Below are positions 1 to 64,000 of a DNA stretch of 64,000 bases, piece by piece. The stretch lies in UHGV virus genome UHGV-0312702; one strand, written 5' to 3'. How positions within the stretch are numbered: position 1 is the first letter of the stretch; each line of letters opens with the position of its first letter. Both the position numbers and the translations under genes were made by a program. The stretch is from a virus. The notes below the pieces were generated by a model, which was not told the origin of the DNA, made no database searches, and saw only the letters and a list, made by a program, of their open reading frames with translations.

Positions 1-4914
<4,914 letters not shown>

Positions 4915-4915
<1 letters not shown>

Positions 4916-5154
4916 TACATTTTTCCTGCTCTTCTAAGTTCATTGTAAGCAATTTCCTCTTTATACGACCTCTGAATTTCAAGAAATTGTCTCAATGATA
5001 ATAAATCAGAGAATGTCATAGCAAAGAGTTGGTCAAGTGTCTCTTTACACCCTTCCATACCATAAATAGCAAGCACAAATTTCATCTCGTCTGCTTCTTC
5101 ATAGGTTGCCTCTACAGCAGCATCAGTTAGTGGTGTCTGTAGAGTGTTACCCAT
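4915..5154 (-). CDS. putative tail assembly chaperone, 79 aa
   Basis: Small ORF between tube and tape measure genes. Confidence 0.4.
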
Positions 5155-5156
5155 GT

Positions 5157-5555
5157 TTACTGAGAAGTTAGGCTTTTGAAAATGCTTGCTTCGAAAAAAC
5201 TTCCGAAGTTTGCCTCCAGCGCAAATGCTAAGTAATCAATAAATTCACCATAGTTTGCTTGGAAGTACGTATCAATATTAAGTGGGAAGTCATCAACAGT
5301 TGCCCCTTGAAATAACAAGGTAGCCATCTCTTCTAGGTTAATTTCTTCAATTCTGTCAAAACAAGCTTCAACAAGTTCTTTAAATGGAACCATTGGAGCT
5401 TCTTTCTTATCTTTATCAGTCAGACTTGACAGCATCTGTGCAAATGTTGGAACAACAATTTTACCCAACTTCATAGACATCTTAATACCATCTCTTGCCC
5501 CAAGCAGAACGATATTTACTTTCTTACCATTAATTACTCTAGATTCTGTTTTCAT
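5157..5555 (-). CDS. putative tail assembly chaperone, 132 aa
   Basis: Small acidic ORF immediately upstream of tape measure. Confidence 0.45.
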   Translation of the reverse strand: MKTESRVINGKKVNIVLLGARDGIKMSMKLGKIVVPTFAQMLSSLTDKDKKEAPMVPFKELVEACFDRIEEINLEEMATLLFQGATVDDFPLNIDTYFQANYGEFIDYLAFALEANFGSFFEASIFKSLTSQ

Positions 5556-5580
5556 TGTGATTCCTTAATACTTTTAAAAG

Positions 5581-5618
5581 AAACAAAAAAGGGGAAGACC
5601 TTTTAAAGTCTCCCCCTT
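5581..5618 (-). terminator. rho-independent terminator after tail tube gene
   Basis: On - strand: GGGGGAGAC-loop-GGTCTTCCCC hairpin followed by TTTTTTGTTTCTTTT. Confidence 0.6.
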
Positions 5619-5628
5619 ATAGGATTTA

Positions 5629-6075
5629 TTAAACACTTGACGCTGGAATTGTAGAAGTGTAGTCTAGCTTCTCACAACCAAAAATCCAAGTTTTAGAGTT
5701 CTGGTCACGACCAAGTTCAATCTGCGGTAATTCCTGCAACCAAGCATTAATACCAGTTGCCAGAACAGAGCCTGATGGGTCGTAGATTACGAAGTTAGAA
5801 GAGATATCTTCTTCAAGTTCCATATTGTCTTGTTTAGCTTGAATTGCAGAAAGCATCTGGTTAGAGAGAGAAGTCTGCATTAACTCAATCTCAATAGTAC
5901 CTGTCTTGTCTGCATTTCTTGTCAGAGCAACTTGACCACCTGCACCAACAACTGGTGTCACAAGCGGTGATGTTCTCTGTAGACGCAAGAATGAATCTGG
6001 GGCAAAGCCTTCAATGGCAATACCATTCCAGCTACATACAACGTCTTTAGGGGAATATTGCTGATACATAGCCAT
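5629..6075 (-). CDS. putative tail tube protein, 148 aa
   Basis: Small ORF directly downstream of the sheath-sized gene and followed by a strong terminator. Confidence 0.5.
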   Translation of the reverse strand: MAMYQQYSPKDVVCSWNGIAIEGFAPDSFLRLQRTSPLVTPVVGAGGQVALTRNADKTGTIEIELMQTSLSNQMLSAIQAKQDNMELEEDISSNFVIYDPSGSVLATGINAWLQELPQIELGRDQNSKTWIFGCEKLDYTSTIPASSV

Positions 6076-6090
6076 TCCAATTTACCTCTA

Positions 6091-7443
6091 TTATTCGTAA
6101 GCCACTGTACCTTTCAAGTCAACATCCAAGATAGCCCCTGCTAAGATACCTGCGAAGGTAACATCTTTCAGGATACGAGCTTTCTTGTCTGCCAAAGCAA
6201 CTTGAGAGGCTTTAGGAACATTAACTGTGTAAGATGACAGGAAGTTTCTGTTGACTGCTCTTTGTAGAGAGGTTTCAATGACTTGACGAATACGGGTAAT
6301 ACCAGTATCATCATAAGTAATCTTACCACCCTTCTGGTTAATTAGCAAGTCTCTCAGAGAAGTTTTCAGGTCTGATTCTAACCAGTCAACGCCACGGACG
6401 ATATCAATCCATTCCCCACCAGAAGTAATCCCTCTACGAACCACTGGAACACCACCATCAAGGTCAATAAAGTTACAGTGACGTACATCTAAAGCAGACT
6501 TCTGAATACTTGTCAGAGGTCTCTGATTAGATGGTTGTAGAGAAGCTGCTACACCAGTTAGCTGAGCATTACCCCAAGCAATTGAACCTGCATCATATGG
6601 AGCACCATAAGCAATGTATGCCATCTCTGGATAGTCTTCTGCTGCTGCGTGATGCCACAAGCAAACTGTACGAGTGTACATATTCTTAGCAAGCTGTGCT
6701 GGAACATCATTTGCACTGGCTAATTCTGTACCTTGCAGGGCTGTTACATCAGAGTTAGCTGTAAAGAAGATTTTCTTGCGAGCCTGAATCTCAGAAGCCA
6801 TTGCTAAGACAAACTGTTGAGTTCTGTCTTCTGCTGCAATGAAATACCAGTCAGTAGAGTAAGCTTCGATAGCTGCCAGAGCAGTTGATGCTGTATCGGC
6901 AGTTGTACTTGCAATATACACAGTCTGTGCTGTAGTTGTTACTTTCACAAAGTCATTATCACCAGCTTTGGTAATAATCATTGTGGCAGAGCCATTGCTA
7001 CCAGTTACGTTCACAGAAACCTTATCTTTGATTGTTGGGTCAGCTTCAATCTGTGTTTTAAACTGTTGCAACACGTTTTCAGCAGTGTCTTCAGCTTGCG
7101 CTGTATACTGATATGGTTGAGAAATTCCACCGCCAGCAGCTACAGTAATTGAGTAGTCTGTACTTTCGGTAACAGCATCAGGAATTGATACAGTATACTG
7201 CATAGCACGTCTACCAATATAAAGCTGAGTTACTTTAGGAGTCTGACTCCAAAGTTGTTTAGCAGCCTTATATGCAGCAGTATTCTCATCGAAATCTTCA
7301 GCAACTTCAGTTAAGGAAGTGTAGCCACGCACTCTTTCTTCAAAGTTATCTGTTGAAGCTAAGAATAGTGGCAAACCAAAACCTTCTCTTGTAGTTCCTG
7401 CGGTGTTCAATGTAATATCTACATTAACAATTGGATTCCACAT
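6091..7443 (-). CDS. putative contractile tail sheath protein, 450 aa
   Basis: Size and position (upstream of tube, chaperones, tape measure) fit a myovirus sheath. Confidence 0.5.
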   Translation of the reverse strand: MWNPIVNVDITLNTAGTTREGFGLPLFLASTDNFEERVRGYTSLTEVAEDFDENTAAYKAAKQLWSQTPKVTQLYIGRRAMQYTVSIPDAVTESTDYSITVAAGGGISQPYQYTAQAEDTAENVLQQFKTQIEADPTIKDKVSVNVTGSNGSATMIITKAGDNDFVKVTTTAQTVYIASTTADTASTALAAIEAYSTDWYFIAAEDRTQQFVLAMASEIQARKKIFFTANSDVTALQGTELASANDVPAQLAKNMYTRTVCLWHHAAAEDYPEMAYIAYGAPYDAGSIAWGNAQLTGVAASLQPSNQRPLTSIQKSALDVRHCNFIDLDGGVPVVRRGITSGGEWIDIVRGVDWLESDLKTSLRDLLINQKGGKITYDDTGITRIRQVIETSLQRAVNRNFLSSYTVNVPKASQVALADKKARILKDVTFAGILAGAILDVDLKGTVAYE

Positions 7444-8043
7444 TTATTTTACCCCTTTGGAGTCTACATCTAGATGGATAGTATATTCTGGTGGCTCTTG
7501 TCCTTCTTCATAAACCAACTCACCATCAACAATGACACGCTCAATAATACTTCCACGTTCATCTTTCAGGACTGAATTTTTTACAAGAGTTACAACAAGA
7601 GGCGCAGAATTTTCGAAATCTGTATTGAGATAAGTGTAGTCATTAGGGATTGCTCCAGTGTCCAGCACTGTAGCTCCTGTTTCTTCAAGGATTAAATCTC
7701 TGACTGAACTCATCTCTAATCGTTGTTTAAGCTCAAGCATAACACTGTGAGCACCTTTACCATTTACCGTAATCAATACAGGAATCTGAAAAGCAATTCT
7801 GTAACAAACTACATCATCTTCAACAAACTTATCAAGAACCCAACCATAAGGTGTTGCAGCATCTTGACAATATACGGTAATAAATGGCTGGTCAGGTTTT
7901 AAACCTTTGTCATTTGAGTTATCAGAAGGGTAAGCTCTAATTACGTTTGGTCTATTATTTTTATCACGAGCTAATCTGTGACCAATAACATCCACTAAGG
8001 TTCTAACTAGACCTTTTTCAAGTTCTGCTGTTTCTAACTGCAT
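7444..8043 (-). CDS. hypothetical virion protein (tail terminator/completion region), 199 aa
   Basis: ORF in head-tail joining region. Confidence 0.4.
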   Translation of the reverse strand: MQLETAELEKGLVRTLVDVIGHRLARDKNNRPNVIRAYPSDNSNDKGLKPDQPFITVYCQDAATPYGWVLDKFVEDDVVCYRIAFQIPVLITVNGKGAHSVMLELKQRLEMSSVRDLILEETGATVLDTGAIPNDYTYLNTDFENSAPLVVTLVKNSVLKDERGSIIERVIVDGELVYEEGQEPPEYTIHLDVDSKGVK

Positions 8044-8419
8044 TCATTTTATCCCTTCTAATAATGATATATTCATAATGGGACGTATGGGCTAATTGCT
8101 GTGACCAATCCATAGTCATAAATACTTCATACTCATGACCATCAATCATAACAATATCAGACTCATTCCACTCTACATCATCTGAAGTTCTAAGTTTATA
8201 TGTAGTATACAGGATTCTTGTATCGGTTAGCCTAATACCTTCCGGTAAAGCAATCTGTGTACCGTTCTTTACAGAACCTTTGATATATGGCTGGATATTA
8301 CCTTTGCAGTTAACCTCTACAATATCTTGTGAAGCTACCCAATCACCATCATCATTATAATAACCGTCTTCAGAGACTTTACGCTTTACTACAAAGCTGT
8401 GTCTGTTTAAGAGTCTCAT
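8018..8419 (-). CDS. hypothetical head-tail connector protein, 133 aa
   Basis: ORF in late operon. Confidence 0.4.
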   Translation of the reverse strand: MRLLNRHSFVVKRKVSEDGYYNDDGDWVASQDIVEVNCKGNIQPYIKGSVKNGTQIALPEGIRLTDTRILYTTYKLRTSDDVEWNESDIVMIDGHEYEVFMTMDWSQQLAHTSHYEYIIIRRDKMNAVRNSRT

Positions 8420-8898
8420 TTTTTAATACCCTTCTTAGTAGAAATTTTATAAGCAAGGTTATCCCTTAAGTCACCTGTCTCAACAAGAGGTGCATTAAAG
8501 CCTTTTTTCTTGACTGTGGAAGGTGCGTTAGGAGGGAGGATAGCAGAATTACCAAAACCTCTTTTAATTGCCTTCTGAGCATTCTTTGCAAATGCTTCTA
8601 AGGTATTTGAAGGGTCTACGTTGAGACTGCTAAGTTGCTTATATAGATTCTTCTTAGTCTGCTCTAACAAGGTCTGTCTGTTTAGCATCATAGTGATTTC
8701 AAACAACCTACGATATACTTTACCAGAAGCTGAGGGAACCCCAATAACTTCTTGTAAATACATTAAAGCAGGATAAGAAAAACCAGAGCTATGTTGACCT
8801 TGTTCTTGAAAATACCCAACTTGAGCATTAGCCGTTTGCAAGTTCTTCATAGCCCCGACTAATTTTGCTCTAGCGGGGTGAATAACCCTTTTAACCAT
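8416..8898 (-). CDS. hypothetical head-tail connector protein, 160 aa
   Basis: ORF in late operon, overlapping stop/start with neighbours. Confidence 0.4.
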   Translation of the reverse strand: MVKRVIHPARAKLVGAMKNLQTANAQVGYFQEQGQHSSGFSYPALMYLQEVIGVPSASGKVYRRLFEITMMLNRQTLLEQTKKNLYKQLSSLNVDPSNTLEAFAKNAQKAIKRGFGNSAILPPNAPSTVKKKGFNAPLVETGDLRDNLAYKISTKKGIKK

Positions 8899-9347
8899 TA
8901 TTCATCTCGCTCGATAATAAATACGCCATTAACACGGTTGCAGTAATCTCTGCCCTCGTATCTGGCAGCATCACCATATTCTGTGTATTTCTTGACAGAG
9001 CAAGGATTTTGACGACGCATGTCAATATCGCACTGGTTAATACCACCTGCATAGGGTAGTCCTGAAACAGAGCTTTTAACAAGGTCATCATAAACAGCTT
9101 TCAGAGATTTGAATCTGGAAGAGTTACGTAAATAAACACCACCAACCTTCTCATCTCCCATCTTGGCTACTTGAAAGAGTAAATATTTAAGAGCTTTGAT
9201 GGCTGCTTTCTTTTCATCCTTTCCAGATTCTAGATAGAACCACTCTAGCACAGACTGCTCAATAAGAATTTCATCATTATTGGTGTCTGTGCAGAGGATT
9301 CTTACTCTATCAAGAGGGTTATTGGCTGGGTCGCCTGTATAACACAT
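8898..9347 (-). CDS. hypothetical head completion protein, 149 aa
   Basis: ORF directly downstream of major capsid gene. Confidence 0.4.
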   Translation of the reverse strand: MCYTGDPANNPLDRVRILCTDTNNDEILIEQSVLEWFYLESGKDEKKAAIKALKYLLFQVAKMGDEKVGGVYLRNSSRFKSLKAVYDDLVKSSVSGLPYAGGINQCDIDMRRQNPCSVKKYTEYGDAARYEGRDYCNRVNGVFIIERDE

Positions 9348-9368
9348 TCATAACCCTCCTTAAGAATA

Positions 9369-10475
9369 TTATTCGCCTTTAGCATCAGCGCGAACATCTA
9401 CCAGCAACTGAGGACGAGTACAGTATGGCAGCATGTAAGAGTGAGCTTCGAAGTCAATACCTTCGTCACGGTCTTTTTCGTATTCGAATACGTACAGTTC
9501 CTGACCAAGTGTATTTGCGTAACCCATCTTAGGACATGGACCATATGCAACTTCGAAGATGTTGTTAGCTTCACCCAGCATAGATACGTTAGGGAAAGCA
9601 TGACCAACACCAACAGTGTCTGCTACGCTGTCAATGCTCACCAGAGTGTGAACCTTACCACGCTTGTCTTTGAACTTACCGTTGTACTGGACAAACTTAA
9701 CACCACCGTAGTAGAAAGTGTTCATGTGAGCCTGAACGCCGTCAGTACCACCAGTTCTCAGAGAACCAGTAATCTGTTGCCAAGCCAGCGGAGTCTGCTG
9801 TGCAAGATAAGCGTCACGAATCTTAGGATGCTTAGTCAGCTTGCTGAAGAATACACGGTCAACAACTACGTGAATTTCTTCACCGTTGATTACAGTGCCA
9901 GTCTTAGCTTCGTCTTCCATGTGCATACGAAGTTCTTCAATAGAAGCGTCGATGTCAGCATTAGGGTTGTCAAGGTCGAAGTAAATAGTCTTCTTCTCAA
10001 CGTCGAACTGCTTGTACAGGTCAGCGTACAGAGTACCACGAGCATCAACAACTTTACCCTTCAGAGCTTGCATGAACAGGAACTCACGAGTAATATCGAA
10101 CTTGGTACGAATCTTCATCAGCTTCTTAGCACGTACTACAGCTTCAGTAGTCAGTTCGTTTGCAGTGCCTGGCTGACGTACACCCTGAATTTCATCAGGA
10201 GTAATGCTTTCAACTTCTTTGAAGTACATCATTGGGAAGCTGATTTGACGAACACGCTCAGGTGCGCTAGTCTCTGCTTTACGGCTGTCACGGTCTACCG
10301 CATCAAGCAAGCTAACATCCCAATCAGTCAAGTCCATAAGGAAAGTAGTTTGGGTGATTGGTGCTGAACGGAACAGACCTAAGTTGGAAATATACCCATA
10401 AGTATTTGGGATAGACTGGACTTCACCAGTCAGGTCAGCAAGGAAAAATCTGCTTTTTTCAGAATTAGTCAACAT
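9369..10475 (-). CDS. major capsid protein (HK97-fold-like), 368 aa
   Basis: Position immediately after protease/scaffold and decoration-sized ORF; size typical of an HK97-like capsid protein. Confidence 0.7.
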   Translation of the reverse strand: MLTNSEKSRFFLADLTGEVQSIPNTYGYISNLGLFRSAPITQTTFLMDLTDWDVSLLDAVDRDSRKAETSAPERVRQISFPMMYFKEVESITPDEIQGVRQPGTANELTTEAVVRAKKLMKIRTKFDITREFLFMQALKGKVVDARGTLYADLYKQFDVEKKTIYFDLDNPNADIDASIEELRMHMEDEAKTGTVINGEEIHVVVDRVFFSKLTKHPKIRDAYLAQQTPLAWQQITGSLRTGGTDGVQAHMNTFYYGGVKFVQYNGKFKDKRGKVHTLVSIDSVADTVGVGHAFPNVSMLGEANNIFEVAYGPCPKMGYANTLGQELYVFEYEKDRDEGIDFEAHSYMLPYCTRPQLLVDVRADAKGE

Positions 10476-10508
10476 TGTAAAATTCTCCAGAATGTCTTAT
10501 TATTGTTA

Positions 10509-10886
10509 TTACAGGCCAGTTGGTACGAAATCAATACCTTTAGCAGCCAGAGCTGTCTTGACTGCATCAGCATCAACACCTGATTCAAGAGTAAGCAGGT
10601 CTTTTAGCTCTGCGTCACGGTAGATACCAACAACTTTCAACTGACCGTGGTAAGACAGTTGCAGGTCTGCATAAAAGTTAACGATACATACTGAATCAGC
10701 CTGAGCTTCTTGCCCTGCTGTAACCTTAGTACCGTCTGCTTTCAGAACTTCACCTACACGGTATTCTGTTGAAGCAACCGGAGTGTACTCTTTACGAGAG
10801 TGGCCTGTTGGGGTAATCTGTTCCCAAAGAATGATATCATTCAGAGGTTCTCTTTTACCTAACTTAGTAAAACCTTGATATGCCAT
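10509..10886 (-). CDS. hypothetical head protein (possible decoration protein), 125 aa
   Basis: ORF between protease/scaffold and capsid genes. Confidence 0.4.
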   Translation of the reverse strand: MAYQGFTKLGKREPLNDIILWEQITPTGHSRKEYTPVASTEYRVGEVLKADGTKVTAGQEAQADSVCIVNFYADLQLSYHGQLKVVGIYRDAELKDLLTLESGVDADAVKTALAAKGIDFVPTGL

Positions 10887-10897
10887 TATTGTGTTCC

Positions 10898-12244
10898 TTA
10901 TTTGATAAGAGATTTTAGAGCATTCTGGAGAGCCAGTTTGCGTTGTTCAGCGGTGTCTTCGGAAGCATTCTTAGCTGGTTCTTTTTCTTCTTCAACCAAA
11001 TCAGCTTCGCCGTCATTACCCACTTCTTCCATAGCATTGGAATGTTCAAGAACAGCACCAGCAGTTTCTTTCAGCTTGGTAATTTCTGATTCTTTTTCTT
11101 CCATTGCAGAAGCATGGGACGCGATAGTTTCATTAAGTTTCTGGTTAGCACCTTCCATAGCATTCATAAACAGAACACTCAGAGGGTTATCAAGACCAGC
11201 ACCTAAAATAGTCGTTGCAGCTTCTTTTGCGTCAAATCCAAAAGCTTCAGCAGAAGCAGAAATCTTATTAGTCAAATCTGACAAAGCAGCTTCCTGTTCT
11301 TTAGCTTTCATTTGAGCAACCTGAAGACGCAAAGCTTCTAGTTCTTGCTTTTCTTGTTCAGTCATTTCTTCACCTGAATTGTTAACGTTTAAACTTACAG
11401 GAGCCTCTTCAGAACCTTGTAAGTAATTTAAGAAATCATCTTGAGACATGATTGAGTTAATTAAACCAAGTTCAAGAGCTTCCTGAGCAGAATAAACATT
11501 CGCCTCAGTATTCTTTACAGCTTCTTCAGAGAGATTACGCGATTCAGCTACAAAGCCTGTAAAGGTTGCGTAGGTATCATTAATTCTCTTTTGAAGTCTT
11601 TCTTTGCTTTCTTCTGAAAGTGCTTGGAATGGTGAACCCATACCTTTAAACTCACCAGCTTTGATGACGTTAATTGTTACGCCATTCTTTTCAAATGCCT
11701 TAGTTAATTCCTGATGAACCATGATTACACCAATAGAACCAACATCTGCATCTGGTGATGCAATAATTTCTTCAGCAGAAGATGCAAGAGCGTATGCAGC
11801 GGAACAAGCGAACTCATCTACATAGGCAATAATTTTCTTTTGGCCTCTTGAAGCCATGATGTGACGTGCTAATTCAAAGCAACCTGAAGCTTCACCACCA
11901 CCAGAATCAATGTGCAGAACAATAGTCTTGATTGACTCATCTGCTAAAGCTTCGTCAAAGCCTCTACGTAAACCCTCATAAGAGCTTAAGCCACCTGTAC
12001 ACATTGCATCAATGAATGTCATACGATGGGTTAAACCACCCATAATAGGGATAATAGCAATATCATCTTTTACTTTTAAAAGACTTCTTGCTTCACCTTT
12101 GGGTTTATCAAAGTTTACTGCTGCTTGGACATCACCCAGCAATCTGTTATTCACATAAGTTGCTGCTGAGTGAGCTAATGATTCAGTGGCTAGTAAAGGT
12201 TGGTTGAATAATCTATCAGCAAGTCTGAAGATATTCGAACTCAT
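10898..12244 (-). CDS. prohead protease (S49/ClpP-like) fused to scaffold-like C-terminus, 448 aa
   Basis: N-terminal half has SppA/S49-like motifs (HIDSGGGEASG ... CSAAYALAS); C-terminal half is a charged coiled-coil (EEMTEQEKQELEALRLQVAQMKAKEQEA). Confidence 0.75.
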   Translation of the reverse strand: MSSNIFRLADRLFNQPLLATESLAHSAATYVNNRLLGDVQAAVNFDKPKGEARSLLKVKDDIAIIPIMGGLTHRMTFIDAMCTGGLSSYEGLRRGFDEALADESIKTIVLHIDSGGGEASGCFELARHIMASRGQKKIIAYVDEFACSAAYALASSAEEIIASPDADVGSIGVIMVHQELTKAFEKNGVTINVIKAGEFKGMGSPFQALSEESKERLQKRINDTYATFTGFVAESRNLSEEAVKNTEANVYSAQEALELGLINSIMSQDDFLNYLQGSEEAPVSLNVNNSGEEMTEQEKQELEALRLQVAQMKAKEQEAALSDLTNKISASAEAFGFDAKEAATTILGAGLDNPLSVLFMNAMEGANQKLNETIASHASAMEEKESEITKLKETAGAVLEHSNAMEEVGNDGEADLVEEEKEPAKNASEDTAEQRKLALQNALKSLIK

Positions 12245-12255
12245 TTTTACTCACC

Positions 12256-12588
12256 CTATTTGTTTAAATCTACAGAGACTGAAGAGATAACATAGATACC
12301 TTCTTCAGCAAAGAATTGAGGTTTGCTAAGAGCACCAGTTGCCACGCATTTATCGTTAGCATCCCACAAGCTATAGTGTGAGACCGTTGCAGAAGCTGGA
12401 ACAGTAATATTAACTGTGTCTTCTGAGGCAATTAAGCCGTTATCCGGTTCAGAAAAATAAATAGCCACTGGCTGAGTAACCTTATTTGCTGTAGGGTCTG
12501 CCGTTGGGTCTACATTGTGTAAAATAATAGTCGTTGGGGTTAGCGTGGCGAGGATTTTATTCTTACCATCAATAGTTAATGTTCCCAT
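12256..12588 (-). CDS. hypothetical protein, 110 aa
   Basis: ORF in head morphogenesis region. Confidence 0.4.
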   Translation of the reverse strand: MGTLTIDGKNKILATLTPTTIILHNVDPTADPTANKVTQPVAIYFSEPDNGLIASEDTVNITVPASATVSHYSLWDANDKCVATGALSKPQFFAEEGIYVISSVSVDLNK

Positions 12589-13088
12589 TAATTAAACCTT
12601 ACTTTTTGTTTAAGGACTGTTGAATGGTTACCAGATTCATCTACCACATTTACAATCATATCATATACTTTACCTTTGACAAGTACTTTGTAATCATTTT
12701 GTGAAAAAATGTATTCAAGTCTGTTTGTTTCTTTATTAACTGTCATTGGAGATTGAAATGCAGTGTCGAGGGTAATGAAAGCGGCTTCAATGCTATTAAC
12801 ATTGATACGTTTATTCTCGCAGTTATATAACTTTACACCCAAAAGGCATGAACTGTCAAATGGAATTTTAACAATTTCACTACAATTTCCTGAAATAAAC
12901 GATTTTCCACTCATTGGTGCATCAAGTAACCTACAAATAGTGAAAACGTCAGAGGTTCCACCATCACTAACATAACCTGAAAGGTTGACCCTTGAGCCAA
13001 CCTCTACAGATAACTTGTCAGTGATGATAAGAACACCTCTATACGAATGCACTCGTGTAGCATTTGAAATAGAGATAACTTCAGCCAT
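12588..13088 (-). CDS. hypothetical protein, 166 aa
   Basis: ORF in head morphogenesis region. Confidence 0.4.
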   Translation of the reverse strand: MAEVISISNATRVHSYRGVLIITDKLSVEVGSRVNLSGYVSDGGTSDVFTICRLLDAPMSGKSFISGNCSEIVKIPFDSSCLLGVKLYNCENKRINVNSIEAAFITLDTAFQSPMTVNKETNRLEYIFSQNDYKVLVKGKVYDMIVNVVDESGNHSTVLKQKVRFN

Positions 13089-14563
13089 TATTTATTTGCC
13101 TTATTTGCTGTGCTTGGGTCTTTCGCTGAAGGTGTCTTTGCGGTACCTTCTCCAGCGGTCTTATAACCATCTCCTGAGCGGCTTTGGCTATTTGGAGAAA
13201 GTTTCTCAGATACTGGCTGAGACTCATCAGCAGGAGGAAGACCAATATGCTCTCTAAGCTTGTTAGATAGTTCCTTATCAACTTCCAAAGCACCCACTGC
13301 AACAGTCTTCTGAATATAAGAACCAATTACTTCAAGGTCTGGAGTTTCGATATCATCATATGTAATCTGCACATGTTCTTCATCATCCCACATATTAAGA
13401 GCATAAGTCTGTGCAACTAAATCGCGGTTAATTACGTTCTTAATTTGCTTCAGCAGAATATCTACTGACATTGCCAGTAAGCTTGTCTTAGAATCTGCAA
13501 GAGAGAATGAACCATATTTTGACTGACCCATAGCAAGAACATCTGACATGAATGCCATCATAATCTGCTTGGAATATCTGTCAATAATAGAACCTGTGTC
13601 ATATGCTTTAGCACCCTGTCTAGAAACTAATGAGAACTCAAAAATATCCTCTTTAGTATCTGGGTCGATATATCTAGGCCAGATTAAACCTGCTCTATCA
13701 TTAGCAATCATGTCATTGACAACAGTTTTGCAGTATTGTACGAAAGCTTTCTTTTCAGGTTCTGCGTTTTCATCGAGATAATCTGGTGGCAAACCAATCT
13801 TTGGCATACCTACCAAGTCTCTTGAAACACCAACAGCTTCATACTCTTCAATCTGTACTTTATACTTCCACGGTACATAGGCATTAAGTAATGGTGAACG
13901 ACCTTCTGGGTTTCCATATTCATCATCATACTTAAACAGCATGAATTTAGCTCGTGGAAGTTTTCTTGTTAGTGGTCTTTCTCCGAGATTAATTGCTCCA
14001 GCAATATGTGAAACATTTCTCAGATTCTGTCTAACACCAGTAACTTTTCTAAAGTCTTCGTCAAAATACCACTTATCAAGTGTTGACTGGTTTCTGATTG
14101 GTAATTTAGCCCATCCAATTAAACCGTCATCAAATTTTGACTGGTACTTTCCTTTCTTACCCTGACGTTTCTTATAAACCTTTTCATTAACACAGAACCC
14201 ATAAGTGCAGAATGACATTACAGAATTAATAAAATCTGCCCAATCATGCTCCATGTCATCCATTAAAGAATTAAAGAAGTCTGCTCTTTCAAGCATTTTA
14301 GGGTCTTGCTCTTTTCCCTTTGGAGGTACGAATCTCCAGTTGACTTTTCTGACAAACATCTTAATAATATTTACAGATGCTGCTACAGCAGGGTCACGCA
14401 TCATTAATTGGAAAGTTTTAATACTTTCAGGGAACCTTAGTGCCTGACGAGGTTCTTCATAGATTCTTCCATTCTTAACCTTCAGACCCAAAGAACCTAC
14501 TTCACCCATTCTAAATGGTGGTAAGCTTTCTTGTGTTTCTGTAATATCTGCCATTCTTCTCAC
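13088..14563 (-). CDS. portal protein, 491 aa
   Basis: Large ORF immediately downstream of terminase large subunit. Confidence 0.65.
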   Translation of the reverse strand: MRRMADITETQESLPPFRMGEVGSLGLKVKNGRIYEEPRQALRFPESIKTFQLMMRDPAVAASVNIIKMFVRKVNWRFVPPKGKEQDPKMLERADFFNSLMDDMEHDWADFINSVMSFCTYGFCVNEKVYKKRQGKKGKYQSKFDDGLIGWAKLPIRNQSTLDKWYFDEDFRKVTGVRQNLRNVSHIAGAINLGERPLTRKLPRAKFMLFKYDDEYGNPEGRSPLLNAYVPWKYKVQIEEYEAVGVSRDLVGMPKIGLPPDYLDENAEPEKKAFVQYCKTVVNDMIANDRAGLIWPRYIDPDTKEDIFEFSLVSRQGAKAYDTGSIIDRYSKQIMMAFMSDVLAMGQSKYGSFSLADSKTSLLAMSVDILLKQIKNVINRDLVAQTYALNMWDDEEHVQITYDDIETPDLEVIGSYIQKTVAVGALEVDKELSNKLREHIGLPPADESQPVSEKLSPNSQSRSGDGYKTAGEGTAKTPSAKDPSTANKANK

Positions 14564-14570
14564 CTAGCTA

Positions 14571-16187
14571 TCAACGTCTAAGCCCCTCATATGGGTTTCC
14601 TCTCACTAAGTCTGTGTGAGCACCCATTGATGGTGGCTTGAATAATTTAACTTCGTTAAGACTGTTGAAAGCATCACTGGTAGCATCCACTTGGTCATCT
14701 TTAGTTTTACCATCACCACAAAAGCCTTCAAGCTCTTGGAAGTAAGCTTCATTCCAACTACCTCTCAAGACTTTTACAAGCCCAGCTTCAGAAGCAGCAG
14801 AAAACCCCGCAAATCGGGTAACTTTGTCTTTGTTTGTTGGTTTAGCTCTTGCTCGATAACCTTTCTCGGCAAGTTTCCTGATGAGGGATGTTGCGTAGGA
14901 TTTACCAGCAGCGCCTGGGTCTTGAGGGATAAAAATACCAGTTCGCTTACCGTCACTTTCAGCAGTCAAATTAATTTGTGTTTCGACTCCAGAGGGTCTA
15001 TCTCTAAATCTTACTACATCAATGATATAATAGCAACCGTCTTTTTTAGATTTACCCATCTTAACACCTGCTGTCCAGTCTGGATTAGGGTTAATCTCAG
15101 ATGGTAAAGTTGCTGCTAAGTCCCATGCCCTGACATCGAATACGTCTTCTGGGAGTGAATCAACAATCTCACACCACTGTCTTTGCCAATAGTTTGAACC
15201 TTCTGCACGAGCCTTCCAGTTACCGAAACGAAGTCTTGCAACGTTTACAGGAGTGTTGTTTTCCAACTTACCACGATACTTTGGTTCTAAGAAGTCAAGA
15301 ATTGGGTTATCATCAATCGTACCGGAGATGAAGGTGTATGTTTGAGGAATCTCAAGAGGGAACATTTCAAGAATCTTGTCTCTTTCCCAATCAGAAACCA
15401 TCACACCATCATTCATCACATACCAACGAATACGACCACACTTTTCAGGGTCTGGATAACCTTCTTCATCTAAGAATGGTTCTACCCAATCATAAATAAA
15501 ATGGTCCCTGTCTGGGTTCATGGAAATCTTCATGTATGAGTCACCTTCAGCACCAGAACGTAGACGAGTCTGTAGGTATGAAATCTGTGAAGCAGAGAAG
15601 TGTGTACCTTCGTCAAAGTAAATAGCTGAGTATTCAATACCCTGATGACCTTCAGCGTGCTTTTCAAGTTCTAGGTAGGTAAACTTGATAGTTGCCCCAG
15701 AAGGGAATGTGATAGTCATCTTCTGCTCGTGAGGAACCCCACCAAACTTACCAAACAGTTTCTTTGCAGCAGGCCACAAACCACCTTGTAACTGTGTCGT
15801 ATTTCGACGGAAATATACAGCATTATAATTAGGGTCTTCAATAAATCTTAAAGAGTCCATTAATAATGCAGCAGTTTTACCAGCACCAGCAGCACCACCA
15901 TATAGAACCAAGTCAGCATTGGTGTTTAAAAAGACCTCTTGAGAACCCGGCTGAGGGGCTACATAATTCTTATCAGTCATTAATTTGAAGATAAGTCTAA
16001 CTTGGTCTGGTGTGTATCTTAATAAAGTCAGAATTTGAGTTGGAAGGAATTTAGAGGGGTCTTTACCGAATGATTTAATAATTTCTTTTACTTCATCAGA
16101 AAGCCCCAACTCTCCAGCTAGGACTTTCCTAACATCTTCCACTCGCTTCTGCTTAACAGCGTTTAAGTCCATTAAGCACCTCCGCAA
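14571..16187 (-). CDS. terL: terminase large subunit, 538 aa
   Basis: Walker A ATPase motif (LVLYGGAAGAGKTAAL) in N-terminal half, nuclease-sized C-terminal half, followed by portal gene. Confidence 0.85.
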   Translation of the reverse strand: MRRCLMDLNAVKQKRVEDVRKVLAGELGLSDEVKEIIKSFGKDPSKFLPTQILTLLRYTPDQVRLIFKLMTDKNYVAPQPGSQEVFLNTNADLVLYGGAAGAGKTAALLMDSLRFIEDPNYNAVYFRRNTTQLQGGLWPAAKKLFGKFGGVPHEQKMTITFPSGATIKFTYLELEKHAEGHQGIEYSAIYFDEGTHFSASQISYLQTRLRSGAEGDSYMKISMNPDRDHFIYDWVEPFLDEEGYPDPEKCGRIRWYVMNDGVMVSDWERDKILEMFPLEIPQTYTFISGTIDDNPILDFLEPKYRGKLENNTPVNVARLRFGNWKARAEGSNYWQRQWCEIVDSLPEDVFDVRAWDLAATLPSEINPNPDWTAGVKMGKSKKDGCYYIIDVVRFRDRPSGVETQINLTAESDGKRTGIFIPQDPGAAGKSYATSLIRKLAEKGYRARAKPTNKDKVTRFAGFSAASEAGLVKVLRGSWNEAYFQELEGFCGDGKTKDDQVDATSDAFNSLNEVKLFKPPSMGAHTDLVRGNPYEGLRR

Positions 16188-16193
16188 ATAGAA

Positions 16194-16394
16194 TTATTCA
16201 GAGTCTGTAGCAGTCTCTTCTTTCTTAACTTCGAACTTTGCATCAACAGCATCAAGAAGTTCATCCATAGATGCTTCTTTGATATCGATACCAGTGGCTA
16301 CAGATAGTCTGTCTGCAATTGCCATGATAGTATTCTGCATAAACTCTAACTTCTTGTTAGCTTCATAAAGTTCTTTATAAACGGTCTCGCTCAT
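16194..16394 (-). CDS. hypothetical small acidic protein, 66 aa
   Basis: ORF immediately upstream of terminase. Confidence 0.4.
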   Translation of the reverse strand: MSETVYKELYEANKKLEFMQNTIMAIADRLSVATGIDIKEASMDELLDAVDAKFEVKKEETATDSE

Positions 16395-16616
16395 TATGTT
16401 TTCTCCAAATAATTAATTTTGTTTCTCCTTAAAAAAGACGGCACAGAGACCGTCAAGGAGAAACCACAATGTACGTCAGAGACATACTGTATAAGGCTTC
16501 TTATAAAGTATAACTCTGTAAAAAAGCCCTGTCTAAAAATACTCTTCGGTAGCGAAAGGAAGAATACTTATAGCAGGGCATTATTATTATTTTAATTGAG
16601 AGAGAGTAAAATAACT

Positions 16617-16692
16617 TGGAGAATCCGAAGGGACTCGAACCCTTATAAACCTGTTTTGCAGACAGGCACATAGCCATTTCTGTCACGGATTC
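16617..16692 (-). tRNA. tRNA-Cys (anticodon GCA)
   Basis: Hand-folded cloverleaf: acceptor CGGATTC pairs with GAATCCG, T-loop TTCGAGT, anticodon loop CTGCAAA, CCA encoded. Confidence 0.75.
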
Positions 16693-16696
16693 AAAT

Positions 16697-16789
16697 TGGA
16701 GGAAGATACCAGACTTGAACTGGTACACCGATTTCTCAGCTACTGGCAGTTTAGCAAACTGCTCCCTTACCTTTTAGGGTTAATCTTCC
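16697..16789 (-). tRNA. tRNA-Ser (anticodon GCT), class II with long variable arm
   Basis: Acceptor GGAAGAT/ATCTTCC, anticodon stem GCAGT/ACTGC with loop TTGCTAA, long variable arm, T-loop TTCAAGT. Confidence 0.7.
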
Positions 16790-16790
16790 A

Positions 16791-17525
16791 TTATTTCTGT
16801 AATGCGCTCTTCATTTCTGGTGTTGCAATAGTGTCAATCACACCAGTTTTACAAGCATCATCAAACCAGTCTGGTAAGATACCTGCTAAGAACCCATTGA
16901 TATTCGTTTTAAGGTACTCTGCAATAAGGGCAGCTTCTTCTTCAATCATCTGCACAACTTCATCTGCATAAGCTGTAATCTTTGAGATACCTTCATTAAT
17001 CTTACTAACAGCCTGATTAGCTAAATCAGAAACAGTATCAAGACCCTTATCAATAGCATCTTGTAAGTCACTTAATACATCATTAACGCTGTCTAGTGTA
17101 TCATTAATAGCATCAATAGCTTTTTGACCATACTCTGTAGCAACACCCATAATACCGCTGAATGGTGTACAACCAACTTGTTCTCCCGCTGCACCCATAA
17201 CATTGGAATATCCCTTTGCTACCTGCATACGTGATGAAAACTCGTCAATAGACTTTTGACCGTAGTCTGTTAGGGTCTTAGTAGTTGCTGTAGTGCTTGT
17301 CAGACTCGTTGTAAAGCTGTTTAGAAGGACTGTTGTAAGTCCAGCAGCAACAAGTTTTTCCTTCATTGCAGGGTCTGTTACAGAGCTAATAGAGCTTACA
17401 AGTGATGTAGAGGCAGCTACGGTTCCACCTAGAACTGCTGCACCAGTAATAAGGGGGTTAGAAAACCCTTTACCAGTTTTTAAGAGATTAAAAATCTCCT
17501 TACCTTGTCCTGTCATCTCTTTCAT
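16791..17525 (-). CDS. hypothetical Ser/Thr-rich protein embedded in tRNA island, about 245 aa
   Basis: ORF-track start (17588, GTG) would overlap tRNA-Phe; first ATG that clears the tRNA is at 17525. Confidence 0.5.
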   Translation of the reverse strand: MKEMTGQGKEIFNLLKTGKGFSNPLITGAAVLGGTVAASTSLVSSISSVTDPAMKEKLVAAGLTTVLLNSFTTSLTSTTATTKTLTDYGQKSIDEFSSRMQVAKGYSNVMGAAGEQVGCTPFSGIMGVATEYGQKAIDAINDTLDSVNDVLSDLQDAIDKGLDTVSDLANQAVSKINEGISKITAYADEVVQMIEEEAALIAEYLKTNINGFLAGILPDWFDDACKTGVIDTIATPEMKSALQK

Positions 17526-17543
17526 TAAGCACCTTTGAAATTG

Positions 17544-17618
17544 GTAGTCCAGTGGGATTTGAACCCTCTTCTCATGTTTTTCAGACACGCGCTTTAACCA
17601 TATAAGCTACTTGGACTA
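17544..17618 (-). tRNA. tRNA-Phe (anticodon GAA)
   Basis: Acceptor TAGTCCA/TGGACTA, anticodon stem CGTGT/ACATG, loop CTGAAAA, T-loop TTCAAAT. Confidence 0.7.
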
Positions 17619-17623
17619 TAAAT

Positions 17624-17700
17624 TGGGGTGACCTACGGGATTTGAACCCGTATAGACCATGTTCACAGCATGGGTCATTACCATTTATGATAAGGCCACA
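17624..17700 (-). tRNA. tRNA-His (anticodon GTG)
   Basis: Anticodon stem CCATG/CATGG with loop CTGTGAA; discriminator C; CCA encoded. Confidence 0.7.
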
Positions 17701-17730
17701 TTTAAGGACTCTCGTAAGAACCCTTAGAAG

Positions 17731-17806
17731 TGGCAGCGGCATAAGGATTTGAACCTTAATAGGACAGCTTCAGAGACTGTTGCATTGCCAGTTATGCTAT
17801 ACCGCT
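17731..17806 (-). tRNA. tRNA-Gln (anticodon CTG)
   Basis: Acceptor AGCGGTA/TGCCGCT, anticodon loop CTCTGAA, T-loop present. Confidence 0.65.
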
Positions 17807-17811
17807 AAATT

Positions 17812-17890
17812 TGGTACTCCATATCGGATTCGAACCGATACATAACACAGATTTTAAGTCTGGCCTCTCTGCCAATTGGAGTAATGGAGC
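17812..17890 (-). tRNA. tRNA with leucine anticodon TAA but class I architecture (short variable loop)
   Basis: Acceptor GCTCCAT/ATGGAGT, D-arm CTCC-AATTGGCAG-AGAG, anticodon stem CCAGA/TCTGT loop CTTAAAA, 7-nt variable loop, T-arm ATCGG-TTCGAAT-CCGAT, discriminator A. Confidence 0.6.
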
Positions 17891-17892
17891 AT

Positions 17893-17968
17893 TGGCGGGG
17901 GATGTTGGAATTGAACCAACTTCTTCGATTTCAAAGACCGAGGTTTTAACCTTGTAAACTAATCCCCT
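17893..17968 (-). tRNA. tRNA-Gln (anticodon TTG)
   Basis: Anticodon stem TCGGT/ATCGA loop CTTTGAA; T-arm GTTGG-TTCAATT-CCAAC; A1-C72 mismatch. Confidence 0.65.
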
Positions 17969-17976
17969 TTAAATCT

Positions 17977-18534
17977 TTACTTTCTTAGTGGATGAATAAA
18001 GAATGCCAACATAACTCTTTCCCTTGAGAATGCTCTTTCTTCTGGGACAACACTTTTAAGTTTCCACCCAACATAAATTCTCCAGTAAAATTGTTTACCA
18101 AAGACTTTAATTGATGGGATAAAAGCAAATAATCCCCAAGCATTGCTGTTCCACATTAGGAGATAACCTGTCTGATTATCTTCAGGGTTAGAACTTACGT
18201 TGATATTACCTTTCCACTTAGTAACATCTTTTACATCTCTTCCTAACACATGGTAAGAGAAGTTATAAGCTTTGTTTCTCCAGAGCCATCCAACTCTCTG
18301 CATATAAACACCGAGCTTACCAATCTTTCTAATCTTAGCCCATCGTTTGATATGACCTGCATCACCATCAATTGGGTTGTCATAAGTCTCCATCCATCTG
18401 AAACCAAAAGGCAGATGACCTTTCTTCTCACTGTAGAATGGGACTACGAAAGGTGCTAAGATAACTGCCAAGATTGCTGCAAATGGCTCTAACAAAGCTA
18501 AGAAAATCCATGAAGCATACTTCAAATATCTCAT
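17977..18534 (-). CDS. hypothetical membrane protein embedded in tRNA island, 185 aa
   Basis: ORF with hydrophobic N-terminus (IFLALLEPFAAILAVILAPFVVPF). Confidence 0.5.
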   Translation of the reverse strand: MRYLKYASWIFLALLEPFAAILAVILAPFVVPFYSEKKGHLPFGFRWMETYDNPIDGDAGHIKRWAKIRKIGKLGVYMQRVGWLWRNKAYNFSYHVLGRDVKDVTKWKGNINVSSNPEDNQTGYLLMWNSNAWGLFAFIPSIKVFGKQFYWRIYVGWKLKSVVPEERAFSRERVMLAFFIHPLRK

Positions 18535-18773
18535 TGTCTAATCCTAGTAAGGAGGTAAACATTATTATTTGTTTCTGAGTTTTCTGGTAAAGCTGTCTCA
18601 AAATTGACGCTTTTAAATTGTCTCCCACCAAAGTAATGACCAATAAATTTTTGTACTTTTATTGGGTCACATTCCCAGCCAACTTTCAAGAAAATGTGGG
18701 TATCTATAGTGGGAACCCTTACAAACTCAATACTATTGGAATTTTCATGTTCAACGACGATTAATGTTTGCAT
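18531..18773 (-). CDS. hypothetical protein, 80 aa
   Basis: ORF overlapping the start of the downstream gene by 4 nt. Confidence 0.4.
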   Translation of the reverse strand: MQTLIVVEHENSNSIEFVRVPTIDTHIFLKVGWECDPIKVQKFIGHYFGGRQFKSVNFETALPENSETNNNVYLLTRIRQ

Positions 18774-18791
18774 AAATCTCTCTTATTTATC

Positions 18792-18867
18792 TGGCGCAGG
18801 ATAAGGGACTTGAACCCCTATTAACAGCTTCGTAGACTGTTGCTCTATCCATTTGAACTAATCCTGC
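18792..18867 (-). tRNA. tRNA-Arg (anticodon ACG)
   Basis: Acceptor GCAGGAT/ATCCTGC, anticodon loop CTACGAA, CCA encoded. Confidence 0.7.
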
Positions 18868-18872
18868 AAAAT

Positions 18873-18950
18873 TGGTGTTCCAAGACGGATTCGAACCGTC
18901 ACTAGTACAAGGTTTGAGCTTGCATCCTCTGCCAATTGGGATACTGGAAC
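18873..18950 (-). tRNA. tRNA with leucine anticodon CAA but class I architecture
   Basis: Acceptor GTTCCAG/TTGGAAC, D-arm TCCC-AATTGGCAG-AGGA, anticodon stem GCAAG/CTTGT loop CTCAAAC, 6-nt variable loop, T-arm GACGG-TTCGAAT-CCGTC; only 84 nt available between flanking tRNAs. Confidence 0.6.
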
Positions 18951-18951
18951 A

Positions 18952-19026
18952 TGGTACTCACTAAAGGACTTGAACCTTTTTCTTCATCTTGTAAGGGTGA
19001 TGTTTTACCATATAAACTAAGCGAGT
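18952..19026 (-). tRNA. tRNA-Val (anticodon TAC)
   Basis: Acceptor ACTCGCT/AGTGAGT, anticodon loop CTTACAA, T-arm AAAGG/CCTTT. Confidence 0.65.
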
Positions 19027-19122
19027 GTGAAAGAGGTCTGAAGTTGTGCCACTAACTCAACTCCGTGGAATTTGTTACGGTCTTCAGTTGACTCAAAGTG
19101 GTCTTTCACTTGACCTCTGAAT
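19027..19122 (-). ncRNA. candidate structured small RNA in tRNA-cluster spacer (not a tRNA)
   Basis: 96-nt spacer with complementary ends (AGAGGTC ... GACCTCT) and nested complementary segments (GTGAAAGA/TCTTTCAC, CTGAAG/CTTCAG); no T-loop motif. Confidence 0.3.
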
Positions 19123-19198
19123 TGGTGCTCCCACAAGGATTCGAACCCTGATAAGTTGCTTACAAGGCAACCGTAATAGCCAATTATACGATAGGAGC
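19123..19198 (-). tRNA. tRNA-Thr (anticodon TGT)
   Basis: Anticodon stem GTTGC/GCAAC with loop CTTGTAA; T-loop TTCGAAT. Confidence 0.7.
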
Positions 19199-19205
19199 AT
19201 TAATT

Positions 19206-19280
19206 TGGAGCATCCAGAGGGAATCGAACCCTCAACCTCAGTTTGGAAGACTGTAATTTTCCCGTTTAAACTATGGATGC
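19206..19280 (-). tRNA. tRNA-Gly (anticodon TCC)
   Basis: Acceptor GCATCCA/TGGATGC perfect 7 bp, anticodon loop CTTCCAA. Confidence 0.7.
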
Positions 19281-19286
19281 ACTAAT

Positions 19287-19362
19287 TGGTGGAGAAGCAG
19301 GGAATTGAACCCTGTACTTAAGTTTGCAAAACTTATGTTTTAACCATGTAAACTACATCCCC
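19287..19362 (-). tRNA. tRNA-Ala (anticodon TGC)
   Basis: Anticodon stem TAAGT/ACTTA loop TTTGCAA; G3-U70 wobble pair present (Ala identity element); T-arm CAGGG-TTCAATT-CCCTG. Confidence 0.7.
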
Positions 19363-19368
19363 AATGTT

Positions 19369-19444
19369 TGGTACAGGTGGAGGGAATTGAACCCATCGTC
19401 TTACTGATTAAGAGTCAGCCGCATAACCATTTTGCTACACCTGC
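19369..19444 (-). tRNA. tRNA-Lys (anticodon CTT)
   Basis: Acceptor GCAGGTG/CACCTGT, anticodon loop CTCTTAA. Confidence 0.65.
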
Positions 19445-19451
19445 ATTAATT

Positions 19452-19528
19452 TGGTACACCTAGAGAGATTCGAACTCACACTGAGCAGATTCTAAGTCTG
19501 CTGCCTCTACCAGTTGGGCTATAGGTGC
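19452..19528 (-). tRNA. tRNA with leucine anticodon TAG but class I architecture
   Basis: Acceptor GCACCTA/TAGGTGT, D-arm GCC-CAACTGGTAGA-GGC, anticodon stem GCAGA/TCTGC loop CTTAGAA, 5-nt variable loop. Confidence 0.6.
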
Positions 19529-19786
19529 ATTAAATCTTTTTAGAGAACTTCTAAGAACCTAAGCAACAAGGTTCCACAACAAGCTGTAATAACCTTAGAA
19601 GCCCTCTAAAAAGACCTAAAAAGGTCTTTGCATAGTCTTGTTTAATCCGGTGACTAGAACCTTTGGAGAGCTTGATATTATCTCTTCTCCGTGACACCTA
19701 CTAGGTGCTTTACTGTGCGTGTACGACAATACACGAGGGATACCAAAGCAACATCCGAATGAAGCTTGGCTTTAAATCTTATTAGG

Positions 19787-19874
19787 CGGTAAGTAAAGGA
19801 GTCGAACCCTCACCGTATCTCTACAGTGGCAACTGTTTTCAAGACAGTTTGGCTACCATTAGCCGCTACCTACC
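19787..19874 (-). tRNA. tRNA-Ser (anticodon TGA), class II
   Basis: 88 nt, acceptor GGTAGGT/ACTTACC, anticodon stem ACTGT/ACAGT loop CTTGAAA, long variable arm; CCA not encoded. Confidence 0.6.
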
Positions 19875-19887
19875 CCTAATAAGACTT

Positions 19888-19970
19888 TGGCATGGGACGG
19901 AGGAGTTGAACCCCTTTGAAACGGTTTTGGAGGCCGTTGCTCATGCCTTAGAGTCTTAACATCGTCCCAC
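19888..19970 (-). tRNA. tRNA-Trp (anticodon CCA), atypically long 5' half
   Basis: Acceptor GTGGGAC/GTCCCAT, anticodon loop CTCCAAA, T-arm GGGG-TTCAACT-CCTC; D-arm region about 7 nt longer than canonical. Confidence 0.5.
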
Positions 19971-20112
19971 ACTATAATTCGAAACTTACCGTATTATCTC
20001 AACACTGTAAAGCCCCTTCTCAGATTATTTACATGTTCTGGAAAACATGAGATACAGACCACCTCCCTACAGGAAGACCCGCTTAGGTCGTCTAAGTAAT
20101 CTGCTAACTAAT

Positions 20113-20189
20113 TGGCACACCCTACAGGATTCGAACCTGTAACTAACGATTTAGAAGACCGTTGCTCTATCCAATTGAACTAAGGGTGC
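20113..20189 (-). tRNA. tRNA-Arg (anticodon TCT)
   Basis: Anticodon stem ACGGT/ATCGT loop CTTCTAA; acceptor GCACCCT/AGGGTGT. Confidence 0.65.
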
Positions 20190-20526
20190 ATTAATCTTTA
20201 AAGACTCTCTTAGAAAGCCCTTAAAGATGCCCACCTTATTAATCATACCGTGGGCTAGTACGCCAAATTCTTTGATGAGGGATTGGAAGACCTCACTGGT
20301 GTTTAGCCTATCAAGCTACTGCCAGAAAAACATTGTCGTTTGCATTTATTTTAAATTTGCAAAATAGACGCTACGCAACGAAAACTATTCAGAATATGTA
20401 CAACAAATTTCCCCACATTGTGTTACGTCTAACGCTCATGTATTGGTGTTTGAATTATACATATTATGAATTATTTTTAGTTACTATAAAGTAGTCACAT
20501 CTCAATGTCAACAACTTTATTGAAAT

Positions 20527-20601
20527 TGGTTGTAGGTGAGGGTATCGAACCCTCTTCTAACGGTTATCAGCCGTTTGCATTACCATTTATGCTAACCCAC
20601 A
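20527..20601 (-). tRNA. tRNA-Ile (anticodon GAT)
   Basis: Anticodon stem AACGG/CCGTT loop CTGATAA; T-arm GAGGG-TTCGATA-CCCTC. Confidence 0.7.
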
Positions 20602-20602
20602 A

Positions 20603-20680
20603 TTGGAGGTTCAGGTGGGAATCGAACCCACATTCATAGGGCTTATGAAACCCCTGCATTACCTTATCTGCGACTGAACC
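20603..20680 (-). tRNA. tRNA-Met (anticodon CAT), elongator-like
   Basis: Perfect acceptor GGTTCAG/CTGAACC, anticodon stem GGGGT/GCCCT loop TTCATAA. Confidence 0.6.
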
Positions 20681-20684
20681 ATAT

Positions 20685-20760
20685 TGGTAGAAGTGGAGGG
20701 ATTCGAACCCATCGCCTGTCAGATTAAAAGTCTGCCGCATCACCATTCTGCTACACTTCC
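20685..20760 (-). tRNA. tRNA-Lys (anticodon TTT)
   Basis: Acceptor GGAAGTG/CACTTCT, anticodon loop CTTTTAA. Confidence 0.65.
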
Positions 20761-20909
20761 ATTAAATTATCTTTGTAGATAAGCTACCCAGACTTGCTTA
20801 AGGTCTGTAGCGATGTGCCTTGTTGGGTTTAAATCTAGAATTTACCCTTTCACCCTTTGTGGTCGCATACTCACAGGTAAGCTTAATAGCTCACCTACAA
20901 AGATAATTA

Positions 20910-21041
20910 CCAGACCGTTGTTTATCATCTTAAGTGCTACCATTACACCAACTCGACATCTGCCGAGTGAAGGAATCGAACCTTCGCCTTTTCTTTACCG
21001 GAGAAATAGATTGTTTAAGTTTTGCTGTAAACGGTCTTCTG
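20910..21041 (-). repeat. bounded spacer unit D (CCAGACC ... TGCTGTAAACGGTCTTCTG) containing a tRNA-like T-arm
   Basis: Shares both end motifs with units at 21055, 21484, 21637; contains GAAGG-AATCGAA-CCTTC (tRNA T-arm signature at 20969-20985) but no canonical anticodon loop or acceptor pairing. Confidence 0.5.
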
Positions 21042-21054
21042 TAAATTTGTTGAG

Positions 21055-21128
21055 CCAGACCAAGTTTTAAATTTTCAAAATTAAATTGGCTTGAAATTTC
21101 ATACATTCTTGCTGAATTTGGTCTTCTG
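21055..21128 (-). repeat. bounded spacer unit A (CCAGACC ... TGCTGAATTTGGTCTTCTG)
   Basis: Same terminal motifs as units B, C, D; the two ends are mutually complementary (AGACC/GGTCT). Confidence 0.5.
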
Positions 21129-21215
21129 CTCCTTTAAAGAATACTCGCAAGAACTCTTTAAGGGAGGGGCTAAATAGCCCTCTCAAAACATCATTTTGAA
21201 ATACTTATTATAATT

Positions 21216-21293
21216 TGGCGGTTACGAAGGGATTTGAACCCTCATCATCTCCCGTGACAGGGGAGTATTTTAACCAGATTAAACTACATAACC
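21216..21293 (-). tRNA. tRNA-Asp (anticodon GTC)
   Basis: Anticodon stem CTCCC/GGGAG loop CTGTCAC; acceptor GGTTATG/CGTAACC. Confidence 0.65.
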
Positions 21294-21298
21294 TTTAT

Positions 21299-21386
21299 TG
21301 GTGTGCCGTGTAGGAGTCGAACCTACCGAGTCTCAATGACAAGGGATTTACAGTCCCCACCGCTACCATCTACGGGATAACGACAC
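21299..21386 (-). tRNA. tRNA-Tyr (anticodon GTA), class II
   Basis: 88 nt; acceptor GTGTCGT/ACGGCAC, anticodon stem GGGA/TCCC loop CTGTAAA, long variable arm. Confidence 0.65.
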
Positions 21387-21395
21387 ATTTTAATT

Positions 21396-21472
21396 TGGCG
21401 GTTAGTCAGGGATTCGAACCCTGTGCCATTCGCTTAACAGGCGACCGCACATACCTTATGTGCTTCCTAACC
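21396..21472 (-). tRNA. tRNA-Asn (anticodon GTT)
   Basis: Anticodon loop CTGTTAA; T-arm CAGGG-TTCGAAT-CCCTG. Confidence 0.65.
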
Positions 21473-21483
21473 TTAATACATTG

Positions 21484-21542
21484 CCAGACCGTGTTTTTCT
21501 TTTATCCGCAAAAAGTAGTTTGTTGCTGAATACGGTCTTCTG
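21484..21542 (-). repeat. bounded spacer unit B (CCAGACC ... TGCTGAATACGGTCTTCTG)
   Basis: 59-nt unit between tRNA-Asn and the second CAT tRNA with the same end motifs. Confidence 0.5.
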
Positions 21543-21548
21543 CAAAAT

Positions 21549-21625
21549 TGGAGGCGGGTGCAGGAGTCGAACCTGCCGATACCATGCTAATGAGACATGT
21601 GAGACGCCCTTTCTCTATACCCGCA
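21549..21625 (-). tRNA. tRNA with anticodon CAT, second copy (initiator Met or Ile-lysidine type), atypical
   Basis: Anticodon stem CATGT/GCATG loop CTCATTA (pyrimidine at 37); acceptor pairs only with a 1-72 mismatch or a 1-nt register shift; D-stem GAGA/TCTC. Confidence 0.5.
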
Positions 21626-21636
21626 ATTCTTAATGA

Positions 21637-21709
21637 CCAGACCAAATCTCTTCTTTGTCCGATTGAATGTCAGATGAATAAGATTAAATTTGCTGTAATT
21701 GGTCTTCTG
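21637..21709 (-). repeat. bounded spacer unit C (CCAGACC ... TGCTGTAATTGGTCTTCTG)
   Basis: 73-nt unit between the CAT tRNA and tRNA-Glu with the same end motifs. Confidence 0.5.
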
Positions 21710-21716
21710 TCAAAAC

Positions 21717-21791
21717 TGGTGTCGTAGACAGGATTCGAACCTGCGAGCAACTGATTGAAGGTCAGGTGGCTAACCATTTGCCTTCTACGAC
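21717..21791 (-). tRNA. tRNA-Glu (anticodon TTC), C at position 33
   Basis: Perfect acceptor GTCGTAG/CTACGAC, anticodon stem CTGA/TCAG with loop CCTTCAA. Confidence 0.55.
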
Positions 21792-21792
21792 A

Positions 21793-22149
21793 TTAAACCA
21801 TTGTAATTCCACTATGAACCTCTCTGTGGCAATTAGCGCATAGCAAAACACATTTATCAAGTTCTTTTTTAACCTTTTCCCAAGATGCACCCATAAGTTT
21901 TGATGGTGTATTCTCTTTTTCGTTTGGGTTAAGGTGATGCCATTCTAAAGCATTTTTACATTTATTATAGCCACAAATTATGCAACTATCGCCATAAAGC
22001 TTATATGCTTTCTCCCTATTGGCATCCTCTCTAAGTTTTGTCCTTAATGCACAACATTTTAGACAATTTACTCTATTACCGGCGTTACCATTCTTATGAA
22101 TGCTATGTTCAGTTAAACCATGAACTGGACATTCTTTTAAAAATCTCAT
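21793..22149 (-). CDS. HNH homing endonuclease, about 118 aa
   Basis: Cys-rich zinc-finger region plus HNH motif (EWHHLNP ... LLCANCHREVH); ORF-track start at 22227 overlaps tRNA-Pro, so the start is placed at the ATG at 22149. Confidence 0.7.
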   Translation of the reverse strand: MRFLKECPVHGLTEHSIHKNGNAGNRVNCLKCCALRTKLREDANREKAYKLYGDSCIICGYNKCKNALEWHHLNPNEKENTPSKLMGASWEKVKKELDKCVLLCANCHREVHSGITMV

Positions 22150-22166
22150 AGTAACCCCTTTAAATT

Positions 22167-22243
22167 TGGTCTCTGTTGGAGGACTTGAACCTCCGGCCTT
22201 ACCGCCCCAAACGGAACGCTCTACCAAGCTGAGCTAAACAGAG
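22167..22243 (-). tRNA. tRNA-Pro (anticodon TGG)
   Basis: Perfect acceptor CTCTGTT/AACAGAG, D-arm GCTC-AGCTTGGTA-GAGC, anticodon loop TTTGGGG, T-arm GGAGG-TTCAAGT-CCTCC. Confidence 0.75.
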
Positions 22244-22270
22244 ATAAACTTTTCAAACTCTATGTAACCA

Positions 22271-22299
22271 CTTTAACATTATTTTTTAGTGGTTGTCAA
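22271..22299 (-). promoter_or_regulatory. candidate sigma70-like promoter for the tRNA operon
   Basis: On - strand TTGACA, 17-nt spacer, TTAAAG, about 20 nt upstream of tRNA-Pro. Confidence 0.3.
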
Positions 22300-22408
22300 G
22301 AACTTTTTTAAAATATTTTTCAGTATCTTAGAAAAGCTCTCATTTCGTTTCTATGTAGAACATATTAAAGGGTATCAAACACATTGTCAATACCCTTTTT
22401 AAAACTTT

Positions 22409-23824
22409 TTACCAGATGTAACGGTCAATCATTACTGCTTTGAGCATTACGCTGATTGGGTCAAACTTCTCACCACCAAGCAGGGCTTTTAAAGTGGCTG
22501 GGGAGAACCCTGATACCATTGCTACACCGTTATCCTTAACAGACACTTCGCAAGTACCACTACGGTTTGCTAAGTACCAGAATACCAGTTGTGGCATTTC
22601 GTATCCAGCTTTTTTGTACTTACTACGAATTGCTTCAAAGTTTGTACGACCATTTGCACCATCAACCTGATTGAACTCCATATCAGAGAAGATGATAAGC
22701 TTACTTGGCATATCTTTCTGAGTCAAGTTGTTTCTCTTGCCTGTCTCAAGAATACGGTCAAAAGCTGCTTGTAAGTTGGTTGAACCATATTCAACATGAC
22801 GCATTACCTGACGGTGACGGTTTCGTAAATCACCACTCAGTTCGATGAAATGAGGGTTTGTTGAATAAACCATTAACTCGTTCTTAAAGCAACCTGTATT
22901 GCGTTCTGCTACATACAAGGCAAGTGATACACCAATATCGAGGGCAGTAATTGAGCCAAGATTCACCCAAGACATTGAGCTTGAAACATCAGTCATACAC
23001 AAGATGTTTTCACCTTCTGCCATCCAGTTTGGTAGTGCTTTCCACTGCTCATTAGCAACATCTGCATTACCATACTTGATAGATTTAATCACATCGTATG
23101 GATAAACAGCACCAGCATTAATCTTAGTCTCACCCTTTGATAAGGACTCAACGTAAGCTTTGTAGCGTTCTCCATCTTTACGGTTAAATAATTTTTGGTA
23201 ACGTGCAGCAGCAAGTGAAGGAATCTTACTGTAGTCAATCTTACCAAACTCATTAGCAGAGATTTTTTGTTCAACTGTATCAGATAGTGCAGACAGCAGT
23301 GTGCGGTACTCTTTCTCGCTCAAGTTTGCAAACTTACAGAAACGTTTTACAAACTGTTTGTGACGTGGTTTTACTCGTGGTAACCACTTAGCTGCTAAAC
23401 CTGCTGTTGCAGGGTCTAGTAAAGCTGCTTCTAAATGTTTGAAGGCATCTGTCTCAAAACGAGTACCTACAAAGATTTTGAAGTCATCAAAGCGACCAAG
23501 CTCTGCAATCTTATCCATAATGCGAAGAACCTGTGTAGGCTCTAAAACTTTATCTTCAATCGCTTGAAGTAAAACAGTTCGGAAAGCCTTACGCTCACCC
23601 ATACCTTCTCGTACATCTCGCATATGCAGTAAAATACGAACTGCAACATCAACATCCTCATGCAAAGCTTTGTAGAACAAGTCTGGTAAGATTTCTACAT
23701 TGCTACGGCTAGAACCAGCAGCTTTGTAAAAGTCTACAAGAGCAGACATTGATGAAGTATGGTTTACAGCACCATTTTCAGTTCGACCTGCATGAAGGTG
23801 CGCATGTTTAAATAATTCGCTCAT
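22409..23824 (-). CDS. rsr: Ro60/Rsr-like protein (TROVE-like N-terminal region plus vWA domain), 471 aa
   Basis: C-terminal vWA with MIDAS DxSxS (CMTDVSSSMS) followed by ...LIIFSDMEFN...; segment VYPYDVIKSIKYG ... ENILCMTDVSSSM parallels the Ro60 region preceding its vWA domain; recognition from memory, not searched. Confidence 0.65.
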   Translation of the reverse strand: MSELFKHAHLHAGRTENGAVNHTSSMSALVDFYKAAGSSRSNVEILPDLFYKALHEDVDVAVRILLHMRDVREGMGERKAFRTVLLQAIEDKVLEPTQVLRIMDKIAELGRFDDFKIFVGTRFETDAFKHLEAALLDPATAGLAAKWLPRVKPRHKQFVKRFCKFANLSEKEYRTLLSALSDTVEQKISANEFGKIDYSKIPSLAAARYQKLFNRKDGERYKAYVESLSKGETKINAGAVYPYDVIKSIKYGNADVANEQWKALPNWMAEGENILCMTDVSSSMSWVNLGSITALDIGVSLALYVAERNTGCFKNELMVYSTNPHFIELSGDLRNRHRQVMRHVEYGSTNLQAAFDRILETGKRNNLTQKDMPSKLIIFSDMEFNQVDGANGRTNFEAIRSKYKKAGYEMPQLVFWYLANRSGTCEVSVKDNGVAMVSGFSPATLKALLGGEKFDPISVMLKAVMIDRYIW

Positions 23825-23905
23825 ATTTTACTCTCTTCTCTCATTTGTTGTTTGATGTGACAGACTTTAGAGCAACTTTGTAGAGTCTGTCAACACCTTT
23901 TAAAA

Positions 23906-24277
23906 TTATTTTTTAAGAGTCGCTACAGCAGAGAACGTTGGTTTGTTATCTGTCTGAGGTTGACCACCGTTATCGGGGGTCTTCTTAGTGTCTGCTGCAA
24001 GTGCTTTCATCTCACCTGCTGAGTGAGTAAAGATAGTTTTACCAACTTCAATCATGCTCTTGATGGTTACGTCATCTGTATTTAACCCGAACTCTGCAAG
24101 CTTAGCAGCATCCCTTGTAACAATCGCTTCAAATAACTTTGCAGCAAACTCAGCAGAATTGTCAATGGTCAGTTGAGCTTTTACAAGTGAGCTTTTGTTA
24201 CGAGAGCCTTTTGGTCTTCCAGATGGGTTTCCAGATTGGCCTTTTTTAAACTGGCCTTTGTTTGTTCTGTTTTTCAT
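23906..24277 (-). CDS. hypothetical basic protein with GNPSGRPKG motif, 123 aa
   Basis: ORF; N-terminal KGQSGNPSGRPKGSRNK suggests nucleic-acid binding. Confidence 0.45.
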   Translation of the reverse strand: MKNRTNKGQFKKGQSGNPSGRPKGSRNKSSLVKAQLTIDNSAEFAAKLFEAIVTRDAAKLAEFGLNTDDVTIKSMIEVGKTIFTHSAGEMKALAADTKKTPDNGGQPQTDNKPTFSAVATLKK

Positions 24278-24525
24278 TGCTATGCCTCTTATAAGACCTC
24301 TTAAAAGGCTTTTAAGATAAAAGATAGATATCCAGAAAGATATCTGTTTAAATAGCCTTTTTAGAGGAACCTTTTAAGTTATCTTCTAAGTATTTATAAG
24401 CCTATACCTTGTCAAGCCCTTTGTCAACAACTTTTTTAACTTGCAATAGTTCTTGACTTGTTGTATGGATTACTGTACCATCTTACTTAAAGCTGTAGGT
24501 CTGCCTTGTTCTACAAAGGAGACTT

Positions 24526-24688
24526 AATGAGAAAATCAAACAACCCGAAGAAAGGTAAGAATACCAATCACTGTAAGGAATCAAAAAGGGTAGAATTAAT
24601 CTACTATTCATCCTCTGAAATTGGTCTGTACCTGTTCTTTCAAAATTACAGAAGACAAGAGGATTATCTATGTGTAGTTCCCAATTAG
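24526..24688 (+). CDS. hypothetical small basic protein, about 53 aa
   Basis: ATG at 24526 preceded by AAGGAGA; the longer ORF-track start at 24506 lacks an RBS. Confidence 0.35.
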
Positions 24689-24903
24689 AAATCGCAGATA
24701 TTATAGATTTATATCAAACTGCAAAGAGTCATGGCTATATAACCTCAATTGGAAAGAATAGTCACTATGATGCTTTGACTGGAATGTATTTCAGGGCAAT
24801 GGCTCAATCTAGTGAACAGCACTTGATGGTTTCTTCCAGTGAGTTTACTTCGTTTCTCTATTGCAGCAAAATTATAAATCGCAGGAGAACTGAAAAATGT
24901 TAA
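24670..24903 (+). CDS. hypothetical protein, 77 aa
   Basis: ORF with AAGAGGA RBS. Confidence 0.4.
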   Translation: MCSSQLEIADIIDLYQTAKSHGYITSIGKNSHYDALTGMYFRAMAQSSEQHLMVSSSEFTSFLYCSKIINRRRTEKC

Positions 24904-25487
24904 CAGTAAGTTTTAATTACAATAGTGACGGCTCTGTATCAATTAATTCACCATATGCAAATGACCTATTGAAAGAGCTAGTTAATCAGTGTGATAGAGG
25001 TCTTCACTATGTTCCAAATTCTTTTAAGCAGAAGACTATTGCTAATAACTTGATGCGCGTGACGGTTACAACATCAAACCCAAACTATGACATTGATAGT
25101 GAAAGTCCTTACTCTTTAGTGGCTCTTGGAGAATGTAGTCAATTCAAACTTGTATGTCACGACTCAGAAACATTTCTTAAGGTGTTTTCAAACCTTATTC
25201 ATAATAACAAGTATGGGTATGTTGATGGGAGTGTTAACTTCTATCCAGCGAACTATACCTGTCTATTAATTGATAATATGAGAAGTAGCAAGCAAGAACC
25301 TACAGAGATTTCATTTGATGTGAACTCTAGTCCAGACGCAGAAACAAGTAATAACTTTGATATGAGTTACGCATTATCACTTAGCAAGAAATCCGAGTTC
25401 ATTGATTATGTCAATGGATTTGGTTTTAAGTTTGACGAGAGCATGAATCTCAAAAAGCTTAAGAACCTACTTAAGACCAAAGCTTAA
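24897..25487 (+). CDS. hypothetical protein, 196 aa
   Basis: ORF in + strand block. Confidence 0.5.
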   Translation: MLTVSFNYNSDGSVSINSPYANDLLKELVNQCDRGLHYVPNSFKQKTIANNLMRVTVTTSNPNYDIDSESPYSLVALGECSQFKLVCHDSETFLKVFSNLIHNNKYGYVDGSVNFYPANYTCLLIDNMRSSKQEPTEISFDVNSSPDAETSNNFDMSYALSLSKKSEFIDYVNGFGFKFDESMNLKKLKNLLKTKA

Positions 25488-25534
25488 GTATAAACAGGGG
25501 CTAATGCCCCTTTATCTATTTATAAGGATATTTA

Positions 25535-25906
25535 ATGAAGGCTAAGAGTGCAAAAGACTTTTATTGCTTCCTACAATCCTATATTAATTCCGTGGAGAAA
25601 GGTGAGAGATATAATCTTAACGATGTTATTGCATCACCTTTAACATGGAGACTAAGTAGATGGCCTGAAGAAGATATCACACCAACTAGTGAACACCCTA
25701 CCTACAAACCAGATATTAATCTCCCAGATTCAGAAAAGTTACTATACCCAATGTTCCACATTGTTGGGCTTGGTACGTTTCTTATGGATATTCAGTATGT
25801 AATTGGTAAGGGTTATAAGGTAGAAGGTATTGTTGTTGGTGATGTATCTCCACAACATAAAGGCTATTTTAGATTAAACGCACGTTTAGAGGCTAAAAAG
25901 AAATGA
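25535..25906 (+). CDS. hypothetical protein, 123 aa; paralog of the N-terminal domain of the next gene
   Basis: Shares KAK...RY...WPE.DI...YKPD...LLY...MD.QY...LNA.L pattern with the first about 120 aa of 25903-27036. Confidence 0.55.
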   Translation: MKAKSAKDFYCFLQSYINSVEKGERYNLNDVIASPLTWRLSRWPEEDITPTSEHPTYKPDINLPDSEKLLYPMFHIVGLGTFLMDIQYVIGKGYKVEGIVVGDVSPQHKGYFRLNARLEAKKK

Positions 25907-27036
25907 TTAAAGCAAAGACTTACCCAGACTTCAAAGAGTTTGTAAAGGGCTTCGTTGCAAATGTAAAGGCTGGTAAGAGATATGATTTTAGAACATATCA
26001 AGAAGCTATTTTGCCACTTACCTATAGTTCATATTGGCCTGAAGCTGATATCGCAGAAGTTGAGAAGTTTGACTACAAACCAGACTACAAAGTACCTTTT
26101 AGTGATGATTTGCTTTACAGCATCGGTGCTCAAATGAGAACTTCTGACTTCTTCATGGATTTACAATATGCAATTGTCAATGGTAAAGATGTTGATACAG
26201 TGTATTGTGAATGGTTGGCAAGAGTTAAGCCGTTCTCAATGTTAAATGCTAAGTTGAAGGATGCTATCAAACCACCATCAATCACTCAGCAACCAACCAA
26301 TCAGACAGTTAATGAGGGCGGTACACTTACCTTAAGCATTGTTGCAGCTAATGCCACAGGGTATCAGTGGAAGAAGGGTGATGAGGATATCACTAGTGCT
26401 ACCTCTGCAACTTACACAAAACAGTCAGTTGTTCCTTCTGATGCTGGTTCATACACTTGCGTTGTGTCTGGAGAGGGTGGAACAAGTGTAACTTCAGATG
26501 CAGCAACAGTCACTGTGAATGCCTTACCAGTGATTACCAAGCAACCTTCTAACCAGACCATTAATGAAGGTGGAAACATCAGCTTAGCAGTTACTGCAAC
26601 AGGTGCAACTGGTTATCAATGGAAGAAAGATGGTTCTGACATCCCTTCAGCTACAAATGCCACATATAGCAAATCTGGTGCACTTCCAGCAGATGCTGGT
26701 TCATACACTTGCGTTGTAACAGGTGCGGGAGGTTCTGTAACTTCTAACCCTGCAACAGTTACTGTGAAAGCTCTACCAGTTATCACTCAACAACCAACCA
26801 ATCAGGAAATCACTGAAGGTGAGACCTTAACGCTGAATGTTGTGGCAACAGGTGCAACAGGTTATCAGTGGAAGAAGGGTGGGGAAAACATCCCAGATGC
26901 AACGACTGCAACTTACACCAAAGAGGGTGCAACTGCTGCTGATGCAGGAAGCTACACTTGTGTAGTTACTGGCGCAGGTGGCTCTGTAACATCTAGTGCG
27001 GCAACAGTTACAGTTAACCCAGCAGGGGAGGCATAA
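25903..27036 (+). CDS. protein with paralogous N-terminal domain and three tandem Ig-like repeats, 377 aa
   Basis: Three about 83-aa repeats each with PTNQT(V/I)NEGG ... ATGYQWKK ... AGSYTCVV(S/T)G ... ATVTV; stop overlaps the endolysin start. Confidence 0.6.
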   Translation: MIKAKTYPDFKEFVKGFVANVKAGKRYDFRTYQEAILPLTYSSYWPEADIAEVEKFDYKPDYKVPFSDDLLYSIGAQMRTSDFFMDLQYAIVNGKDVDTVYCEWLARVKPFSMLNAKLKDAIKPPSITQQPTNQTVNEGGTLTLSIVAANATGYQWKKGDEDITSATSATYTKQSVVPSDAGSYTCVVSGEGGTSVTSDAATVTVNALPVITKQPSNQTINEGGNISLAVTATGATGYQWKKDGSDIPSATNATYSKSGALPADAGSYTCVVTGAGGSVTSNPATVTVKALPVITQQPTNQEITEGETLTLNVVATGATGYQWKKGGENIPDATTATYTKEGATAADAGSYTCVVTGAGGSVTSSAATVTVNPAGEA

Positions 27037-27500
27037 TGCAACTCTCAAGAAAAGGTTTAGAAGCTATTAAGTTCTTCGAAGGTCTGAAGTTAGAGGCTTA
27101 CGAAGACTCTGCCGGAATCCCAACAATCGGGTATGGGACAATCCGTATTAACGGAAAACCTGTTAAGATGGGTATGAAAATTACTGCTGAACAAGCTGAA
27201 CAGTATCTTCTCGCGGATGTTGAGAAGTTTGTTGCAGCAGTGAACAAAGCTATCAAGGTTCCAACTACTCAGAACGAGTTCGATGCACTTGTAAGTGAAA
27301 CATACAACATTGGTATCACAGCTATGCAGGATTCCACATTTATCAAGCGCCACAACGCTGGTAATAAGGTAGGTTGTGCAGAAGCTATGCAGTGGTGGAA
27401 CAAGGTTACAGTCAAAGGTCAGAAGGTCACTTCAAACGGACTGAAAAACAGACGTAGAATGGAAGCTAACATTTATCTTGACAGTGTATATCCAAAGTAA
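27036..27500 (+). CDS. endolysin, GH24 (T4-type) lysozyme, 154 aa
   Basis: Catalytic-triad context FEGLKLEAYEDSAGIPTIGYG (Glu, Asp, Thr spacing as in T4 lysozyme). Confidence 0.8.
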   Translation: MQLSRKGLEAIKFFEGLKLEAYEDSAGIPTIGYGTIRINGKPVKMGMKITAEQAEQYLLADVEKFVAAVNKAIKVPTTQNEFDALVSETYNIGITAMQDSTFIKRHNAGNKVGCAEAMQWWNKVTVKGQKVTSNGLKNRRRMEANIYLDSVYPK

Positions 27501-27551
27501 TATCTTCATAGGCTCCTTCGGGAGCCTTTTTTATTTTCTAAGGAGAAAACT

Positions 27552-27950
27552 ATGAAACTTTGGGCTAGTGACTTTGGGACTTTTAAATACACTCGCAATG
27601 GCTCAATGGTGAGAATCATTGGCAGCCAGATTGTAGTAAATGGAGATGAGGTTTCTACAAAGTTCACTGTAGAGTTAGCTGAGCTATCACCTATTACCCG
27701 TGCTAAAGATGGGCTTTTCAGGTTCGAGATTTACAAAGTAGATGAGTATGGTCGTTTCAACCCTCTTGGAGAAAGTGGATTAGATATTATTTCTGAACAC
27801 CCATTGACAGCAGAGCAATTGTCAGGTTACTATAAAACCATCCTTGAAAGAGAGTTAGCAACCCATGAATGTGAAGCAAGATACCACATCGAACGTTGTG
27901 AAACACTCAAAGAAAAGATAAAACTAGCAGAGAGAGGTTTTTATGAATAA
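27552..27950 (+). CDS. hypothetical protein, 132 aa
   Basis: ORF. Confidence 0.45.
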   Translation: MKLWASDFGTFKYTRNGSMVRIIGSQIVVNGDEVSTKFTVELAELSPITRAKDGLFRFEIYKVDEYGRFNPLGESGLDIISEHPLTAEQLSGYYKTILERELATHECEARYHIERCETLKEKIKLAERGFYE

Positions 27951-28338
27951 TAACAGTCATATCCACGTTAAAGTTGATGTCAGTCGTTACAGCGAAAATG
28001 AAGAATTAGACCTGAAAGATGCTCTTCTCTTTGAGAAGAATGGTAACCTTCATTTGCATTTTGAAGGCACAAATACATATCTCCACAGATGCCGAGATGA
28101 TGCAGATGGTTGTCCTGTTTTTGCTTGGTATAATTTAGAGTTCCCTCTTTATGCAATCCACTACCCAGATGGTGGAGAGGACTGGACTACTCAATCAATC
28201 TTTGATGAGCTTAATGGTGTTCCAGTTGAGCAAGAAGAGCAAGAACCTGTTGAACTAACCTTTACCTTCATCAAAGAAGAGAAGGTAGGTGATTTATCTG
28301 TAACTGAAGCAATTCAAGTCTCACAGGTTATTCGTTAA
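27943..28338 (+). CDS. hypothetical protein, 131 aa
   Basis: ORF. Confidence 0.45.
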   Translation: MNNNSHIHVKVDVSRYSENEELDLKDALLFEKNGNLHLHFEGTNTYLHRCRDDADGCPVFAWYNLEFPLYAIHYPDGGEDWTTQSIFDELNGVPVEQEEQEPVELTFTFIKEEKVGDLSVTEAIQVSQVIR

Positions 28339-28631
28339 TGAGCAAAGTACAGGTTATTTTCCCTATTTGTGACTTCTCACTAGAGCGTGAACTTGACCTG
28401 TACGAAGAGATTACTGACGAAATCATCTGGTCTGTTGTAGAAGAGGCTATCAAGAAACTGTATGGTGGCCTCTTAAACCCATCAAGTAAAAAGCTCACTA
28501 CTAAGCAAGTAGCTGATACGTATACTTCATATGATGCCTACAACAAACCTTTTGAAAATACCTGCTTTGACCTTATGGTAGGTAATAATAAAGTCAACTA
28601 TTTCTTCGTCAGAGAGTTTAACGATGAGTAA
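28338..28631 (+). CDS. hypothetical protein, 97 aa
   Basis: ORF. Confidence 0.4.
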   Translation: MSKVQVIFPICDFSLERELDLYEEITDEIIWSVVEEAIKKLYGGLLNPSSKKLTTKQVADTYTSYDAYNKPFENTCFDLMVGNNKVNYFFVREFNDE

Positions 28632-28968
28632 GCTCCATGTCACAGTGTACAAAAACTTCTCAGATATCAAAGAGTCTTTGACAAATAAGCTAGATATGCA
28701 GCGTAAAAGACTCTTTTTGATGTATGACATCGACAACTACAACCATCCTAAAGAGTTTAACTACAAAGATGGTACAAAGGTCGTTGAATTTGAAGATTCT
28801 GTAACGGTGTATGTTAAACACGACTTACCAGCAAAGTACATAGGGATGTTAGAGTACTATATATTCAAACATACTGGTATGCGTGGTGAGTCTGTCAAGA
28901 TATCTTCTATAGAAGTTTTTGAGAAACCAAACACACAACTTAAAAAGTATTTAATGAGGAAACTGTAA
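28624..28968 (+). CDS. hypothetical protein, 114 aa
   Basis: ORF. Confidence 0.4.
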   Translation: MSKLHVTVYKNFSDIKESLTNKLDMQRKRLFLMYDIDNYNHPKEFNYKDGTKVVEFEDSVTVYVKHDLPAKYIGMLEYYIFKHTGMRGESVKISSIEVFEKPNTQLKKYLMRKL

Positions 28969-29549
28969 TGCCCGAAGAGCAACAAAGTATCACTCCACAA
29001 GTGACATTAGTACAACATTTTGGAAACATTGAAGGGTGTATTGCACTTTTTCAACCAAACATCAATTCTCCTGCAAAAGTCTGTAAGTTGACTATGAATG
29101 TCAACAATATCAGTGTTTGTCTTGTTGATGAAGTCCAATACTTCAAATTCAATGACAGAGAGGTTGATGCTGCACTATTGAAGTATCGAGCAAGCCTCGA
29201 AAAAGACATTGACCATAAAGAGCTTGTAACACTGTTTGGTGACCTACACAAGCTTCTTGAAAAGGTTATGAAGCGTACATACTACATGAACAACGGTTCA
29301 ATTATCACAACTTTGATTTCACCATGTATCTCAGAACCTATCCTGACTGATGACGGTGGGTATTACGTGGTAGCATCAGCAGATTCTGACTGGTGGATGA
29401 AAAATACAGCACTGAAGACGGTTATTGAGGCTATTCGTGAACACATACCTTCATTCAGCCCGTGGAAAGGTAAAGGTGACGAATTTATCGCACTTTTGAG
29501 TGAAGAGAGCAACAAACGCAGTGCATTACTGCCTAAAAAATACTCTTGA
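28968..29549 (+). CDS. hypothetical protein, 193 aa
   Basis: ORF. Confidence 0.45.
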   Translation: MPEEQQSITPQVTLVQHFGNIEGCIALFQPNINSPAKVCKLTMNVNNISVCLVDEVQYFKFNDREVDAALLKYRASLEKDIDHKELVTLFGDLHKLLEKVMKRTYYMNNGSIITTLISPCISEPILTDDGGYYVVASADSDWWMKNTALKTVIEAIREHIPSFSPWKGKGDEFIALLSEESNKRSALLPKKYS

Positions 29550-29632
29550 CCGAGTATACAGTACTGATTATGATGGGAGCTATCGAGAGGTAGTTCCCTT
29601 TTTAGTTTCTAGAGAAACGTTACGGTGAAAGA

Positions 29633-29851
29633 ATGAAAAAACTAACTACAGTTGAAGATTACTACAAACTGTCTTTATTAGAACAGTATCGTAGAAGCCA
29701 GAACATAAGAAAGTGCTACGGTAAACACGCTGAAGGTGACTTCTACCATTGCTACGATGCAGATTTAAAAGGTGTAACACCTAGAGGAAAAGTCCTACAA
29801 AGACTTGTTGACCTTGAGTGGAACAAACGATTGAGAGGGATTGGAAAATGA
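29633..29851 (+). CDS. hypothetical protein, 72 aa
   Basis: ORF. Confidence 0.35.
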   Translation: MKKLTTVEDYYKLSLLEQYRRSQNIRKCYGKHAEGDFYHCYDADLKGVTPRGKVLQRLVDLEWNKRLRGIGK

Positions 29852-30351
29852 TTTATGAAGAAAGATACAAAATAGACTATCAAGATACTCGTCATCACAC
29901 CTCTTTGAGAGTAACCAAACCAAATGGGGATACCGGTATCATAGCACACTTTGGTGGTGATTATTGGTACGGTACAGGTTGCTTTGAAGGCTACACTCAA
30001 GAATACTTGAAAGCTTTCTACAGAGACTTTACAAATGACTACAACAGAGTTGTTGAAGAGAAGAATAAGTGCATTAAGCATGAATACCATGCCAGAGGTT
30101 GTCTGAATATTGCTATGATACTGGTTTTCTTCTTAGCAACATTACTAGCCGTATCAGCAATCAGCTACATAGCTCAAGACTTGACCATTACACAGATTAC
30201 CGCAAAGGTATATGATGTTTGGTACTTGTATGCTGTTCCTTTAGCTGGTATCATCATCTCACTACTAAGATTCAGAGTTCATAAGAAACGACTTAAGGAC
30301 TCGGAGATTAAACTTGAAGAGGTAAGTAAAGAATGCAACCTACAATTATAG
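29818..30351 (+). CDS. hypothetical membrane protein, 177 aa
   Basis: ORF with two C-terminal hydrophobic segments. Confidence 0.45.
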   Translation: MEQTIERDWKMIYEERYKIDYQDTRHHTSLRVTKPNGDTGIIAHFGGDYWYGTGCFEGYTQEYLKAFYRDFTNDYNRVVEEKNKCIKHEYHARGCLNIAMILVFFLATLLAVSAISYIAQDLTITQITAKVYDVWYLYAVPLAGIIISLLRFRVHKKRLKDSEIKLEEVSKECNLQL

Positions 30352-30427
30352 CTGTATGTGTTCGTTTTGCAATCGCTGAAATGATTAACAAGGCAATCTT
30401 AAAAGATGCCTATGGAGAGACTAAGTA

Positions 30428-30652
30428 ATGATTAAGACACCTGTACCAATTTTTGGATTTCCTTCTATTGAAGAGTTCAAAGTTTATCTTGACAAAAACT
30501 TCTACAATGAGCAGCCTGTTACTTTGCTGAAGAGTGACCTATCAGAGCTTCTTGATATGGTTATCAAGGCAACTTCTGAGAAGGAACCTGAGCAGAAAGC
30601 TGAGAAGAAGACTAGTAAGAAATCCGATAAGAAGACTGAAAAGTCTGAGTAG
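30428..30652 (+). CDS. hypothetical protein with lysine-rich tail, 74 aa
   Basis: ORF. Confidence 0.4.
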   Translation: MIKTPVPIFGFPSIEEFKVYLDKNFYNEQPVTLLKSDLSELLDMVIKATSEKEPEQKAEKKTSKKSDKKTEKSE

Positions 30653-30705
30653 TAGCTTGAGGGGTTATTTGATAGCCCCTTTATAGAAACTTAGAAGGTA
30701 GCGAA

Positions 30706-31170
30706 ATGAAAGTTAAAGTAGTAGTTCAAAAAGCAATGCTTAACAACTCAACTAAAGATAAAATGTACAAAGAGATTTGTGATAAGTTGAATTGTTCAAG
30801 ACATGCTGCTAAGGCTCTTGTACATTGCTTTATCTTGGAATGCTCAGAAGCTTATATGAAACATGTAGCTTTTGAAAGTTCTAGCTTACTAGGTGATGTA
30901 GAAGTTGGTGAGAAGCTAAAAGAGCCTGAGATGAAAACAGTTCCTAAAGTTGGTAATGTATACCGCCTTAAAGACTTCAAGACTGGAGAGGTTGTTGCAA
31001 AAGGTGTAGTAGAATCTGTTTATCATGACGGTAAATACCTATTTAAGATATTTGAGTGTGATAGCATCTATTTACATTTGTTTGGGCTTACATTCTTAGT
31101 AACAGAAGAAGACCTCATTAAGAACAACGGCAACAAGTTTGCAGTTCCAGCTTACCAAGTTTTACGATAA
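30706..31170 (+). CDS. hypothetical protein, 154 aa
   Basis: ORF with AGAAGG RBS. Confidence 0.45.
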   Translation: MKVKVVVQKAMLNNSTKDKMYKEICDKLNCSRHAAKALVHCFILECSEAYMKHVAFESSSLLGDVEVGEKLKEPEMKTVPKVGNVYRLKDFKTGEVVAKGVVESVYHDGKYLFKIFECDSIYLHLFGLTFLVTEEDLIKNNGNKFAVPAYQVLR

Positions 31171-31732
31171 TGGTGTGATAGATATGGAAAAAGATAACTT
31201 AAAAGATGTTGAAGGTAACTATCTAGTCCTTGATTGGAGTGATGCTCAAGAAGCACTCTCTGAAGAAAGTCTTGACAGATTAAAACAGATTGTTTTTGCA
31301 GTACGGGGTTACAGAGAAGTTAAAAATGGTAAAGACCCACTTGAAGGAGTCTTTGTAGAGAAATCTTATCCGTTCTATGAAGACACTTTGCAGAAAGTCA
31401 AGATGTACTTTAGACAGAAGAACCGTAAAGTGGTCACTATGGTATCTCTTGGTGGACAGAGTATGTCTGTGATGGAAGATATCAACCCTAAGAGACCGAG
31501 TAAAGGTGTTTGTATAAAAACCACAGGTCATGAAGAGTACATCTCAGTGGATGATTTTAGTTCATTCTGTAGTGGTTCTTGTGTCTTTAATGGTTTTCAC
31601 TATGATATCCGAGTGTACCCAATCAAGGGAGATGATATCATGATGCAGGTATTCGATAATAACAATGGATTTACTCATTTTTATCAGACAACCAAGTCAT
31701 CGCTGAAGACAGTTCTGGAAACACTGATTTAA
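31139..31732 (+). CDS. hypothetical protein, up to 197 aa (true start may be the internal ATG near 31184)
   Basis: ORF; first ATG overlaps previous gene by 32 nt. Confidence 0.4.
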   Translation: MQFQLTKFYDNGVIDMEKDNLKDVEGNYLVLDWSDAQEALSEESLDRLKQIVFAVRGYREVKNGKDPLEGVFVEKSYPFYEDTLQKVKMYFRQKNRKVVTMVSLGGQSMSVMEDINPKRPSKGVCIKTTGHEEYISVDDFSSFCSGSCVFNGFHYDIRVYPIKGDDIMMQVFDNNNGFTHFYQTTKSSLKTVLETLI

Positions 31733-31742
31733 AATATCTTAA

Positions 31743-31776
31743 GAGCCTCCTTAATCGGGGGCTTTTTAATTTTTAT
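31743..31776 (+). terminator. rho-independent terminator closing the + strand block
   Basis: AGCCTCC-TTAATC-GGGGGCT hairpin followed by TTTTTAATTTTTAT. Confidence 0.6.
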
Positions 31777-31859
31777 AAAATTTTATCGGTTGTCCCAACC
31801 TCTGGGTCACCATCATATGTGAACAAAATATCTACCCTCTTAATAACCTTCTTAATCTT

Positions 31860-31900
31860 ACTCTCTATATAGTTATATAGTACTATATAGTATCTTAGTA
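31860..31900. repeat. AT-rich tandem TATATAGT repeats
   Basis: ctctatatagt tatatagta ctatatagta in the ORF-free region. Confidence 0.5.
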
Positions 31901-32099
31901 CCTATCTAGTGGTTTTAATAGCCCCTCTGTATAGCCCTTCTAAACACTCTTCTAACAAGCCTTTTTAACAACCTATACAATCACCTTAACCACCTCTCTA
32001 TACACTCTTAGAAGCTCCTATACACATCTTAATCTCTATGTCAGCTATGATACCCTCTATAGGTGTTCACTAGGTATTACTAAGCCTCTATATAGACTG

Positions 32100-32850
32100 T
32101 TTTAACAAACTTAACAGGAATATCTTCACAGACCTTATCTCACAAGGTCTAACACGGTACTAACAAGGTATCTTATAAGCCTGTTTCTACCTGTATTTTT
32201 AAAAGACTGTCTAGGTAATTATTCAGAATTTTAAAATTTTTATAAAATAGGACTATCAAGTCATTTTTTAGGGTCTTTGAAGGAACTGAAAAATATCTGT
32301 CTAGGATGTATATCTGCTTGGTAGCCCTTAACATCCCTGTAACATCCCCTTTGCAGAATTTTAAAATATCCTTAACAATCTCTTAACAGCTCTTACATCT
32401 TCTTAACATCTCTTCAGAGGTCTTAACAGATTCTTAACAGAACTAACAAGGATGTAACAAGTTCTTAACAGTCGATACATAGGCTTTACAGAGTCTTAAC
32501 AGATGACTAACAAGAGCTAACAAGTTAATTTTTAAGAGTTATTTTGTTAAGATAATTAACAAGTTTCTAACAAGTGTTTAATCTTTTTAACAAGCTATTA
32601 ACATGGTCACTACTCTTTTCTTATCGTTCCCTCTACCTTCTTAGTGATTCTCTAAACATACCTCTTAAAAGCTCTCTATAGCTACTTATAAGCCCTTTTA
32701 AGCCTCTTCCTAGTAACTACACCCCAACTATACAGACACCTATTTATAGAGCTTTACAGGAGCTTTTAAGGCTATGCCAAAGGTTCTTACAAGTCTTTTA
32801 CGTGGTCTTAACAGAGATTTAACAAGGGGCTAACAAGTTGCTAACAAGTG
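32100..32850. repeat. iteron-like array, more than 20 copies of CTTAACAG / CTAACAAG / TTAACAAG
   Basis: Copies at about 10-11 bp phasing (for example tcttaacaga-ttcttaacag-aactaacaagg at 32421-32451; gctaacaagttgctaacaagtg at 32829-32850); no ORF of 60 aa or more on either strand in 31733-33389. Confidence 0.6.
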
Positions 32851-33325
32851 CCTTAAAAGCATAACTATGTAGGGATTGTTAAGAAATTGTTAAGAAAATG
32901 TTAAGGGGGCTAGCATTTACGTAACTTTATAGCCTCTTTTACGTAACTTTTAAGCTACTTCAGAGTAACTTTATAGCCCCTATAACATACTTTTTAGTGA
33001 CTATCAAGGGGATTGTTTAACTATTCACAAGATACTAACGAGATAATAAAGCTCATAACCTTATAAGATTCTTTTAAGCCTCTATAAAGCCCTGTAAAGA
33101 GCTTTTAAGGGTGAGTTAATGCAATCCCTTAAGTTAGATTGATAAGGCTGTTATAGCGCTTTATAGAGCGTTTAAACGGTTGCCCTTCCCTTTCGGGTTA
33201 TGGGCTTATATTTAAGTTGATTTGATAAGGGGCTATAGAGTAAGCTATAGAGTTATTACTTTTAAGGTATGAGATAGATTCTATCGAATCAGTGGGAAAG
33301 ATTCTGGGAAGGGATTGGATAGACG

Positions 33326-33352
33326 TAAAAAAGCCCCTATAAGAAGGAGCTT
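33326..33352 (-). terminator. rho-independent terminator closing the - strand small-gene array (possibly bidirectional)
   Basis: AGCCCC / GGAGCT stem flanked by A-run on one side and T-run on the other. Confidence 0.5.
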
Positions 33353-33389
33353 TTCAGGTATCTGGGGCTATTTAGCCCCGTTGCGTCGA

Positions 33390-33638
33390 TTAGTTGTAAC
33401 CTTGTTTGCTGTAGTATAGGGAGACGATTTTTTCTCCCCAGTAGTGGTAGTGATATTCCTCGTTTATGGCTTCTTTTACAGCATCCTTCCAAAAGTCATC
33501 GGTAGGGTTATAATCTGGTAGCACCTGCTGAATCAGCATTTTGATAAGGTCAAAGGTGTTATCTGTGCCACCGATATCGAATTTTGCATCAAGTTCGTGG
33601 CAGCCATAAGCATTAACAGTTACGCGGATAGTTGACAT
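33390..33638 (-). CDS. hypothetical protein, 82 aa
   Basis: ORF preceded by conserved leader cassette. Confidence 0.45.
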   Translation of the reverse strand: MSTIRVTVNAYGCHELDAKFDIGGTDNTFDLIKMLIQQVLPDYNPTDDFWKDAVKEAINEEYHYHYWGEKIVSLYYSKQGYN

Positions 33639-33705
33639 AATTTAGATTCTCCAGTTTAGGACTTTATTTAGTGGGAAGGTTAATCCCTCCCCGTTGATTA
33701 GTAAT

Positions 33706-33969
33706 TTACTGCATGTTGGCGTATGTTGCAAGCCTTTTTTCGTTGTATTTTGTCAGAATCTCACAAGATAAAACATCATATTTTGTAACCGCTTTGCCTT
33801 TGTCGAGGTCAAAGAATCCGAACGCTTTACCGTCTTTGAATCCGACAACCTCGTAAGACTCTTTGATGATTTCACCATTGAACAAATCACTTTCGATACG
33901 GTGGAATAGTGCTACATCCTCTTTGTCGGATGCAATTTGTAAAAGTGTGGTCAGTTCGACGTGTTCCAT
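33706..33969 (-). CDS. hypothetical protein, 87 aa
   Basis: ORF preceded by conserved leader cassette. Confidence 0.45.
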   Translation of the reverse strand: MEHVELTTLLQIASDKEDVALFHRIESDLFNGEIIKESYEVVGFKDGKAFGFFDLDKGKAVTKYDVLSCEILTKYNEKRLATYANMQ

Positions 33970-34030
33970 TTTGAATCTCCAGTTTAGGATTTTATTTAGT
34001 GGGGGAGGTCATCCCCCGTTGATTGACAAT

Positions 34031-34561
34031 TTACAGATTTTTGATTGTCTCGTCAATATCTTTTTCAATATCTTTTAAAGTTTTTTCTAAGTTCTTGATA
34101 TTAAACGTTAAACCTTCACCGAGAGTCTTAGAATAACCGCTAGGACGTAAACCATATAGCTCGATTTCTTCCACTTCAAAGAGGTTAACAGTCCAACCGC
34201 CTACGCCATAGGCTGAAGCAACAGTATTTGCAGGTGCGTTGTAAAACTTGTTCAAATTATGAATAGAACGTTCATAAGCCATTTTATAGCTATTTAAAAG
34301 GTTTTTAACGTGGCTGTGAACGTTTTTACACTCATCTAAGTAAAGACCTAAAAACATCGGGAGAAGTTCCGCGACAGCTTGCATAAAGTGAGAGACTACC
34401 ACGGTTGCAACATTACGACGATGAACGTAATAAGCCCCGTTTCCTGATTTGGTAATGGTTGCAAAGTGTACCCCATTACAACGGAATTCATAGGTATCTT
34501 TAACAGGCTTAGACATTACATTATTTGAACGAATATAGTTGATAGCTTTGAACTTGTTCAT
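34031..34561 (-). CDS. hypothetical protein, 176 aa
   Basis: ORF preceded by conserved leader cassette (CTAGGAGATTCTAAA then ATG). Confidence 0.5.
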   Translation of the reverse strand: MNKFKAINYIRSNNVMSKPVKDTYEFRCNGVHFATITKSGNGAYYVHRRNVATVVVSHFMQAVAELLPMFLGLYLDECKNVHSHVKNLLNSYKMAYERSIHNLNKFYNAPANTVASAYGVGGWTVNLFEVEEIELYGLRPSGYSKTLGEGLTFNIKNLEKTLKDIEKDIDETIKNL

Positions 34562-34630
34562 TTTAGAATCTCCTAGTTTAAGGACTTTATTTAGTGGGGA
34601 AGGTCATTCCCTCCCCGTTGATTAGTAATT
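34562..34630 (-). promoter_or_regulatory. conserved leader cassette, family B
   Basis: Near-identical copies upstream of genes starting at 33638, 33969, 34561, 35126, 36701; each has a GGGAA-TGACC-TTCCC hairpin, a CACTAAATAAAG box and a GGAGA RBS. Confidence 0.5.
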
Positions 34631-34784
34631 TACTTGTTTTGATAGTTGATTGCAAGCAATTTTTTAAGTTTATCTATAAAGAATCTTTTAAGTAAATCCC
34701 TTTTAGATAAACCCCCTCGAACAAATGTACTATTGTCAAGGGGTATCGTCAAGTAATTTTTTAAAGTTTTTTGTAAGTTATTGA

Positions 34785-35126
34785 TTAACTGATGAATATT
34801 TTTTCAGGTTTTACATAGCTGATACGCTGGCTTTTTAGCAGGTCATCCCAGATTAGCGCGGCAATATGAGAATAACCGGATTCACGTAAGAGCTTCATTG
34901 CTTTACTTCTCGTTTCAAAACGGCTTGCGTAGTACTCGCTATTCAGTGTCGTTTTATTCCCTTCGTTATCTGTATGGATGATTTGCATCACTTGAAAGGG
35001 GCTGACATCCTCGCCTTTGTTCCACTGCTCAAAGTATTTTAGGCACTGCATAGGTGACATCTTATCACTGACTTGAGTTGACCAAGATGAATCTTCTTTA
35101 TTGGTAATTACAGTTACATAAGCCAT
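34785..35126 (-). CDS. hypothetical protein, about 113 aa
   Basis: ORF-track start at 35192 lies inside the conserved leader cassette; ATG at 35126 has the conserved RBS spacing. Confidence 0.45.
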   Translation of the reverse strand: MAYVTVITNKEDSSWSTQVSDKMSPMQCLKYFEQWNKGEDVSPFQVMQIIHTDNEGNKTTLNSEYYASRFETRSKAMKLLRESGYSHIAALIWDDLLKSQRISYVKPEKIFIS

Positions 35127-35216
35127 TTTAGAATCTCCTAGTTTAAGGACTTTATTTAGTAGGGAGGTTATTGCCTCCCCGTTGATTGGCAATTTACAGA
35201 CTTTTATCAGGCTTGT

Positions 35217-35450
35217 CTAGTCTTTTTCAATGATAATTTCATATTGACCATCGACACTGTCAAAATAGACGCCGTCTTCATCTTCTGTCTTAAAGTAGCA
35301 TTGAATATCATCACTGGCGGGATAGTCTTGTCTTGCTATCTGGCAAACTTGAATAGCATTTTCTTTACTCCCTGTAAACTCCTCAAGCCCTTTAAAATCA
35401 CATGAATGACCATTACAAATAGAAAGGATAAGATAAACGGTTGTAAGCAT
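35217..35450 (-). CDS. hypothetical secreted/lipoprotein-like protein, 77 aa
   Basis: N-terminal hydrophobic segment ending LSICNG, Cys-containing. Confidence 0.4.
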   Translation of the reverse strand: MLTTVYLILSICNGHSCDFKGLEEFTGSKENAIQVCQIARQDYPASDDIQCYFKTEDEDGVYFDSVDGQYEIIIEKD

Positions 35451-35513
35451 GATTTAAGCCCTTTAAATGGCCCTGTATGGGCCTTAAGTTGGAAGTTGGT
35501 GTCTTTGTACTGA

Positions 35514-36077
35514 TTAACCTAAAAAGTCTTTTAAATTGCGCTCTGTGATGTTTGCCGTGATTTTATCCAGCAAGTCACAAAACACGGAACTATCACCGCT
35601 ATTCTGTACAATTTTCGCCATACTTAACAAATCATCGTCAACATAGCCTAAATTGCGGTTAGTTGCATCTGGTACAAAGAAAGGTGCATACATCGCACTA
35701 AATTTCGTCGAGTGAAGGCCAATAATCCAATTTTTATCAAAGTGTCCGGTAAAGCTGGCGATATCGCTCATGTTGTCACAAGAATAATCATCCTCTAGCT
35801 CTTCCTCTGGGATATCCATCTCAATGACAATTACGTCCTGCGTTTCCATTTGGAAAGCTGCCGTAATAAGCCCAGATTCTAAAGCGTTTTGAATGCAGCG
35901 TTCACGAATGTAAGAATCTTCCTCATCTTCCAGACATTCCGTTTTGATAATCTTGTTCATTGGGTAAACGTAGAAACAATCATCCATGTAGGAGCAGTTC
36001 CAGATTCCTTCTGGCTTGTCACCACCATTCAGCAAGTTTACAAAGTTTTTGAGGGTAGTGCCGTGATAGCATTTCAT
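35514..36077 (-). CDS. hypothetical highly acidic protein, 187 aa
   Basis: ORF; Asp/Glu-rich (for example DIPEEELEDDYSCDNMSD). Confidence 0.5.
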   Translation of the reverse strand: MKCYHGTTLKNFVNLLNGGDKPEGIWNCSYMDDCFYVYPMNKIIKTECLEDEEDSYIRERCIQNALESGLITAAFQMETQDVIVIEMDIPEEELEDDYSCDNMSDIASFTGHFDKNWIIGLHSTKFSAMYAPFFVPDATNRNLGYVDDDLLSMAKIVQNSGDSSVFCDLLDKITANITERNLKDFLG

Positions 36078-36078
36078 T

Positions 36079-36162
36079 TTTGAATCTCCAGTTTAGGATT
36101 TAGTGGTAAAGCTCTTTATCTGGGGCTTAAGATATCAACTTTTAAGCCCCCTGTAAAGTACT
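36079..36162 (-). promoter_or_regulatory. conserved leader cassette, family A
   Basis: About 85-nt element repeated almost verbatim at 36412-36503, 37210-37295, 39071-39158, 39417-39502, 39884-39972: 9-bp hairpin GGGGCTTAA...TTAAGCCCC, CACTAAATCC box, TAAACTGGAGATTCAAAA then ATG. Confidence 0.55.
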
Positions 36163-36411
36163 TTATTTAACTTTCTTTGAGAAAATTAGTTTAACTGCAA
36201 CCGTAGGAATCTCGTCAGCGCTTGTAACCAGCATTACTTTTTGGGTAACCAACTTATAACCGTTCTTTGCAGCATATGCGGTAAAACGGTTAACATTGTA
36301 ACTATAAGTTTTTGGTGTGCTATCTGGCATGTGGTAAAGAAAAGGTTTACCCAAATTTTCTTCTTGTGTCAACAGTCGGCAGGTATCAGGGATATTGAAA
36401 TAGTTCATCAT
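36163..36411 (-). CDS. hypothetical protein, 82 aa
   Basis: ORF preceded by family A cassette. Confidence 0.45.
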   Translation of the reverse strand: MMNYFNIPDTCRLLTQEENLGKPFLYHMPDSTPKTYSYNVNRFTAYAAKNGYKLVTQKVMLVTSADEIPTVAVKLIFSKKVK

Positions 36412-36503
36412 TTTTGAATCTCCAGTTTAGGATTTAGTGGTAAAGCTCTTTATCTGGGGCTTAAGATATCAACTTTTAAGCCCCCTGTAAAGTACTTTAT
36501 CAG
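36412..36503 (-). promoter_or_regulatory. conserved leader cassette, family A copy
   Basis: Near-identical to 36079-36162. Confidence 0.55.
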
Positions 36504-36701
36504 TTATTTTTTGACAACTTTTAAAACTGCAAGATAACCTAAGCAATAAGAATCACCGAAGAGAGTTCTGCCCATGAAAGAATCCTCTTTGATATCCTTT
36601 GCAGTGACAGTTTTTTCTACGCCGTGGGAAAGGACTACATCACCGACTTTGATGTCTTTGATGTGTGTTGTTTCAATGGTTAAGCCGTTAATAATAGCCA
36701 T
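36504..36701 (-). CDS. hypothetical protein, 65 aa
   Basis: ORF preceded by family B cassette. Confidence 0.4.
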   Translation of the reverse strand: MAIINGLTIETTHIKDIKVGDVVLSHGVEKTVTAKDIKEDSFMGRTLFGDSYCLGYLAVLKVVKK

Positions 36702-36804
36702 TTTAAAATCTCCTAGTTTAAGGACTTTATTTAGTGGGGAAGGTCATTCCCTCCCCGTTGATGTGTAATTTAGCCTATCTAAAAATCAGTGTCAATAATT
36801 TTTT

Positions 36805-37209
36805 TTAGAGTTCTGCGTAAATTGCATCACAGATATTACGGAAGTCATGATTTGACAAATTACGTTGTAACCAAGTGGCGAAGAAATCAGCGATTGCAAA
36901 ATTAGCATCATACTCGACAGATAGCCACACTTTAACAGCAAATCGGAACATTTTCAAGTCTAACTCTTTATTCATTACCTTAGATTTGCCTAACATGTCG
37001 GACATCTCATATTGTGCACCGTCTAGCGTGATACCTGCTGCAACGTCAGACAATGAGTTTTTTACGTTTTCAACGTCTAAGATAACACTTTGAATCTTCC
37101 CGATAATGTTGTGCAATGTTTCATCCGGTGCTGATGATGTAATAACATTAATCCGGTTAACGGTCAAACGTGCTTTTAAAATTGATAACTCACGGTTATT
37201 AATAGCCAT
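36805..37209 (-). CDS. hypothetical protein, 134 aa
   Basis: ORF preceded by family A cassette. Confidence 0.45.
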   Translation of the reverse strand: MAINNRELSILKARLTVNRINVITSSAPDETLHNIIGKIQSVILDVENVKNSLSDVAAGITLDGAQYEMSDMLGKSKVMNKELDLKMFRFAVKVWLSVEYDANFAIADFFATWLQRNLSNHDFRNICDAIYAEL

Positions 37210-37295
37210 TTTTTAGTTCTCCAATTTAGGATTTAGTGGTAAAGCTCTTTATCTGGGGCTTACTTTATCGAACTATAAGCCCCTTGTAAAGTACT

Positions 37296-37568
37296 TTATA
37301 CTAAATGCAGCTTTTTACCTTTTACTATGATGTAACTAGATGCGCTATTGCTGCATACATCTTGGTAAATTCTGCGCAAACGCCCTTCATAGTGTACTTT
37401 CCAACTGGTTGGAATCTTTTTCCCGTATCCTGTAGCAGTTTTTTGGAGTCCTGCAACTTGCCAATCCAAAATGTGCTGTTCAGCTTGTAAATCCTCGAAG
37501 TGCATTACACCGTTCACATAGTGGCGTAGGGTTACGTTTAAAGTGCGACCGTTGTTAGTAGTGTACAT
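37296..37568 (-). CDS. hypothetical protein, about 90 aa
   Basis: Start moved from 37610 to the ATG at 37568, which has the conserved RBS context. Confidence 0.4.
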   Translation of the reverse strand: MYTTNNGRTLNVTLRHYVNGVMHFEDLQAEQHILDWQVAGLQKTATGYGKKIPTSWKVHYEGRLRRIYQDVCSNSASSYIIVKGKKLHLV

Positions 37569-37841
37569 TTTAAAAGCTCTTAGTTTAAGGGTTTTATTTT
37601 GACAGTTCACTAATTAAGACATCAAAGATTATATCATTATCTGCTACAGTTGCAACACCAGTGATATAATCAATTTCTAGGATAACAACAACTTTCGTAC
37701 ATAAACCGTCATCTATATCATTCCAGACAACTTTATCACCTGCACAAAACATTTTCAGAATCTCCAGTTTAGGACTTTATTTAGTGGGGAAGGTCATTCC
37801 CTCCCCGTTGATGTGTAATTTAGCCTATCTAAAAATCAGTG

Positions 37842-38174
37842 TCAAACACTTTGTTTTCGTTTGCTCAATTCTTGAACAATTACAGCGTAGTAGTCTTTTA
37901 AGTCACTGATATTTAAAGCATTTATTAGTGAATTATAATCATCGACTAACTGAAAATCATCTTTGAAGATGTCACTTATCTGATAGGTGTTAGCTTTGTA
38001 TCTGAAGCTCATTTCTAACCGTTTTATTTGTTCATCACTTAAACGCTCCAGAAAACTCATTACAAGGCTATTATTGACCTGTTGCGTGATTGCCTTACTT
38101 GCCAGATTGTAGGCGCTGTACGCCTTATATAGCGCCATAATAGCAATGATTGCAGTGACTCCCATCATTAACAT
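37842..38174 (-). CDS. hypothetical membrane protein, 110 aa
   Basis: N-terminal hydrophobic segment; AAGAGG RBS. Confidence 0.45.
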   Translation of the reverse strand: MLMMGVTAIIAIMALYKAYSAYNLASKAITQQVNNSLVMSFLERLSDEQIKRLEMSFRYKANTYQISDIFKDDFQLVDDYNSLINALNISDLKDYYAVIVQELSKRKQSV

Positions 38175-38464
38175 GGTGTTACCTCTTTACGTGACACTTT
38201 GCCATTTACAGATATCTCATAAGATTCTAATAAATCACTTTTAGACTTTACTGGACTTTTAAAAGTATCATCATAAATATTAACTTGCAATACAGGTTTT
38301 TTATACTCCCTGCAACTGTTCCATAAACAAATCACTACACGACGGCCTTTTATTTTGCCGTGTAACCATTCCATAACATCATGACTATTCCTTGATGTTT
38401 CAATGAAATCAATTTTATTAAGTAACTTGCTTAGATTTTCACGAACTTTATTTGATAATTTCAT
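38168..38464 (-). CDS. hypothetical protein, 98 aa
   Basis: ORF preceded by cassette variant. Confidence 0.45.
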   Translation of the reverse strand: MKLSNKVRENLSKLLNKIDFIETSRNSHDVMEWLHGKIKGRRVVICLWNSCREYKKPVLQVNIYDDTFKSPVKSKSDLLESYEISVNGKVSRKEVTPC

Positions 38465-38557
38465 TTTAGAATCTCCTAGTTTAAGGGCTTTATTTTGATA
38501 AATCTTTTTATCTGGGGCTATCCTACCAGCTTGATAACCCCGTGTAAAGAAATCTAT

Positions 38558-39070
38558 TTAGTTCTTAAAGATATTCATCACTGAGTCTTTCAACGATTCC
38601 AAACGTTCTAATACTTCAGTTTCTGCGTCTGAATTGCTCACCTCTTCTTTTAGTCTATCCTCTAAATCATCACCGTCACGATAGCACCAATCGAAAGCAT
38701 AACCAAGATAAAAACTTTCTAAAACCGTGTTACCGTTTGCATCCACAACTTTCGCGGCAAGGTTGTACTCTGAAGCCTCTAAATCTCTTTCTAGTTCTTT
38801 CTGTAAGCTGGTGTAAGCCTCTTTTGATGGATTTTCCCGACCTTGTTTTGCATAGTCACTAGAAAGCTGTTTAAGGCTGTAATGTAAAGGGATTGCATAT
38901 TTAAACTCATTATGCTGATGGTTAGGATTTTTAATAGTTACACCGCCTTGATGGTCATCTGTAAACTGCCAATTATCAAGGTTATGGCTTGCTTCAAAGC
39001 AATTAACAGCCTCATAGATGATAGAAAATTTTTCTTTTACAACTTCAAAGGTAGCGTCTACAGTTTTCAT
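38558..39070 (-). CDS. hypothetical acidic protein, 170 aa
   Basis: ORF preceded by family A cassette. Confidence 0.5.
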   Translation of the reverse strand: MKTVDATFEVVKEKFSIIYEAVNCFEASHNLDNWQFTDDHQGGVTIKNPNHQHNEFKYAIPLHYSLKQLSSDYAKQGRENPSKEAYTSLQKELERDLEASEYNLAAKVVDANGNTVLESFYLGYAFDWCYRDGDDLEDRLKEEVSNSDAETEVLERLESLKDSVMNIFKN

Positions 39071-39158
39071 TTTTGAATCTCCAGTTTAGGATTTAGTGGT
39101 AAAGCTCTTTATCTGGGGCTTAAGATATCAACTTTTAAGCCCCCTGTAAAGTACTTTA
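39071..39158 (-). promoter_or_regulatory. conserved leader cassette, family A copy
   Basis: Near-identical to 36412-36503. Confidence 0.55.
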
Positions 39159-39416
39159 TCAGATTAAATTGCCAGTTAATGATAAGTGCATTTTATAGCC
39201 TTTTTTGGTAAAAACGTTCACTTTACCTAGTGTTTTTACACCTTTAAAAAGGTTGTTTGAACTGCGTTTTAAAGTTAACTGCTTATCAACCTTCACGCCC
39301 CACCTTACAGCAGATTGTTTCCCGTTGTCAATCACTTTACCGCATAACTTTTTAGCCATGTTGCGAGCGTCATCACGAGTCTTTGCAGTAATTACAACGT
39401 TTTTGATAATAGCCAT
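39159..39416 (-). CDS. hypothetical basic protein, about 85 aa
   Basis: Start moved from 39431 to the ATG at 39416, 9 nt downstream of GGAGA. Confidence 0.45.
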   Translation of the reverse strand: MAIIKNVVITAKTRDDARNMAKKLCGKVIDNGKQSAVRWGVKVDKQLTLKRSSNNLFKGVKTLGKVNVFTKKGYKMHLSLTGNLI

Positions 39417-39502
39417 TTTTAAGTTCTCCAATTTAGGATTGAGTGGTAAAGTTCTTTATCTGGGGCTTACTTTATCGAACTATAAGCCCCTTGTAAAGTA
39501 CT

Positions 39503-39883
39503 TTATTTAATTTTGAAAATTGTTACATAACCATCACTACCGATTATTTGAGACACTCCAGCTTTTTCTACTTGATAGCCCATATTTTCAAGATGATAAA
39601 CAGCATCATCATAACCATATGCGCCGCCTTGATAACGTCTCTTATCACATCTTACTAATACCTTTCCACGTCCAGCAAGTGCATTCAGTACAGCTTTTTC
39701 ACTTGAGAGTGTGCCATCTAACATGGTTGCCGTGTAATGGTTGATTCTATTCCCGTTAATATCATACTTAAAATTGAATGCGTGAACAACAATCAATTTG
39801 CCGTTAAATTTTTCATCAAGTGACTTCTCCAGTGCGTTGCGGAAGTTGTCTTTGTTGATGAATTTTGGTGCACGATAAGCCAT
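39503..39883 (-). CDS. hypothetical protein, 126 aa
   Basis: ORF preceded by family A cassette. Confidence 0.5.
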   Translation of the reverse strand: MAYRAPKFINKDNFRNALEKSLDEKFNGKLIVVHAFNFKYDINGNRINHYTATMLDGTLSSEKAVLNALAGRGKVLVRCDKRRYQGGAYGYDDAVYHLENMGYQVEKAGVSQIIGSDGYVTIFKIK

Positions 39884-39972
39884 TTTGAATCTCCTAGTTT
39901 AAGGGTTAATTTAGTAAAGCTCTTTATCTGGGGCTTAAGATATCAGCTTTTAAGCCCCCTGTAAAGTACTTT

Positions 39973-40179
39973 TTATTTATCGTAGTAGTAAATTGCTGTC
40001 TGTCTTGTAAACTTCTTAGTGTTTATTGTAAGGTAGCAATTAGAATTAATAGCCGTTTCTACATAGTTGCAATAGTCAGCTTCTGAAATTCTACGCCATG
40101 CGCCGCACACTTGCATGTAAAAACGTTTTACATTTGTATTAACGTTGGTTGTAACCATCAATTCACGACTGTAAAGCAT
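39973..40179 (-). CDS. hypothetical Cys-containing protein, 68 aa
   Basis: First gene after the candidate promoter at 40229-40257. Confidence 0.4.
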   Translation of the reverse strand: MLYSRELMVTTNVNTNVKRFYMQVCGAWRRISEADYCNYVETAINSNCYLTINTKKFTRQTAIYYYDK

Positions 40180-40228
40180 TTTTGATTCTCCAGTTTAGGA
40201 AGTGGGCTTGATTGCCCGTCTGATGCAA

Positions 40229-40257
40229 ATATTAGATAACCATACTCAAAGAGTCAA
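40229..40257 (-). promoter_or_regulatory. candidate sigma70-type promoter driving the small-gene array
   Basis: On - strand TTGACT, 17-nt spacer, TAATAT, about 45 nt upstream of the ATG at 40179. Confidence 0.45.
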
Positions 40258-40429
40258 TAGGAATTTTAAAAATATTTTTGCAAAAATTGTAATGAAACGG
40301 GCGCATGCGACTACCACAAAACAGAACTACAATCAAGAATTATTTTTCAATCCGCTACAAATTTTTCTGTTGACTTTTATTTCCAGATGTGGTAGCCTTG
40401 TGAGAAATGGCGACATCCCCACCTGTACC

Positions 40430-40630
40430 CACCTACCTGCACAATTCTAAAATGATTTTTCTTGCCCGACCTGAGCGGGGTCTGCACGTTTTGAAAATGA
40501 AAAAGCTCTTTGGAGATTACCTGCACAGTTTGAAAATGAATTTTCTCTTTGGAGTTCAAAATTTTCTCTACAGATTTCTGTCCAGAACTCTACCTGCACA
40601 ATCCTGAAATGAAAAAGCCCTCCTTACCTG
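40430..40630. repeat. tandem direct repeats (ACCTGCACAnTTnnAAAATGA...CTCTTTGGAG), about 4 copies
   Basis: Copies at about 40435, 40481, 40518, 40591 in a 500-nt ORF-free interval. Confidence 0.5.
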
Positions 40631-40685
40631 AAAAATTTACCAGATAAAAAAGGCTTAGTCTATTGTGAATATCTTACAGATTTTC

Positions 40686-41471
40686 TTAGTTCTTTGCGTC
40701 TAAGAAGGTAACTTCTGATGATGAGAAAATTTCCTCAACATCCTCATCAGTTCTTGCATAGATATATGTATCTGCATCACTGCCAAATGTTACTGCAATC
40801 CTGTGATTGTTCTTTGACAGGTGGGTAACTAGAGCGTTACTCAGAGACATCTTTTCAACCGGAGGGTTACTTTGATGTATCTTACCTTTTCTTCGTCTGA
40901 AGAGGGTAACTGTATTGTCTGTGAACGTTACTACACCTGCAAAGTATTCTGGTTCACAGTAGTTCTTCCAACCTGAGCGTAACTTGTGGTACATCTCTCC
41001 TTCATAGACATACAGATACACATCTACACTCTTCATCACCTGATTAATGATAACTGTGACGGCTTGAGGGTCAAGCCCACCGATACCTGCACCAATCATA
41101 GGTAACCCGACTTTCTTCAACTGATTGACTTCACAGTATCTGTTAAGCTGTTTCAAAGATGACTCTAAAGCACTGTATCGGGCATCTTTACCAGTCTTAA
41201 GCTGAGTGTAAAGGTTAGCTATACGGCCTTGTTTTAAACGTGCTACAGAGAAATTACCTAGTAGATTTTCACAGGGTTTGTTGCCTATACCACCTGCATA
41301 CAGATAGACTTCTGTATCAGTTTCATATGCTTTTGGGTAAAATTTAGAAATCTTGTCAGCAATACCTGCACCCATTAAATTCATACAGTTGCAGCCATGA
41401 CCAATGATATCAAATTTACCTTTATCAAATGCGTCAAAAATACTACCATTGATGATTTTTACAATACCCAT
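40686..41471 (-). CDS. macro-domain-like protein (putative ADP-ribose binding/processing), 261 aa
   Basis: N-terminal IVKIINGSIFDAF ... DIIGHGCNCMNLMGAGIA resembles the macro-domain Gly-rich ADP-ribose-binding motif; assignment from motif memory only. Confidence 0.45.
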   Translation of the reverse strand: MGIVKIINGSIFDAFDKGKFDIIGHGCNCMNLMGAGIADKISKFYPKAYETDTEVYLYAGGIGNKPCENLLGNFSVARLKQGRIANLYTQLKTGKDARYSALESSLKQLNRYCEVNQLKKVGLPMIGAGIGGLDPQAVTVIINQVMKSVDVYLYVYEGEMYHKLRSGWKNYCEPEYFAGVVTFTDNTVTLFRRRKGKIHQSNPPVEKMSLSNALVTHLSKNNHRIAVTFGSDADTYIYARTDEDVEEIFSSSEVTFLDAKN

Positions 41472-41708
41472 TTAGCATCTCTCCCAAGATTCTTTATCTT
41501 CTGAAGGTTTTACACGTTGCCCTTCGTGGTCTACCCAGATACACCCGCAACCTTCACAGATTACTGGCATTGCATAACCAGCTTTAAAGTCATCTTCAGT
41601 GATAAGACCTTTTAAGTCACCTGTATCACGTCCAAACATTTCGATAGAACAATCTTTGCAGAAGTCAGCCATGAATAATTGCCTCTTGAATGATAATACC
41701 TTTACCAC
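41472..41708 (-). CDS. hypothetical zinc-ribbon protein, up to 78 aa
   Basis: CKDC ... CEGCGC cysteine pairs. Confidence 0.4.
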   Translation of the reverse strand: MVKVLSFKRQLFMADFCKDCSIEMFGRDTGDLKGLITEDDFKAGYAMPVICEGCGCIWVDHEGQRVKPSEDKESWERC

Positions 41709-41898
41709 AACGACTTTTAAAATCTTCTAATGGTTCAGAGAAGAAGTCACGGAAATGGTTACTACACTCACGTTTCAGCACCTTCTTGTAAGTTAACACA
41801 TCTTTTTCTGCAAACGGGATGACTTCATTTCTCCCTATGAATACTGCTGAACTTACAATCTTACGAGTCTTTTTATTTCTGGCTAGTATTACTTTCAT
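41665..41898 (-). CDS. hypothetical protein, 77 aa
   Basis: ORF, overlapping neighbours. Confidence 0.35.
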   Translation of the reverse strand: MKVILARNKKTRKIVSSAVFIGRNEVIPFAEKDVLTYKKVLKRECSNHFRDFFSEPLEDFKSRCGKGIIIQEAIIHG

Positions 41899-42199
41899 AG
41901 TTTACCTTCTCAGTTAGCTCATATAAATCAACATGCTCAATACTGTCAATGTTGATATTAATCTTTTTGAAACGTTCTATCACTTCGTTGTCAGTCATCC
42001 ATATTAGACACCAATGATTCTGAATGGATTCTTCAAGAAGGTCAACACAATCTTTAAAAGTTTTTGTATCACTTCTTGTTCCGACTACTGCTATTGTTCC
42101 ATATAGCCACTTACCATTACCATAAGTTACTTGTGCTACACCAACTTCTTTATCGTTCTCGTAGTAAACGGCTACAAAGTCTCTTCCATTAATCTGCAT
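41873..42199 (-). CDS. hypothetical protein, 108 aa
   Basis: ORF. Confidence 0.4.
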   Translation of the reverse strand: MQINGRDFVAVYYENDKEVGVAQVTYGNGKWLYGTIAVVGTRSDTKTFKDCVDLLEESIQNHWCLIWMTDNEVIERFKKININIDSIEHVDLYELTEKVNYESNTSQK

Positions 42200-42201
42200 A
42201 G

Positions 42202-42471
42202 TTACTTCCTCGTTTTAAGAACTGCTAAGATTTCTTTAGAGTCTGGTAAGAACCATGTGTAGTGATTCTCTTTGATTTCTGGATGAGTGTCAACCTTTAT
42301 TTTGCAATCTTTACCAACATGCTTAAGCTGTGCTGTGACACCTTGCATAAAGATATGACACATCACATTATCCATAATGGTTGGGATGAAGTCAATTCGC
42401 ATATAAGTTTCTTTTGGTCGTGGTAACAGTAAGTACCCTTCTACGTAAAAAGTATCTTCATTTTCTGTCAT
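42202..42471 (-). CDS. hypothetical protein, 89 aa
   Basis: ORF. Confidence 0.4.
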   Translation of the reverse strand: MTENEDTFYVEGYLLLPRPKETYMRIDFIPTIMDNVMCHIFMQGVTAQLKHVGKDCKIKVDTHPEIKENHYTWFLPDSKEILAVLKTRK

Positions 42472-42737
42472 TGCTGTTTGTTCCCTAATAAAATCATATC
42501 AATAAGGTTGTTAGCTTTGATTGTGCACTGGTAAAAACCATCACGATAAAACTCAAGGGCTGCTGCCACATCACTACCAGTATTACCTTTGACGGTGAAT
42601 TTTGATTCTTCTTGTGTGTACTTATCACTCTCACTTACTTGGGAGTTTTTGAATGTACTGCTCACTTTGTTCGTTGAACACCCTGACATAATTATCAGTA
42701 ACACAAACATTATAAAACTCTGGCTTAGTTTTTTCAT
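42468..42737 (-). CDS. putative o-spanin (outer-membrane lipoprotein), 89 aa
   Basis: Signal peptide with lipobox-like LLIIMSGC; gene overlaps the 3' end of the upstream i-spanin candidate in another frame. Confidence 0.5.
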   Translation of the reverse strand: MKKLSQSFIMFVLLIIMSGCSTNKVSSTFKNSQVSESDKYTQEESKFTVKGNTGSDVAAALEFYRDGFYQCTIKANNLIDMILLGNKQQ

Positions 42738-42978
42738 ATGTTAGTACCTCTTTTGTATGCTTATTCTTAGCAAGCACGTCTTTCAAATCATTTTTGTAAT
42801 TGGTGCTCAGTGTAACTAATCCTTCCTGATAAGCATCTTTAGCAACACTTATCAGCTTCTCATTGTTTAACTCAGCTTCAGCAACTTGGTAGTCTCTGTA
42901 AGAGTATCCTCCCCAGACACCTGCCCCAACTAAGAAAACAATTATGAAAGTAGCTTGACAGAACTCTTTAAATGTCAT
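42631..42978 (-). CDS. putative i-spanin (type II inner-membrane protein), 115 aa
   Basis: N-terminal transmembrane segment (FIIVFLVGAGVWGG) followed by a helical periplasmic domain; overlapped by the lipoprotein gene. Confidence 0.5.
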   Translation of the reverse strand: MTFKEFCQATFIIVFLVGAGVWGGYSYRDYQVAEAELNNEKLISVAKDAYQEGLVTLSTNYKNDLKDVLAKNKHTKEVLTYEKTKPEFYNVCVTDNYVRVFNEQSEQYIQKLPSK

Positions 42979-42999
42979 TTAACAATCTCCTGAAATGAA

Positions 43000-43024
43000 A
43001 AAGGCTCCCGAAGGAGCCTGTATC
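43000..43024 (-). terminator. rho-independent terminator
   Basis: AGGCTCC-CGAA-GGAGCCT hairpin; on - strand followed by TTTTTCATTT. Confidence 0.5.
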
Positions 43025-43030
43025 TTAACC

Positions 43031-43495
43031 TTAACCGAGGACTTTAGCAAGGATATTTGCAGCCATCGAAGAAGCTTTTGCAGCAGCAACTACGCCAGCT
43101 TTGACAGTGCTATCCTTAATGGCAGATACCGTTGCAGCATCAGTAAAGAGGTAAGTGATTGTTTTAGAACCACTTGTAAAGGAAAGCATAAGAGTAGTTT
43201 CCAGATTGAAAGAGCGATACGGAGCACCTTCTTTAATGATACCCTCAGCACCTAACTCTGAAGCCTTACCCATATCATAGATAGTCATCAGGTTTTCTTT
43301 GTGTGCAGTCGTTGAACCAGCACCTTTTACGTGCTTTTTAACATTCAACAATGCACGATATTCACGAATGCTGCCATCAGCTTTTACATTAACAGCACGG
43401 AAAATTTTACCTTCAAAGTTACCCTGAATCATTTTACGAACTACTTCAGATTTGTTTGCCGTATCGTCCAGTGCTACCGTAATAATGTTGTTCAT
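43031..43495 (-). CDS. hypothetical protein, 154 aa
   Basis: ORF. Confidence 0.45.
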   Translation of the reverse strand: MNNIITVALDDTANKSEVVRKMIQGNFEGKIFRAVNVKADGSIREYRALLNVKKHVKGAGSTTAHKENLMTIYDMGKASELGAEGIIKEGAPYRSFNLETTLMLSFTSGSKTITYLFTDAATVSAIKDSTVKAGVVAAAKASSMAANILAKVLG

Positions 43496-43505
43496 AAGTT
43501 TTCTC

Positions 43506-44201
43506 TCAATGTTTAACTAACATGGTTTTGATGTGTGGAAGGATTCTGTTAACCTTCTGCACATTCTTCTCTGTATCTTCTATAAAACATACTATATCAA
43601 AGTAAGGCAGAATGCAAGACTGAATCATCCGTACTTTCAAACTTTCTGCACTTATAGAGTTAGTTCCAAAACCACGCATAAAAAGCATGTAGTCATGCTC
43701 TGTGTTATGCCTTAAAAACATCTCAGTAGGTATTCTCTGAGATTCACCCCTTGCTGTCAAGAGTCCAATGGCAGCATGATTAGCAATTGCATCAATAATA
43801 TTGAAAACATACGTTGGTTTTGCTCTTACAGAGTCAAGAAGGTTAGTATACTGTGAAAATGACCCATCAGTCAATTCCGTTGAGCAATCTTCGTGATTAA
43901 AATTTGTAAGAACACCATCAATATCTGCCAAGATAAGGTTGCCTTTCTCCACAAGGTCTTTATTGACTATGACTAAACTATCACGCCTTACACCTATAGT
44001 TTGTCCAGTCTCTTTGTCCATAACGTTCACAATTGGTTCTGATGTGTGGAACTCTTCAAGTGAACATACAACCTCTCTTGCAGTATCTTCAAAGTCTCTA
44101 CACTGCTCTGGAGTCCATATGCCAGAATCAATACCTAACTCATGAGGATGCAAGTCATAAGCATGGCACAGTACTTCATCAGACTTTCTTAATTTTTTCA
44201 T
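43506..44201 (-). CDS. HAD-superfamily phosphatase-like protein, 231 aa
   Basis: HAD motif I LILADIDGVLTNF (DxDGV/T) in the middle of the protein. Confidence 0.45.
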   Translation of the reverse strand: MKKLRKSDEVLCHAYDLHPHELGIDSGIWTPEQCRDFEDTAREVVCSLEEFHTSEPIVNVMDKETGQTIGVRRDSLVIVNKDLVEKGNLILADIDGVLTNFNHEDCSTELTDGSFSQYTNLLDSVRAKPTYVFNIIDAIANHAAIGLLTARGESQRIPTEMFLRHNTEHDYMLFMRGFGTNSISAESLKVRMIQSCILPYFDIVCFIEDTEKNVQKVNRILPHIKTMLVKH

Positions 44202-44727
44202 GGTTTACCTTAGAAATGTTTGTTGCAAATTCACATTGAGCAATAACTTTCATGTTGTTATAGACATCTTGAGAATATTTCTTAGCTTTAGGAATTTTGT
44301 ATGAATACCCAGCATTATAAGATGCTAAAACTTTTTGTAAAGTCTTCTTTGACTTTGGCTGGCCATGTACCTTCGTCCAAAACTCAAGCTCTTTATGTGT
44401 TTCTTTTGCGGCATAATCAAAGTCTTTTAAAAGTTTCTTTTTAGCCACATTAGGACTAATTTTGTTACGCTTTACAACAGTCTTCAAGTGATTCTGGAAA
44501 ATACCATAGTCATGTGTCTTTTTATTCTCTACCTTCAGACCTAACTCTGACTCTTGTAAGGCTATAGCAGCTAGAGTGATACCCCAACCTTTACCCATAT
44601 TATTCTCACCATACTGGTAAGCTTTTAACATGTTTACTTTTTGGCTAATTGATAGCTCTGGGCAGTCAACTGCATAAGATAAGTGTGCTGTAAACATTAA
44701 GCACAAACCTAGAATCAATTTCTTCAT
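44179..44727 (-). CDS. secreted lytic transglycosylase (SLT family), 182 aa
   Basis: Signal peptide MKKLILGLCLMFTAHLSYA; catalytic-region motif AIALQESELG ... YGIFQ. Confidence 0.6.
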   Translation of the reverse strand: MKKLILGLCLMFTAHLSYAVDCPELSISQKVNMLKAYQYGENNMGKGWGITLAAIALQESELGLKVENKKTHDYGIFQNHLKTVVKRNKISPNVAKKKLLKDFDYAAKETHKELEFWTKVHGQPKSKKTLQKVLASYNAGYSYKIPKAKKYSQDVYNNMKVIAQCEFATNISKVNHEKIKKV

Positions 44728-44785
44728 TGGTTCTCCTGTTTAGTTTATCGTGACAACAATTATACAGCACTCTGCACAAAATACA

Positions 44786-44815
44786 AATAAAAAAGGCCGC
44801 CGAAGCAGCCTTTTA
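44786..44815 (-). terminator. rho-independent terminator downstream of rIIB
   Basis: On - strand GGCTGC-TTCG-GCGGCC hairpin followed by TTTTTTATTTG. Confidence 0.55.
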
Positions 44816-44827
44816 AGAAATTACTTA

Positions 44828-45937
44828 TTAGATTTCACGTTTACGTTGAGAGATGAGTTCACCAGCAGTACCGACGATGACATGCAAAGCCTCAGTCTTA
44901 CCGTCCCATGCTTTCAGCACTTTACGTTGGTTATCAACGATTGCTGTAACTTCATAACGAGATGAACGCATCTTCATATCGTTGTAATCAGTTGGAACAG
45001 ATACAACATCTCGTGGATGGACACGAACCTTCAGAATTGTATCACCTGAGAAGCAGCGAACATAATCCCAAGCACCAACATGAAGACCCTGAGAGCAAGT
45101 CACGTTACGGTTATTATCAACCATCCAACGTGGCATTTCTACAATGTTACCCAAATCATTAGGTACTTTGTATGTGCGGGAATCAACCAGCTTGCCTTCA
45201 TGAGTAGAGACTTTCTTCCAACCAATGATGTAGCCTTCTTCATCAATCTCAACATCAAGGTGAGATACGAATCCCCAAAGTTGTTCTACAGAGTCTTTAG
45301 ATGGGTTTTCCATCAGTTTTTCGAAGAACATTACAAGTCGTTCAAAGCCTTTATCACCAGCCTTCATCATGTGAAGAATACGGTCAACCAGAGTAGAACG
45401 CATCTCAACAGCACCGTAGAATAGCTTGTCGCCTTTGATTGTGATAGCCCCCTGAGTGAAGTTTTCGATAGACTTACGAATGTTCATCAGTTCAAAGGCT
45501 TTCTTGAACTCACCTTTCACAACATGAACTACAATCTCTTGATAGTTCGGATGAGTAGACTCAACAATTTCAGATTCTGAACCGTAAGTCATAATTACAG
45601 AGTCACCAGTAATCATGTACTCAATCTTGTCATCTTTCTGCATAGCTTCATGCAGTTTATTTACCGGAGCTTTCTGTACAGAATCTTTAACAACCTTTTC
45701 AACTGGCTTGTCAGCTTTCTTTTTAAAGGTCTTAGCAACTTGTTTCAAAGTCTTTGTAGCTGGTGTAGAAGTTGCCTTCTTCTTCCCTTTTAAGGTTGCT
45801 TCATGACGTTCTACAGCACGACCGACTGAACGGGTTGAAGTATTGAATTTCTGTGCAATAGCTGTTTTGGTCAGCTTACCTTCTTTAACCAGTTTGTAAA
45901 TTTCTGCGTCAATCTGTGCTTTAGTTTTAGTAGTCAT
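44828..45937 (-). CDS. rIIB: rIIB-like protein, 369 aa
   Basis: C-terminal VHPRDVVSVPTDYNDMKMR closely matches the conserved T4 rIIB C-terminus (recalled, not searched); adjacent to rIIA. Confidence 0.75.
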   Translation of the reverse strand: MTTKTKAQIDAEIYKLVKEGKLTKTAIAQKFNTSTRSVGRAVERHEATLKGKKKATSTPATKTLKQVAKTFKKKADKPVEKVVKDSVQKAPVNKLHEAMQKDDKIEYMITGDSVIMTYGSESEIVESTHPNYQEIVVHVVKGEFKKAFELMNIRKSIENFTQGAITIKGDKLFYGAVEMRSTLVDRILHMMKAGDKGFERLVMFFEKLMENPSKDSVEQLWGFVSHLDVEIDEEGYIIGWKKVSTHEGKLVDSRTYKVPNDLGNIVEMPRWMVDNNRNVTCSQGLHVGAWDYVRCFSGDTILKVRVHPRDVVSVPTDYNDMKMRSSRYEVTAIVDNQRKVLKAWDGKTEALHVIVGTAGELISQRKREI

Positions 45938-46016
45938 CTTATTACTCTCTCTTGTCAGTTAATAAATCATTTTGTGAGGCTATTCTAAGGGGCTTCAAAG
46001 CCCCTTGTCAAACATT

Positions 46017-48383
46017 TTAATCGTAAATTGTAGTCCCTTCTGGAACACACTTCACATCAAAGCCTAAGAACTTACTCACTTCGATAGGTGACACTTTATT
46101 CCAATCTAAATGAGAAAGCAAGAAGTTTTCTTGTTTTCTTTTTGAAAGATAGTTTGTCACCTTAATGACCATACGGTCACCAGCTTTCTTAATTTTCTTG
46201 TACAGCTTTGTGTCGTTGTCAAGGCATTCTTTCAAAGTTTGTAATCTACTAACAGTGTAAGTGTATGCAAACGGTGCAGCAACGTATTGGATTTTACCGA
46301 ACATTGCCTCAACAGCATCCTCATTACCTTCTAAGAAGATAGTTTTGTTTGTATCCCGTGAATAACAATAGCCACGAGAAATCTTCCTGTTATTGAACGT
46401 AAAGTTTCTGGCAATAATCCAACTGCTTGTAAGGTCGAGGACACCATTCATATAGATACGTGTCATATACCTGTTATGATTAATCCAATGAACATCAGTT
46501 AAGCTGTCGTTCAAGAGCTTCTCATCTACTTCAATCCAGTCTTCTGGTATCTTTTTCCAATTTGCTTTTCGGAAAACATATACTGTCTTTCCAATGACAT
46601 TGGCAACTGACTTAGCTACATCTTCTGGAGATGAGCAAAAACATTCGCCATCAACTGTGTCGCCTACTGCCTTAATATAAAGCTGAGGCTCTTCAATCGT
46701 ATCTAAGTCTTCTGACACCTCTTTGTATGAAGCTACACCTTCTGCTGGAACAGCTTTCCAGAGTTTTACAACACCTCTTACAGCTTCTTTACGCTGATAA
46801 TGGTGTTCCTTATCAGACATCTTCACAATCTTTAACAAGCTTTTATCAAGTTTGTGTAGATTGATTAAGTCATCTAACTCTTTTTCAGTCGAGAATACAA
46901 ACACAATACCATTGTATCTGTGAAACAGACTTGACTCACTGGCATAGTCTCGACATGCACCACGCAAGATTTGGTTGCGTCCTACAGTCTTCTCAGTACC
47001 GTTCTTATTGCGACGGTCATTAATAACAAACAAAAACTGTTCAATTTGGCTTTTACGCATTGCACCAAAGATATTGAACATACTTGCCTCTTGAGTGTAG
47101 GAAAGTGCTGTTGCACGAATCTTACTCTCTAAAGAGTTGAACTTGACATAAGCAACTGGGTCATAAAGGTAATCTACTTTAGGTATGTTGTTTCCTTTGC
47201 TGTCAACCTTAATATTACCTTTACCATCACGTTCATAAATGACTGAGCCGTCTTCTGCGTAGATAATCCCACGACGAATGTTTAGTAATTCTTCTTCCAG
47301 AGAATCAAGCTTAACACCACCCCACTCTAGCTTTGGACACACAGCATTAAACATCTCTCGTGAGTTCAAACGTAACTCAGCATAAGCCTGTGCAGCATCC
47401 ATGAGTGTAGGTTGGTTATTAACACCCTTAATAACGTCCCTTGTGATTGCTTCAGTTATCTTTTTAGTAGCCTCGATGATAACATTTTTTGTCGTGTCAT
47501 TCATCTGCAATGCTTCACGAGAAGCTGCAATAGCAACTGAACCAATAGGCATGTAGATGTTTACAAGGTCTACGCTCCTACGGAAAAATTCTGGCAAGAC
47601 TTTGAAGAAATCATCGCCAAGTAACGCTTCCATGTTAACTGGATAGGCAATATTACCCATCACCACATTAAACTCTGTCCTGTTATCGCTAGAGCGCCAA
47701 CTTAGCTTATGAATCATGGCATCATAAACACCCTCTTCACGAGCAATGACGTTCATATCTGCTAATACATCGTCGTACACAATATTACTTTCTGGTTTTA
47801 CAGCAAAGTATGAGTATACATTACCAGCTTCTTCAAAGAACTTTGAGATACGATGGTCAGCAACTGCTACACGTACAGCTAAACCATTAGGCTCTTTTGT
47901 TGGGTTAGTTGTTAGCTTGGTTACTTGAGGAATACCATTCTCAAGATAAACAGAGTATTTATTAACAACACCATCAACGTAGCTCGATACTGTGAATGAC
48001 TGAGCAATTGCAAACGGTGACTTTGAACCGATACCCATTGCACCAATGTAGTCATTAGAGTCATTCTTTGTAGAAGCCCCGTAGTTTAGATACAAACTCA
48101 TAACTTTATCATGAGTCAATCCAGTTCCAAAATCACGAACTTCAAAGTAAGGCTCAAAACGAGTAGGTAAATGCACATGGAACGGGATGTTCTCTTTTCC
48201 AGCTTCTTTCTGAGCATCTACTGCGTTACATGACAGTTCACGAATAACTGCCCTTTCTTTAAATGTATATACACCAGAACTCAAAAGGCTGAACATTTCA
48301 GGTGTCATTGTAATCTGTGCTTGAGACGTCTCTAAAGAAGTTGAACTTTTAATCACTTCTGCGTGGTCGTTTACCATGCGCAT
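46017..48383 (-). CDS. rIIA: rIIA-like protein with N-terminal GHKL-type ATPase fold, 788 aa
   Basis: N-box/G-box motifs (RELSCNAVDA ... RDFGTGL ... IGAMGIGSKSPF) in the order seen in T4 rIIA. Confidence 0.8.
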   Translation of the reverse strand: MRMVNDHAEVIKSSTSLETSQAQITMTPEMFSLLSSGVYTFKERAVIRELSCNAVDAQKEAGKENIPFHVHLPTRFEPYFEVRDFGTGLTHDKVMSLYLNYGASTKNDSNDYIGAMGIGSKSPFAIAQSFTVSSYVDGVVNKYSVYLENGIPQVTKLTTNPTKEPNGLAVRVAVADHRISKFFEEAGNVYSYFAVKPESNIVYDDVLADMNVIAREEGVYDAMIHKLSWRSSDNRTEFNVVMGNIAYPVNMEALLGDDFFKVLPEFFRRSVDLVNIYMPIGSVAIAASREALQMNDTTKNVIIEATKKITEAITRDVIKGVNNQPTLMDAAQAYAELRLNSREMFNAVCPKLEWGGVKLDSLEEELLNIRRGIIYAEDGSVIYERDGKGNIKVDSKGNNIPKVDYLYDPVAYVKFNSLESKIRATALSYTQEASMFNIFGAMRKSQIEQFLFVINDRRNKNGTEKTVGRNQILRGACRDYASESSLFHRYNGIVFVFSTEKELDDLINLHKLDKSLLKIVKMSDKEHHYQRKEAVRGVVKLWKAVPAEGVASYKEVSEDLDTIEEPQLYIKAVGDTVDGECFCSSPEDVAKSVANVIGKTVYVFRKANWKKIPEDWIEVDEKLLNDSLTDVHWINHNRYMTRIYMNGVLDLTSSWIIARNFTFNNRKISRGYCYSRDTNKTIFLEGNEDAVEAMFGKIQYVAAPFAYTYTVSRLQTLKECLDNDTKLYKKIKKAGDRMVIKVTNYLSKRKQENFLLSHLDWNKVSPIEVSKFLGFDVKCVPEGTTIYD

Positions 48384-48411
48384 AATACTTTCCTCTTAGT
48401 TTACTGTTAAA

Positions 48412-48588
48412 TTACTTGTTAAACATTTTACCAGAACCGCCACACATAGGGCAACAACCTGCTCTTGTATACCCTTCTCCGCTACAGTAGTCACACTTTT
48501 TGTGTTCTGCAAAGTACTTACAAAGAAGGCAAACAAATATTGCTACACTACCAAGTGACAGTAAAATTTCTATCCAATATGCTTGCAT
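48412..48588 (-). CDS. unlisted small membrane-anchored zinc-ribbon protein, 58 aa
   Basis: Hand translation MQAYWIEILLSLGSVAIFVCLLCKYFAEHKKCDYCSGEGYTRAGCCPMCGGSGKMFNK; GAGAGGTGA RBS upstream; below the 60-aa cut-off of the ORF track. Confidence 0.4.
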   Translation of the reverse strand: MQAYWIEILLSLGSVAIFVCLLCKYFAEHKKCDYCSGEGYTRAGCCPMCGGSGKMFNK

Positions 48589-48905
48589 GACTCACCTCTC
48601 ATGTTTTTGTAAAGGATAAAGCTTCTGTCATGAACGATACTTGTAGATACTGCAAAGTTACTTTCAAGCATCTGTTTGTTTGGATTGTAGAAGCTTTCTT
48701 TAAACTCGTCAAGAGCAAACTGGTGATGTTGTGGAAGACCTTTTACACAAACCTTTATTGTGATTGCTGCTGCAACCTTGCCAGCCAGTTCTTCTTTAGC
48801 TGCTACTAAAATTTTGTTAAGGAACTTATGACCATCTTCAGGCTTTTTGATGTTCTCCCAACGTTCTTCTAAGACAATGTTGATGTTCATTTCTTTGATT
48901 TTCAT
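48570..48905 (-). CDS. hypothetical protein, 111 aa
   Basis: ORF. Confidence 0.45.
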   Translation of the reverse strand: MKIKEMNINIVLEERWENIKKPEDGHKFLNKILVAAKEELAGKVAAAITIKVCVKGLPQHHQFALDEFKESFYNPNKQMLESNFAVSTSIVHDRSFILYKNMRGESCKHIG

Positions 48906-48917
48906 AGTCTTCTCCAG

Positions 48918-48946
48918 AAATTAAAAAGGCTCCCGTAGGAGCCTCT
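48918..48946 (-). terminator. terminator-like hairpin between the Nampt-like gene and the next gene
   Basis: AGGCTCC-CGTA-GGAGCCT; on - strand followed by TTTTTAATTT. Confidence 0.5.
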
Positions 48947-48958
48947 TATCATATACTT

Positions 48959-50740
48959 TTAAAGCTGCTTGTCAATATTATTTCGAATATCACCAAGAGA
49001 TGTGTAACCATACTGCTCAGAATCACTAAAGACTAAGCGTAGAGCACAAGCTGGATGTTCAAGTGCATCTGCAAAGCTTTGGAATCCATAGCCATCTACA
49101 GCTTTCAGTTTATCACCATCCCACATAGGTGCTACACCACCAAAAGCAGACTTCTTAACACCACTATCTGTTTTAGGGTCTTTTGCAAGCATAATCTCTT
49201 TACCACCAATGCTTGCAAGAGTTGCTTTAACAGCAAATGCAAAGGTGTCACGAGTCATGTACTGGTAAGTGTAAGAGCCTACGCCAAACACTACGTTAGA
49301 GCTTGCAAAACCCATTTCATACAGACGCTTCAGGATTTCGTTTGCACGTTCCAGTGTGATAGAGTCACCATAGATAAGGCCAATATGTTCATCCAGTACC
49401 TTAAAACCTTTGGAGTTGATAGTCCCTCCGAAGATGTTATACAGAGTCTTAATAGCTCCATCAATCTCTGCTACAGGACGTGTTACAACGTTTGCAGAAC
49501 CAACCATATAAGCATTTTTCAACATCACTGTATCGGCAACTTCAAAGTCTTCTCGGTCAACAACCATTTCGTAGCCTTCTGACAGTAGCCATCCAGCAAT
49601 ACCATAGCTGATGTTTTCAAGCTTCATATTCAGAACAGCATTTAACATTGTGTCGCTGGCTTCCAGCTTACTAAGGTGCTCATAATAAGCCTTTTTAGCG
49701 CACTCTAAGTGGATTGCTTTATAACCTGTGACAATATGTACAGGGTCTCCAGAGTCAGGACGAATTACCAGTTTACCGTCACGTTCCATAATCTCTTTGC
49801 GAAGTGCTGGTAAGATTTCTGACACAGTTCTCCAGAAGTTATAAGTATCTGAAACAACACTTGCAATACCAGTCGGGTAAGTCTCTGTTAAGAAACGACG
49901 GAAGGTCTGCAACTCACCTTTAAAGCGTCTTTCCTCTTCAATCAATTCATTACCACCTTCCCAAGCAATGTTTGCACACATTACAGAGTGTTCAGTGGCT
50001 GGTACAGAACCACCAATATCAGAGATTGGGTAAGACTGTCCGTAGATGCGTTTAGCTGTATATACAGCAGGGAAGCTATCAGTTCCTTTAAAGCTGGTCA
50101 AGTGGCCTACAGCATTAAATGCGTCATCAGTAAAGCCTGACATACCACGCATAGCAAAGTCATGGCACTGATAAGGTAAATGCAAGTCATTGTCACAAGT
50201 AAGGTCAGCCCACTTCTTACAGATACGTTTGTAGTGCAATGCAATAGTTGCAATGGTACAAGCCTTCCAAATTTCAGCAGAGAAAGAATCTTCCAGATAC
50301 CCCGCTACCCAATGGAAGCCTGAAACAGTATTCTGGAAGACAATCATTGGGACACGCATAGGGACAACTGTGCCTTCTTCTACAGCGTATACTTCAACTG
50401 GCAGATAACCTAAGTCGTGAAGTGCTTCCCAATGTTCTCGACCAATAGCATCTTTACCCAGAACACCGTTCATGACTTCTAAGATTTCGTCAATTGCTTC
50501 TTTTTTGTCACGCTCAAAGAAAGTGGCGTTCCAATGGTCTACCAAGTAATCTTTAACAAAGCGTTGAATACCAAAAGCTACTACACCGTCAATTGCTAAG
50601 GGGCTGTTAAACCATTTGTCACTACGTGGTGTCAGGTTGAACATCAAGTACTCTGTTGCGCTAGGATACTGGTAAACATGACCAGATTTGTAAGCATCTG
50701 CATTCAAACCTGCTGGTACTGCATAAAGTGATTTAGTCAT
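48959..50740 (-). CDS. nadV: nicotinamide phosphoribosyltransferase-family protein (Nampt/NadV-like, or the Nampt-homologous Namat), 593 aa
   Basis: Length and overall similarity to Nampt-family proteins from memory; paired with a Prs-like gene immediately upstream. Confidence 0.7.
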   Translation of the reverse strand: MTKSLYAVPAGLNADAYKSGHVYQYPSATEYLMFNLTPRSDKWFNSPLAIDGVVAFGIQRFVKDYLVDHWNATFFERDKKEAIDEILEVMNGVLGKDAIGREHWEALHDLGYLPVEVYAVEEGTVVPMRVPMIVFQNTVSGFHWVAGYLEDSFSAEIWKACTIATIALHYKRICKKWADLTCDNDLHLPYQCHDFAMRGMSGFTDDAFNAVGHLTSFKGTDSFPAVYTAKRIYGQSYPISDIGGSVPATEHSVMCANIAWEGGNELIEEERRFKGELQTFRRFLTETYPTGIASVVSDTYNFWRTVSEILPALRKEIMERDGKLVIRPDSGDPVHIVTGYKAIHLECAKKAYYEHLSKLEASDTMLNAVLNMKLENISYGIAGWLLSEGYEMVVDREDFEVADTVMLKNAYMVGSANVVTRPVAEIDGAIKTLYNIFGGTINSKGFKVLDEHIGLIYGDSITLERANEILKRLYEMGFASSNVVFGVGSYTYQYMTRDTFAFAVKATLASIGGKEIMLAKDPKTDSGVKKSAFGGVAPMWDGDKLKAVDGYGFQSFADALEHPACALRLVFSDSEQYGYTSLGDIRNNIDKQL

Positions 50741-50785
50741 CTTTTAGTCTCTCTCAAAATGGGGCTTATAAGCCCCTATAAACTT

Positions 50786-51682
50786 TCAATCAATGGTTGC
50801 TACAGTCACTTGGCTATAATGTGTTAAGCCACGGTCCTTAGCTTCACCTAAAGTGTTTGTAGTGTAGATATGGTCTATTCCATTGTCAAGCAAGTTTTCA
50901 ACACCTTTAGAGAAAATTCCATGAGTTACATAGAGTTCCACACGTTTTGCACCCGCTTCACGAAGATGTTTAGCTGCTTCTATGAAGGTTCTACCGCCAT
51001 CACAAATATCATCAAGAATCATGACAGTTTTATCTGTCAAATCAACATCATCAAGGATTCTCATACCAGTAATCTCACCAGTCTTAAGGTTACGTACCTT
51101 AGACATTGTGATATATGGTTTATCTACTTCTTTAGCGGTATCTTCAGTCTTCTTAGCTGCACCTGCATCTGGGGCTACCAAGAAATCAATACGTGGGTCA
51201 CTTGCAAAGTGTGCTGCCACATCTTTTTGCTTCATACTCTGGAAGCACTTAAATAAGTTTTCCGCAACATTGCTGTGAGGGTCAAGAGCGCATACTGCAT
51301 CAAAGCCCATTGCATTAACGAGGTTGGCAAAAACTTTCAGTGCTGCCGAATCACCTTTGAACATGTGACGGTCATATCGAGCGTTTGGTAGGTATCCGAA
51401 AACAACGGTTTTCATCGCTGATTTATGGGGAACAAGACTGTCAACAACATCCTTAGCAAGAGCTAATGCAAATAGTGTATCTTTGTCATATCCCTGCACA
51501 GTGAGTATAACATTATCAATCTTACCAGCATTACGCTCAGTAAACTTAACAAAATCTTCAGAGAAGTTTCCACCAATTTCTCCAGATGGGAATTGGATAA
51601 TGTTAAATTTTTCTGCGTGGAAGAATTTCTCTTGTGCGGTGACAACGGCTTCAATAACAGTTTTCATAGTTTTCTCTCTCAA
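50786..51682 (-). CDS. prs: ribose-phosphate pyrophosphokinase-family protein (Prs-like, or the Prs-homologous Adps), 298 aa
   Basis: PRPP-binding motif VMILDDICDGGRTF ... AGAKRVELYVTHGIFS and ALDPHS motif, as in PRPP synthetases. Confidence 0.75.
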   Translation of the reverse strand: MREKTMKTVIEAVVTAQEKFFHAEKFNIIQFPSGEIGGNFSEDFVKFTERNAGKIDNVILTVQGYDKDTLFALALAKDVVDSLVPHKSAMKTVVFGYLPNARYDRHMFKGDSAALKVFANLVNAMGFDAVCALDPHSNVAENLFKCFQSMKQKDVAAHFASDPRIDFLVAPDAGAAKKTEDTAKEVDKPYITMSKVRNLKTGEITGMRILDDVDLTDKTVMILDDICDGGRTFIEAAKHLREAGAKRVELYVTHGIFSKGVENLLDNGIDHIYTTNTLGEAKDRGLTHYSQVTVATID

Positions 51683-51957
51683 TCAAAAGTTACGTTTGTT
51701 ACTGCCATTGTAGATTTGCATTTTGCAGGGTCTACAATGTGATAAAGTACACTACAGTTGCCTGTGCTGTCTGGTACAGGCTTTACCCATTGTTGCTTGA
51801 CAGTTGGTTCTCCTAAGTCTTTGTAAGAACCATCTGTAAAATTGTTTATCATCTCAAGTGCAATTGGTTCTGGAACATGACCTCGTATCATGTACATCTC
51901 ACAACCATTACCACCTTCGCTAACTAATGGTAAAATCTCCCACTTTTCTTTAGCCAT
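51679..51957 (-). CDS. hypothetical protein, 92 aa
   Basis: ORF. Confidence 0.4.
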   Translation of the reverse strand: MAKEKWEILPLVSEGGNGCEMYMIRGHVPEPIALEMINNFTDGSYKDLGEPTVKQQWVKPVPDSTGNCSVLYHIVDPAKCKSTMAVTNVTFD

Positions 51958-52465
51958 TATAAGTTGCCCTATAAACTGTCTCGAACTTCAACAGGAGAGA
52001 TATTGCCAAATCTGTATAGTTGTTGTCAAGCACATCTGGCATATTATTTTTGATATATTTCTCTTGCTCTTCATAGGTCATCTTAGGGGTGCTTAGAAGG
52101 CTATCTCCTTGCTTCTGGTTATCAGCTTTAGTTTGTATAAACCAGTTTGCACAGTGATGTTCACCACCCTTTGTAACAGGTTTGTGGTGACCTAATGTGA
52201 AGGCTTGGTTACCTGTGTATCTGCAAAGTTTATTGAGTACTGTGATGGTGTTCTTCACAACAAAACATTCATACAGGTTATCTATAGTATAGTGTGGGTA
52301 ATATCGAAATAATGCTCTTTCACGAGTGCTCTCACGATTCCAGAGAATCATGTGATTGGAGTTGGAAGGGTCGTATTGGTGGGAGTCAATGAACTCTTGA
52401 CGTTCCTCAAAGCTTAGTCTTAGAACTGACATTGCAGCCGAACGTTTCAGGTTTGACAGATACAT
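51950..52465 (-). CDS. HNH-like endonuclease, 171 aa
   Basis: Motif LGHHKPVTKGGEHHCANW resembles an HNH core. Confidence 0.4.
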   Translation of the reverse strand: MYLSNLKRSAAMSVLRLSFEERQEFIDSHQYDPSNSNHMILWNRESTRERALFRYYPHYTIDNLYECFVVKNTITVLNKLCRYTGNQAFTLGHHKPVTKGGEHHCANWFIQTKADNQKQGDSLLSTPKMTYEEQEKYIKNNMPDVLDNNYTDLAISLLLKFETVYRATYNG

Positions 52466-52516
52466 TTTATCTCCAAAATAAAAAGGGAACCTTTACAGTC
52501 CCCTTATAGTATCTGT

Positions 52517-52837
52517 TTACTGAGCTACTTTCAAGATGCTTGTGAATGAAATCTCACTCTCATCCATAAATTCTTTTGCTTCTCCAGTAACTTTTACAAA
52601 GTTATCTAGGCAGATAATTTTCTTATCTTTCTTGCTGTAGGTTAGCTTAACCTTTTCAATATCTTTCTTAGAACTTTTCTCTTCATTAAAGAGTTTTACA
52701 GCTTCTTTGAATGGTAGGTATGAACCATCATCGTCGCTAATAAAACCTGTGCCGCAATAGTAGAAGTTATATTCTTTAGCCATAAACTGGCACAGTACGA
52801 AAATCTGTAATTTGCGAGTGTTATAAACTTTGCTCAT
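52517..52837 (-). CDS. hypothetical protein, 106 aa
   Basis: ORF. Confidence 0.4.
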   Translation of the reverse strand: MSKVYNTRKLQIFVLCQFMAKEYNFYYCGTGFISDDDGSYLPFKEAVKLFNEEKSSKKDIEKVKLTYSKKDKKIICLDNFVKVTGEAKEFMDESEISFTSILKVAQ

Positions 52838-52839
52838 GA

Positions 52840-53097
52840 TTATTTAGCCTTCTTATTACGTTTACGGTTACGAGCTTTCTTAGCTGCTCGTTTAATAGCT
52901 GCTGCACCAGACGGACGGTGGGCTTGTTTCTTACCACCTTTACCACGGCCTACATAGATACTTTTCATAATCTCATTAGCCAGCTTCTCATCCATCTTGA
53001 AGTTCTGCATAAGGTGAGTCACATCAACACCAGTGAGCATACCTAATGAAGCTAGTGCTGCTTTTACTTTTGATTTAAAACTATTCCAGAGTCCCAT
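52840..53097 (-). CDS. hypothetical protein with highly basic C-terminus, 85 aa
   Basis: ORF; C-terminal AAKKARNRKRNKKAK. Confidence 0.4.
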   Translation of the reverse strand: MGLWNSFKSKVKAALASLGMLTGVDVTHLMQNFKMDEKLANEIMKSIYVGRGKGGKKQAHRPSGAAAIKRAAKKARNRKRNKKAK

Positions 53098-53220
53098 TTC
53101 ATATCTCTCTCAATCTTTTCACAAAATGTTTTAAGTTCTTTTCAGTGACACAAACAGTTAAGTTTGTTCTGTAGAACATTGTAAAGTGCCCTTTACCGAT
53201 AACCTACTTTACGACGAGAC

Positions 53221-53706
53221 TTACTCGGCTCTCCACTGACAATCACCTTGCCATCCATACTCTTTTCTCCAGAGGTTTTGGTTATCAGAACCACGATACG
53301 GTTTAACTGTTGGTTTAGATGAATCATACTTACCATCAATTACCACGTCAACATATTTCATCACATCTAAGTGAATCTTTTCGTGTAGTTGAAAACCTGT
53401 CCAGAGCCATATAGTCTTCTCTGGGTAAACAGTTTTAACACGTTTGCATATGTCTGTAACCTCTTGAATATTTCTATCATCCAGAGGTTCTCCACCAAGT
53501 ATTGACAACCCACTAACGGCATTATCACCCATTAATTGGATGATGCCATAAAGGTTTGCATAAGTAAACTCTTTACCAGCATTAAACTTCCAAGATTCCC
53601 TGTTAAAGCAGCCTTCACAGTGGTGCTTACAACCAGCTACAAAGAGGCTTACACGAACCCCTTCACCATTAGCTGTGTCAAATGGTCGAATCTCCATGTA
53701 ATTCAT
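53221..53706 (-). CDS. nrdG: anaerobic ribonucleotide reductase activating protein (radical SAM), 161 aa
   Basis: CxxxCxxC cluster (CKHHCEGC) near N-terminus; located next to nrdD. Confidence 0.75.
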   Translation of the reverse strand: MNYMEIRPFDTANGEGVRVSLFVAGCKHHCEGCFNRESWKFNAGKEFTYANLYGIIQLMGDNAVSGLSILGGEPLDDRNIQEVTDICKRVKTVYPEKTIWLWTGFQLHEKIHLDVMKYVDVVIDGKYDSSKPTVKPYRGSDNQNLWRKEYGWQGDCQWRAE

Positions 53707-53741
53707 CTAGTTACCTCACCAATATTATTTAATTGTTTTAC

Positions 53742-54137
53742 TCATTCAAACACCACCTGACAAGGAACATGTTTAGTAATAAACTCTTCACAATGCTCTT
53801 TAATGAAGTTTTGTAATGGCACACAGTCTTGTGCACAAGTCATTAGCATAATGTACTCTGGATTCATAATATTTTCAAGACTGTAGAAGACAACATCGTC
53901 AGATAGCTCGTGACCATCTTCTTCAGACCAAGTTCCAGTGACTACAGCTAATTTGTCAAGCAATTCATTAGGCAATGCTACACCGTCTTCTACGGAATCA
54001 CTTAGAACATTGTCGCTGATGTACAATGTGAAGGTCGTATGGAATGTTGAATATCTTACGTGATTCTTTTCGCAAGAGCCACACTCTGAGGCGTAATCTT
54101 TAATCCACTCTAGCTGTTTTTTGTTTAGCTTAATCAT
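53742..54137 (-). CDS. hypothetical protein, 131 aa
   Basis: ORF. Confidence 0.4.
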   Translation of the reverse strand: MIKLNKKQLEWIKDYASECGSCEKNHVRYSTFHTTFTLYISDNVLSDSVEDGVALPNELLDKLAVVTGTWSEEDGHELSDDVVFYSLENIMNPEYIMLMTCAQDCVPLQNFIKEHCEEFITKHVPCQVVFE

Positions 54138-54334
54138 AATTTCACCTTAGTTGGTAATGCACTGAATGCTATAGCTAACCCTAAGAATGGTTTGAAGCAT
54201 GACCATAAATCCATCTGACCATGATATGAGAAACCCCATTGTGGGTCTGAAAAACCCCACACCATAACACTAACACCAAAGAAGAAGATTAGAATATGGA
54301 GTATGTATATCATCGTTTTTGATATCTTAAACAT
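54134..54334 (-). CDS. hypothetical small membrane protein, 66 aa
   Basis: ORF, hydrophobic. Confidence 0.35.
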   Translation of the reverse strand: MFKISKTMIYILHILIFFFGVSVMVWGFSDPQWGFSYHGQMDLWSCFKPFLGLAIAFSALPTKVKL

Positions 54335-54488
54335 TTTAACTTATCTCTCAATTCACAATAAGAAAGTCCTAAAAAGAACCCTAGCAAGACAGAACCTATG
54401 AACAACCCAATAATACTCTCTGCCATATCTAACATCCAATAAAAAAGGTGATGTAAGCCTATCAAGACCCACATCACCTTGTCAAGTT

Positions 54489-56633
54489 TTACATGGAGAC
54501 TCTATCACGAATCTCAGCAATTTTTGCATCGTTCATTCGGGATTCACCTTTAATCTTAGTCCACCCAAGATAACCGCACACCCTGTTAATCACAGAGATA
54601 TCGTGTGAATGGCAAACCTCACATTCTTCAACGTCAGCCTTTGGTCTGTTACCACAATGCTCACAGATTGCTAAGTCAAAGTTAAGTCCCTGATAAAAAC
54701 CTTTCAACATCCCTCTTGTAATACAACTTTTAAGTGCTATTAAGTTTTCTGGGTTAGCTACCCTGACATACTGGATTCTCCCACCTCTACAGATATGGAA
54801 GAATGGCTCTTCTAAGTCCTGCTTCTCAAATGGTGAGATGTCTGCTGCGACATTCATATGGAAACTGTTTGTAAAGTATTCCTTATCAGAAACACCTTTG
54901 ATAACACCAAACATATCCCTGAACTGTTTTAGCTGAGTTCCACAAAGTGATTCTGCTGGAGTGCCATATACGGCATATAAGAAGCCATCTTCATCTTTAA
55001 ACTCTTCAGTTTTCATGTTGATGTATGCCAGAACATCATATGCAAAACTGTAGCTTCCAACTTCATGAAGTCGTTTACCTTCAGCAAGAACAGACAACTC
55101 ATCAAGCGCAGTAACCCCAAAAGAAGCTGTGAAAGATTTCACGATATCCCAGCCAACCTTGTCAGTAGATTTCTTAGTCCCTTTGTACAGACCACCTTGT
55201 GTGAATGCAAGAGGGTTAGAACTTGCTGGCATATTAGCAATCATTTCGTAGCGTTTCTTGTGGAAGCTACGAATCATCTCTAGGTACTTATCAAGCTCTT
55301 TCCAGAAATCTAAACCATTCTCTTTAGAGTACTGGTAAATCATTGGCAAGTTCAAAGATACAGCACCAATGTTAGCACGACCAACGTAAAACTCTTCCCC
55401 ATCCTCATTAAGATATGGTGATAAGAAGGCTCTGCAACCCATCGGTGAAATTACCTTACCAGAACGCTCAAAAGCCTCTGCTACAGCACCATGACCAGAC
55501 ACACTTAAGAAGTCTGGGTACATTGCTTTAGAGCAACATTCAATAGCTTTACTGTACAGTTGGCCTTGACAGATATTTTCATCATGTCTCTTCTGGTCAT
55601 AAATATAAACCAGTTTAGGGAATACAACAGGTTTTTTGCTCTTACCTTGTCCATTCATACGAACATCTAGGAGAGTACTTGCAATCATGTATTGTAGTCG
55701 ATTATCTTCATTAGACATATCTGAGTCAAGTAACCCAAATGTTAAAGTTGTAAATGCAAAATCACCACGGCTGCAAGGTACAGTGTTTAGTTTCATCTCA
55801 AGTGACTGAAAACCTTGAGTCAGTTCAATCTGTAGCTGCTCCATTACATAATTATAATAATGCTCTTTAGGAATACCATAAGATGATGCTTTCTCAGCAT
55901 GATAGCGTAGAGACTTCTTAGCATATGGTACAAGTACCTTATCAATCTCTGCTAAAGTAAAACCACCAAATTGCTGTGCAGTTGCTGAAAGTACTACGTC
56001 ACCAATAACCTGTAAGGCTGACAGTACAGATTTAGGTTCACAGTACTCAATGCCGGACATTTCAAAGCCACCTTTCAGTACTTTACCAATGTCAAACAGG
56101 CAACAGTTGATACCACCAAAAATCAGGTCTCTTAAATCGTGGATATAGATAAAGCCTTTTTCAATGGCTTCAAGTTCCTCTGGTGTTAGGTGATACTGCT
56201 TAAAGATTTCTTTAGTCAGGTAACCACGGATAATTGAACCTTTCGTAGAAATTAAACTACTGTCAAAGTTAGCATTTTCACGGTCACCTAAGAAGAGTGT
56301 GTCTCTAGTCTTCTGGTAAAGCTCATCCCAATTTTGAGCAACTTCTTTACGGTAATTTCTGTATGTTGAGTAAGACTCATAAATCTCGTGATTAACTTCT
56401 GCCAAAGCACCTTCAACAATGCTGTGAATATCATTTACCGAGATAAGCAAATTATTCTGCTTAGTGGACTTTACCAGAATCCTCATAAATGCTGACTCAA
56501 GAGCTTGGGTAACATCTGGTGGAAGTTCTTTATACCCAACCCTGTTAGCTGACTTAGTTACTGCTGCTAAAACTTTTTTGATATCAGGTTCTTCAAGTGA
56601 GCCATTCTTTTTAATAATCTGTACTTTGTTCAT
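54489..56633 (-). CDS. nrdD: anaerobic (class III) ribonucleotide reductase, 714 aa
   Basis: C-terminal glycyl-radical motif RVCGYLG preceded by a Cys-rich zinc ribbon (CEHCGN ... CEVCH). Confidence 0.85.
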   Translation of the reverse strand: MNKVQIIKKNGSLEEPDIKKVLAAVTKSANRVGYKELPPDVTQALESAFMRILVKSTKQNNLLISVNDIHSIVEGALAEVNHEIYESYSTYRNYRKEVAQNWDELYQKTRDTLFLGDRENANFDSSLISTKGSIIRGYLTKEIFKQYHLTPEELEAIEKGFIYIHDLRDLIFGGINCCLFDIGKVLKGGFEMSGIEYCEPKSVLSALQVIGDVVLSATAQQFGGFTLAEIDKVLVPYAKKSLRYHAEKASSYGIPKEHYYNYVMEQLQIELTQGFQSLEMKLNTVPCSRGDFAFTTLTFGLLDSDMSNEDNRLQYMIASTLLDVRMNGQGKSKKPVVFPKLVYIYDQKRHDENICQGQLYSKAIECCSKAMYPDFLSVSGHGAVAEAFERSGKVISPMGCRAFLSPYLNEDGEEFYVGRANIGAVSLNLPMIYQYSKENGLDFWKELDKYLEMIRSFHKKRYEMIANMPASSNPLAFTQGGLYKGTKKSTDKVGWDIVKSFTASFGVTALDELSVLAEGKRLHEVGSYSFAYDVLAYINMKTEEFKDEDGFLYAVYGTPAESLCGTQLKQFRDMFGVIKGVSDKEYFTNSFHMNVAADISPFEKQDLEEPFFHICRGGRIQYVRVANPENLIALKSCITRGMLKGFYQGLNFDLAICEHCGNRPKADVEECEVCHSHDISVINRVCGYLGWTKIKGESRMNDAKIAEIRDRVSM

Positions 56634-56681
56634 TATTGCCCCTTTACATGCTAAAAAGGTCTCCGAAGAGACCCTTTCATT

Positions 56682-56888
56682 TTAAATCTTTTTAGAAAAC
56701 TTTGAAACGAGTTTTCTCAGTTTTTCAGTGATGCCTAGCTGTATCTCTAATATTTCAAATATTACCCATAGTAACATGGCTCCAAACAATGAACCTTGTT
56801 CAAAATCAGTAAATAGGTTAACAACAAGCATACCAATCACAATGGCTGGTGCATCAACAACCAAGCCTTCCCAAATGCGTTTAAGCAT
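56682..56888 (-). CDS. hypothetical small membrane protein, 68 aa
   Basis: ORF, hydrophobic. Confidence 0.35.
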   Translation of the reverse strand: MLKRIWEGLVVDAPAIVIGMLVVNLFTDFEQGSLFGAMLLWVIFEILEIQLGITEKLRKLVSKFSKKI

Positions 56889-57123
56889 TATTCACCTCTG
56901 CCATAAAATTCTGTAGCGTTCCAACAGGTTTTAGGTTTTGTCCATCAGTTTTCATGATGAATGGCATCTGGCGAACTGGCATCTGTGCAATATCCATCAG
57001 GTCTGATAGCTCATAGTCCTGTCCTAACATTCTCACAACATGGTCAATACCACGAGCTTTTGCAAAATTCTTTGCAGTCTCACACTGAGGGCATCCAGTT
57101 TTGGAGTAAATTATATAAGTCAT
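56881..57123 (-). CDS. glutaredoxin/NrdH-like redoxin, 80 aa
   Basis: CPQC active-site motif near N-terminus; sits between nrdB and nrdD. Confidence 0.65.
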   Translation of the reverse strand: MTYIIYSKTGCPQCETAKNFAKARGIDHVVRMLGQDYELSDLMDIAQMPVRQMPFIMKTDGQNLKPVGTLQNFMAEVNNA

Positions 57124-58196
57124 TAAGGAACCTCTAAAAATCCACTATTCAAATCATCTACAACAGTATTCAATAGGTACGCACCGTTCTGTTGCTCCTG
57201 ATTAGCATTCTGCTCTTTGTCAATTTCCATCTTCTTAATCATATACTTCAAAGGTGGTTCTTTAGGAGCTACAAAATCTCTGGGAATGCCAAACATATCA
57301 TACAGTGGGGCAGCATTATAGTAAACCCACTCATGAAGAAGCTTTGTATTTAAACCAACTACAGCACGTCCTTCGGAGAAGATATAATACGACCATTTTT
57401 CTTCACTTTCAACTACTTCATCTAGGATTACTTTAATCTCTGGAAGAATTTGTTGGAAAGCTTTTTGCCACTCATCATCTCTTAAAGTTTCTTTTAAAAC
57501 TTCAATATCAATTTTGGTGTGAAGGATTTCATCAAGCATAATCTTCTGGACAGCTTGAGCAATACCCTGAAATTTATCCTGAGCATCAAGTGCAAAGGTA
57601 CATGCAAAGGATGCCATGAAGGAGATACCTTCAAGTGCAGTCACTGCAAATAGACCTTTTAGAATCACTTTATGGAAGTGTAAAGGGTCTTTGTCCAGAA
57701 GTGAGTCACGGACATAACTCAGTCGGTAGTTTATACCTTCATCCAGTAATTCTTCAAGAACACGATTCACAGTTTTTAATCGGTCTTGTACAGCAACGTT
57801 CTGGTTAATCTCATCTAAGATTGTTTCAGGATTTTTAATACATTGCCTTACAATCTCCGAGTAAGTAAGAGCGTGTAGGTTTTCAATCTCAGACTGCTTC
57901 ATAATTGCAGTTGCATAAATGTCATCAGAGATAAATGGTGCAAAGGCAAATGCCAAGCTCTTAGCAACTTGGGTGTCTGCTTCCCACTGCCACTTAAGAA
58001 TCTCAAGCATTACACCTGACATTGATGCTGGCACACTCTCAAAATCAAGACGTGATTGTTCAAAAGGGAACTCATCCTCTGACCAGTCTTGCGCTTTTTG
58101 TTGTTTATATAGTTCAAAGATTTTTGGGTAGTGCTTGTTAAGTGAGTCGAATGTCTTTCTCTCACCACCTAAAAAGATTGGGTGTTGGTTAATCAT
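57123..58196 (-). CDS. nrdB: ribonucleotide reductase class I small subunit
   Basis: Iron-ligand-type ExxH motifs (ENLHALTYSE, LDEILHTK); start taken at the ATG at 58196 (MINQHPIF), which overlaps the upstream stop as ATGA, rather than the ORF-track start at 58256. Confidence 0.75.
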   Translation of the reverse strand: MINQHPIFLGGERKTFDSLNKHYPKIFELYKQQKAQDWSEDEFPFEQSRLDFESVPASMSGVMLEILKWQWEADTQVAKSLAFAFAPFISDDIYATAIMKQSEIENLHALTYSEIVRQCIKNPETILDEINQNVAVQDRLKTVNRVLEELLDEGINYRLSYVRDSLLDKDPLHFHKVILKGLFAVTALEGISFMASFACTFALDAQDKFQGIAQAVQKIMLDEILHTKIDIEVLKETLRDDEWQKAFQQILPEIKVILDEVVESEEKWSYYIFSEGRAVVGLNTKLLHEWVYYNAAPLYDMFGIPRDFVAPKEPPLKYMIKKMEIDKEQNANQEQQNGAYLLNTVVDDLNSGFLEVP

Positions 58197-58534
58197 AGCG
58201 TGATTTCTCCTTTCTTTATCATTTCTAAGGCTTGTTTTCGGTCTAGGACTTCCCAATTTTCTTTGTTAAACATGTCATAGGGTCTTGCATAGATTTTACC
58301 ATCTGCTGTAGAGATGTATGACACACCATCGACCCATGAGTCATCATTTTGTTTTATCATCATATCTGTGCTACTTACATAGTACAACGTTTTCCGAGGT
58401 TTGTAGAGCAGATAAATTGGCCACTCATGATTTGCTATTAAGTCCTTCATACTCTCTCCAAAGTTATTTTTAGAGGGTCTTTTACGACCCTCATAGTTAT
58501 TAAAACTAAACACCACAACCCTCGCAATAAGCAT
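58193..58534 (-). CDS. hypothetical protein between nrdA and nrdB, 113 aa
   Basis: ORF. Confidence 0.4.
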   Translation of the reverse strand: MLIARVVVFSFNNYEGRKRPSKNNFGESMKDLIANHEWPIYLLYKPRKTLYYVSSTDMMIKQNDDSWVDGVSYISTADGKIYARPYDMFNKENWEVLDRKQALEMIKKGEITL

Positions 58535-60740
58535 CTTGCAGTGCAGACTTACCTACACCGATGCGACTGTTAAGGTAGTACATGGTTTTCATACCTACCG
58601 AGTTGGCATAAATCATGTACTTCAAAGCTTGAGCCAATGATACCTTCTTAGACTTTGCATAGTCAACATAGAAGTCTGAAGAGATAGCTTGACCAGTGAA
58701 CTTTTGAACAATTGCATAACAATCAATCAGGTCAAAGGTGTCAATGCCCCAAGCAATTTCATATACATACTTCAACTCTTCATAATCTGGAACAATAAAT
58801 AGTACGTTACCAGTTGCAGACTTTTTAGTTAAAATAAAGTCACGAATTGGGTACAAACCATTAGTCGTATTAGTTGCCAGTGAAGAACTCTCATTAGGCA
58901 TATAAGCCTCAAGTACAGAGTTACGGATTCCACCGTTCTCTTTAATACGTTGTGCTAAGTCATCCCAATCATATCTTAGTTTTGCATCATGCTTCTCATC
59001 AATCTTCTTGTTAGCTGTCTTTGGAGGAACCCAGCCTTCAGGATACTTAGTGAACTTCATATACTCAGGCACGCCACGCTCTTTAGCAAGTCTTAAAGAA
59101 GCTTCGTGTAAGTAGTAAGAGTGCATCTCAGCAAGCTCATGAAGCTTTGTCTTACCTGCTCTTGAAGAGTAGTTCACGTAGTTTTTCGCAAGGTAATGAG
59201 CCACATTTGTAAGGCCAATCCCAACAGAACGACGCTTCTGAACATGGTTACGCATCGACGGATACGGATAATCCATAAGGTCAATAACGGAGTCAACCAT
59301 TGCAAGAGCATAATAAGCAACGTCAGCGTATTCATCTTCTGAAATTCTCCCTGCAACCAAACTAGCTAGGAAGCAAAGAGCTACCTCACCATCCTCTTTC
59401 ACAGCATCGTCTCTGTAGAGGTCTGTCTCTTTCTCAAACCCATACACTGGCAATACGATTTCCATACAAAGGTTTGACATCTTCAAAGGCTCTTTAAATG
59501 GTGTATGTGTATTTGCATTATTCGTGAAGAATGGATACACACGACCTGTTGCATAACGCTGTTGAATAAACAGTTTAGCAATTTCACGAGCCTTTACTCT
59601 TCTGTGCTTAACACCTGAATGAACTGCGTGACCAACAGCCATAGCAAACTCATCAGCAGATGCTGTGTAGAACATGTCATAGAGCTTTGGTGCATCCTTG
59701 TAAGAGAATAGCAACCAGTCTGTATCGTACTGGACACACTGCCAGAAATAATCGTTTGTACCGAATGAGTAGTCCATCTCGTTAATACGCTTAGAAGGAA
59801 CCGTTGTAGGGTGCTTCAAACGCAGTAAATCTTCAATCTGCGGGTCTAGAGCAGTGTAGAAGTTGTTAGCTGAACCACCACGACTCTTCTGTTTATTTGC
59901 CTCTACAGATGAACGTACAAGCTTGTAATAAGGTAACTTACCCATATGCTCAATAGTATTTTGACGGATACCATCACCAATAGTGCGAGTCTCCATCAGC
60001 ATACCAATACCAGCTTGCTTTGTAGTCATGTCATAAGCAACCTTTGCAGCAATACCAAGTGATTCGGCAGTATCATTCGCCTTAATTAAACAGCATGACG
60101 CATAACCTGATTTAGTGGCTCTTAAACCATTCAGATAAGGTGTAGGAGCGTTAATCTTCAGGTCAGATAGGTAAGTGTACAGCTTGATAACATCTTGCAG
60201 TCTACGGTGCTTTGGTTGCTTCTCAAAGGCTTTCATAGCCATACCCATAAACATAAATTGTGGTGACTCAAAAAGTCTTCCCGTTTTAATATCACGGATA
60301 CCATACTTGTCTCTGAACTGTTTCAATACTGCATAACCGTAAGAGATATCTTTTGAGTGCACAATGTAACCTTGCAGGTATTCAAGCTCTTCCTGTGAAT
60401 AATCCATTTTCTCCCAAAGTCCTGCTCTCTCCATATTTTTAACGAAGGTAACCAGCGTAGGAACCTTAGTAAAGCCTCCAAAGGCTTCTTTGTAGATAAT
60501 CCCTAGAAGTAGCCGTCCAGCCATGTCTGAGTACTCTTGAGTTTGTTTATCAACACAAACATCAATCATGGCTTGGTGCATCTCTTTTGTAGTGCAACCC
60601 TCATAGACACGTTTCATGGCTTCCATAGTGACTTCTGACCAGATAATTCCACGCTTGTCTGCCCATGATGCCCACTTATTCAGTCTTTCTGGGTCAAAGC
60701 TTACTACTGTACCGTTTGATTTTTTAATTGTCTTAATCAT
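58506..60740 (-). CDS. nrdA: ribonucleotide reductase class I large subunit, 744 aa
   Basis: Active-site motif SNLCMEI; size and adjacency to nrdB. Confidence 0.85.
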   Translation of the reverse strand: MIKTIKKSNGTVVSFDPERLNKWASWADKRGIIWSEVTMEAMKRVYEGCTTKEMHQAMIDVCVDKQTQEYSDMAGRLLLGIIYKEAFGGFTKVPTLVTFVKNMERAGLWEKMDYSQEELEYLQGYIVHSKDISYGYAVLKQFRDKYGIRDIKTGRLFESPQFMFMGMAMKAFEKQPKHRRLQDVIKLYTYLSDLKINAPTPYLNGLRATKSGYASCCLIKANDTAESLGIAAKVAYDMTTKQAGIGMLMETRTIGDGIRQNTIEHMGKLPYYKLVRSSVEANKQKSRGGSANNFYTALDPQIEDLLRLKHPTTVPSKRINEMDYSFGTNDYFWQCVQYDTDWLLFSYKDAPKLYDMFYTASADEFAMAVGHAVHSGVKHRRVKAREIAKLFIQQRYATGRVYPFFTNNANTHTPFKEPLKMSNLCMEIVLPVYGFEKETDLYRDDAVKEDGEVALCFLASLVAGRISEDEYADVAYYALAMVDSVIDLMDYPYPSMRNHVQKRRSVGIGLTNVAHYLAKNYVNYSSRAGKTKLHELAEMHSYYLHEASLRLAKERGVPEYMKFTKYPEGWVPPKTANKKIDEKHDAKLRYDWDDLAQRIKENGGIRNSVLEAYMPNESSSLATNTTNGLYPIRDFILTKKSATGNVLFIVPDYEELKYVYEIAWGIDTFDLIDCYAIVQKFTGQAISSDFYVDYAKSKKVSLAQALKYMIYANSVGMKTMYYLNSRIGVGKSALQDAYCEGCGV

Positions 60741-60786
60741 TTTTGAATCCTACAGATGAAAAGAGCCTCCGAAGAGGCTCCCTAGT

Positions 60787-61122
60787 TTAAATCTTGAAAA
60801 TTTGCTCATTCTGCCACATATCGTAAAACTTATCACTTACCTTTGTGACTGAAGAGGTGTGCATACAGTTCAGGAACCATGATGGCGCACTAGCATCCAT
60901 AATTGTTTCAAGTTTTTGTGTAACGTTCACATCCATGTCTGCAACAACGTAATTACCTCTCATCTTGCAAACAATTCTTCCAAACAAGATTGCACTTCTA
61001 CCTCTTCGGTCATCACAGTACATAACTGTGTCTCCGTGCTTAACATCTTGTCCGATGCTATCAACACCTAACTTAGCACCTGAGATAATGTCATCATAAG
61101 ATAGCTTTTTTGCTTTAGACAC
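60787..61122 (-). CDS. hypothetical protein, 111 aa
   Basis: ORF. Confidence 0.4.
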   Translation of the reverse strand: MSKAKKLSYDDIISGAKLGVDSIGQDVKHGDTVMYCDDRRGRSAILFGRIVCKMRGNYVVADMDVNVTQKLETIMDASAPSWFLNCMHTSSVTKVSDKFYDMWQNEQIFKI

Positions 61123-61447
61123 GGTATTTCTCCAAGTTTCTTTTCAGATACAGCCAACCATAATCAGTCCTTTCTACACCCATAAAGAGTGGAGCCATCA
61201 CAACTTTACCAAAAGTATTTCTGTGTTGGCAGATTTCAAAAGAATACTCTTTCTCAATATCAATCCCGTATTTGTACAGGACTGCTTTTAAAACTTGTTC
61301 ATTGTCCAGAAGTGTATCTGGAGTCTCACCATATTTTTCTAGTAACGGGTCATTCATAAACACCGTCATAGAGATATTGTAGTTTGAGAAGTGGCTCTTC
61401 TGAGCCACACCTTCTTTATTAATGTTCTGTGAATCCATTATAACCAA
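61115..61447 (-). CDS. hypothetical protein, 110 aa
   Basis: ORF. Confidence 0.4.
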   Translation of the reverse strand: MVIMDSQNINKEGVAQKSHFSNYNISMTVFMNDPLLEKYGETPDTLLDNEQVLKAVLYKYGIDIEKEYSFEICQHRNTFGKVVMAPLFMGVERTDYGWLYLKRNLEKYRV

Positions 61448-62174
61448 CCCCTTTTAACCAGCACTTCAGGTTATTAGCATCATAATTCAGTTTCGGGTAT
61501 GAGGTTACATGGAACTGCTCACCATCATAGTAGACAATATCTGCAATCCATAGTCCGTTCTCTTTACAGAAGTCTTTATCTGCTTTAGAGGTGATTGGAT
61601 TAACTTCTACAAAACCATCTACACCCAAATCCTTTAAGCTACCTACAATACCTTTGCAGATAACGCATGTCTCAGATACTACCACAAAAAGTTCTTGGCT
61701 TTCAAGCTCTACAATGTATTCACCAAGCTGTACTTTAGGGAGATTCGATTGCTTCATAATCTTCCCATCGGCTGCACGAACAATGGCATACCATTCTTTA
61801 CCGTCAACAACTGACATTCTGACAATACAATCTTGACCAGTGCGCTTCTCAATATCTGCAAGACGTTTTAAAGCTTCTTCATAGTCATCTGTGTACTTCA
61901 GGTCATTATTATGGCAAACAGCTTCCATAGCACCGTTGTGGTCATGTTGTGACAGGTAAATCAAACCGTCAAGAACATATTGCAAATCTGCCTGAGCATC
62001 CAGTGTCTCAATGGGGTCTTTCTCTTCAATTGCTTTTACAAGCTCTTTTGCTTCTTCAAGCATACACAGAGATTGAGATTTCAAAGACTCCCAATACTCA
62101 TCACTGTAGGGTTGCTTTTGAGTGTTTCCACAACGAAGATTCCAGTTTTTTACTGATTCTCTTGAGTTAAACAT
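61419..62174 (-). CDS. hypothetical protein, 251 aa (N-terminal region weakly MazG-like)
   Basis: ORF; acidic helical N-terminus LEEAKELVKAIEEKDPIETLDAQADLQYVLDGLIYL; assignment tentative. Confidence 0.35.
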   Translation of the reverse strand: MFNSRESVKNWNLRCGNTQKQPYSDEYWESLKSQSLCMLEEAKELVKAIEEKDPIETLDAQADLQYVLDGLIYLSQHDHNGAMEAVCHNNDLKYTDDYEEALKRLADIEKRTGQDCIVRMSVVDGKEWYAIVRAADGKIMKQSNLPKVQLGEYIVELESQELFVVVSETCVICKGIVGSLKDLGVDGFVEVNPITSKADKDFCKENGLWIADIVYYDGEQFHVTSYPKLNYDANNLKCWLKGVGYNGFTEH

Positions 62175-62413
62175 TCGGACTCCTTAAAATATCTGTTAAC
62201 CTTTAGCTCTCGTGTTTCAATATATTCCAGATGCTCACGTAGCTCTTGACGTTTAAGCATTAGGTGCTGCATTTGGGATTCAACAGCTTCAACTTCTTTA
62301 ATTATTGACTCTCTAGCATTTGCAAGAATGCGCTCAAGTTCTTCAATCTTACTGTCAACTTTTGCTACATGGCTCACAGCTTTGCTTTTGTTAAACATTT
62401 TATTCTCTCTCAA
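62150..62413 (-). CDS. hypothetical coiled-coil protein, 87 aa
   Basis: ORF. Confidence 0.4.
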   Translation of the reverse strand: MRENKMFNKSKAVSHVAKVDSKIEELERILANARESIIKEVEAVESQMQHLMLKRQELREHLEYIETRELKVNRYFKESECLTQENQ

Positions 62414-62419
62414 TAGTTA

Positions 62420-62917
62420 TCAAGCACAGTTTGCTTTCATTACCTTATGGATTCTTTTTTCAGCATCTTCATAAGTTTCTTTAGTAATAAACTTAATTGC
62501 TGCAATATTGGCATTGTAGAAGAGTCTGAGCTTAGAGTCAATCCTTTTTGTCATTACATCGAATTTATGTTGGAGGTTTGCTTCACCATAAACTAGACCA
62601 CCTTTTGTGTAGTAGGTCTGAATAATGTAAAAGTCAAAAAATTCTTTTCCAAAACTCTCAATATCTTTTTTAATATACTCAGAAGAAGTCTCATAAGTCA
62701 TCCAATCACTCTCCTTAGTGACTACCTTCTTCCGAGTCTTGCCAGCAACCTTTCTTTTAGTCACACTATTAAGCTGTTTCTTTCCAATATAATATTGTCC
62801 GGTTTTCTTACAGTGTACTAAATAGACAAAGCCAAAATGTTTAGTGGGGTCAACTTCCCCACATAAAGATACCCAATGACCATAGGTAGGGCAATTGCCA
62901 AATCCTTTAATCTTCAT
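62420..62917 (-). CDS. GIY-YIG-like homing endonuclease, 165 aa
   Basis: FVYLVHCKKTGQYYIGKK has the GIY-(10 aa)-YIG spacing, followed by a conserved Arg. Confidence 0.45.
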   Translation of the reverse strand: MKIKGFGNCPTYGHWVSLCGEVDPTKHFGFVYLVHCKKTGQYYIGKKQLNSVTKRKVAGKTRKKVVTKESDWMTYETSSEYIKKDIESFGKEFFDFYIIQTYYTKGGLVYGEANLQHKFDVMTKRIDSKLRLFYNANIAAIKFITKETYEDAEKRIHKVMKANCA

Positions 62918-63947
62918 TCATACACGGCTCCCAATTATATTTCTTAAAAGAGAAATTATCTTTTGGATTTCTCTCTTGATATGCTATCCAGAAATGCTGT
63001 TCCATTAGTTCTAACGGTGTCTTTGTAACAGTCTGTCCATCCCATGACACATAGGTGTAAGAGTCTTTTTTAGCATAGAGTTCATAGATAGCATCAAGAC
63101 ACTCTTTGTAGGTTTCTTTACCATCTAAAGCATTCATCACAGCTACTTTTCCAGCACCTTTAAGGCCGAAGTAGTTGTCTGCATTATCCCCAGCAACAGC
63201 CTGATAACACAAGAATTTAAAACCTACACCGACTGTTTTTGCAGCTTTTGGCTTTGATTTAATAGGGCAATCCCAGATATCACCAACATTATTATCAGCA
63301 ATAAAAATCAGTGGTGCCTTTTCATAAGTCATATCAATACAATAAGTTCCTTCAGCTTGTCGAAGGTCTTTATCAATACTCATAAGAGCAGCCTTCTTAC
63401 CCATCTTTTCAGCTTTAGCAATTACGATGGAATCGGCTTCGAAGCCTCCCTTTAAGAGCTTGAACTCTGGCCTAGATAGGAGATATTCACGACAAGCAAC
63501 TAAGTGTGTTGGTGTGACAGCATCTTTACGGTTACCTTGATATTGGTGCTCAAGACCTTTAATGTCTTTATGTTTATGTACACCCTTCTCTGTTAAATAA
63601 CCTACCCAAGTTCTTTCTTTACCAACAACCTTAAGCCATTCCTGAAGAACCTGCTGAGTAGCCATGATAGCTTCTTTTTCACTCTTAGCTTCTTTCCAAG
63701 TCTGTCTTTCCCATTCATCTTCATCAAATGTCAGGCCAAGTTCTTCCACAAGGATTCTCTGGTCTGCTAACCATCTTGCGGCATCTTTTGCATTATCAAA
63801 TGGCTCAGATTCTTCTGCTGTAAGTTTATTCACATACTTATACTTTGCCTTTTCAACTACACAAGCACCTTTATAGGCAATACTGTCAGAGTCAATAAAG
63901 ACATGTGTAACTGAATCAGGAAGTTTTGTTAGTGTATACTGCTCCAT
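62907..63947 (-). CDS. RNase H-like 5'-3' exonuclease (FEN family), 346 aa
   Basis: Acidic motifs FIDSDSIAYK, EADSIV, MSIDKDL in the order of T4 RNase H-type nucleases; tentative. Confidence 0.5.
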   Translation of the reverse strand: MEQYTLTKLPDSVTHVFIDSDSIAYKGACVVEKAKYKYVNKLTAEESEPFDNAKDAARWLADQRILVEELGLTFDEDEWERQTWKEAKSEKEAIMATQQVLQEWLKVVGKERTWVGYLTEKGVHKHKDIKGLEHQYQGNRKDAVTPTHLVACREYLLSRPEFKLLKGGFEADSIVIAKAEKMGKKAALMSIDKDLRQAEGTYCIDMTYEKAPLIFIADNNVGDIWDCPIKSKPKAAKTVGVGFKFLCYQAVAGDNADNYFGLKGAGKVAVMNALDGKETYKECLDAIYELYAKKDSYTYVSWDGQTVTKTPLELMEQHFWIAYQERNPKDNFSFKKYNWEPCMNED

Positions 63948-64000
63948 TATGACTCTCCATATGAAAAAGCCCCATACTAAGTACAGGGCTTTAAAGTAAC

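Follow-up and report, generated by a model that had tools for sequence, protein, structure and literature searches.

The cysteine-rich domain of DnaJ (PF00684; 1EXK) is built from CxxCxGxG motifs, four of which make up two zinc centres, and it sits in a protein that also has a J domain, a G/F region and C-terminal substrate-binding domains. Disulfide isomerase or oxidoreductase activity has been ascribed to DnaJ zinc centres, as well as to plant CYO1-type zinc-finger proteins, in references cited in PMC5915565. DnaJ-type knuckles also occur in J-less proteins, among them anti-TRAP, FIP, OR and BSD2. Anti-TRAP (RtpA) of Bacillus subtilis (2bx9, PF15777, NF058604) is a soluble, oligomeric bacterial protein of ~53 aa which, according to the names of PDB entries, inhibits TRAP through direct binding. 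The Arabidopsis protein FIP has a membrane anchor and two CxxCxGxG motifs, has no J domain, and binds the membrane protease FtsH5 (PMC5915565), and OR has been described as a regulator of its client, phytoene synthase (PMC5915565).

In Felix O1-like phages, a small protein with the same pair of motifs is already on record as p243 of Felix O1 (NP_945023.1, 'hypothetical membrane protein') and as PHROG 3931. The gene described here, ORF58, is the orthologue of both: its residues 1-58 align with profile positions 1-59 of 59 of PHROG 3931 (E=6.3e-32), and it has the same length as the Felix O1 gene and the same place between a 111-aa ORF and rIIA, with no material difference between the two. A gene in a comparable position next to rIIA, T4 rIIA.1, was considered as a positional analogue and rejected, as its 67-aa product has no hydrophobic helix and no cysteines and is unrelated in sequence.

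A catalogued small gene upstream of rIIA

The window, by which we mean the whole 64,000-nt stretch of phage DNA analysed, is Felixounavirus DNA: the 651 bp around ORF58 share 95-98% identity with numerous genomes of this genus, which comprises Felix O1-like myoviruses infecting Escherichia and Salmonella. The original prediction had proposed an unlisted 58-aa ORF with a strong ribosome-binding site between rIIA and a Nampt-like gene. The proposed interval coincides exactly, stop included, with an ORF on the minus strand (Table 1) whose translation is MQAYWIEILLSLGSVAIFVCLLCKYFAEHKKCDYCSGEGYTRAGCCPMCGGSGKMFNK, and the start signal is indeed a canonical Shine-Dalgarno sequence, GAGAGGTGA, which lies within the 3' end of the 111-aa ORF and whose GAGG core ends 6 nt ahead of the ORF58 ATG. 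The proposed placement holds on the rIIA side but not on the side of nadV (the Nampt-like gene), where the 111-aa ORF (ORF111) intervenes. Similarly, the gene is unlisted with respect to the 60-aa ORF track but is no novelty, many GenBank relatives having it annotated.

Table 1. Positions of ORF58, its sequence elements and its neighbours in the window
Feature	Position	Strand	Basis or remark
rIIA	46017..48383	minus	Starts 28 nt downstream of ORF58; downstream neighbour across Ounavirinae
ORF58 CDS, 58 aa	48412..48588, stop included	minus	ORF listing; PHROG 3931 match; annotated in KhF1 and UAB_Phi87
Single Cys4 DnaJ-type knuckle, CxxCxGxG-x6-C-CxxCxGxG-K	48427..48495, codons 32-54	minus	Invariance; 1EXK profile match
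Predicted transmembrane helix, WIEILLSLGSVAIFVCLLC	48520..48576, codons 5-23	minus	KD19; AlphaFold2; family hydrophobicity
ORF111 (PHROG 4262, 111 aa)	48570..48905	minus	Between ORF58 and nadV
Shine-Dalgarno of ORF58, GAGAGGTGA	48592..48600	minus	Read from sequence
Terminator-like hairpin	48947..48924	minus	Consensus scan; directly after promoter; 10-bp, GC-rich, T-run
Sigma-70-like promoter, TTGACA-16-TATGAT	48975..48948	minus	Consensus scan; overlaps last nadV codons

ORF58 is thus an ordinary, already catalogued small phage gene, and it belongs to a family without assigned function. Relatives carry it either as 'putative membrane protein, similar to Felix O1 p243 / NP_945023.1' or as 'hypothetical protein'; in the genome paper of UAB_Phi87 its counterpart is ORF 64, of 58 aa (PMC4837284), and the ASO1B record leaves the counterpart uncalled. 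Two records name a homologue 'chaperone protein' or 'heat shock protein', a choice presumably prompted by the resemblance of the motif to DnaJ. The case illustrates how inconsistent the annotation of this small gene is among deposited genomes. A search of the literature for Felixounavirus transcriptomics, for gene essentiality (HIDEN-SEQ) or for ORF58 itself returned nothing usable.

ORF58 is a conserved protein-coding gene

ORF58 belongs to a Felix O1-like phage and is a genuine protein-coding, conserved gene. When 11 distinct Felixounavirus alleles are compared, the variable sites are distributed over codon positions 1, 2 and 3 as 6, 7 and 21, and the pooled pairwise pN/pS in the ORF58 frame is 0.11, a ratio which shows that the gene is under purifying selection. 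In four of the five other frames of the region the ratio is 1.0-2.2. The fifth, an antisense frame, gives 0.13; we rejected this antisense reading, as its low ratio comes from wobble positions shared with the sense frame. Stop codons interrupt all three plus-strand frames across ORF58.

The protein is 87-98% identical both across Felixounavirus and to those of 215 phage records, and homologues can be followed through Mooglevirus (~53% identity), Suspvirus (~43%) and the RB49-like T4-like phages of the genus Krischvirus (~40%) to Kolesnikvirus (Erwinia), Yersinia phage P778 and Pectobacterium phage Wc4-1 (~25-30%). The open frame and the motif are retained down to this last level of identity in every Ounavirinae lineage examined, and also in Krischvirus, and an SD-like GGAG or GAGG lies 6-10 nt ahead of the start of the homologues in Moogle, Suspvirus, P778, Wc4-1, M7 and ECD7. 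The original prediction had been staked on conservation of the reading frame in relatives and on a translation signal; both are present there, and ORF58 is therefore coding.

These data also bear on the opposite reading, in which ORF58 would be a spurious ORF within a non-coding spacer or regulatory region and would carry its motif by chance. The ORF is short, several deposited genomes (e.g. ASO1B) omit it, and a few database entries (P0003, P0005 and P0006) contain frameshifts, all of which a spurious ORF would accommodate. It would not accommodate the pN/pS of 0.11 with its excess of third-position changes, nor the preservation of frame, SD and eight Cys/Gly positions to ~25-30% identity in two phage families, nor the two copies of CxxCxGxG in the window, when shuffled windows contain a mean of 0.15. 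As read from these alignments, the conservation pattern effectively refutes a spurious ORF, which we find scarcely credible.

The frameshifted proteins mentioned above (P0003, from phage phiWec177, P0005 and P0006) correspond to positions 48396-48536 of the minus strand, in the +1 frame relative to ORF58. These versions end in ...IQEQVVALCVAVLVKCLISNLTVN, and one of the frameshifts is located at the A5 run of codons 29-31, in CACAAAAAG. Such rare frameshifts may be sequencing errors or genuine loss-of-function alleles. A separate peculiarity of the database concerns three records assigned to phages of other hosts, GU169904.1 (Staphylococcus phage SA1), MG065664.1 and MG065668.1 (Campylobacter phages A132 and A126, respectively), which contain 96-97% identical Felixounavirus sequence at this locus, an indication that the assemblies are contaminated or chimeric or that the hosts were wrongly assigned.

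The C-terminal part of ORF58 carries one putative DnaJ-type zinc knuckle

An N-terminal hydrophobic helix followed by a cysteine-based zinc module, called a zinc ribbon, had been predicted for the ORF58 product. Both parts can be recognized, the helix as a Kyte-Doolittle peak (see below) and the module as the two motifs CDYCSGEG and CPMCGGSG, which lie within 27 residues after the helix and are the only CxxCxGxG matches in a six-frame translation of the 64-kb window. The Cys4 character of the module is confirmed, and it is more precisely named a DnaJ-type CxxCxGxG pair. Across 17 diverse aligned homologues, nine columns are invariant (M1, C32, C35, G37, G39, C46, C49, G51 and G53), and the family pattern consists of one CxxCxGxG, a spacer of 6-7 residues and a second CxxCxGxG, after which K54 comes next in most members. 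A fifth cysteine, C45, forms a CC doublet in most of the 17 members and is replaced by L, V, I or P in several.

When the family profile was compared with known structures, it matched the cysteine-rich domain of E. coli DnaJ (1EXK) with E=7e-8, each half being aligned separately, and human DNAJA3 with E=1.5e-4; the match to anti-TRAP (2bx9) was weak (E=0.028). Scanned singly against Pfam and NCBIfam, none of the 17 members reached a curated cut-off. There were sub-threshold matches to PF00684 in 15 of them (best member E=3.3e-5), to the DnaJ equivalog model in all 17, and to the RtpA (anti-TRAP) model and likewise DUF5351 in 16; ORF58 itself scored 13.1 bits against PF00684, for which the gathering threshold is 32.7. 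Scores of this kind are to be expected because the family has half of the domain, with two motifs and one zinc centre as opposed to the four and two of DnaJ. There was no match to a J domain (HPD) in ORF58 with either Pfam or NCBIfam, and its zinc region alone aligns to the DnaJ models.

Judged by motif and profile, the ORF58 pair bears the hallmark of a single zinc centre of the kind found in the DnaJ cysteine-rich domain, and we infer that one Zn2+ is bound through C32, C35, C46 and C49. The module would work like the DnaJ cysteine-rich domain, but ORF58 is not a member of that family nor of the DnaJ/Hsp40 type I proteins, whose J domain, G/F region and C-terminal substrate-binding domains it lacks, and it is predicted to be membrane-anchored. 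It also falls outside the anti-TRAP family, for which all scores lie below the cut-offs, and in contrast to soluble anti-TRAP it has a transmembrane helix. FIP, once its transit peptide has been removed, has an architecture like that of ORF58, a hydrophobic anchor and then a C4 zinc finger; however, FIP and CYO1 are eukaryotic plastid proteins, larger and equipped with a transit peptide, and their likeness to ORF58 is architectural only.

A profile search of 1.84 billion proteins returned 2079 matches, the majority being DnaJ-like proteins or proteins with multiple CxxCxGxG repeats, of which some have signal peptides. The full ORF58-type architecture was confined to very few of these matches, proteins 52-60 aa in length. 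Five IMG/VR loci (L018-L022) were considered as carrying orthologues and rejected, the match being confined to the zinc motif. In one of them (L018, 3092-4234), an unrelated protein of 380 aa ends in a double CxxCxGxG knuckle (CTACEGSGKTTKGKTCPICGGSGK), demonstrating that this module is mobile and has been fused to different phage proteins.

A predicted transmembrane helix and its orientation

Over residues 5-23 of ORF58 the 19-residue Kyte-Doolittle mean is 2.32, which clearly exceeds the customary transmembrane threshold of 1.6, and an AlphaFold2 model of the protein has a helix at residues 3-28. A hydrophobic segment with 17-residue means of 2.1-3.2 is present in each of the 11 family members examined. 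The helix motif MQxYW[IL]E[IL] is common to three genera, and E7 and S11 are conserved in at least 90% of a 13-sequence alignment, a pattern that hints that the helix may be more than a passive anchor.

In 10 of the 11 members, Lys and Arg are missing from the one to seven residues that precede the helix, and Glu or Asp is often found there; the exception is Wc4-1, whose sole Lys before the motif, K4, lies inside the segment scored as transmembrane. After the helix there are 2-6 Lys or Arg residues in the members examined, and in ORF58 every Lys and Arg is C-terminal of the helix. By the positive-inside rule, the K/R-free N-terminal tail therefore favours an N-out/C-in orientation, with the tail probably periplasmic and the Cys4 knuckle probably on the cytoplasmic face of the inner membrane. 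The cytoplasm is reducing, and zinc coordination is expected there. Given the signal peptides of some bacterial multi-repeat CxxCxGxG proteins, the motif alone cannot prove a cytoplasmic location.

Two conserved gene neighbourhoods

Within ~4 kb of ORF58 lie prsA, nadV, ORF111, rIIA and rIIB, and no endolysin gene is adjacent. ORF111, which has no Pfam match, overlaps the start of ORF58 with its last 19 nt, and the identical 19-nt overlap is found in Moogle and mistaenkt; the two genes overlap in Felixounavirus, Mooglevirus and Suspvirus, and ORF111 is absent from P778 and Wc4-1. A consensus scan detected no terminator-like site among ORF111, ORF58 and rIIA, and the sigma-70-like promoter upstream of them is also annotated in phage ASO1B. 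Promoter upstream and no terminator inside, the three genes are therefore likely to be one unit, probably a sigma-70-driven early transcription unit to go by these scans.

In the space ahead of this unit, a candidate terminator for nadV and the near-consensus candidate promoter for ORF111-ORF58-rIIA are apparently packed into ~50 nt, and hairpin tails of a similar kind, 'CCTTTTT', are also seen ahead of the small gene in P778 and Wc4-1 (loci L006 and L025). Two further observations concern the flanks of the region. Between prsA and nadV, Moogle (L003, 594-1085) and ASO1B (L026, 202-693) carry an HNH homing endonuclease gene that is absent from the window, KhF1 and UAB_Phi87; the NAD-salvage cluster thus contains a mobile element that is polymorphic, present in some genomes and missing from others. 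Downstream of rIIB, positions 44179-44727 of the minus strand encode a 182-aa ORF without a Pfam match that has a signal-peptide-like start (MKKLILGLCLMFTAHLSYAVDC, KD 1.64), and its product may be a secreted protein or lipoprotein.

The small gene is located immediately upstream of rIIA in KhF1, UAB_Phi87, Moogle, mistaenkt, P778, M7 and Wc4-1. Its distance from nadV is variable, with no ORF in between in P778 and Wc4-1, one in Felixounavirus and Suspvirus and two in Moogle and M7. A spacer of 58-74 nt, with promoter-like or hairpin sequences inside, separates it from rIIA in Moogle, Suspvirus and M7. The second neighbourhood is that of Krischvirus (ECD7, RB49, JSE and Phi1), in which the homologue is part of the nrd cluster and shares 11 nt with the 3' end of nrdH, the glutaredoxin gene; the nrdH overlap is also seen in a more divergent metagenomic relative, the arrangement being conserved at ~47% protein identity (L005, 2736-3153, ECD7; L027, 4742-5177). 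Because the Krischvirus homologue lies away from rIIA and because of the promoter-like and hairpin sequences in the spacers, the adjacency to rIIA may mostly reflect inherited collinearity of Ounavirinae genomes.

Possible roles of the ORF58 protein

The explanation that best accounts for the data overall, to which we assign a probability of about one half, is that ORF58 is a coding early gene whose product combines a transmembrane helix with a zinc knuckle and serves as a membrane-tethered adaptor or inhibitor. According to this proposal, ORF58 would be produced early in infection from the sigma-70-driven unit, its helix would span the inner membrane, and the Cys4 knuckle, holding one Zn2+, would face the cytoplasm. 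The knuckle would be a protein-binding module, as in the J-less proteins anti-TRAP, FIP, OR and BSD2, with which ORF58 could seize a partner at the inner membrane. The two leading candidates for this partner would be RIIA/RIIB, suggested by the synteny in Ounavirinae, and a host inner-membrane protein such as FtsH, suggested by analogy with FIP. The occurrence of the family in two unrelated groups of enterobacterial phages, in different neighbourhoods, slightly favours a host target, and a role as regulator or inhibitor of host machinery, as had originally been suggested for small proteins of this type, is plausible by analogy with anti-TRAP and FIP. The more specific proposals, namely that ORF58 is a third RII component that tethers RIIA/RIIB via its knuckle or a FIP-like modulator of FtsH, are speculative, and we would not expect either to be correct.

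The same features can be read in other ways. ORF58 might serve the RIIA/RIIB complex as a dedicated anchor in the membrane or as an assembly factor, the knuckle holding RIIA or RIIB at the inner membrane. RIIA and RIIB of the window phage have no predicted transmembrane segment (the KD19 maximum of RIIA is 1.29), yet they are membrane-associated according to annotations of relatives and the literature, and rIIA is immediately downstream in every Ounavirinae lineage examined, with genes further upstream being variable; in the window, the two genes are separated by only 28 nt with no terminator-like site between them. However, synteny within one collinear subfamily is weak evidence, the Krischvirus homologue resides beside nrdH and not rIIA, and in T4, the model phage for RII, the position upstream of rIIA is not occupied by a homologue, so that we consider a dedicated RII anchor unlikely. 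It is precisely the Krischvirus arrangement that could instead point to a redox mini-protein, in which the knuckle would serve at the membrane in thiol-disulfide oxidoreduction or redox sensing and would not be a static zinc site. The 11-nt overlap with nrdH is kept at ~47% protein identity in Krischvirus-like phages, most members have the additional C45, and oxidoreductase activity of DnaJ-type zinc centres is described in references cited in PMC5915565. On the other hand, the Ounavirinae copy is not adjacent to a phage glutaredoxin or nrd gene, C45 is not invariant, and the protein has no thioredoxin fold, all of which makes a redox function rather improbable.

Finally, a small protein with one transmembrane helix and a Lys-rich C-terminus, encoded beside a gene annotated as 'lysis inhibitor' (rIIA) in phages that have no recognised holin gene next to the lysin, as is the case for Felix O1-like phages, could be a component of lysis timing, i.e. 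a holin, antiholin or lysis-inhibition factor. We regard this as very improbable. ORF58 is located among early metabolic genes (prsA, nadV and rII) behind a sigma-70-like promoter with no endolysin gene adjoining, and Krischvirus keeps the homologue in its nrd cluster. Krischvirus is a T4-like (Straboviridae) genus and is expected to have lysis genes of its own. As far as we are aware, no known holin is characterized by an invariant Cys4/Gly4 zinc motif. Of the properties by which a holin might be recognized, the transmembrane helix is present; a lysis-gene neighbourhood and late expression do not emerge from the gene context.

Implications

For a family that has until now been filed as hypothetical membrane proteins, the analysis adds an architecture, one DnaJ-type zinc knuckle, likely facing the cytoplasm, on a membrane anchor, and a distribution that takes in every Ounavirinae lineage examined as well as the RB49-like phages, in two conserved neighbourhoods. 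The mechanism of RIIA/RIIB is still poorly understood, and Felixounaviruses find wide use both in biocontrol and in phage therapy. Were ORF58 to prove an RII tether or a modulator of FtsH, it would offer a first molecular handle on the use of a J-less DnaJ-type knuckle by a phage; if it were found to tether RIIA/RIIB or to inhibit a membrane protein of the host, it would be a compact and genetically tractable mini-protein effector of these phages.

Follow-up and report, generated by a model that had tools for sequence, protein, structure and literature searches.

NAD+ reconstitution pathway 1 (NARP1) was described in 2024, and the operon of its discovery consists of genes 79-80 of Escherichia phage JohannRWettstein, or Bas63 (Osterman et al., bioRxiv 10.1101/2024.02.11.579819). 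Deprived of these two genes, Bas63 plates about 20-fold more poorly on SIR2-HerA, and both the recovery of NAD+ and an ADPR-PP species of m/z 720.010 are lost; the effect requires neither pncC nor nadR of the host (Osterman et al.). The formation of ADPR-PP in cells infected with Bas63 has been observed in vivo, by metabolomics. The Adps of the Bas63 type purified poorly and was for that reason left out of the in vitro assays. The two reactions (ADPR + ATP to ADPR-PP and ADPR-PP + nicotinamide to NAD+) have been demonstrated in vitro with enzymes of SPbetaL1, ICP1, DyoEdafos and Paenibacillus.

Adps and Namat of Bacillus phage SPbetaL1 have been assayed biochemically, and crystal structures of its Namat are available as 9W5W and 9W5X (NAR 2026, PMC12774641). 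From Vibrio phage ICP1, whose genes are called NrsA/NrsB, structures of Adps have been solved in apo, substrate-bound and product-bound forms (NAR 2026, PMC13586617). Namat enzymes keep the capacity to make NMN from PRPP in vitro, and they prefer ADPR-PP when both donors are present. Two extensions of the system have the same Adps-Namat core: NARP1-AP, with a Macro-domain phosphatase, Adpp (bioRxiv 10.64898/2026.01.28.702374), and a form with a RyR-domain glycosidase, RyDEP (bioRxiv 10.64898/2026.05.28.727677). NARP2 of Vibrio phage KVP40, consisting of the Nampt NadV and the Nmnat NatV, also restores NAD+ against NAD-depleting defences and has the Nampt fold in common with Namat, but it uses PRPP and needs an NMN adenylyltransferase (NMNAT).

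The pair of genes considered here lies in a 64-kb stretch of DNA (the window) from a Felixounavirus, which matches many FelixO1-like phages at approximately 94-96% nucleotide identity. An initial annotation had left open whether the pair serves classical NAD+ salvage or NARP1, a question already settled in the literature. NARP1 was described in 2024 with genes 97-98% identical to those of the window, and the locus therefore presents a known system and no new biology. I conclude with high confidence that the adps-namat pair is NARP1, a two-enzyme counter-defence operon of Felixounavirus, on the basis of its orthology to the founding operon, the published signatures of both enzymes, the intact operon and the absence of a detected NMNAT. 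According to this scheme, a host defence of the SIR2, TIR or SEFIR type would split NAD+ into ADP-ribose and nicotinamide, Adps would form ADPR-PP by moving the beta-gamma pyrophosphate of ATP to the distal ribose of ADP-ribose, and Namat would exchange the pyrophosphate of ADPR-PP for nicotinamide, yielding NAD+ directly, without NMN or an NMN adenylyltransferase.

The adps-namat operon and its counterpart in Bas63

The features of the region are listed below in the direction of transcription.

52506..52534, minus strand: putative sigma-70-like promoter, TTGAAA-17-TACTAT (9/12 in a consensus scan), preceding a four-gene unit
52483..52505, minus strand: terminator-like hairpin with T-run (9-bp stem, 4 GC pairs), closing the upstream unit
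51950..52465, minus strand: ORF of 171 aa, orthologue of Bas63_0077 and first gene of the unit (PHROG 3500, E 1e-92)
51679..51957, minus strand: ORF of 92 aa, orthologue of Bas63_0078 and second gene of the unit (PHROG 4726, E 2e-59)
50786..51667, minus strand: adps, predicted Prs-like ADP-ribose pyrophosphate synthetase of 293 aa
50761..50776, minus strand: conserved adps-namat hairpin, GGGGCT-TATA-AGCCCC, followed by ATTTTG
48959..50740, minus strand: namat, predicted Nampt-fold nicotinamide ADP-ribose transferase of 593 aa, with ATG start
48948..48975, minus strand: putative sigma-70-like promoter, TTGACA-16-TATGAT (11/12), for the gene after namat
48924..48947, minus strand: terminator-like hairpin, AAGAGGCTCC-TACG-GGAGCCTTTT (10-bp stem), at the end of the unit

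The adjacent Prs-like and Nampt-like genes called by the initial annotation are indeed present on the minus strand between 48959 and 51682, and both ORFs are far above chance expectation. The antisense ORFs within adps and namat I take to be spurious. The 593-aa protein was rightly assigned to the Nampt family, as judged by PHROG 448, "nicotinamide phosphoribosyl transferase" (E 3e-202), and by the equivalog model NF006629 of NCBIfam, which it passes (E 5e-140). Its neighbour had been described as a protein of 298 aa with PRPP-synthetase motifs. The motifs are there (PHROG 619, E 1e-99; TIGR01251, E 8e-41), but the length holds only for the maximal ORF (50786-51682, minus strand), which begins with TTG. 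The start is most likely the ATG at 51667, giving a product of 293 aa, because the gene upstream ends with a stop codon that overlaps the TTG at 51682, GAGAGAGAAAACT precedes the ATG, the equivalent ATG is the annotated adps start in Bas63, AYO145A, TP1 and Sf14, and a 1-nt deletion in Sf14 leaves the codon upstream of the adps ATG no longer in frame with it.

Adps is identical to Bas63_0079 at 283 of 293 positions (97%) and Namat to Bas63_0080 at 582 of 593 (98%), the differences being 10 and 11 substitutions, respectively, in gap-free alignments. By analogy, the enzymes of the window would be expected to behave like those of Bas63. The two phages, members of the same genus, also agree in gene order: rIIA on one side of the region, nrdG and nrdD on the other, ORFs 77 and 78 upstream of adps, the intergenic hairpin and the flanking promoter and terminator modules. 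The 345-nt bas63_0081, just downstream of namat in Bas63, is missing from the window. NARP1 loci have been recognized by homologues of adps and namat that are adjacent (separated by at most 10 genes) and on the same strand, with adps first (Osterman et al.), and the pair in the window is so arranged. The order is also that of SPbetaL1. The stop of adps at 50786 and the ATG of namat at 50740 are 45 nt apart, leaving no room for an extra gene.

The pair is apparently co-transcribed with the two conserved ORFs upstream, and the sigma-70-like promoter at 52534 is probably the one that host RNA polymerase uses. Both hexamers of this promoter are kept in Bas63 and TP1, and the second reads TATGAT in Sf14. 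The start site predicted from it lies in the 5' arm of the hairpin next to it (52483..52505). This hairpin directly precedes GGAG, the ribosome-binding site of the unit's first gene, is kept in Bas63, TP1 and Sf14, and has an equivalent in AYO145A that is annotated as a rho-independent terminator. The 171-aa ORF has a weak HNH-like motif and a weak match to the HNH endonuclease PHROG 2214 (E 1e-4), and Erwinia phage FIfi106 has a homologue (52% identical) in the corresponding place before its adps. The 92-aa ORF belongs to no Pfam family and is detectable beside NARP1 in close relatives only.

Between adps and namat, the hairpin and its ATTTTG are followed by GAGAGAGA, the ribosome-binding site of namat. 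The stem is invariant and the loop variable in Bas63, TP1 and the Mooglevirus Sf14, and AYO145A has the element annotated as a rho-independent terminator. Its energy is unexceptional in comparison with shuffled sequences (z -1.17), and the support for this hairpin comes from conservation, not energy. It may act as an attenuator or as a stabiliser of RNA. At the other end of the unit, the promoter at 48948..48975 overlaps the 3' end of namat, is conserved and is annotated as a promoter in AYO145A, while the hairpin at 48924..48947 begins 12 nt past the namat stop and is identical in Bas63, TP1 and Sf14. A search of Rfam returned tRNAs only.

Signatures of the two enzymes

Raw identity fails to separate Adps from Prs: the Adps of the window is 29% identical to the assayed enzyme of SPbetaL1, 31% to that of ICP1 and 27% to Prs of E. 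coli, a canonical PRPP synthetase of class I. The distinction therefore requires profile scores and signature residues. The reference residues were R87, H121, D161, D212, D213, D216 and K185 of ICP1 Adps and K162 of SPbetaL1 Adps. The acceptor residues are kept (R97, H131, D167, D219, D220 and D223), and K190 aligns with K185 of ICP1 and K162 of SPbetaL1, the catalytic lysine of the beta-hairpin. The PP-loop, DDICDG, is identical to that of ICP1. Two residues differ from ICP1: F92, the contact to the adenine of ADPR, is replaced by M102, and F223 of the ATP lid by E230. Adps has in common with E. coli Prs the motifs of the two-domain PRPS fold (FPSGE, ARxDR, DPH and DDxxDxG) but lacks the C-terminal alpha11-alpha12 module, and when the two are aligned it stops approximately 20 residues before E. 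coli Prs does. The same truncation is found in ICP1 Adps, and the absence of the module is considered in the literature a defining signature of the Adps family. The Pribosyl_synth profile is covered from position 64 to 147 of 184 by Adps and from 74 to 183 by E. coli Prs.

Other profiles separate the proteins further. Pfam Pribosyltran_N (PF13793) scores 179.5 bits with E. coli Prs and about 18 bits with validated Adps, and the Adps of the window has lost the match altogether. With NF002320, a subfamily model of NCBIfam (cutoff 297), Prs reaches 532.6 bits, validated Adps 64-76 and the Adps of the window 103.7. The latter misses all Prs equivalog cutoffs of NCBIfam by a wide margin, the best being NF002095 (114.4 bits; cutoff 296). 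The sole Prs model that it passes is TIGR01251, a broad subfamily (cutoff 113), with 139.9 bits, as compared to 96-106 bits, below the cutoff, for three validated Adps, a score that would allow for some residual activity on ribose-5-phosphate. Used as a phmmer query, Adps finds ICP1 Adps with 116 bits, twice the 58 bits of E. coli Prs, and the best Prs in PDB with 71. Its nearest 150 clusters at 50% identity score at least 142 bits and contain proteins of 223-392 aa, mostly of 260-300 aa. The Adps of Bas63 was both query and member of the published Adps clade (Osterman et al.). Judged by these comparisons, the Adps of the window belongs in that clade and not with cellular Prs. Its N-terminus is about 20 aa longer than that of SPbetaL1, and the N-domain (aa 1-175), whose allele is shared with Bas63 and differs from that of TP1, appears to be recombinant, one of the deeply divergent forms exchanged by recombination within the genus.

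The published signature of Namat is GSX-Phi-X-Phi-X-Phi-TRD, where X is aromatic, and the clamp helix in the window, G488-S-Y490-T-Y-Q-Y494-M-T-R-D498, fits it. Namat of SPbetaL1, FADO and ICP1 reads GS[FY]TYQY[NV]TRD at this place, whereas all three Nampts of the NARP2 type (KVP40, F86 and phiKp15) have GGGLLQ... instead of the aromatic motif (GGGLLQQLDRD in KVP40 NadV). In the clamp loop, the stacking residue is by the published rule an Arg at position 3 (R40 in SPbetaL1) or the residue that follows a Lys or Tyr. The loop in the window, S40-D41-K42-W43, is the same as in Bas63, where the fourth residue has been assigned this role in the literature, and by that rule W43 would supply the stacking. 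The catalytic core, common to cellular Nampt, is intact: H251 lies within TEHS and R327, the equivalent of catalytic R306 in SPbetaL1, within RPDSGDP, and both columns are invariant in an alignment of 46 sequences.

Overall identity is 45-49% to validated Namats (46% to SPbetaL1), as against 29-31% to Nampts of the NARP2 type (29% to KVP40 NadV). Pfam NAMPT_N scores 25.5 bits with the Namat of the window and 136.5 with KVP40 NadV. NF006629, however, cannot tell Namat from Nampt, since a validated Namat (593.7 bits) outscores the KVP40 Nampt (508.1 bits). The top PDB matches of an AlphaFold2 model of Namat (pLDDT 93.2) are the crystal structures of Namat, the best being 9W5X of SPbetaL1 (TM 0.95). 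With respect to SPbetaL1, the protein has two lineage-specific insertions, at aa ~258-272 (~14 aa) and ~340-427 (~85 aa). A fold search with the larger one gave only helical matches below threshold.

Accessory genes and alternative readings

The initial annotation had seen no NMNAT in the window, and a closer search agrees: with NadD and NadR of E. coli as queries, tblastn returned nothing beyond noise (E at least 3.6), and neither a GxFxPxHxGH nor a Nudix-box motif occurs in the window's ORFs of at least 80 aa. Nor did one come to light when the window was taken together with three stretches of Bas63 that make up approximately 97% of that genome, where NadD- or NadR-like matches were absent (E at least 0.45) and the annotation of the stretches, with its many hypothetical proteins, names no NMNAT or Nudix enzyme. 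These searches, by E. coli NadD and NadR and by motif scans, have limited sensitivity; the ~23 kb of genome outside the window were covered through the annotation of Bas63 only. In KVP40, natV was not found near nadV, three candidate neighbours having no relevant Pfam domain. A TxGH motif at 62887 was considered as a possible nucleotidyltransferase and rejected, as the motif of the ORF is that of a GIY-YIG-type homing endonuclease. The seven flanking ORFs scanned contain no Macro or RyR domain detectable by Pfam. With no NMNAT, Macro or RyR gene found, the locus is best described as plain two-gene NARP1, not as NARP2 or NARP1-AP.

The pair could be read as classical salvage, in which a true PRPP synthetase and a true Nampt make NMN and the host converts it to NAD+ through NadR or PncC/NadD. 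Public records annotate both genes in this way, both NF006629 (equivalog) and TIGR01251 (subfamily) are passed, Namat makes NMN from PRPP in vitro, and the neighbours nrdD and nrdG are genes of nucleotide metabolism. I nonetheless regard salvage as very improbable, given that NF006629 does not discriminate and that Adps falls below every Prs equivalog cutoff and has neither the Pribosyltran_N match nor the C-terminal module. A pathway of the NARP2 type, with NMN made by Nampt and converted to NAD+ by a phage NMN adenylyltransferase or Nudix enzyme encoded elsewhere, might draw on the fold shared with KVP40 NadV and on the ~23 kb outside the window. It is largely refuted, its probability close to nil, by the low identity to NadV and the presence of the aromatic motif that NARP2-type proteins lack, and by the searches of the window and of Bas63; moreover, no phage was found to have both pathways, and 97% of the members of the Adps clade have Namat as a neighbour (Osterman et al.). 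The leaning of the initial annotation towards NARP1 is thus borne out by the 97% and 98% orthologues in Bas63, the same synteny, the signatures of both enzymes and the lack of a detected NMNAT.

Two further possibilities are compatible with NARP1 or elaborate it. Namat may also turn host PRPP into NMN in undefended cells, boosting NAD+ for replication, and Adps may keep some Prs activity, as its profile scores, more Prs-like than those of the three assayed Adps, might suggest. This dual use is unlikely, in view of the preference of Namat for ADPR-PP when both donors are present and of the finding that NARP1 phages, unlike those with NARP2, gave no rise of NAD+ in defence-free cells (Osterman et al.). 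The divergent, recombining alleles of the Adps N-domain and the apparent co-transcription with two conserved ORFs might reflect a functional elaboration of NARP1 in Felixounavirus (extra regulation, coupling of Adps to Namat, a changed range of substrates or evasion of some host factor directed against Adps), to which I also give little chance.

As NARP1, the operon predicts that FelixO1-like phages used in therapy resist NAD+ depletion of the SIR2, TIR and SEFIR types. By the published logic, plain NARP1 should not recognise ADPR-1''-phosphate, the product of aRES, and these phages are accordingly predicted to be vulnerable to aRES.

Public records still name the genes "ribose-phosphate pyrophosphokinase" and "nicotinamide/nicotinate phosphoribosyltransferase", and curated models do likewise. 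Namat can be told apart quickly and reliably by its aromatic clamp motif, by a neighbouring adps and by the absence of an NMNAT. In the record of phage PPSC2, the label "macro domain protein" sits on the Namat gene itself.

The operon, its genes and its counterpart in Bas63

The window is from a Felixounavirus. In all, 258 phage records match the operon region, at no more than 94.9% nucleotide identity, and nearly all come from FelixO1-like phages of Escherichia, Salmonella and Shigella. The same group matches the first 25 kb at about 96%, and the locus has rIIA, NrdG and NrdD as neighbors. At the top of the operon matches, with 94.9%, stands GU169904.1, a record named Staphylococcus phage SA1; since all the other matches are enterobacterial FelixO1-like phages, the name or content of that record looks anomalous. 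An array of 25 tRNA genes (ARAGORN; 24 by Rfam), usual for FelixO1-like phages, lies at 16617-22243 on the minus strand.

Features of the locus
52534-52483, minus strand: module 1, a conserved sigma-70-like promoter with an overlapping terminator hairpin
51950-52465, upstream of and co-oriented with the NARP1 genes: 171-aa ORF with an HNH-like stretch (HHKPVTKGGEHHCANW...NQKQG)
50755-50776, between adps and namat: hairpin GGGGCT/AGCCCC with a short T-run, annotated as a rho-independent terminator in phage AYO145A
48975-48924, minus strand: module 2, a conserved sigma-70-like promoter with an overlapping terminator hairpin

The two reading frames of the initial annotation lie where it placed them, on the minus strand at 48959-50740 (593 aa from ATG) and 50786-51682 (298 aa from TTG), separated by 45 nt. 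The length of 298 aa, however, is a mechanical maximum. I take the Prs-like protein to be 293 aa, because the TTG lies partly within the stop codon that ends the preceding gene, a ribosome-binding site (GAGAGAGA) precedes the ATG at 51667, this ATG is the annotated adps start in four related phages, and in phage Sf14 the upstream codon and the adps ATG are in different frames. The 298-aa reading frame matches Pribosyltran, Pribosyl_synth, TIGR01251 (E 8e-41) and PHROG 619 (E 1e-99), and the 593-aa protein matches the Pfam families NAPRTase and NAMPT_N, NCBIfam NF006629 (E 5e-140) and PHROG 448 (E 3e-202).

Among the matching phages is Escherichia phage JohannRWettstein (Bas63), whose genes bas63_0079 and bas63_0080 have the same order and context as adps and namat and whose proteins align with those of the window without gaps. 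NARP1 was discovered in exactly this bas63_0079-0080 operon (Osterman et al., bioRxiv 10.1101/2024.02.11.579819). [quoted passage not shown] The reactions were shown with homologues from phage SPbetaL1, since the Bas63 protein purified poorly: Adps converts ADPR and ATP to ADPR-PP with no Prs product, and Namat converts ADPR-PP and nicotinamide to NAD+, its sole product under competition from PRPP.

Signatures of Namat and Adps

Standard annotation does not decide between Namat and Nampt, since NF006629 scores validated Namat and the KVP40 Nampt alike. A Namat-specific selectivity clamp has been defined by Lan et al. (PMC12774641), comprising a helix (consensus GSX-Phi-X-Phi-X-Phi-TRD, with positions 3 and 7 aromatic) and a loop providing the residue that stacks. 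The window protein was aligned with the Namats of Bas63, SPbetaL1, FADO and ICP1, with KVP40 NadV and with two other NARP2-type Nampts. It has the clamp helix G488-S-Y-T-Y-Q-Y-M-T-R-D498 and the clamp loop K42-W43, a pattern shared by the validated Namats, while in the three Nampts the loop is shorter and the helix reads GGGLLQ.... The SPbetaL1 counterpart of R327 is R306, and H251, equivalent to human H247, sits in a conserved TEHS motif. Identity is 45-49% to the Namats and 29-31% to the Nampts. Modeled with AlphaFold2 (pLDDT 93.2), the protein superposes most closely on two crystal structures of Namat, 9W5X and 9W5W (TM 0.95 on target), with H. ducreyi NadV (9KE8/9KEO) and mammalian NAMPT structures ranking below them.

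For Adps, raw identity says little, at 27% to E. coli Prs and 29-31% to assayed Adps. From their structure of ICP1 Adps, Liu et al. (PMC13586617) named three features of the family: the acceptor residues, Lys185 as the catalytic lysine, and a C-terminus that has lost the alpha11-alpha12 module of PRPS. The window protein possesses R97, H131, D167, D219, D220, D223 and K190 (K162 in SPbetaL1), a PP-loop DDICDG identical to that of ICP1 Adps, and a truncated C-terminus.

Profile scores, in bits
Pfam Pribosyltran_N: E. coli Prs 179.5; validated Adps about 18; window Adps no hit
NCBIfam NF002320: E. coli Prs 532.6; validated Adps 64-76; window Adps 103.7
NCBIfam TIGR01251 (cutoff 113): E. coli Prs 422.7; validated Adps 96-106; window Adps 139.9

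By phmmer the window protein reaches 116 bits against ICP1 Adps but 58 against E. coli Prs. Its best 150 hits among 1.84 billion cluster representatives (at least 142 bits) are mostly short, of Adps length (about 260-300 aa). The window protein nonetheless resembles Prs somewhat more than the assayed Adps proteins do, and for this reason I allow a slight chance that it retains residual Prs activity.

NARP1 and its relatives

The initial annotation had left the choice between NARP1 and a classical Prs plus Nampt pair open. The identity to the founding Bas63 operon (283/293 and 582/593 residues), the signatures of both proteins and the failure to find an NMNAT support NARP1, and by orthology and signature the locus is very probably of this kind. 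Host NADases would split off ADPR and nicotinamide, Adps would pyrophosphorylate ADPR with ATP to give ADPR-PP, and Namat would join ADPR-PP to nicotinamide to yield NAD+, steps that others have demonstrated for orthologues and homologues.

NARP2 needs an NMNAT, and I reject it because none was found in the window, as the initial annotation had said, or in three stretches that make up about 97% of the Bas63 genome: NadD and NadR of E. coli, used as tblastn queries, gave nothing above noise in either, plausible ORFs contain no HxGH or Nudix motif, and the Bas63 annotation lists no NMNAT over the three stretches. The extended forms, NARP1-AP and the RyDEP variant, require a Macro or RyR gene within the operon; they are rejected as well, since Pfam found neither domain in the seven flanking ORFs and the gap between adps and namat is only 45 nt. 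With NMNAT, Macro and RyR genes all not found in these searches, the locus is read as the plain two-gene pathway.

Chromosomal homologues of Namat (P0068, P0072, P0083, P0111 and P0118; 495-496 aa, 40-48% identical) occur on Mb-scale contigs of Klebsiella, Cronobacter, Phytobacter, Kosakonia and Erwinia. All have the Namat motif, as GS[FY]TYQYNTRD, and probably represent bacterial NARP1; their annotation is nicotinate phosphoribosyltransferase.

A mosaic adps and the layout of the operon

Compared with Felixounavirus TP1, nucleotide identity falls to 62-79% over 51170-51669 alone, the 5' half of adps, and is 90-97% in the flanks. At the protein level the C-domain of Adps is 94% identical and the N-domain 66%, further from the window than that of the Mooglevirus Sf14 (77%). 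The 5' half is a recombination block and Adps a mosaic. Bas63 and AYO145A share the window allele. Namat at least 95% identical is found in 207 records of the phage database and such an Adps in only 45; most Felixounaviruses there have an Adps only 60-90% identical overall and a Namat at least 95% identical. The mosaic leaves the identity of the locus unchanged and is of interest to the literature on arms races.

Between the two promoter/terminator modules lies a four-gene unit: the 171-aa ORF, a 92-aa ORF, adps and namat. Independent annotation in the AYO145A record places a terminator at the upstream module and a promoter at the downstream one. In both modules the predicted transcription start falls inside the 5' arm of the hairpin, so that read-through transcripts would terminate and promoter-started transcripts would not form the hairpin. 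The stem of the intergenic hairpin is invariant and its loop variable across Felixounavirus and Mooglevirus, and it may set the Adps:Namat ratio. I infer transcription of the unit by the host polymerase, with attenuation at this hairpin.

Erwinia phage FIfi106 has a homologue of the 171-aa ORF (52% identical) in the same position, and its Namat is only 46% identical. A 345-nt gene directly downstream of namat in Bas63 (bas63_0081) and TP1 is absent from the window (about 48908) and from Sf14; the indel is precise, with a repeated CTATG at its flanks. The window nrdD is a single uninterrupted 714-aa ORF (54489-56633), while that of Bas63 is annotated as a join of two pieces over 2887 nt and so presumably contains an intervening sequence absent from the window phage. 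Adjoining an exonuclease gene, a 165-aa ORF at 62420-62917 has a GIY...YIG-type motif (FGFVYLVHCKKTGQYYIGKK) and, judged from that motif alone, is probably a homing endonuclease.

Follow-up and report, generated by a model that had tools for sequence, protein, structure and literature searches.

Salmonella phage Felix O1 provides the closest described counterparts of the elements analysed here, the Rho-independent terminators t111 (gagcctcttcggaggctctttt) and t116 (ggtctcttcggagaccttttt) (Whichard et al. 2010, Viruses 2:710, Table 2; PMC3185647). Both were predicted with TransTerm and MFOLD, and the paper leaves read-through versus secondary promoters unsettled (PMC3185647). In the literature that we searched, no Felix O1-like phage has had its transcript ends mapped, 3' or 5', and termination there is a prediction. 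In T4 and other phages, C(UUCG)G hairpins are reportedly unusually stable, and UUCG tetraloops are said to be over-represented in the intrinsic terminators of E. coli. A further class, the promoter-early stem-loops (PeSLs) of T4-type phages, can have its stem-loop between the -35 and -10 elements or overlapping the -10 (Arbiol et al. 2010, PMC2839356; Comeau et al. 2014, PMC4122927).

The window that we analysed is a 64,000-nucleotide stretch of virus genome UHGV-0312702. It belongs to a Felixounavirus (a Felix O1/wV8-like myovirus) and is ~96% identical to E. coli O157 typing phage 1 and wV8. Its ribonucleotide reductase (RNR) genes lie on the minus strand, and the names given to them in the first-pass annotation are borne out by Pfam: the anaerobic RNR nrdD (54489-56633, 714 aa) matches NRDD plus ATP-cone, and the class Ia alpha subunit nrdA (58506-60740, 744 aa) matches Ribonuc_red_lgC/lgN. 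Before nrdA and nrdD the window carries t111 and t116 at the same positions as in Felix O1, with identical sequences and no sequence-level difference. The RNR hairpins are thus ordinary, since they are already published as predicted terminators and their type has been known in phages since 1988. Of the roles first proposed for them, termination of the upstream gene is the best supported, and it matches the published annotation of Felix O1, wV8, KhF3, Michonne and Mijalis. In wV8, a Rho-independent terminator annotated at 79852-79867 is the nrdD-upstream hairpin, and the GenBank records of KhF3, Michonne and Mijalis have a terminator feature within the matched nrdD-upstream region.

Both hairpins are present on the coding (minus) strand as first described, with C(UUCG)G tetraloops and U-runs directly after their stems. 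They share GC-rich stems of 6-7 bp and C-G-closed 4-nt loops, and lie on the sense strand 6-8 nt 3' of the upstream stop codon. The nrdD-upstream hairpin (t116), GGUCUC-UUCG-GAGACC, had been placed a few nucleotides off, at 56644-56670; its core spans 56658-56673 (5' arm GGUCUC, 56673-56668; loop UUCG, 56667-56664; 3' arm GAGACC, 56663-56658) and is extendable to 10-12 pairs via flanking A/U and G.U pairs (56652-56679). An A-tract is present upstream and a U5 tract directly follows the stem (56653-56657). The upstream 68-aa ORF (56682-56888, minus strand; a membrane protein in relatives' annotation) ends with a TAA codon (56684-56682) 8 nt before the core stem. A Shine-Dalgarno sequence, AAAGGGG (56645-56639), precedes the ATG at 56633, which is 24 nt from the stem. 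The predicted stability is -12.7 kcal/mol (z = -3.9), and none of 200 shuffles folds as well. The nrdA-upstream hairpin (t111), GAGCCUC-UUCG-GAGGCUC, spans 60763-60780 (5' arm GAGCCUC, 60780-60774; loop, 60773-60770; 3' arm GAGGCUC, 60769-60763), can be extended to 10 pairs (60760-60783) and is followed by a U4 tract (UUUUC, 60759-60762). The stop codon (60789-60787) of the upstream 111-aa ORF (60787-61122, minus strand) lies 6 nt before the core stem; AGGA (60751-60748) and the ATG at 60740, 22 nt from the stem, complete the leader. Its predicted stability is -15.2 kcal/mol (z = -3.6), again reached by 0/200 shuffles.

This hairpin type is strongly enriched in the window. Perfect hairpins that combine a UUCG loop with a stem of 6 bp or more number four, against 0.11 expected (~40-fold), and 0 of 300 dinucleotide shuffles reach four; all four are intergenic and on the local sense strand. 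Recurrences had been noted at 43000, 44786 and 48918, and hairpins are present at all three with small coordinate corrections. The minus-strand copy at 43002-43019 (AGGCUCC-UUCG-GGAGCCU then U4; Felix O1 t5) and the one after rIIB at 44791-44814 (GGCUGC-UUCG-GCGGCC then U6, with one G.U pair, minus strand; Felix O1 t2) are of the same type. The hairpin at 48924-48947 on the minus strand is related, but its loop is UACG and not UUCG, and a conserved TTGACA-N16-TATGAT promoter (48975-48948) lies directly before it. On the plus strand, AGGCUCC-UUCG-GGAGCCU then U5 (27510-27527; Felix O1 t35) comes after TTGACA-N17-TATCTT (27478-27506). A U-run is present at every UUCG copy of the window, which fits a terminator subclass of UUCG hairpins. 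A simple terminator scan of the minus strand listed neither RNR hairpin, because it extends stems through G.U and A-U pairs and this extension consumes the U-run; with core stems, both satisfy the scan's rule.

It had also been proposed that the position of the hairpins close to the start codons implies additional roles, an argument that turns out to be weak. The gaps before nrdA and nrdD (46 and 48 nt) hold only a hairpin, a U-run and a ribosome-binding site, which is why the hairpins lie 22-24 nt from the ATG. The same order of stop codon, hairpin, U-run, Shine-Dalgarno sequence and ATG makes up nearly every 45-100 nt intergenic gap checked at 40-64 kb (nine gaps, tallied by hand). Closeness to an ATG is therefore generic in this genome and not RNR-specific.

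Among relatives, the nrdD hairpin and its U-run form 24 nt that are identical in 29/29 Felix O1-like loci, even where NrdD identity is down to 83-88% and the flanks have diverged; the U-run is U5-U6 in all 29. In the nrdA hairpin, two stem pairs are changed on both sides in relatives and pairing is kept, with 100% of cells paired; in wV8-type strains its tail is UUCUC, and the diverged group has UUUUUC. In that group both RNR hairpins share the core GGGTCTC-TTCG-GAGACC, and t111 may owe its two double-sided changes to having been replaced by a t116-type copy, not to stepwise compensation. The UUCG loop is found in 57 of 58 hairpin copies, and a flip to CGAA at UUCG hairpins was not found among the compared copies, whereas the loops of neighbouring hairpins vary freely (up to 9 variants, including reverse-complement flips). 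The UUCG loops thus appear to be under selection at the RNA level. Farther out, terminator-like hairpins of other kinds occupy the same place upstream of nrdD in relatives at ~50% NrdD identity (L031, L032) and in Hafnia phage Zyzzx. Zyzzx has no hairpin in its 19-nt gap before nrdA, so a hairpin ahead of nrdA is not a subfamily-wide feature.

We consider it probable that the two elements are leaky intrinsic (Rho-independent) terminator-type hairpins with a C(UUCG)G cap, which also protect upstream mRNA 3' ends; we infer termination, its efficiency and this protection alike, from the observed structure, enrichment, strand specificity, conservation and context. Some of the RNA polymerase complexes that transcribe the GC stem and U-run would be released, and the 3'-terminal hairpin would then shield the upstream mRNA from 3' exonucleases, while the remaining complexes would pass by read-through. 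Together, t111 and t116 punctuate a long minus-strand nucleotide-metabolism cluster into units. The first would consist of upstream genes ending with the 111-aa ORF, then t111; the second of nrdA, a hairpin without a U-run, gp120, nrdB, grx and the 68-aa ORF, then t116; and the third of nrdD alone, a single-gene unit closed by a long terminator hairpin with U6 directly 3' of the gene (54445-54480, minus strand; an annotated terminator in wV8). The conserved hairpin just 3' of the nrdA stop codon (GAGGGUC-GUAAAA-GACCCUC, 58473-58492, minus strand) probably serves as a 3' barrier and not as a terminator, and its lack of a U-run makes the U-runs of t111 and t116 a specific feature.

No sigma70-like promoter was found abutting the nrdA hairpin or between it and the ATG. 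Read-through would thus be the only visible route to nrdA, and t111 cannot be a strong stop. For nrdD there may be two routes, read-through or a weak sigma70-like promoter abutting the hairpin. Termination efficiency may be low at the short U-runs (U5, U4, and UUCUC at nrdA in wV8-type strains). In the Felix O1 RT-PCR table, ORFs 111, 112, 114 and 115 reach their maximum expression at 25 min and ORF 117 at 60 min (PMC3185647). This timing fits t116 separating differently timed units, provided that ORF 117 is nrdD, a mapping made through the terminator names.

The hairpins could instead act at the 5' end, if RNR transcripts start at or just inside them, through an abutting promoter or processing, and the UUCG hairpin blocks RppH/RNase E decay. 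We regard this as unlikely for the pair, and to judge from the sequence it is conceivable for nrdD only. There, a candidate weak promoter, TTCAAA-N16-TAAAAT (56679-56706, minus strand; 9/12 matches), has the stop codon of the 68-aa ORF inside its -10; 5 nt separate the promoter from the core stem, and it borders on the A-U/G.U helix extension. Its predicted start site (~56674-56671) falls in the G run opening the 5' arm. Relatives with 83-88% NrdD identity have better-matching versions in the same place (TTGAAA/TTGATA/TTGAGA, N17, TAATAT/TAAAAT) with diverged spacers. Of 16 hairpins, 6 have an abutting promoter where 0.22-0.28 would be expected (0/5000 controls), in the early region hairpins lacking a U-run come 10 nt after promoters, and stabilisation of T4 gene 32 mRNA is credited to 5' CUUCGG hairpins in PMC8948821. 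However, the nrdA hairpin has no such promoter, and a 9/12 match by itself is background noise (56 found versus 49 expected in 20 kb). The nrdD -35 is poor (3-4 of 6) in the window's lineage and varies between its strains, so promoter function is uncertain. A full hairpin with a U-run at about +1 to +21 would also be expected to terminate its own transcript, and a 5' cap would have no need of the conserved U-run. Rather less probable is that the hairpins and adjacent promoters serve mainly for recombination, as conserved sites at which gene modules are shuffled in the manner of the PeSL mobile cassettes described for T4-type phages, with termination secondary. Promoter-hairpin composites are significantly associated and conserved, the hairpin at 45987-46006 lies inside a promoter spacer (among the commonest PeSL layouts), and near-identical hairpins occur at several loci. 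The genes flanking the same hairpin differ between strains at 48924, 52483 and 54445, and the reverse-complement loop flips show DNA-level activity of palindromes. Yet gene order on both sides of t111 and t116 is the same in all 29 Felix O1-like loci, t111 lacks a promoter, and the hairpins measure 16-24 nt against a conserved PeSL interval of ~100 bp. Such a cassette would in any case be compatible with termination.

Attenuation had also been suggested, and it is supported only loosely, as a leaky terminator through which nrdA is reached. A dedicated riboswitch or attenuator that responds to a signal, adjusting RNR expression to the state of dNTPs or oxygen, seems very improbable, even though the hairpins lie directly upstream of nrdA and nrdD and ORF 117 is later than ORFs 111-115 in the RT-PCR table. 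The same hairpin type stands before unrelated genes (43002, 44791, 27510, 48924), and Zyzzx lacks the element before nrdA. Leaders of 46-48 nt are too short to house an aptamer, a leader peptide or an alternative fold, and the hairpin itself is what both the minimum-free-energy and the centroid structure show. At the RNR hairpins, we found no alternative antiterminator fold, leader peptide or NrdR boxes, and an Rfam search of 54.0-61.5 kb gave no match at E up to 1. We give hardly any credence to the remaining proposal, that RNase III cuts polycistronic RNA at these sites before the RNR genes. The hairpins are intercistronic, as are the RNase III sites of T7, and nothing more specific was found in favour of such sites, but the enzyme normally needs about two helical turns, and its classic substrates have ~20 bp. 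Here the helices measure 6-7 bp; weak A-U and G.U pairs, which eat into the U-run, bring them to 10-12 bp at most, and folds of 74-76 nt show no longer-range pairing that would lengthen them.

Set beside known systems, the window's hairpins resemble the C(UUCG)G hairpins of T4 in their C-G-closed UUCG tetraloop, short GC stem and intergenic position in a virulent coliphage; T4 is not a relative, and its hairpins vary in function (terminator, 5' stabiliser, reverse-transcriptase stop). With PeSLs they share compact intergenic cassettes of a sigma70-like promoter, terminator stem-loop and Shine-Dalgarno sequence: 6 of the 16 hairpins abut a -10, one lies in a promoter spacer, and some flanking genes vary. 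The window phage, however, is of a different subfamily (Ounavirinae), and its stems lie mostly just downstream of the -10, whereas PeSL stems lie upstream of it or within the spacer. Also unlike PeSLs, t111 has no promoter, and the candidate promoter of t116 is weak in the window's lineage. If the nrdD-abutting promoter fires, t116 could give a stable 5'-end hairpin like those of the E. coli ompA leader and the leader of T4 gene 32 (Gorski et al. 1985, cited in PMC8948821); these stabilisers have no U-run directly after the stem, whereas the RNR hairpins do. The likeness to E. coli intrinsic terminators extends to the GC-rich stem, tetraloop, U-run from the stem base and, at t116, the upstream A-tract. 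The U-runs are shorter, with 4-5 U at the RNR hairpins versus ~7-8 in strong host terminators, and by this analogy the difference suggests partial termination.

The hairpins that precede nrdD (54489-56633; Pfam NRDD and ATP-cone) and nrdA (58506-60740; Pfam), known in Felix O1 as t116 and t111, respectively, are present as the first-pass annotation had described them, with its first interval off by a few nucleotides. Both are co-oriented with the surrounding genes, all of which are on the minus strand between 40 and 64 kb, including the glutaredoxin gene (56881-57123) and nrdB (57123-58256), each identified by a Pfam match. Upstream of nrdD, a TAA stop codon (56684-56682) is followed by AAUGAAAG, the hairpin GGUCUC-UUCG-GAGACC (56673-56658), UUUUU, AGCAUGU, AAAGGGG, CAAUA and the AUG (56633). 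Upstream of nrdA, the order is a TAA stop codon (60789-60787), ACUAGG, the hairpin GAGCCUC-UUCG-GAGGCUC (60780-60763), UUUU, CAUCUGU, AGGA, UUCAAAA and the AUG (60740). The core stems thus begin 8 nt (nrdD) and 6 nt (nrdA) beyond the stop codon. With 6 bp (t116) and 7 bp (t111), 4-5 G-C pairs and tetraloops, they have the form of a terminator stem, taken here as a stable, GC-rich fold of ~5-14 bp with a loop of 3-8 nt; the fold energies are -12.7 kcal/mol for nrdD (z = -3.9) and -15.2 kcal/mol for nrdA (z = -3.6). On the sense strand, a U-tract starts at the base of each stem, UUUUUAGC for nrdD and UUUUCAUC for nrdA. Both tracts are short, and the one upstream of nrdA reads UUCUC in wV8-type strains. 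Stem, U-tract and location support the suggestion that the hairpins are probable terminators of the upstream gene. A terminator scan of the window listed neither of them on the minus strand, because it extended the stems into the U-runs and so used these up. As a separate observation, the 10-mer AAGATTTAAA (Lys-Ile-stop) ends both ORFs upstream of the hairpins (56681-56690 and 60786-60795, minus strand) and occurs four times in the window against 0.59 expected; no conservation of it was found in the diverged relatives.

In both hairpins the RNA sense strand carries a C-G-closed UUCG loop (...CUC-UUCG-GAG...), the type of tetraloop hairpin that Tuerk et al. reportedly described from phage intergenic regions in 1988 and that PMC8948821 summarises. 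Perfect TTCG-loop hairpins with a stem of at least 6 bp occur four times in the whole window, where 0.11 are expected and none of 300 dinucleotide shuffles reaches four; each of them lies between genes, on the sense strand. These predicted terminators and the cUUCGg class to which they belong are already known. In Table 2 of their Felix O1 genome paper, Whichard et al. (2010, PMC3185647) give t111 (gagcctcttcggaggctctttt, -16.1 kcal/mol) and t116 (ggtctcttcggagaccttttt, -12.8 kcal/mol) as Rho-independent terminators, together with the other UUCG hairpins, t2, t5 and t35. The same paper states that it is not known how transcription passes the terminators, by read-through or from secondary promoters. 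The wV8 GenBank record annotates the hairpin upstream of nrdD as a Rho-independent terminator and leaves the one upstream of nrdA unannotated, while the records of KhF3, Michonne and Mijalis have a terminator feature within the matched region upstream of nrdD. A literature search for transcript mapping or RNA-end data on Felix O1-like phages returned nothing usable.

The first-pass annotation had read the closeness of the hairpins to the start codons as a sign of additional roles, and had noted three recurrences. The latter hold for UUCG hairpins at 43002-43019 and 44791-44814; the third hairpin, at 48924-48947 (minus strand), is present but its loop is UACG. A further UUCG copy lies on the plus strand at 27510-27527. 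The argument from position is weak, given the layout of the region. Neighbouring genes between 40 and 64 kb overlap, abut or leave gaps of 45-100 nt, and nearly all such gaps hold a hairpin (42979-43030, 44728-44827, 45938-46016, 48906-48958, 50741-50785, 52466-52516, the nrdD 3' end, 56634-56681 and 60741-60786). Apart from the hairpin, the U-run and the ribosome-binding site, nothing occupies the gaps before nrdA (46 nt) and nrdD (48 nt). Proximity to the ATG is thus generic. Some hairpins here are not terminators, and the U-runs are a specific feature of t111 and t116. At 58473-58492 (minus strand), 13 nt past the nrdA stop codon, GAGGGUC-GUAAAA-GACCCUC (-12.6 kcal/mol) lacks a U-run. It is kept in 27 of 29 loci, with GGGGGCU-GAAA-AGCCCC in the other two, and Zyzzx, a Hafnia phage, has a UUCG hairpin (GGGGUCU-UUCG-AGACCCC) at the matching place after nrdA; this element is more likely to block 3' exonucleases or confer stability than to terminate transcription. 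The ORF listed at 58193-58534 has a start that overlaps nrdA, and the true gp120 start is likely the ATG at 58449, with GGAGAG ahead of it.

The 6.8 kb that span both hairpins (54400-61200) match 263 phage records; identity is 95-96% with Escherichia typing phage 1, with wV8 and with many more genomes of Felixounavirus. The 24 tRNA genes clustered at 16600-22250 (minus strand) are as expected for Felix O1-like phages. The 111-aa ORF upstream of nrdA (60787-61122, minus strand) has no Pfam match, and the phage SP22 record carries the product name 'late promoter transcription' under its match to this ORF. Several Felixounavirus genomes (L023-L030, L033 and L034) have 742 bp or 316 bp inserted within nrdD, so that the nrdD match spans 1501-4384 or 1501-3958 as against 1501-3642 otherwise. 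The inserted DNA, absent from the window and from wV8, may represent an intron or be of the homing-endonuclease type.

Conservation was followed in IMG/VR loci, 31 for the nrdD region and 29 for the nrdA region. The nrdD hairpin with its U-run, AAGGGTCTCTTCGGAGACCTTTTT, is invariant, including in relatives at 83-88% NrdD identity, in which the end of the upstream ORF and the Shine-Dalgarno region have diverged around it. Two loci with ~50% NrdD identity, and also Zyzzx, have different terminator-like hairpins in the same place upstream of nrdD. Before nrdA, Zyzzx has 19 nt only and no hairpin, so that a hairpin in this position is no constant part of RNR regulation. The nrdA stem exists in two versions, GAGCCUC/GAGGCUC and GGGUCUC/GAGACCC, with two pairs altered on both sides and pairing at 100%. 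The change is a single lineage split. The nrdA hairpin of the diverged group is almost identical to the one before nrdD, which puts replacement or conversion on a par with stepwise compensation at t111. We accordingly give this covariation, one split that may be a replacement by a hairpin of the t116 type, little weight as independent proof. The loops are more telling. UUCG is kept in 57 of 58 copies, with UUUG in one strain. Loops of the neighbouring hairpins at 50761-50776 and 45987-46006 (minus strand) vary freely and are often mutual reverse complements (TAAA/TTTA, TGAA/TTCA and TTGA/TCAA), and the TACG loop at 48924-48947 is CGTA in two loci (loci L068-L098 for these sites). Such flips are the signature of palindrome-mediated template-switch inversion. 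No flip to CGAA was found among the 58 copies of the UUCG hairpins. The constancy of UUCG and the lack of flips point to strand-specific selection at the RNA level, for UUCG stability on short stems.

Several regulatory roles have to be weighed against termination. RNase III sites, as proposed at first, require ~20 bp of continuous or quasi-continuous double-stranded RNA. The helices here are 6-7 bp long, reach at most 10-12 pairs when A-U and G.U extensions that use the U-run are counted, and are not part of any longer helix in folds of 74-76 nt around the hairpins; we therefore reject RNase III processing on helix length. An attenuator is plausible in the sense of a leaky terminator, but a sensing attenuator or riboswitch is not supported. 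Minimum-free-energy and centroid structures are the hairpin itself, which starts 6-8 nt past the preceding stop codon, with no alternative fold or leader peptide found, and the same type of hairpin precedes unrelated genes. Rfam at gathering thresholds found only the tRNA cluster in the whole window, and a permissive search (E up to 1) of 54.0-61.5 kb found nothing. NrdR boxes (ACACWATATWTWGTGT, up to 3 mismatches) gave 5 matches against 7.3 expected, none near the nrd genes. Sequestration of the Shine-Dalgarno sequence was also considered and rejected: that of nrdD is unpaired in the minimum-free-energy folds, and pairing of the nrdA AGGA is weak and not significant (z = -1.75). A role as 5' stabiliser, for which the hairpin should lie ~0-4 nt from the mRNA 5' end, is possible for nrdD only. 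Its single support is the start site predicted from the candidate nrdD promoter at ~56674-56671, within the run of G at the start of the 5' arm; from a start there, nrdD transcripts would carry the hairpin at their 5' end or lose part of its 5' arm. The original observation is thus confirmed, and its interpretation partly supported.

No sigma70 promoter (spacers of 16-18 nt) was found abutting t111 or between t111 and the ATG, so that nrdA must be reached by read-through of t111, which fits the short U4 run. With stop codons only 6-8 nt from the stems, a terminating ribosome would sit over the opening bases of the 5' arm, and such shielding would favour read-through under tight transcription-translation coupling. 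For nrdD, the long terminator at 54445-54480 (minus strand), followed by U6, bounds the 3' side, so that the gene forms a unit by itself. In the semi-quantitative RT-PCR table for Felix O1 (PMC3185647), expression peaks at 25 min for ORFs 111, 112, 114 and 115 and at 60 min for ORF 117; with ORF numbers mapped to genes from the terminator names, this timing fits t116 as a separator of two units.

We also found that the end of a -10 element lies within -6 to +2 nt of the stem in 6 of 16 sense-strand terminator-like hairpins (27510, 29575, 31741, 48924, 52483 and the nrdD hairpin), where 0.22-0.28 are expected and none of 5000 controls reaches six. The composites span 27478-27527, 29546-29598 and 31706-31766 on the plus strand and 48924-48975, 52483-52534 and 56652-56706 on the minus strand; at 45982-46011 (minus strand), the hairpin 45987-46006 sits in the spacer of TTGACA-N18-TAGAAT. 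Strong sigma70-like promoters accompany the stem-loops at 48924, 27510, 29575 and 45987. The composite promoters are conserved in the diverged relatives (83-88% identity), while spacers and flanking genes change. At the nrdD hairpin, the promoter of the window lineage, TTCAAA-N16-TAAAAT, is weak (9/12, with 9-10/12 in diverged relatives), and its -35 element varies between strains; this predicted promoter is a possibility, not a finding. In Zyzzx, nrdD is preceded by a terminator hairpin and then an extended -10 element, TGCTATAAT. The elements at 48924, 52483 and 54445 are associated with inserted, deleted or replaced flanking genes; no such association was found at t111 or t116, where gene order is constant in all Felix O1-like loci. 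The 54445-54480 terminator opens with TTGACA, which is conserved, and its loop region, GGUCUUGAUAGGCUU, does not vary among the diverged relatives. The genes on both sides of it are not the same in all strains, and it may be a further promoter/terminator composite and a junction between modules. A repeated module of the early ORFan region (~33600-38000, minus strand) consists of TTGACA-N17-TAAATT, 10 nt and a GC-rich hairpin whose tail is ACUAAAUA and not a U-run (for example at 37786-37806, 36736-36756, 35161-35180 and 34001-34017, minus strand). This hairpin would start ~3-4 nt into the transcript, and the module is probably the counterpart of the DR repeats that wV8 has annotated in its matching small-ORF region.

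For t111 and t116 themselves little is at stake, as they are textbook-type phage terminators found in the literature and in GenBank annotations, and the correct label keeps them from being taken for RNR-specific riboregulators. The modest added value is comparative: strand-specific selection on the UUCG loop, the need for read-through into nrdA, and promoter-hairpin abutment far above chance. Together these offer a concrete, testable answer to the question left by the Felix O1 paper of how transcription passes its many terminators, and bear on the engineering of phages of the Felix O1 type, which serve in the typing and biocontrol of Salmonella and E. coli. It is conceivable, if unlikely, that Felix O1-like phages use compact dual-use promoter/terminator cassettes that also serve as recombination joints, with the nrdD element as one of the cassettes. 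In such a cassette, a sigma70-type -10 element, often with the upstream stop codon inside it, would abut a cUUCGg hairpin that ends incoming transcripts; a new transcript would start in or at the 5' arm and either escape termination or wear the hairpin as a protective cap at its 5' end; at nrdD, the cassette would make the gene a separate, insulated unit. Our literature search found no description of composites of this kind for Felix O1-like phages, and their presence in Ounavirinae may be the only part of these observations that is undescribed. Their architecture resembles that of the promoter-early stem-loop (PeSL) cassettes of T4-type phages, in which the stem-loop is placed in the spacer of the promoter or overlaps its -10 element.
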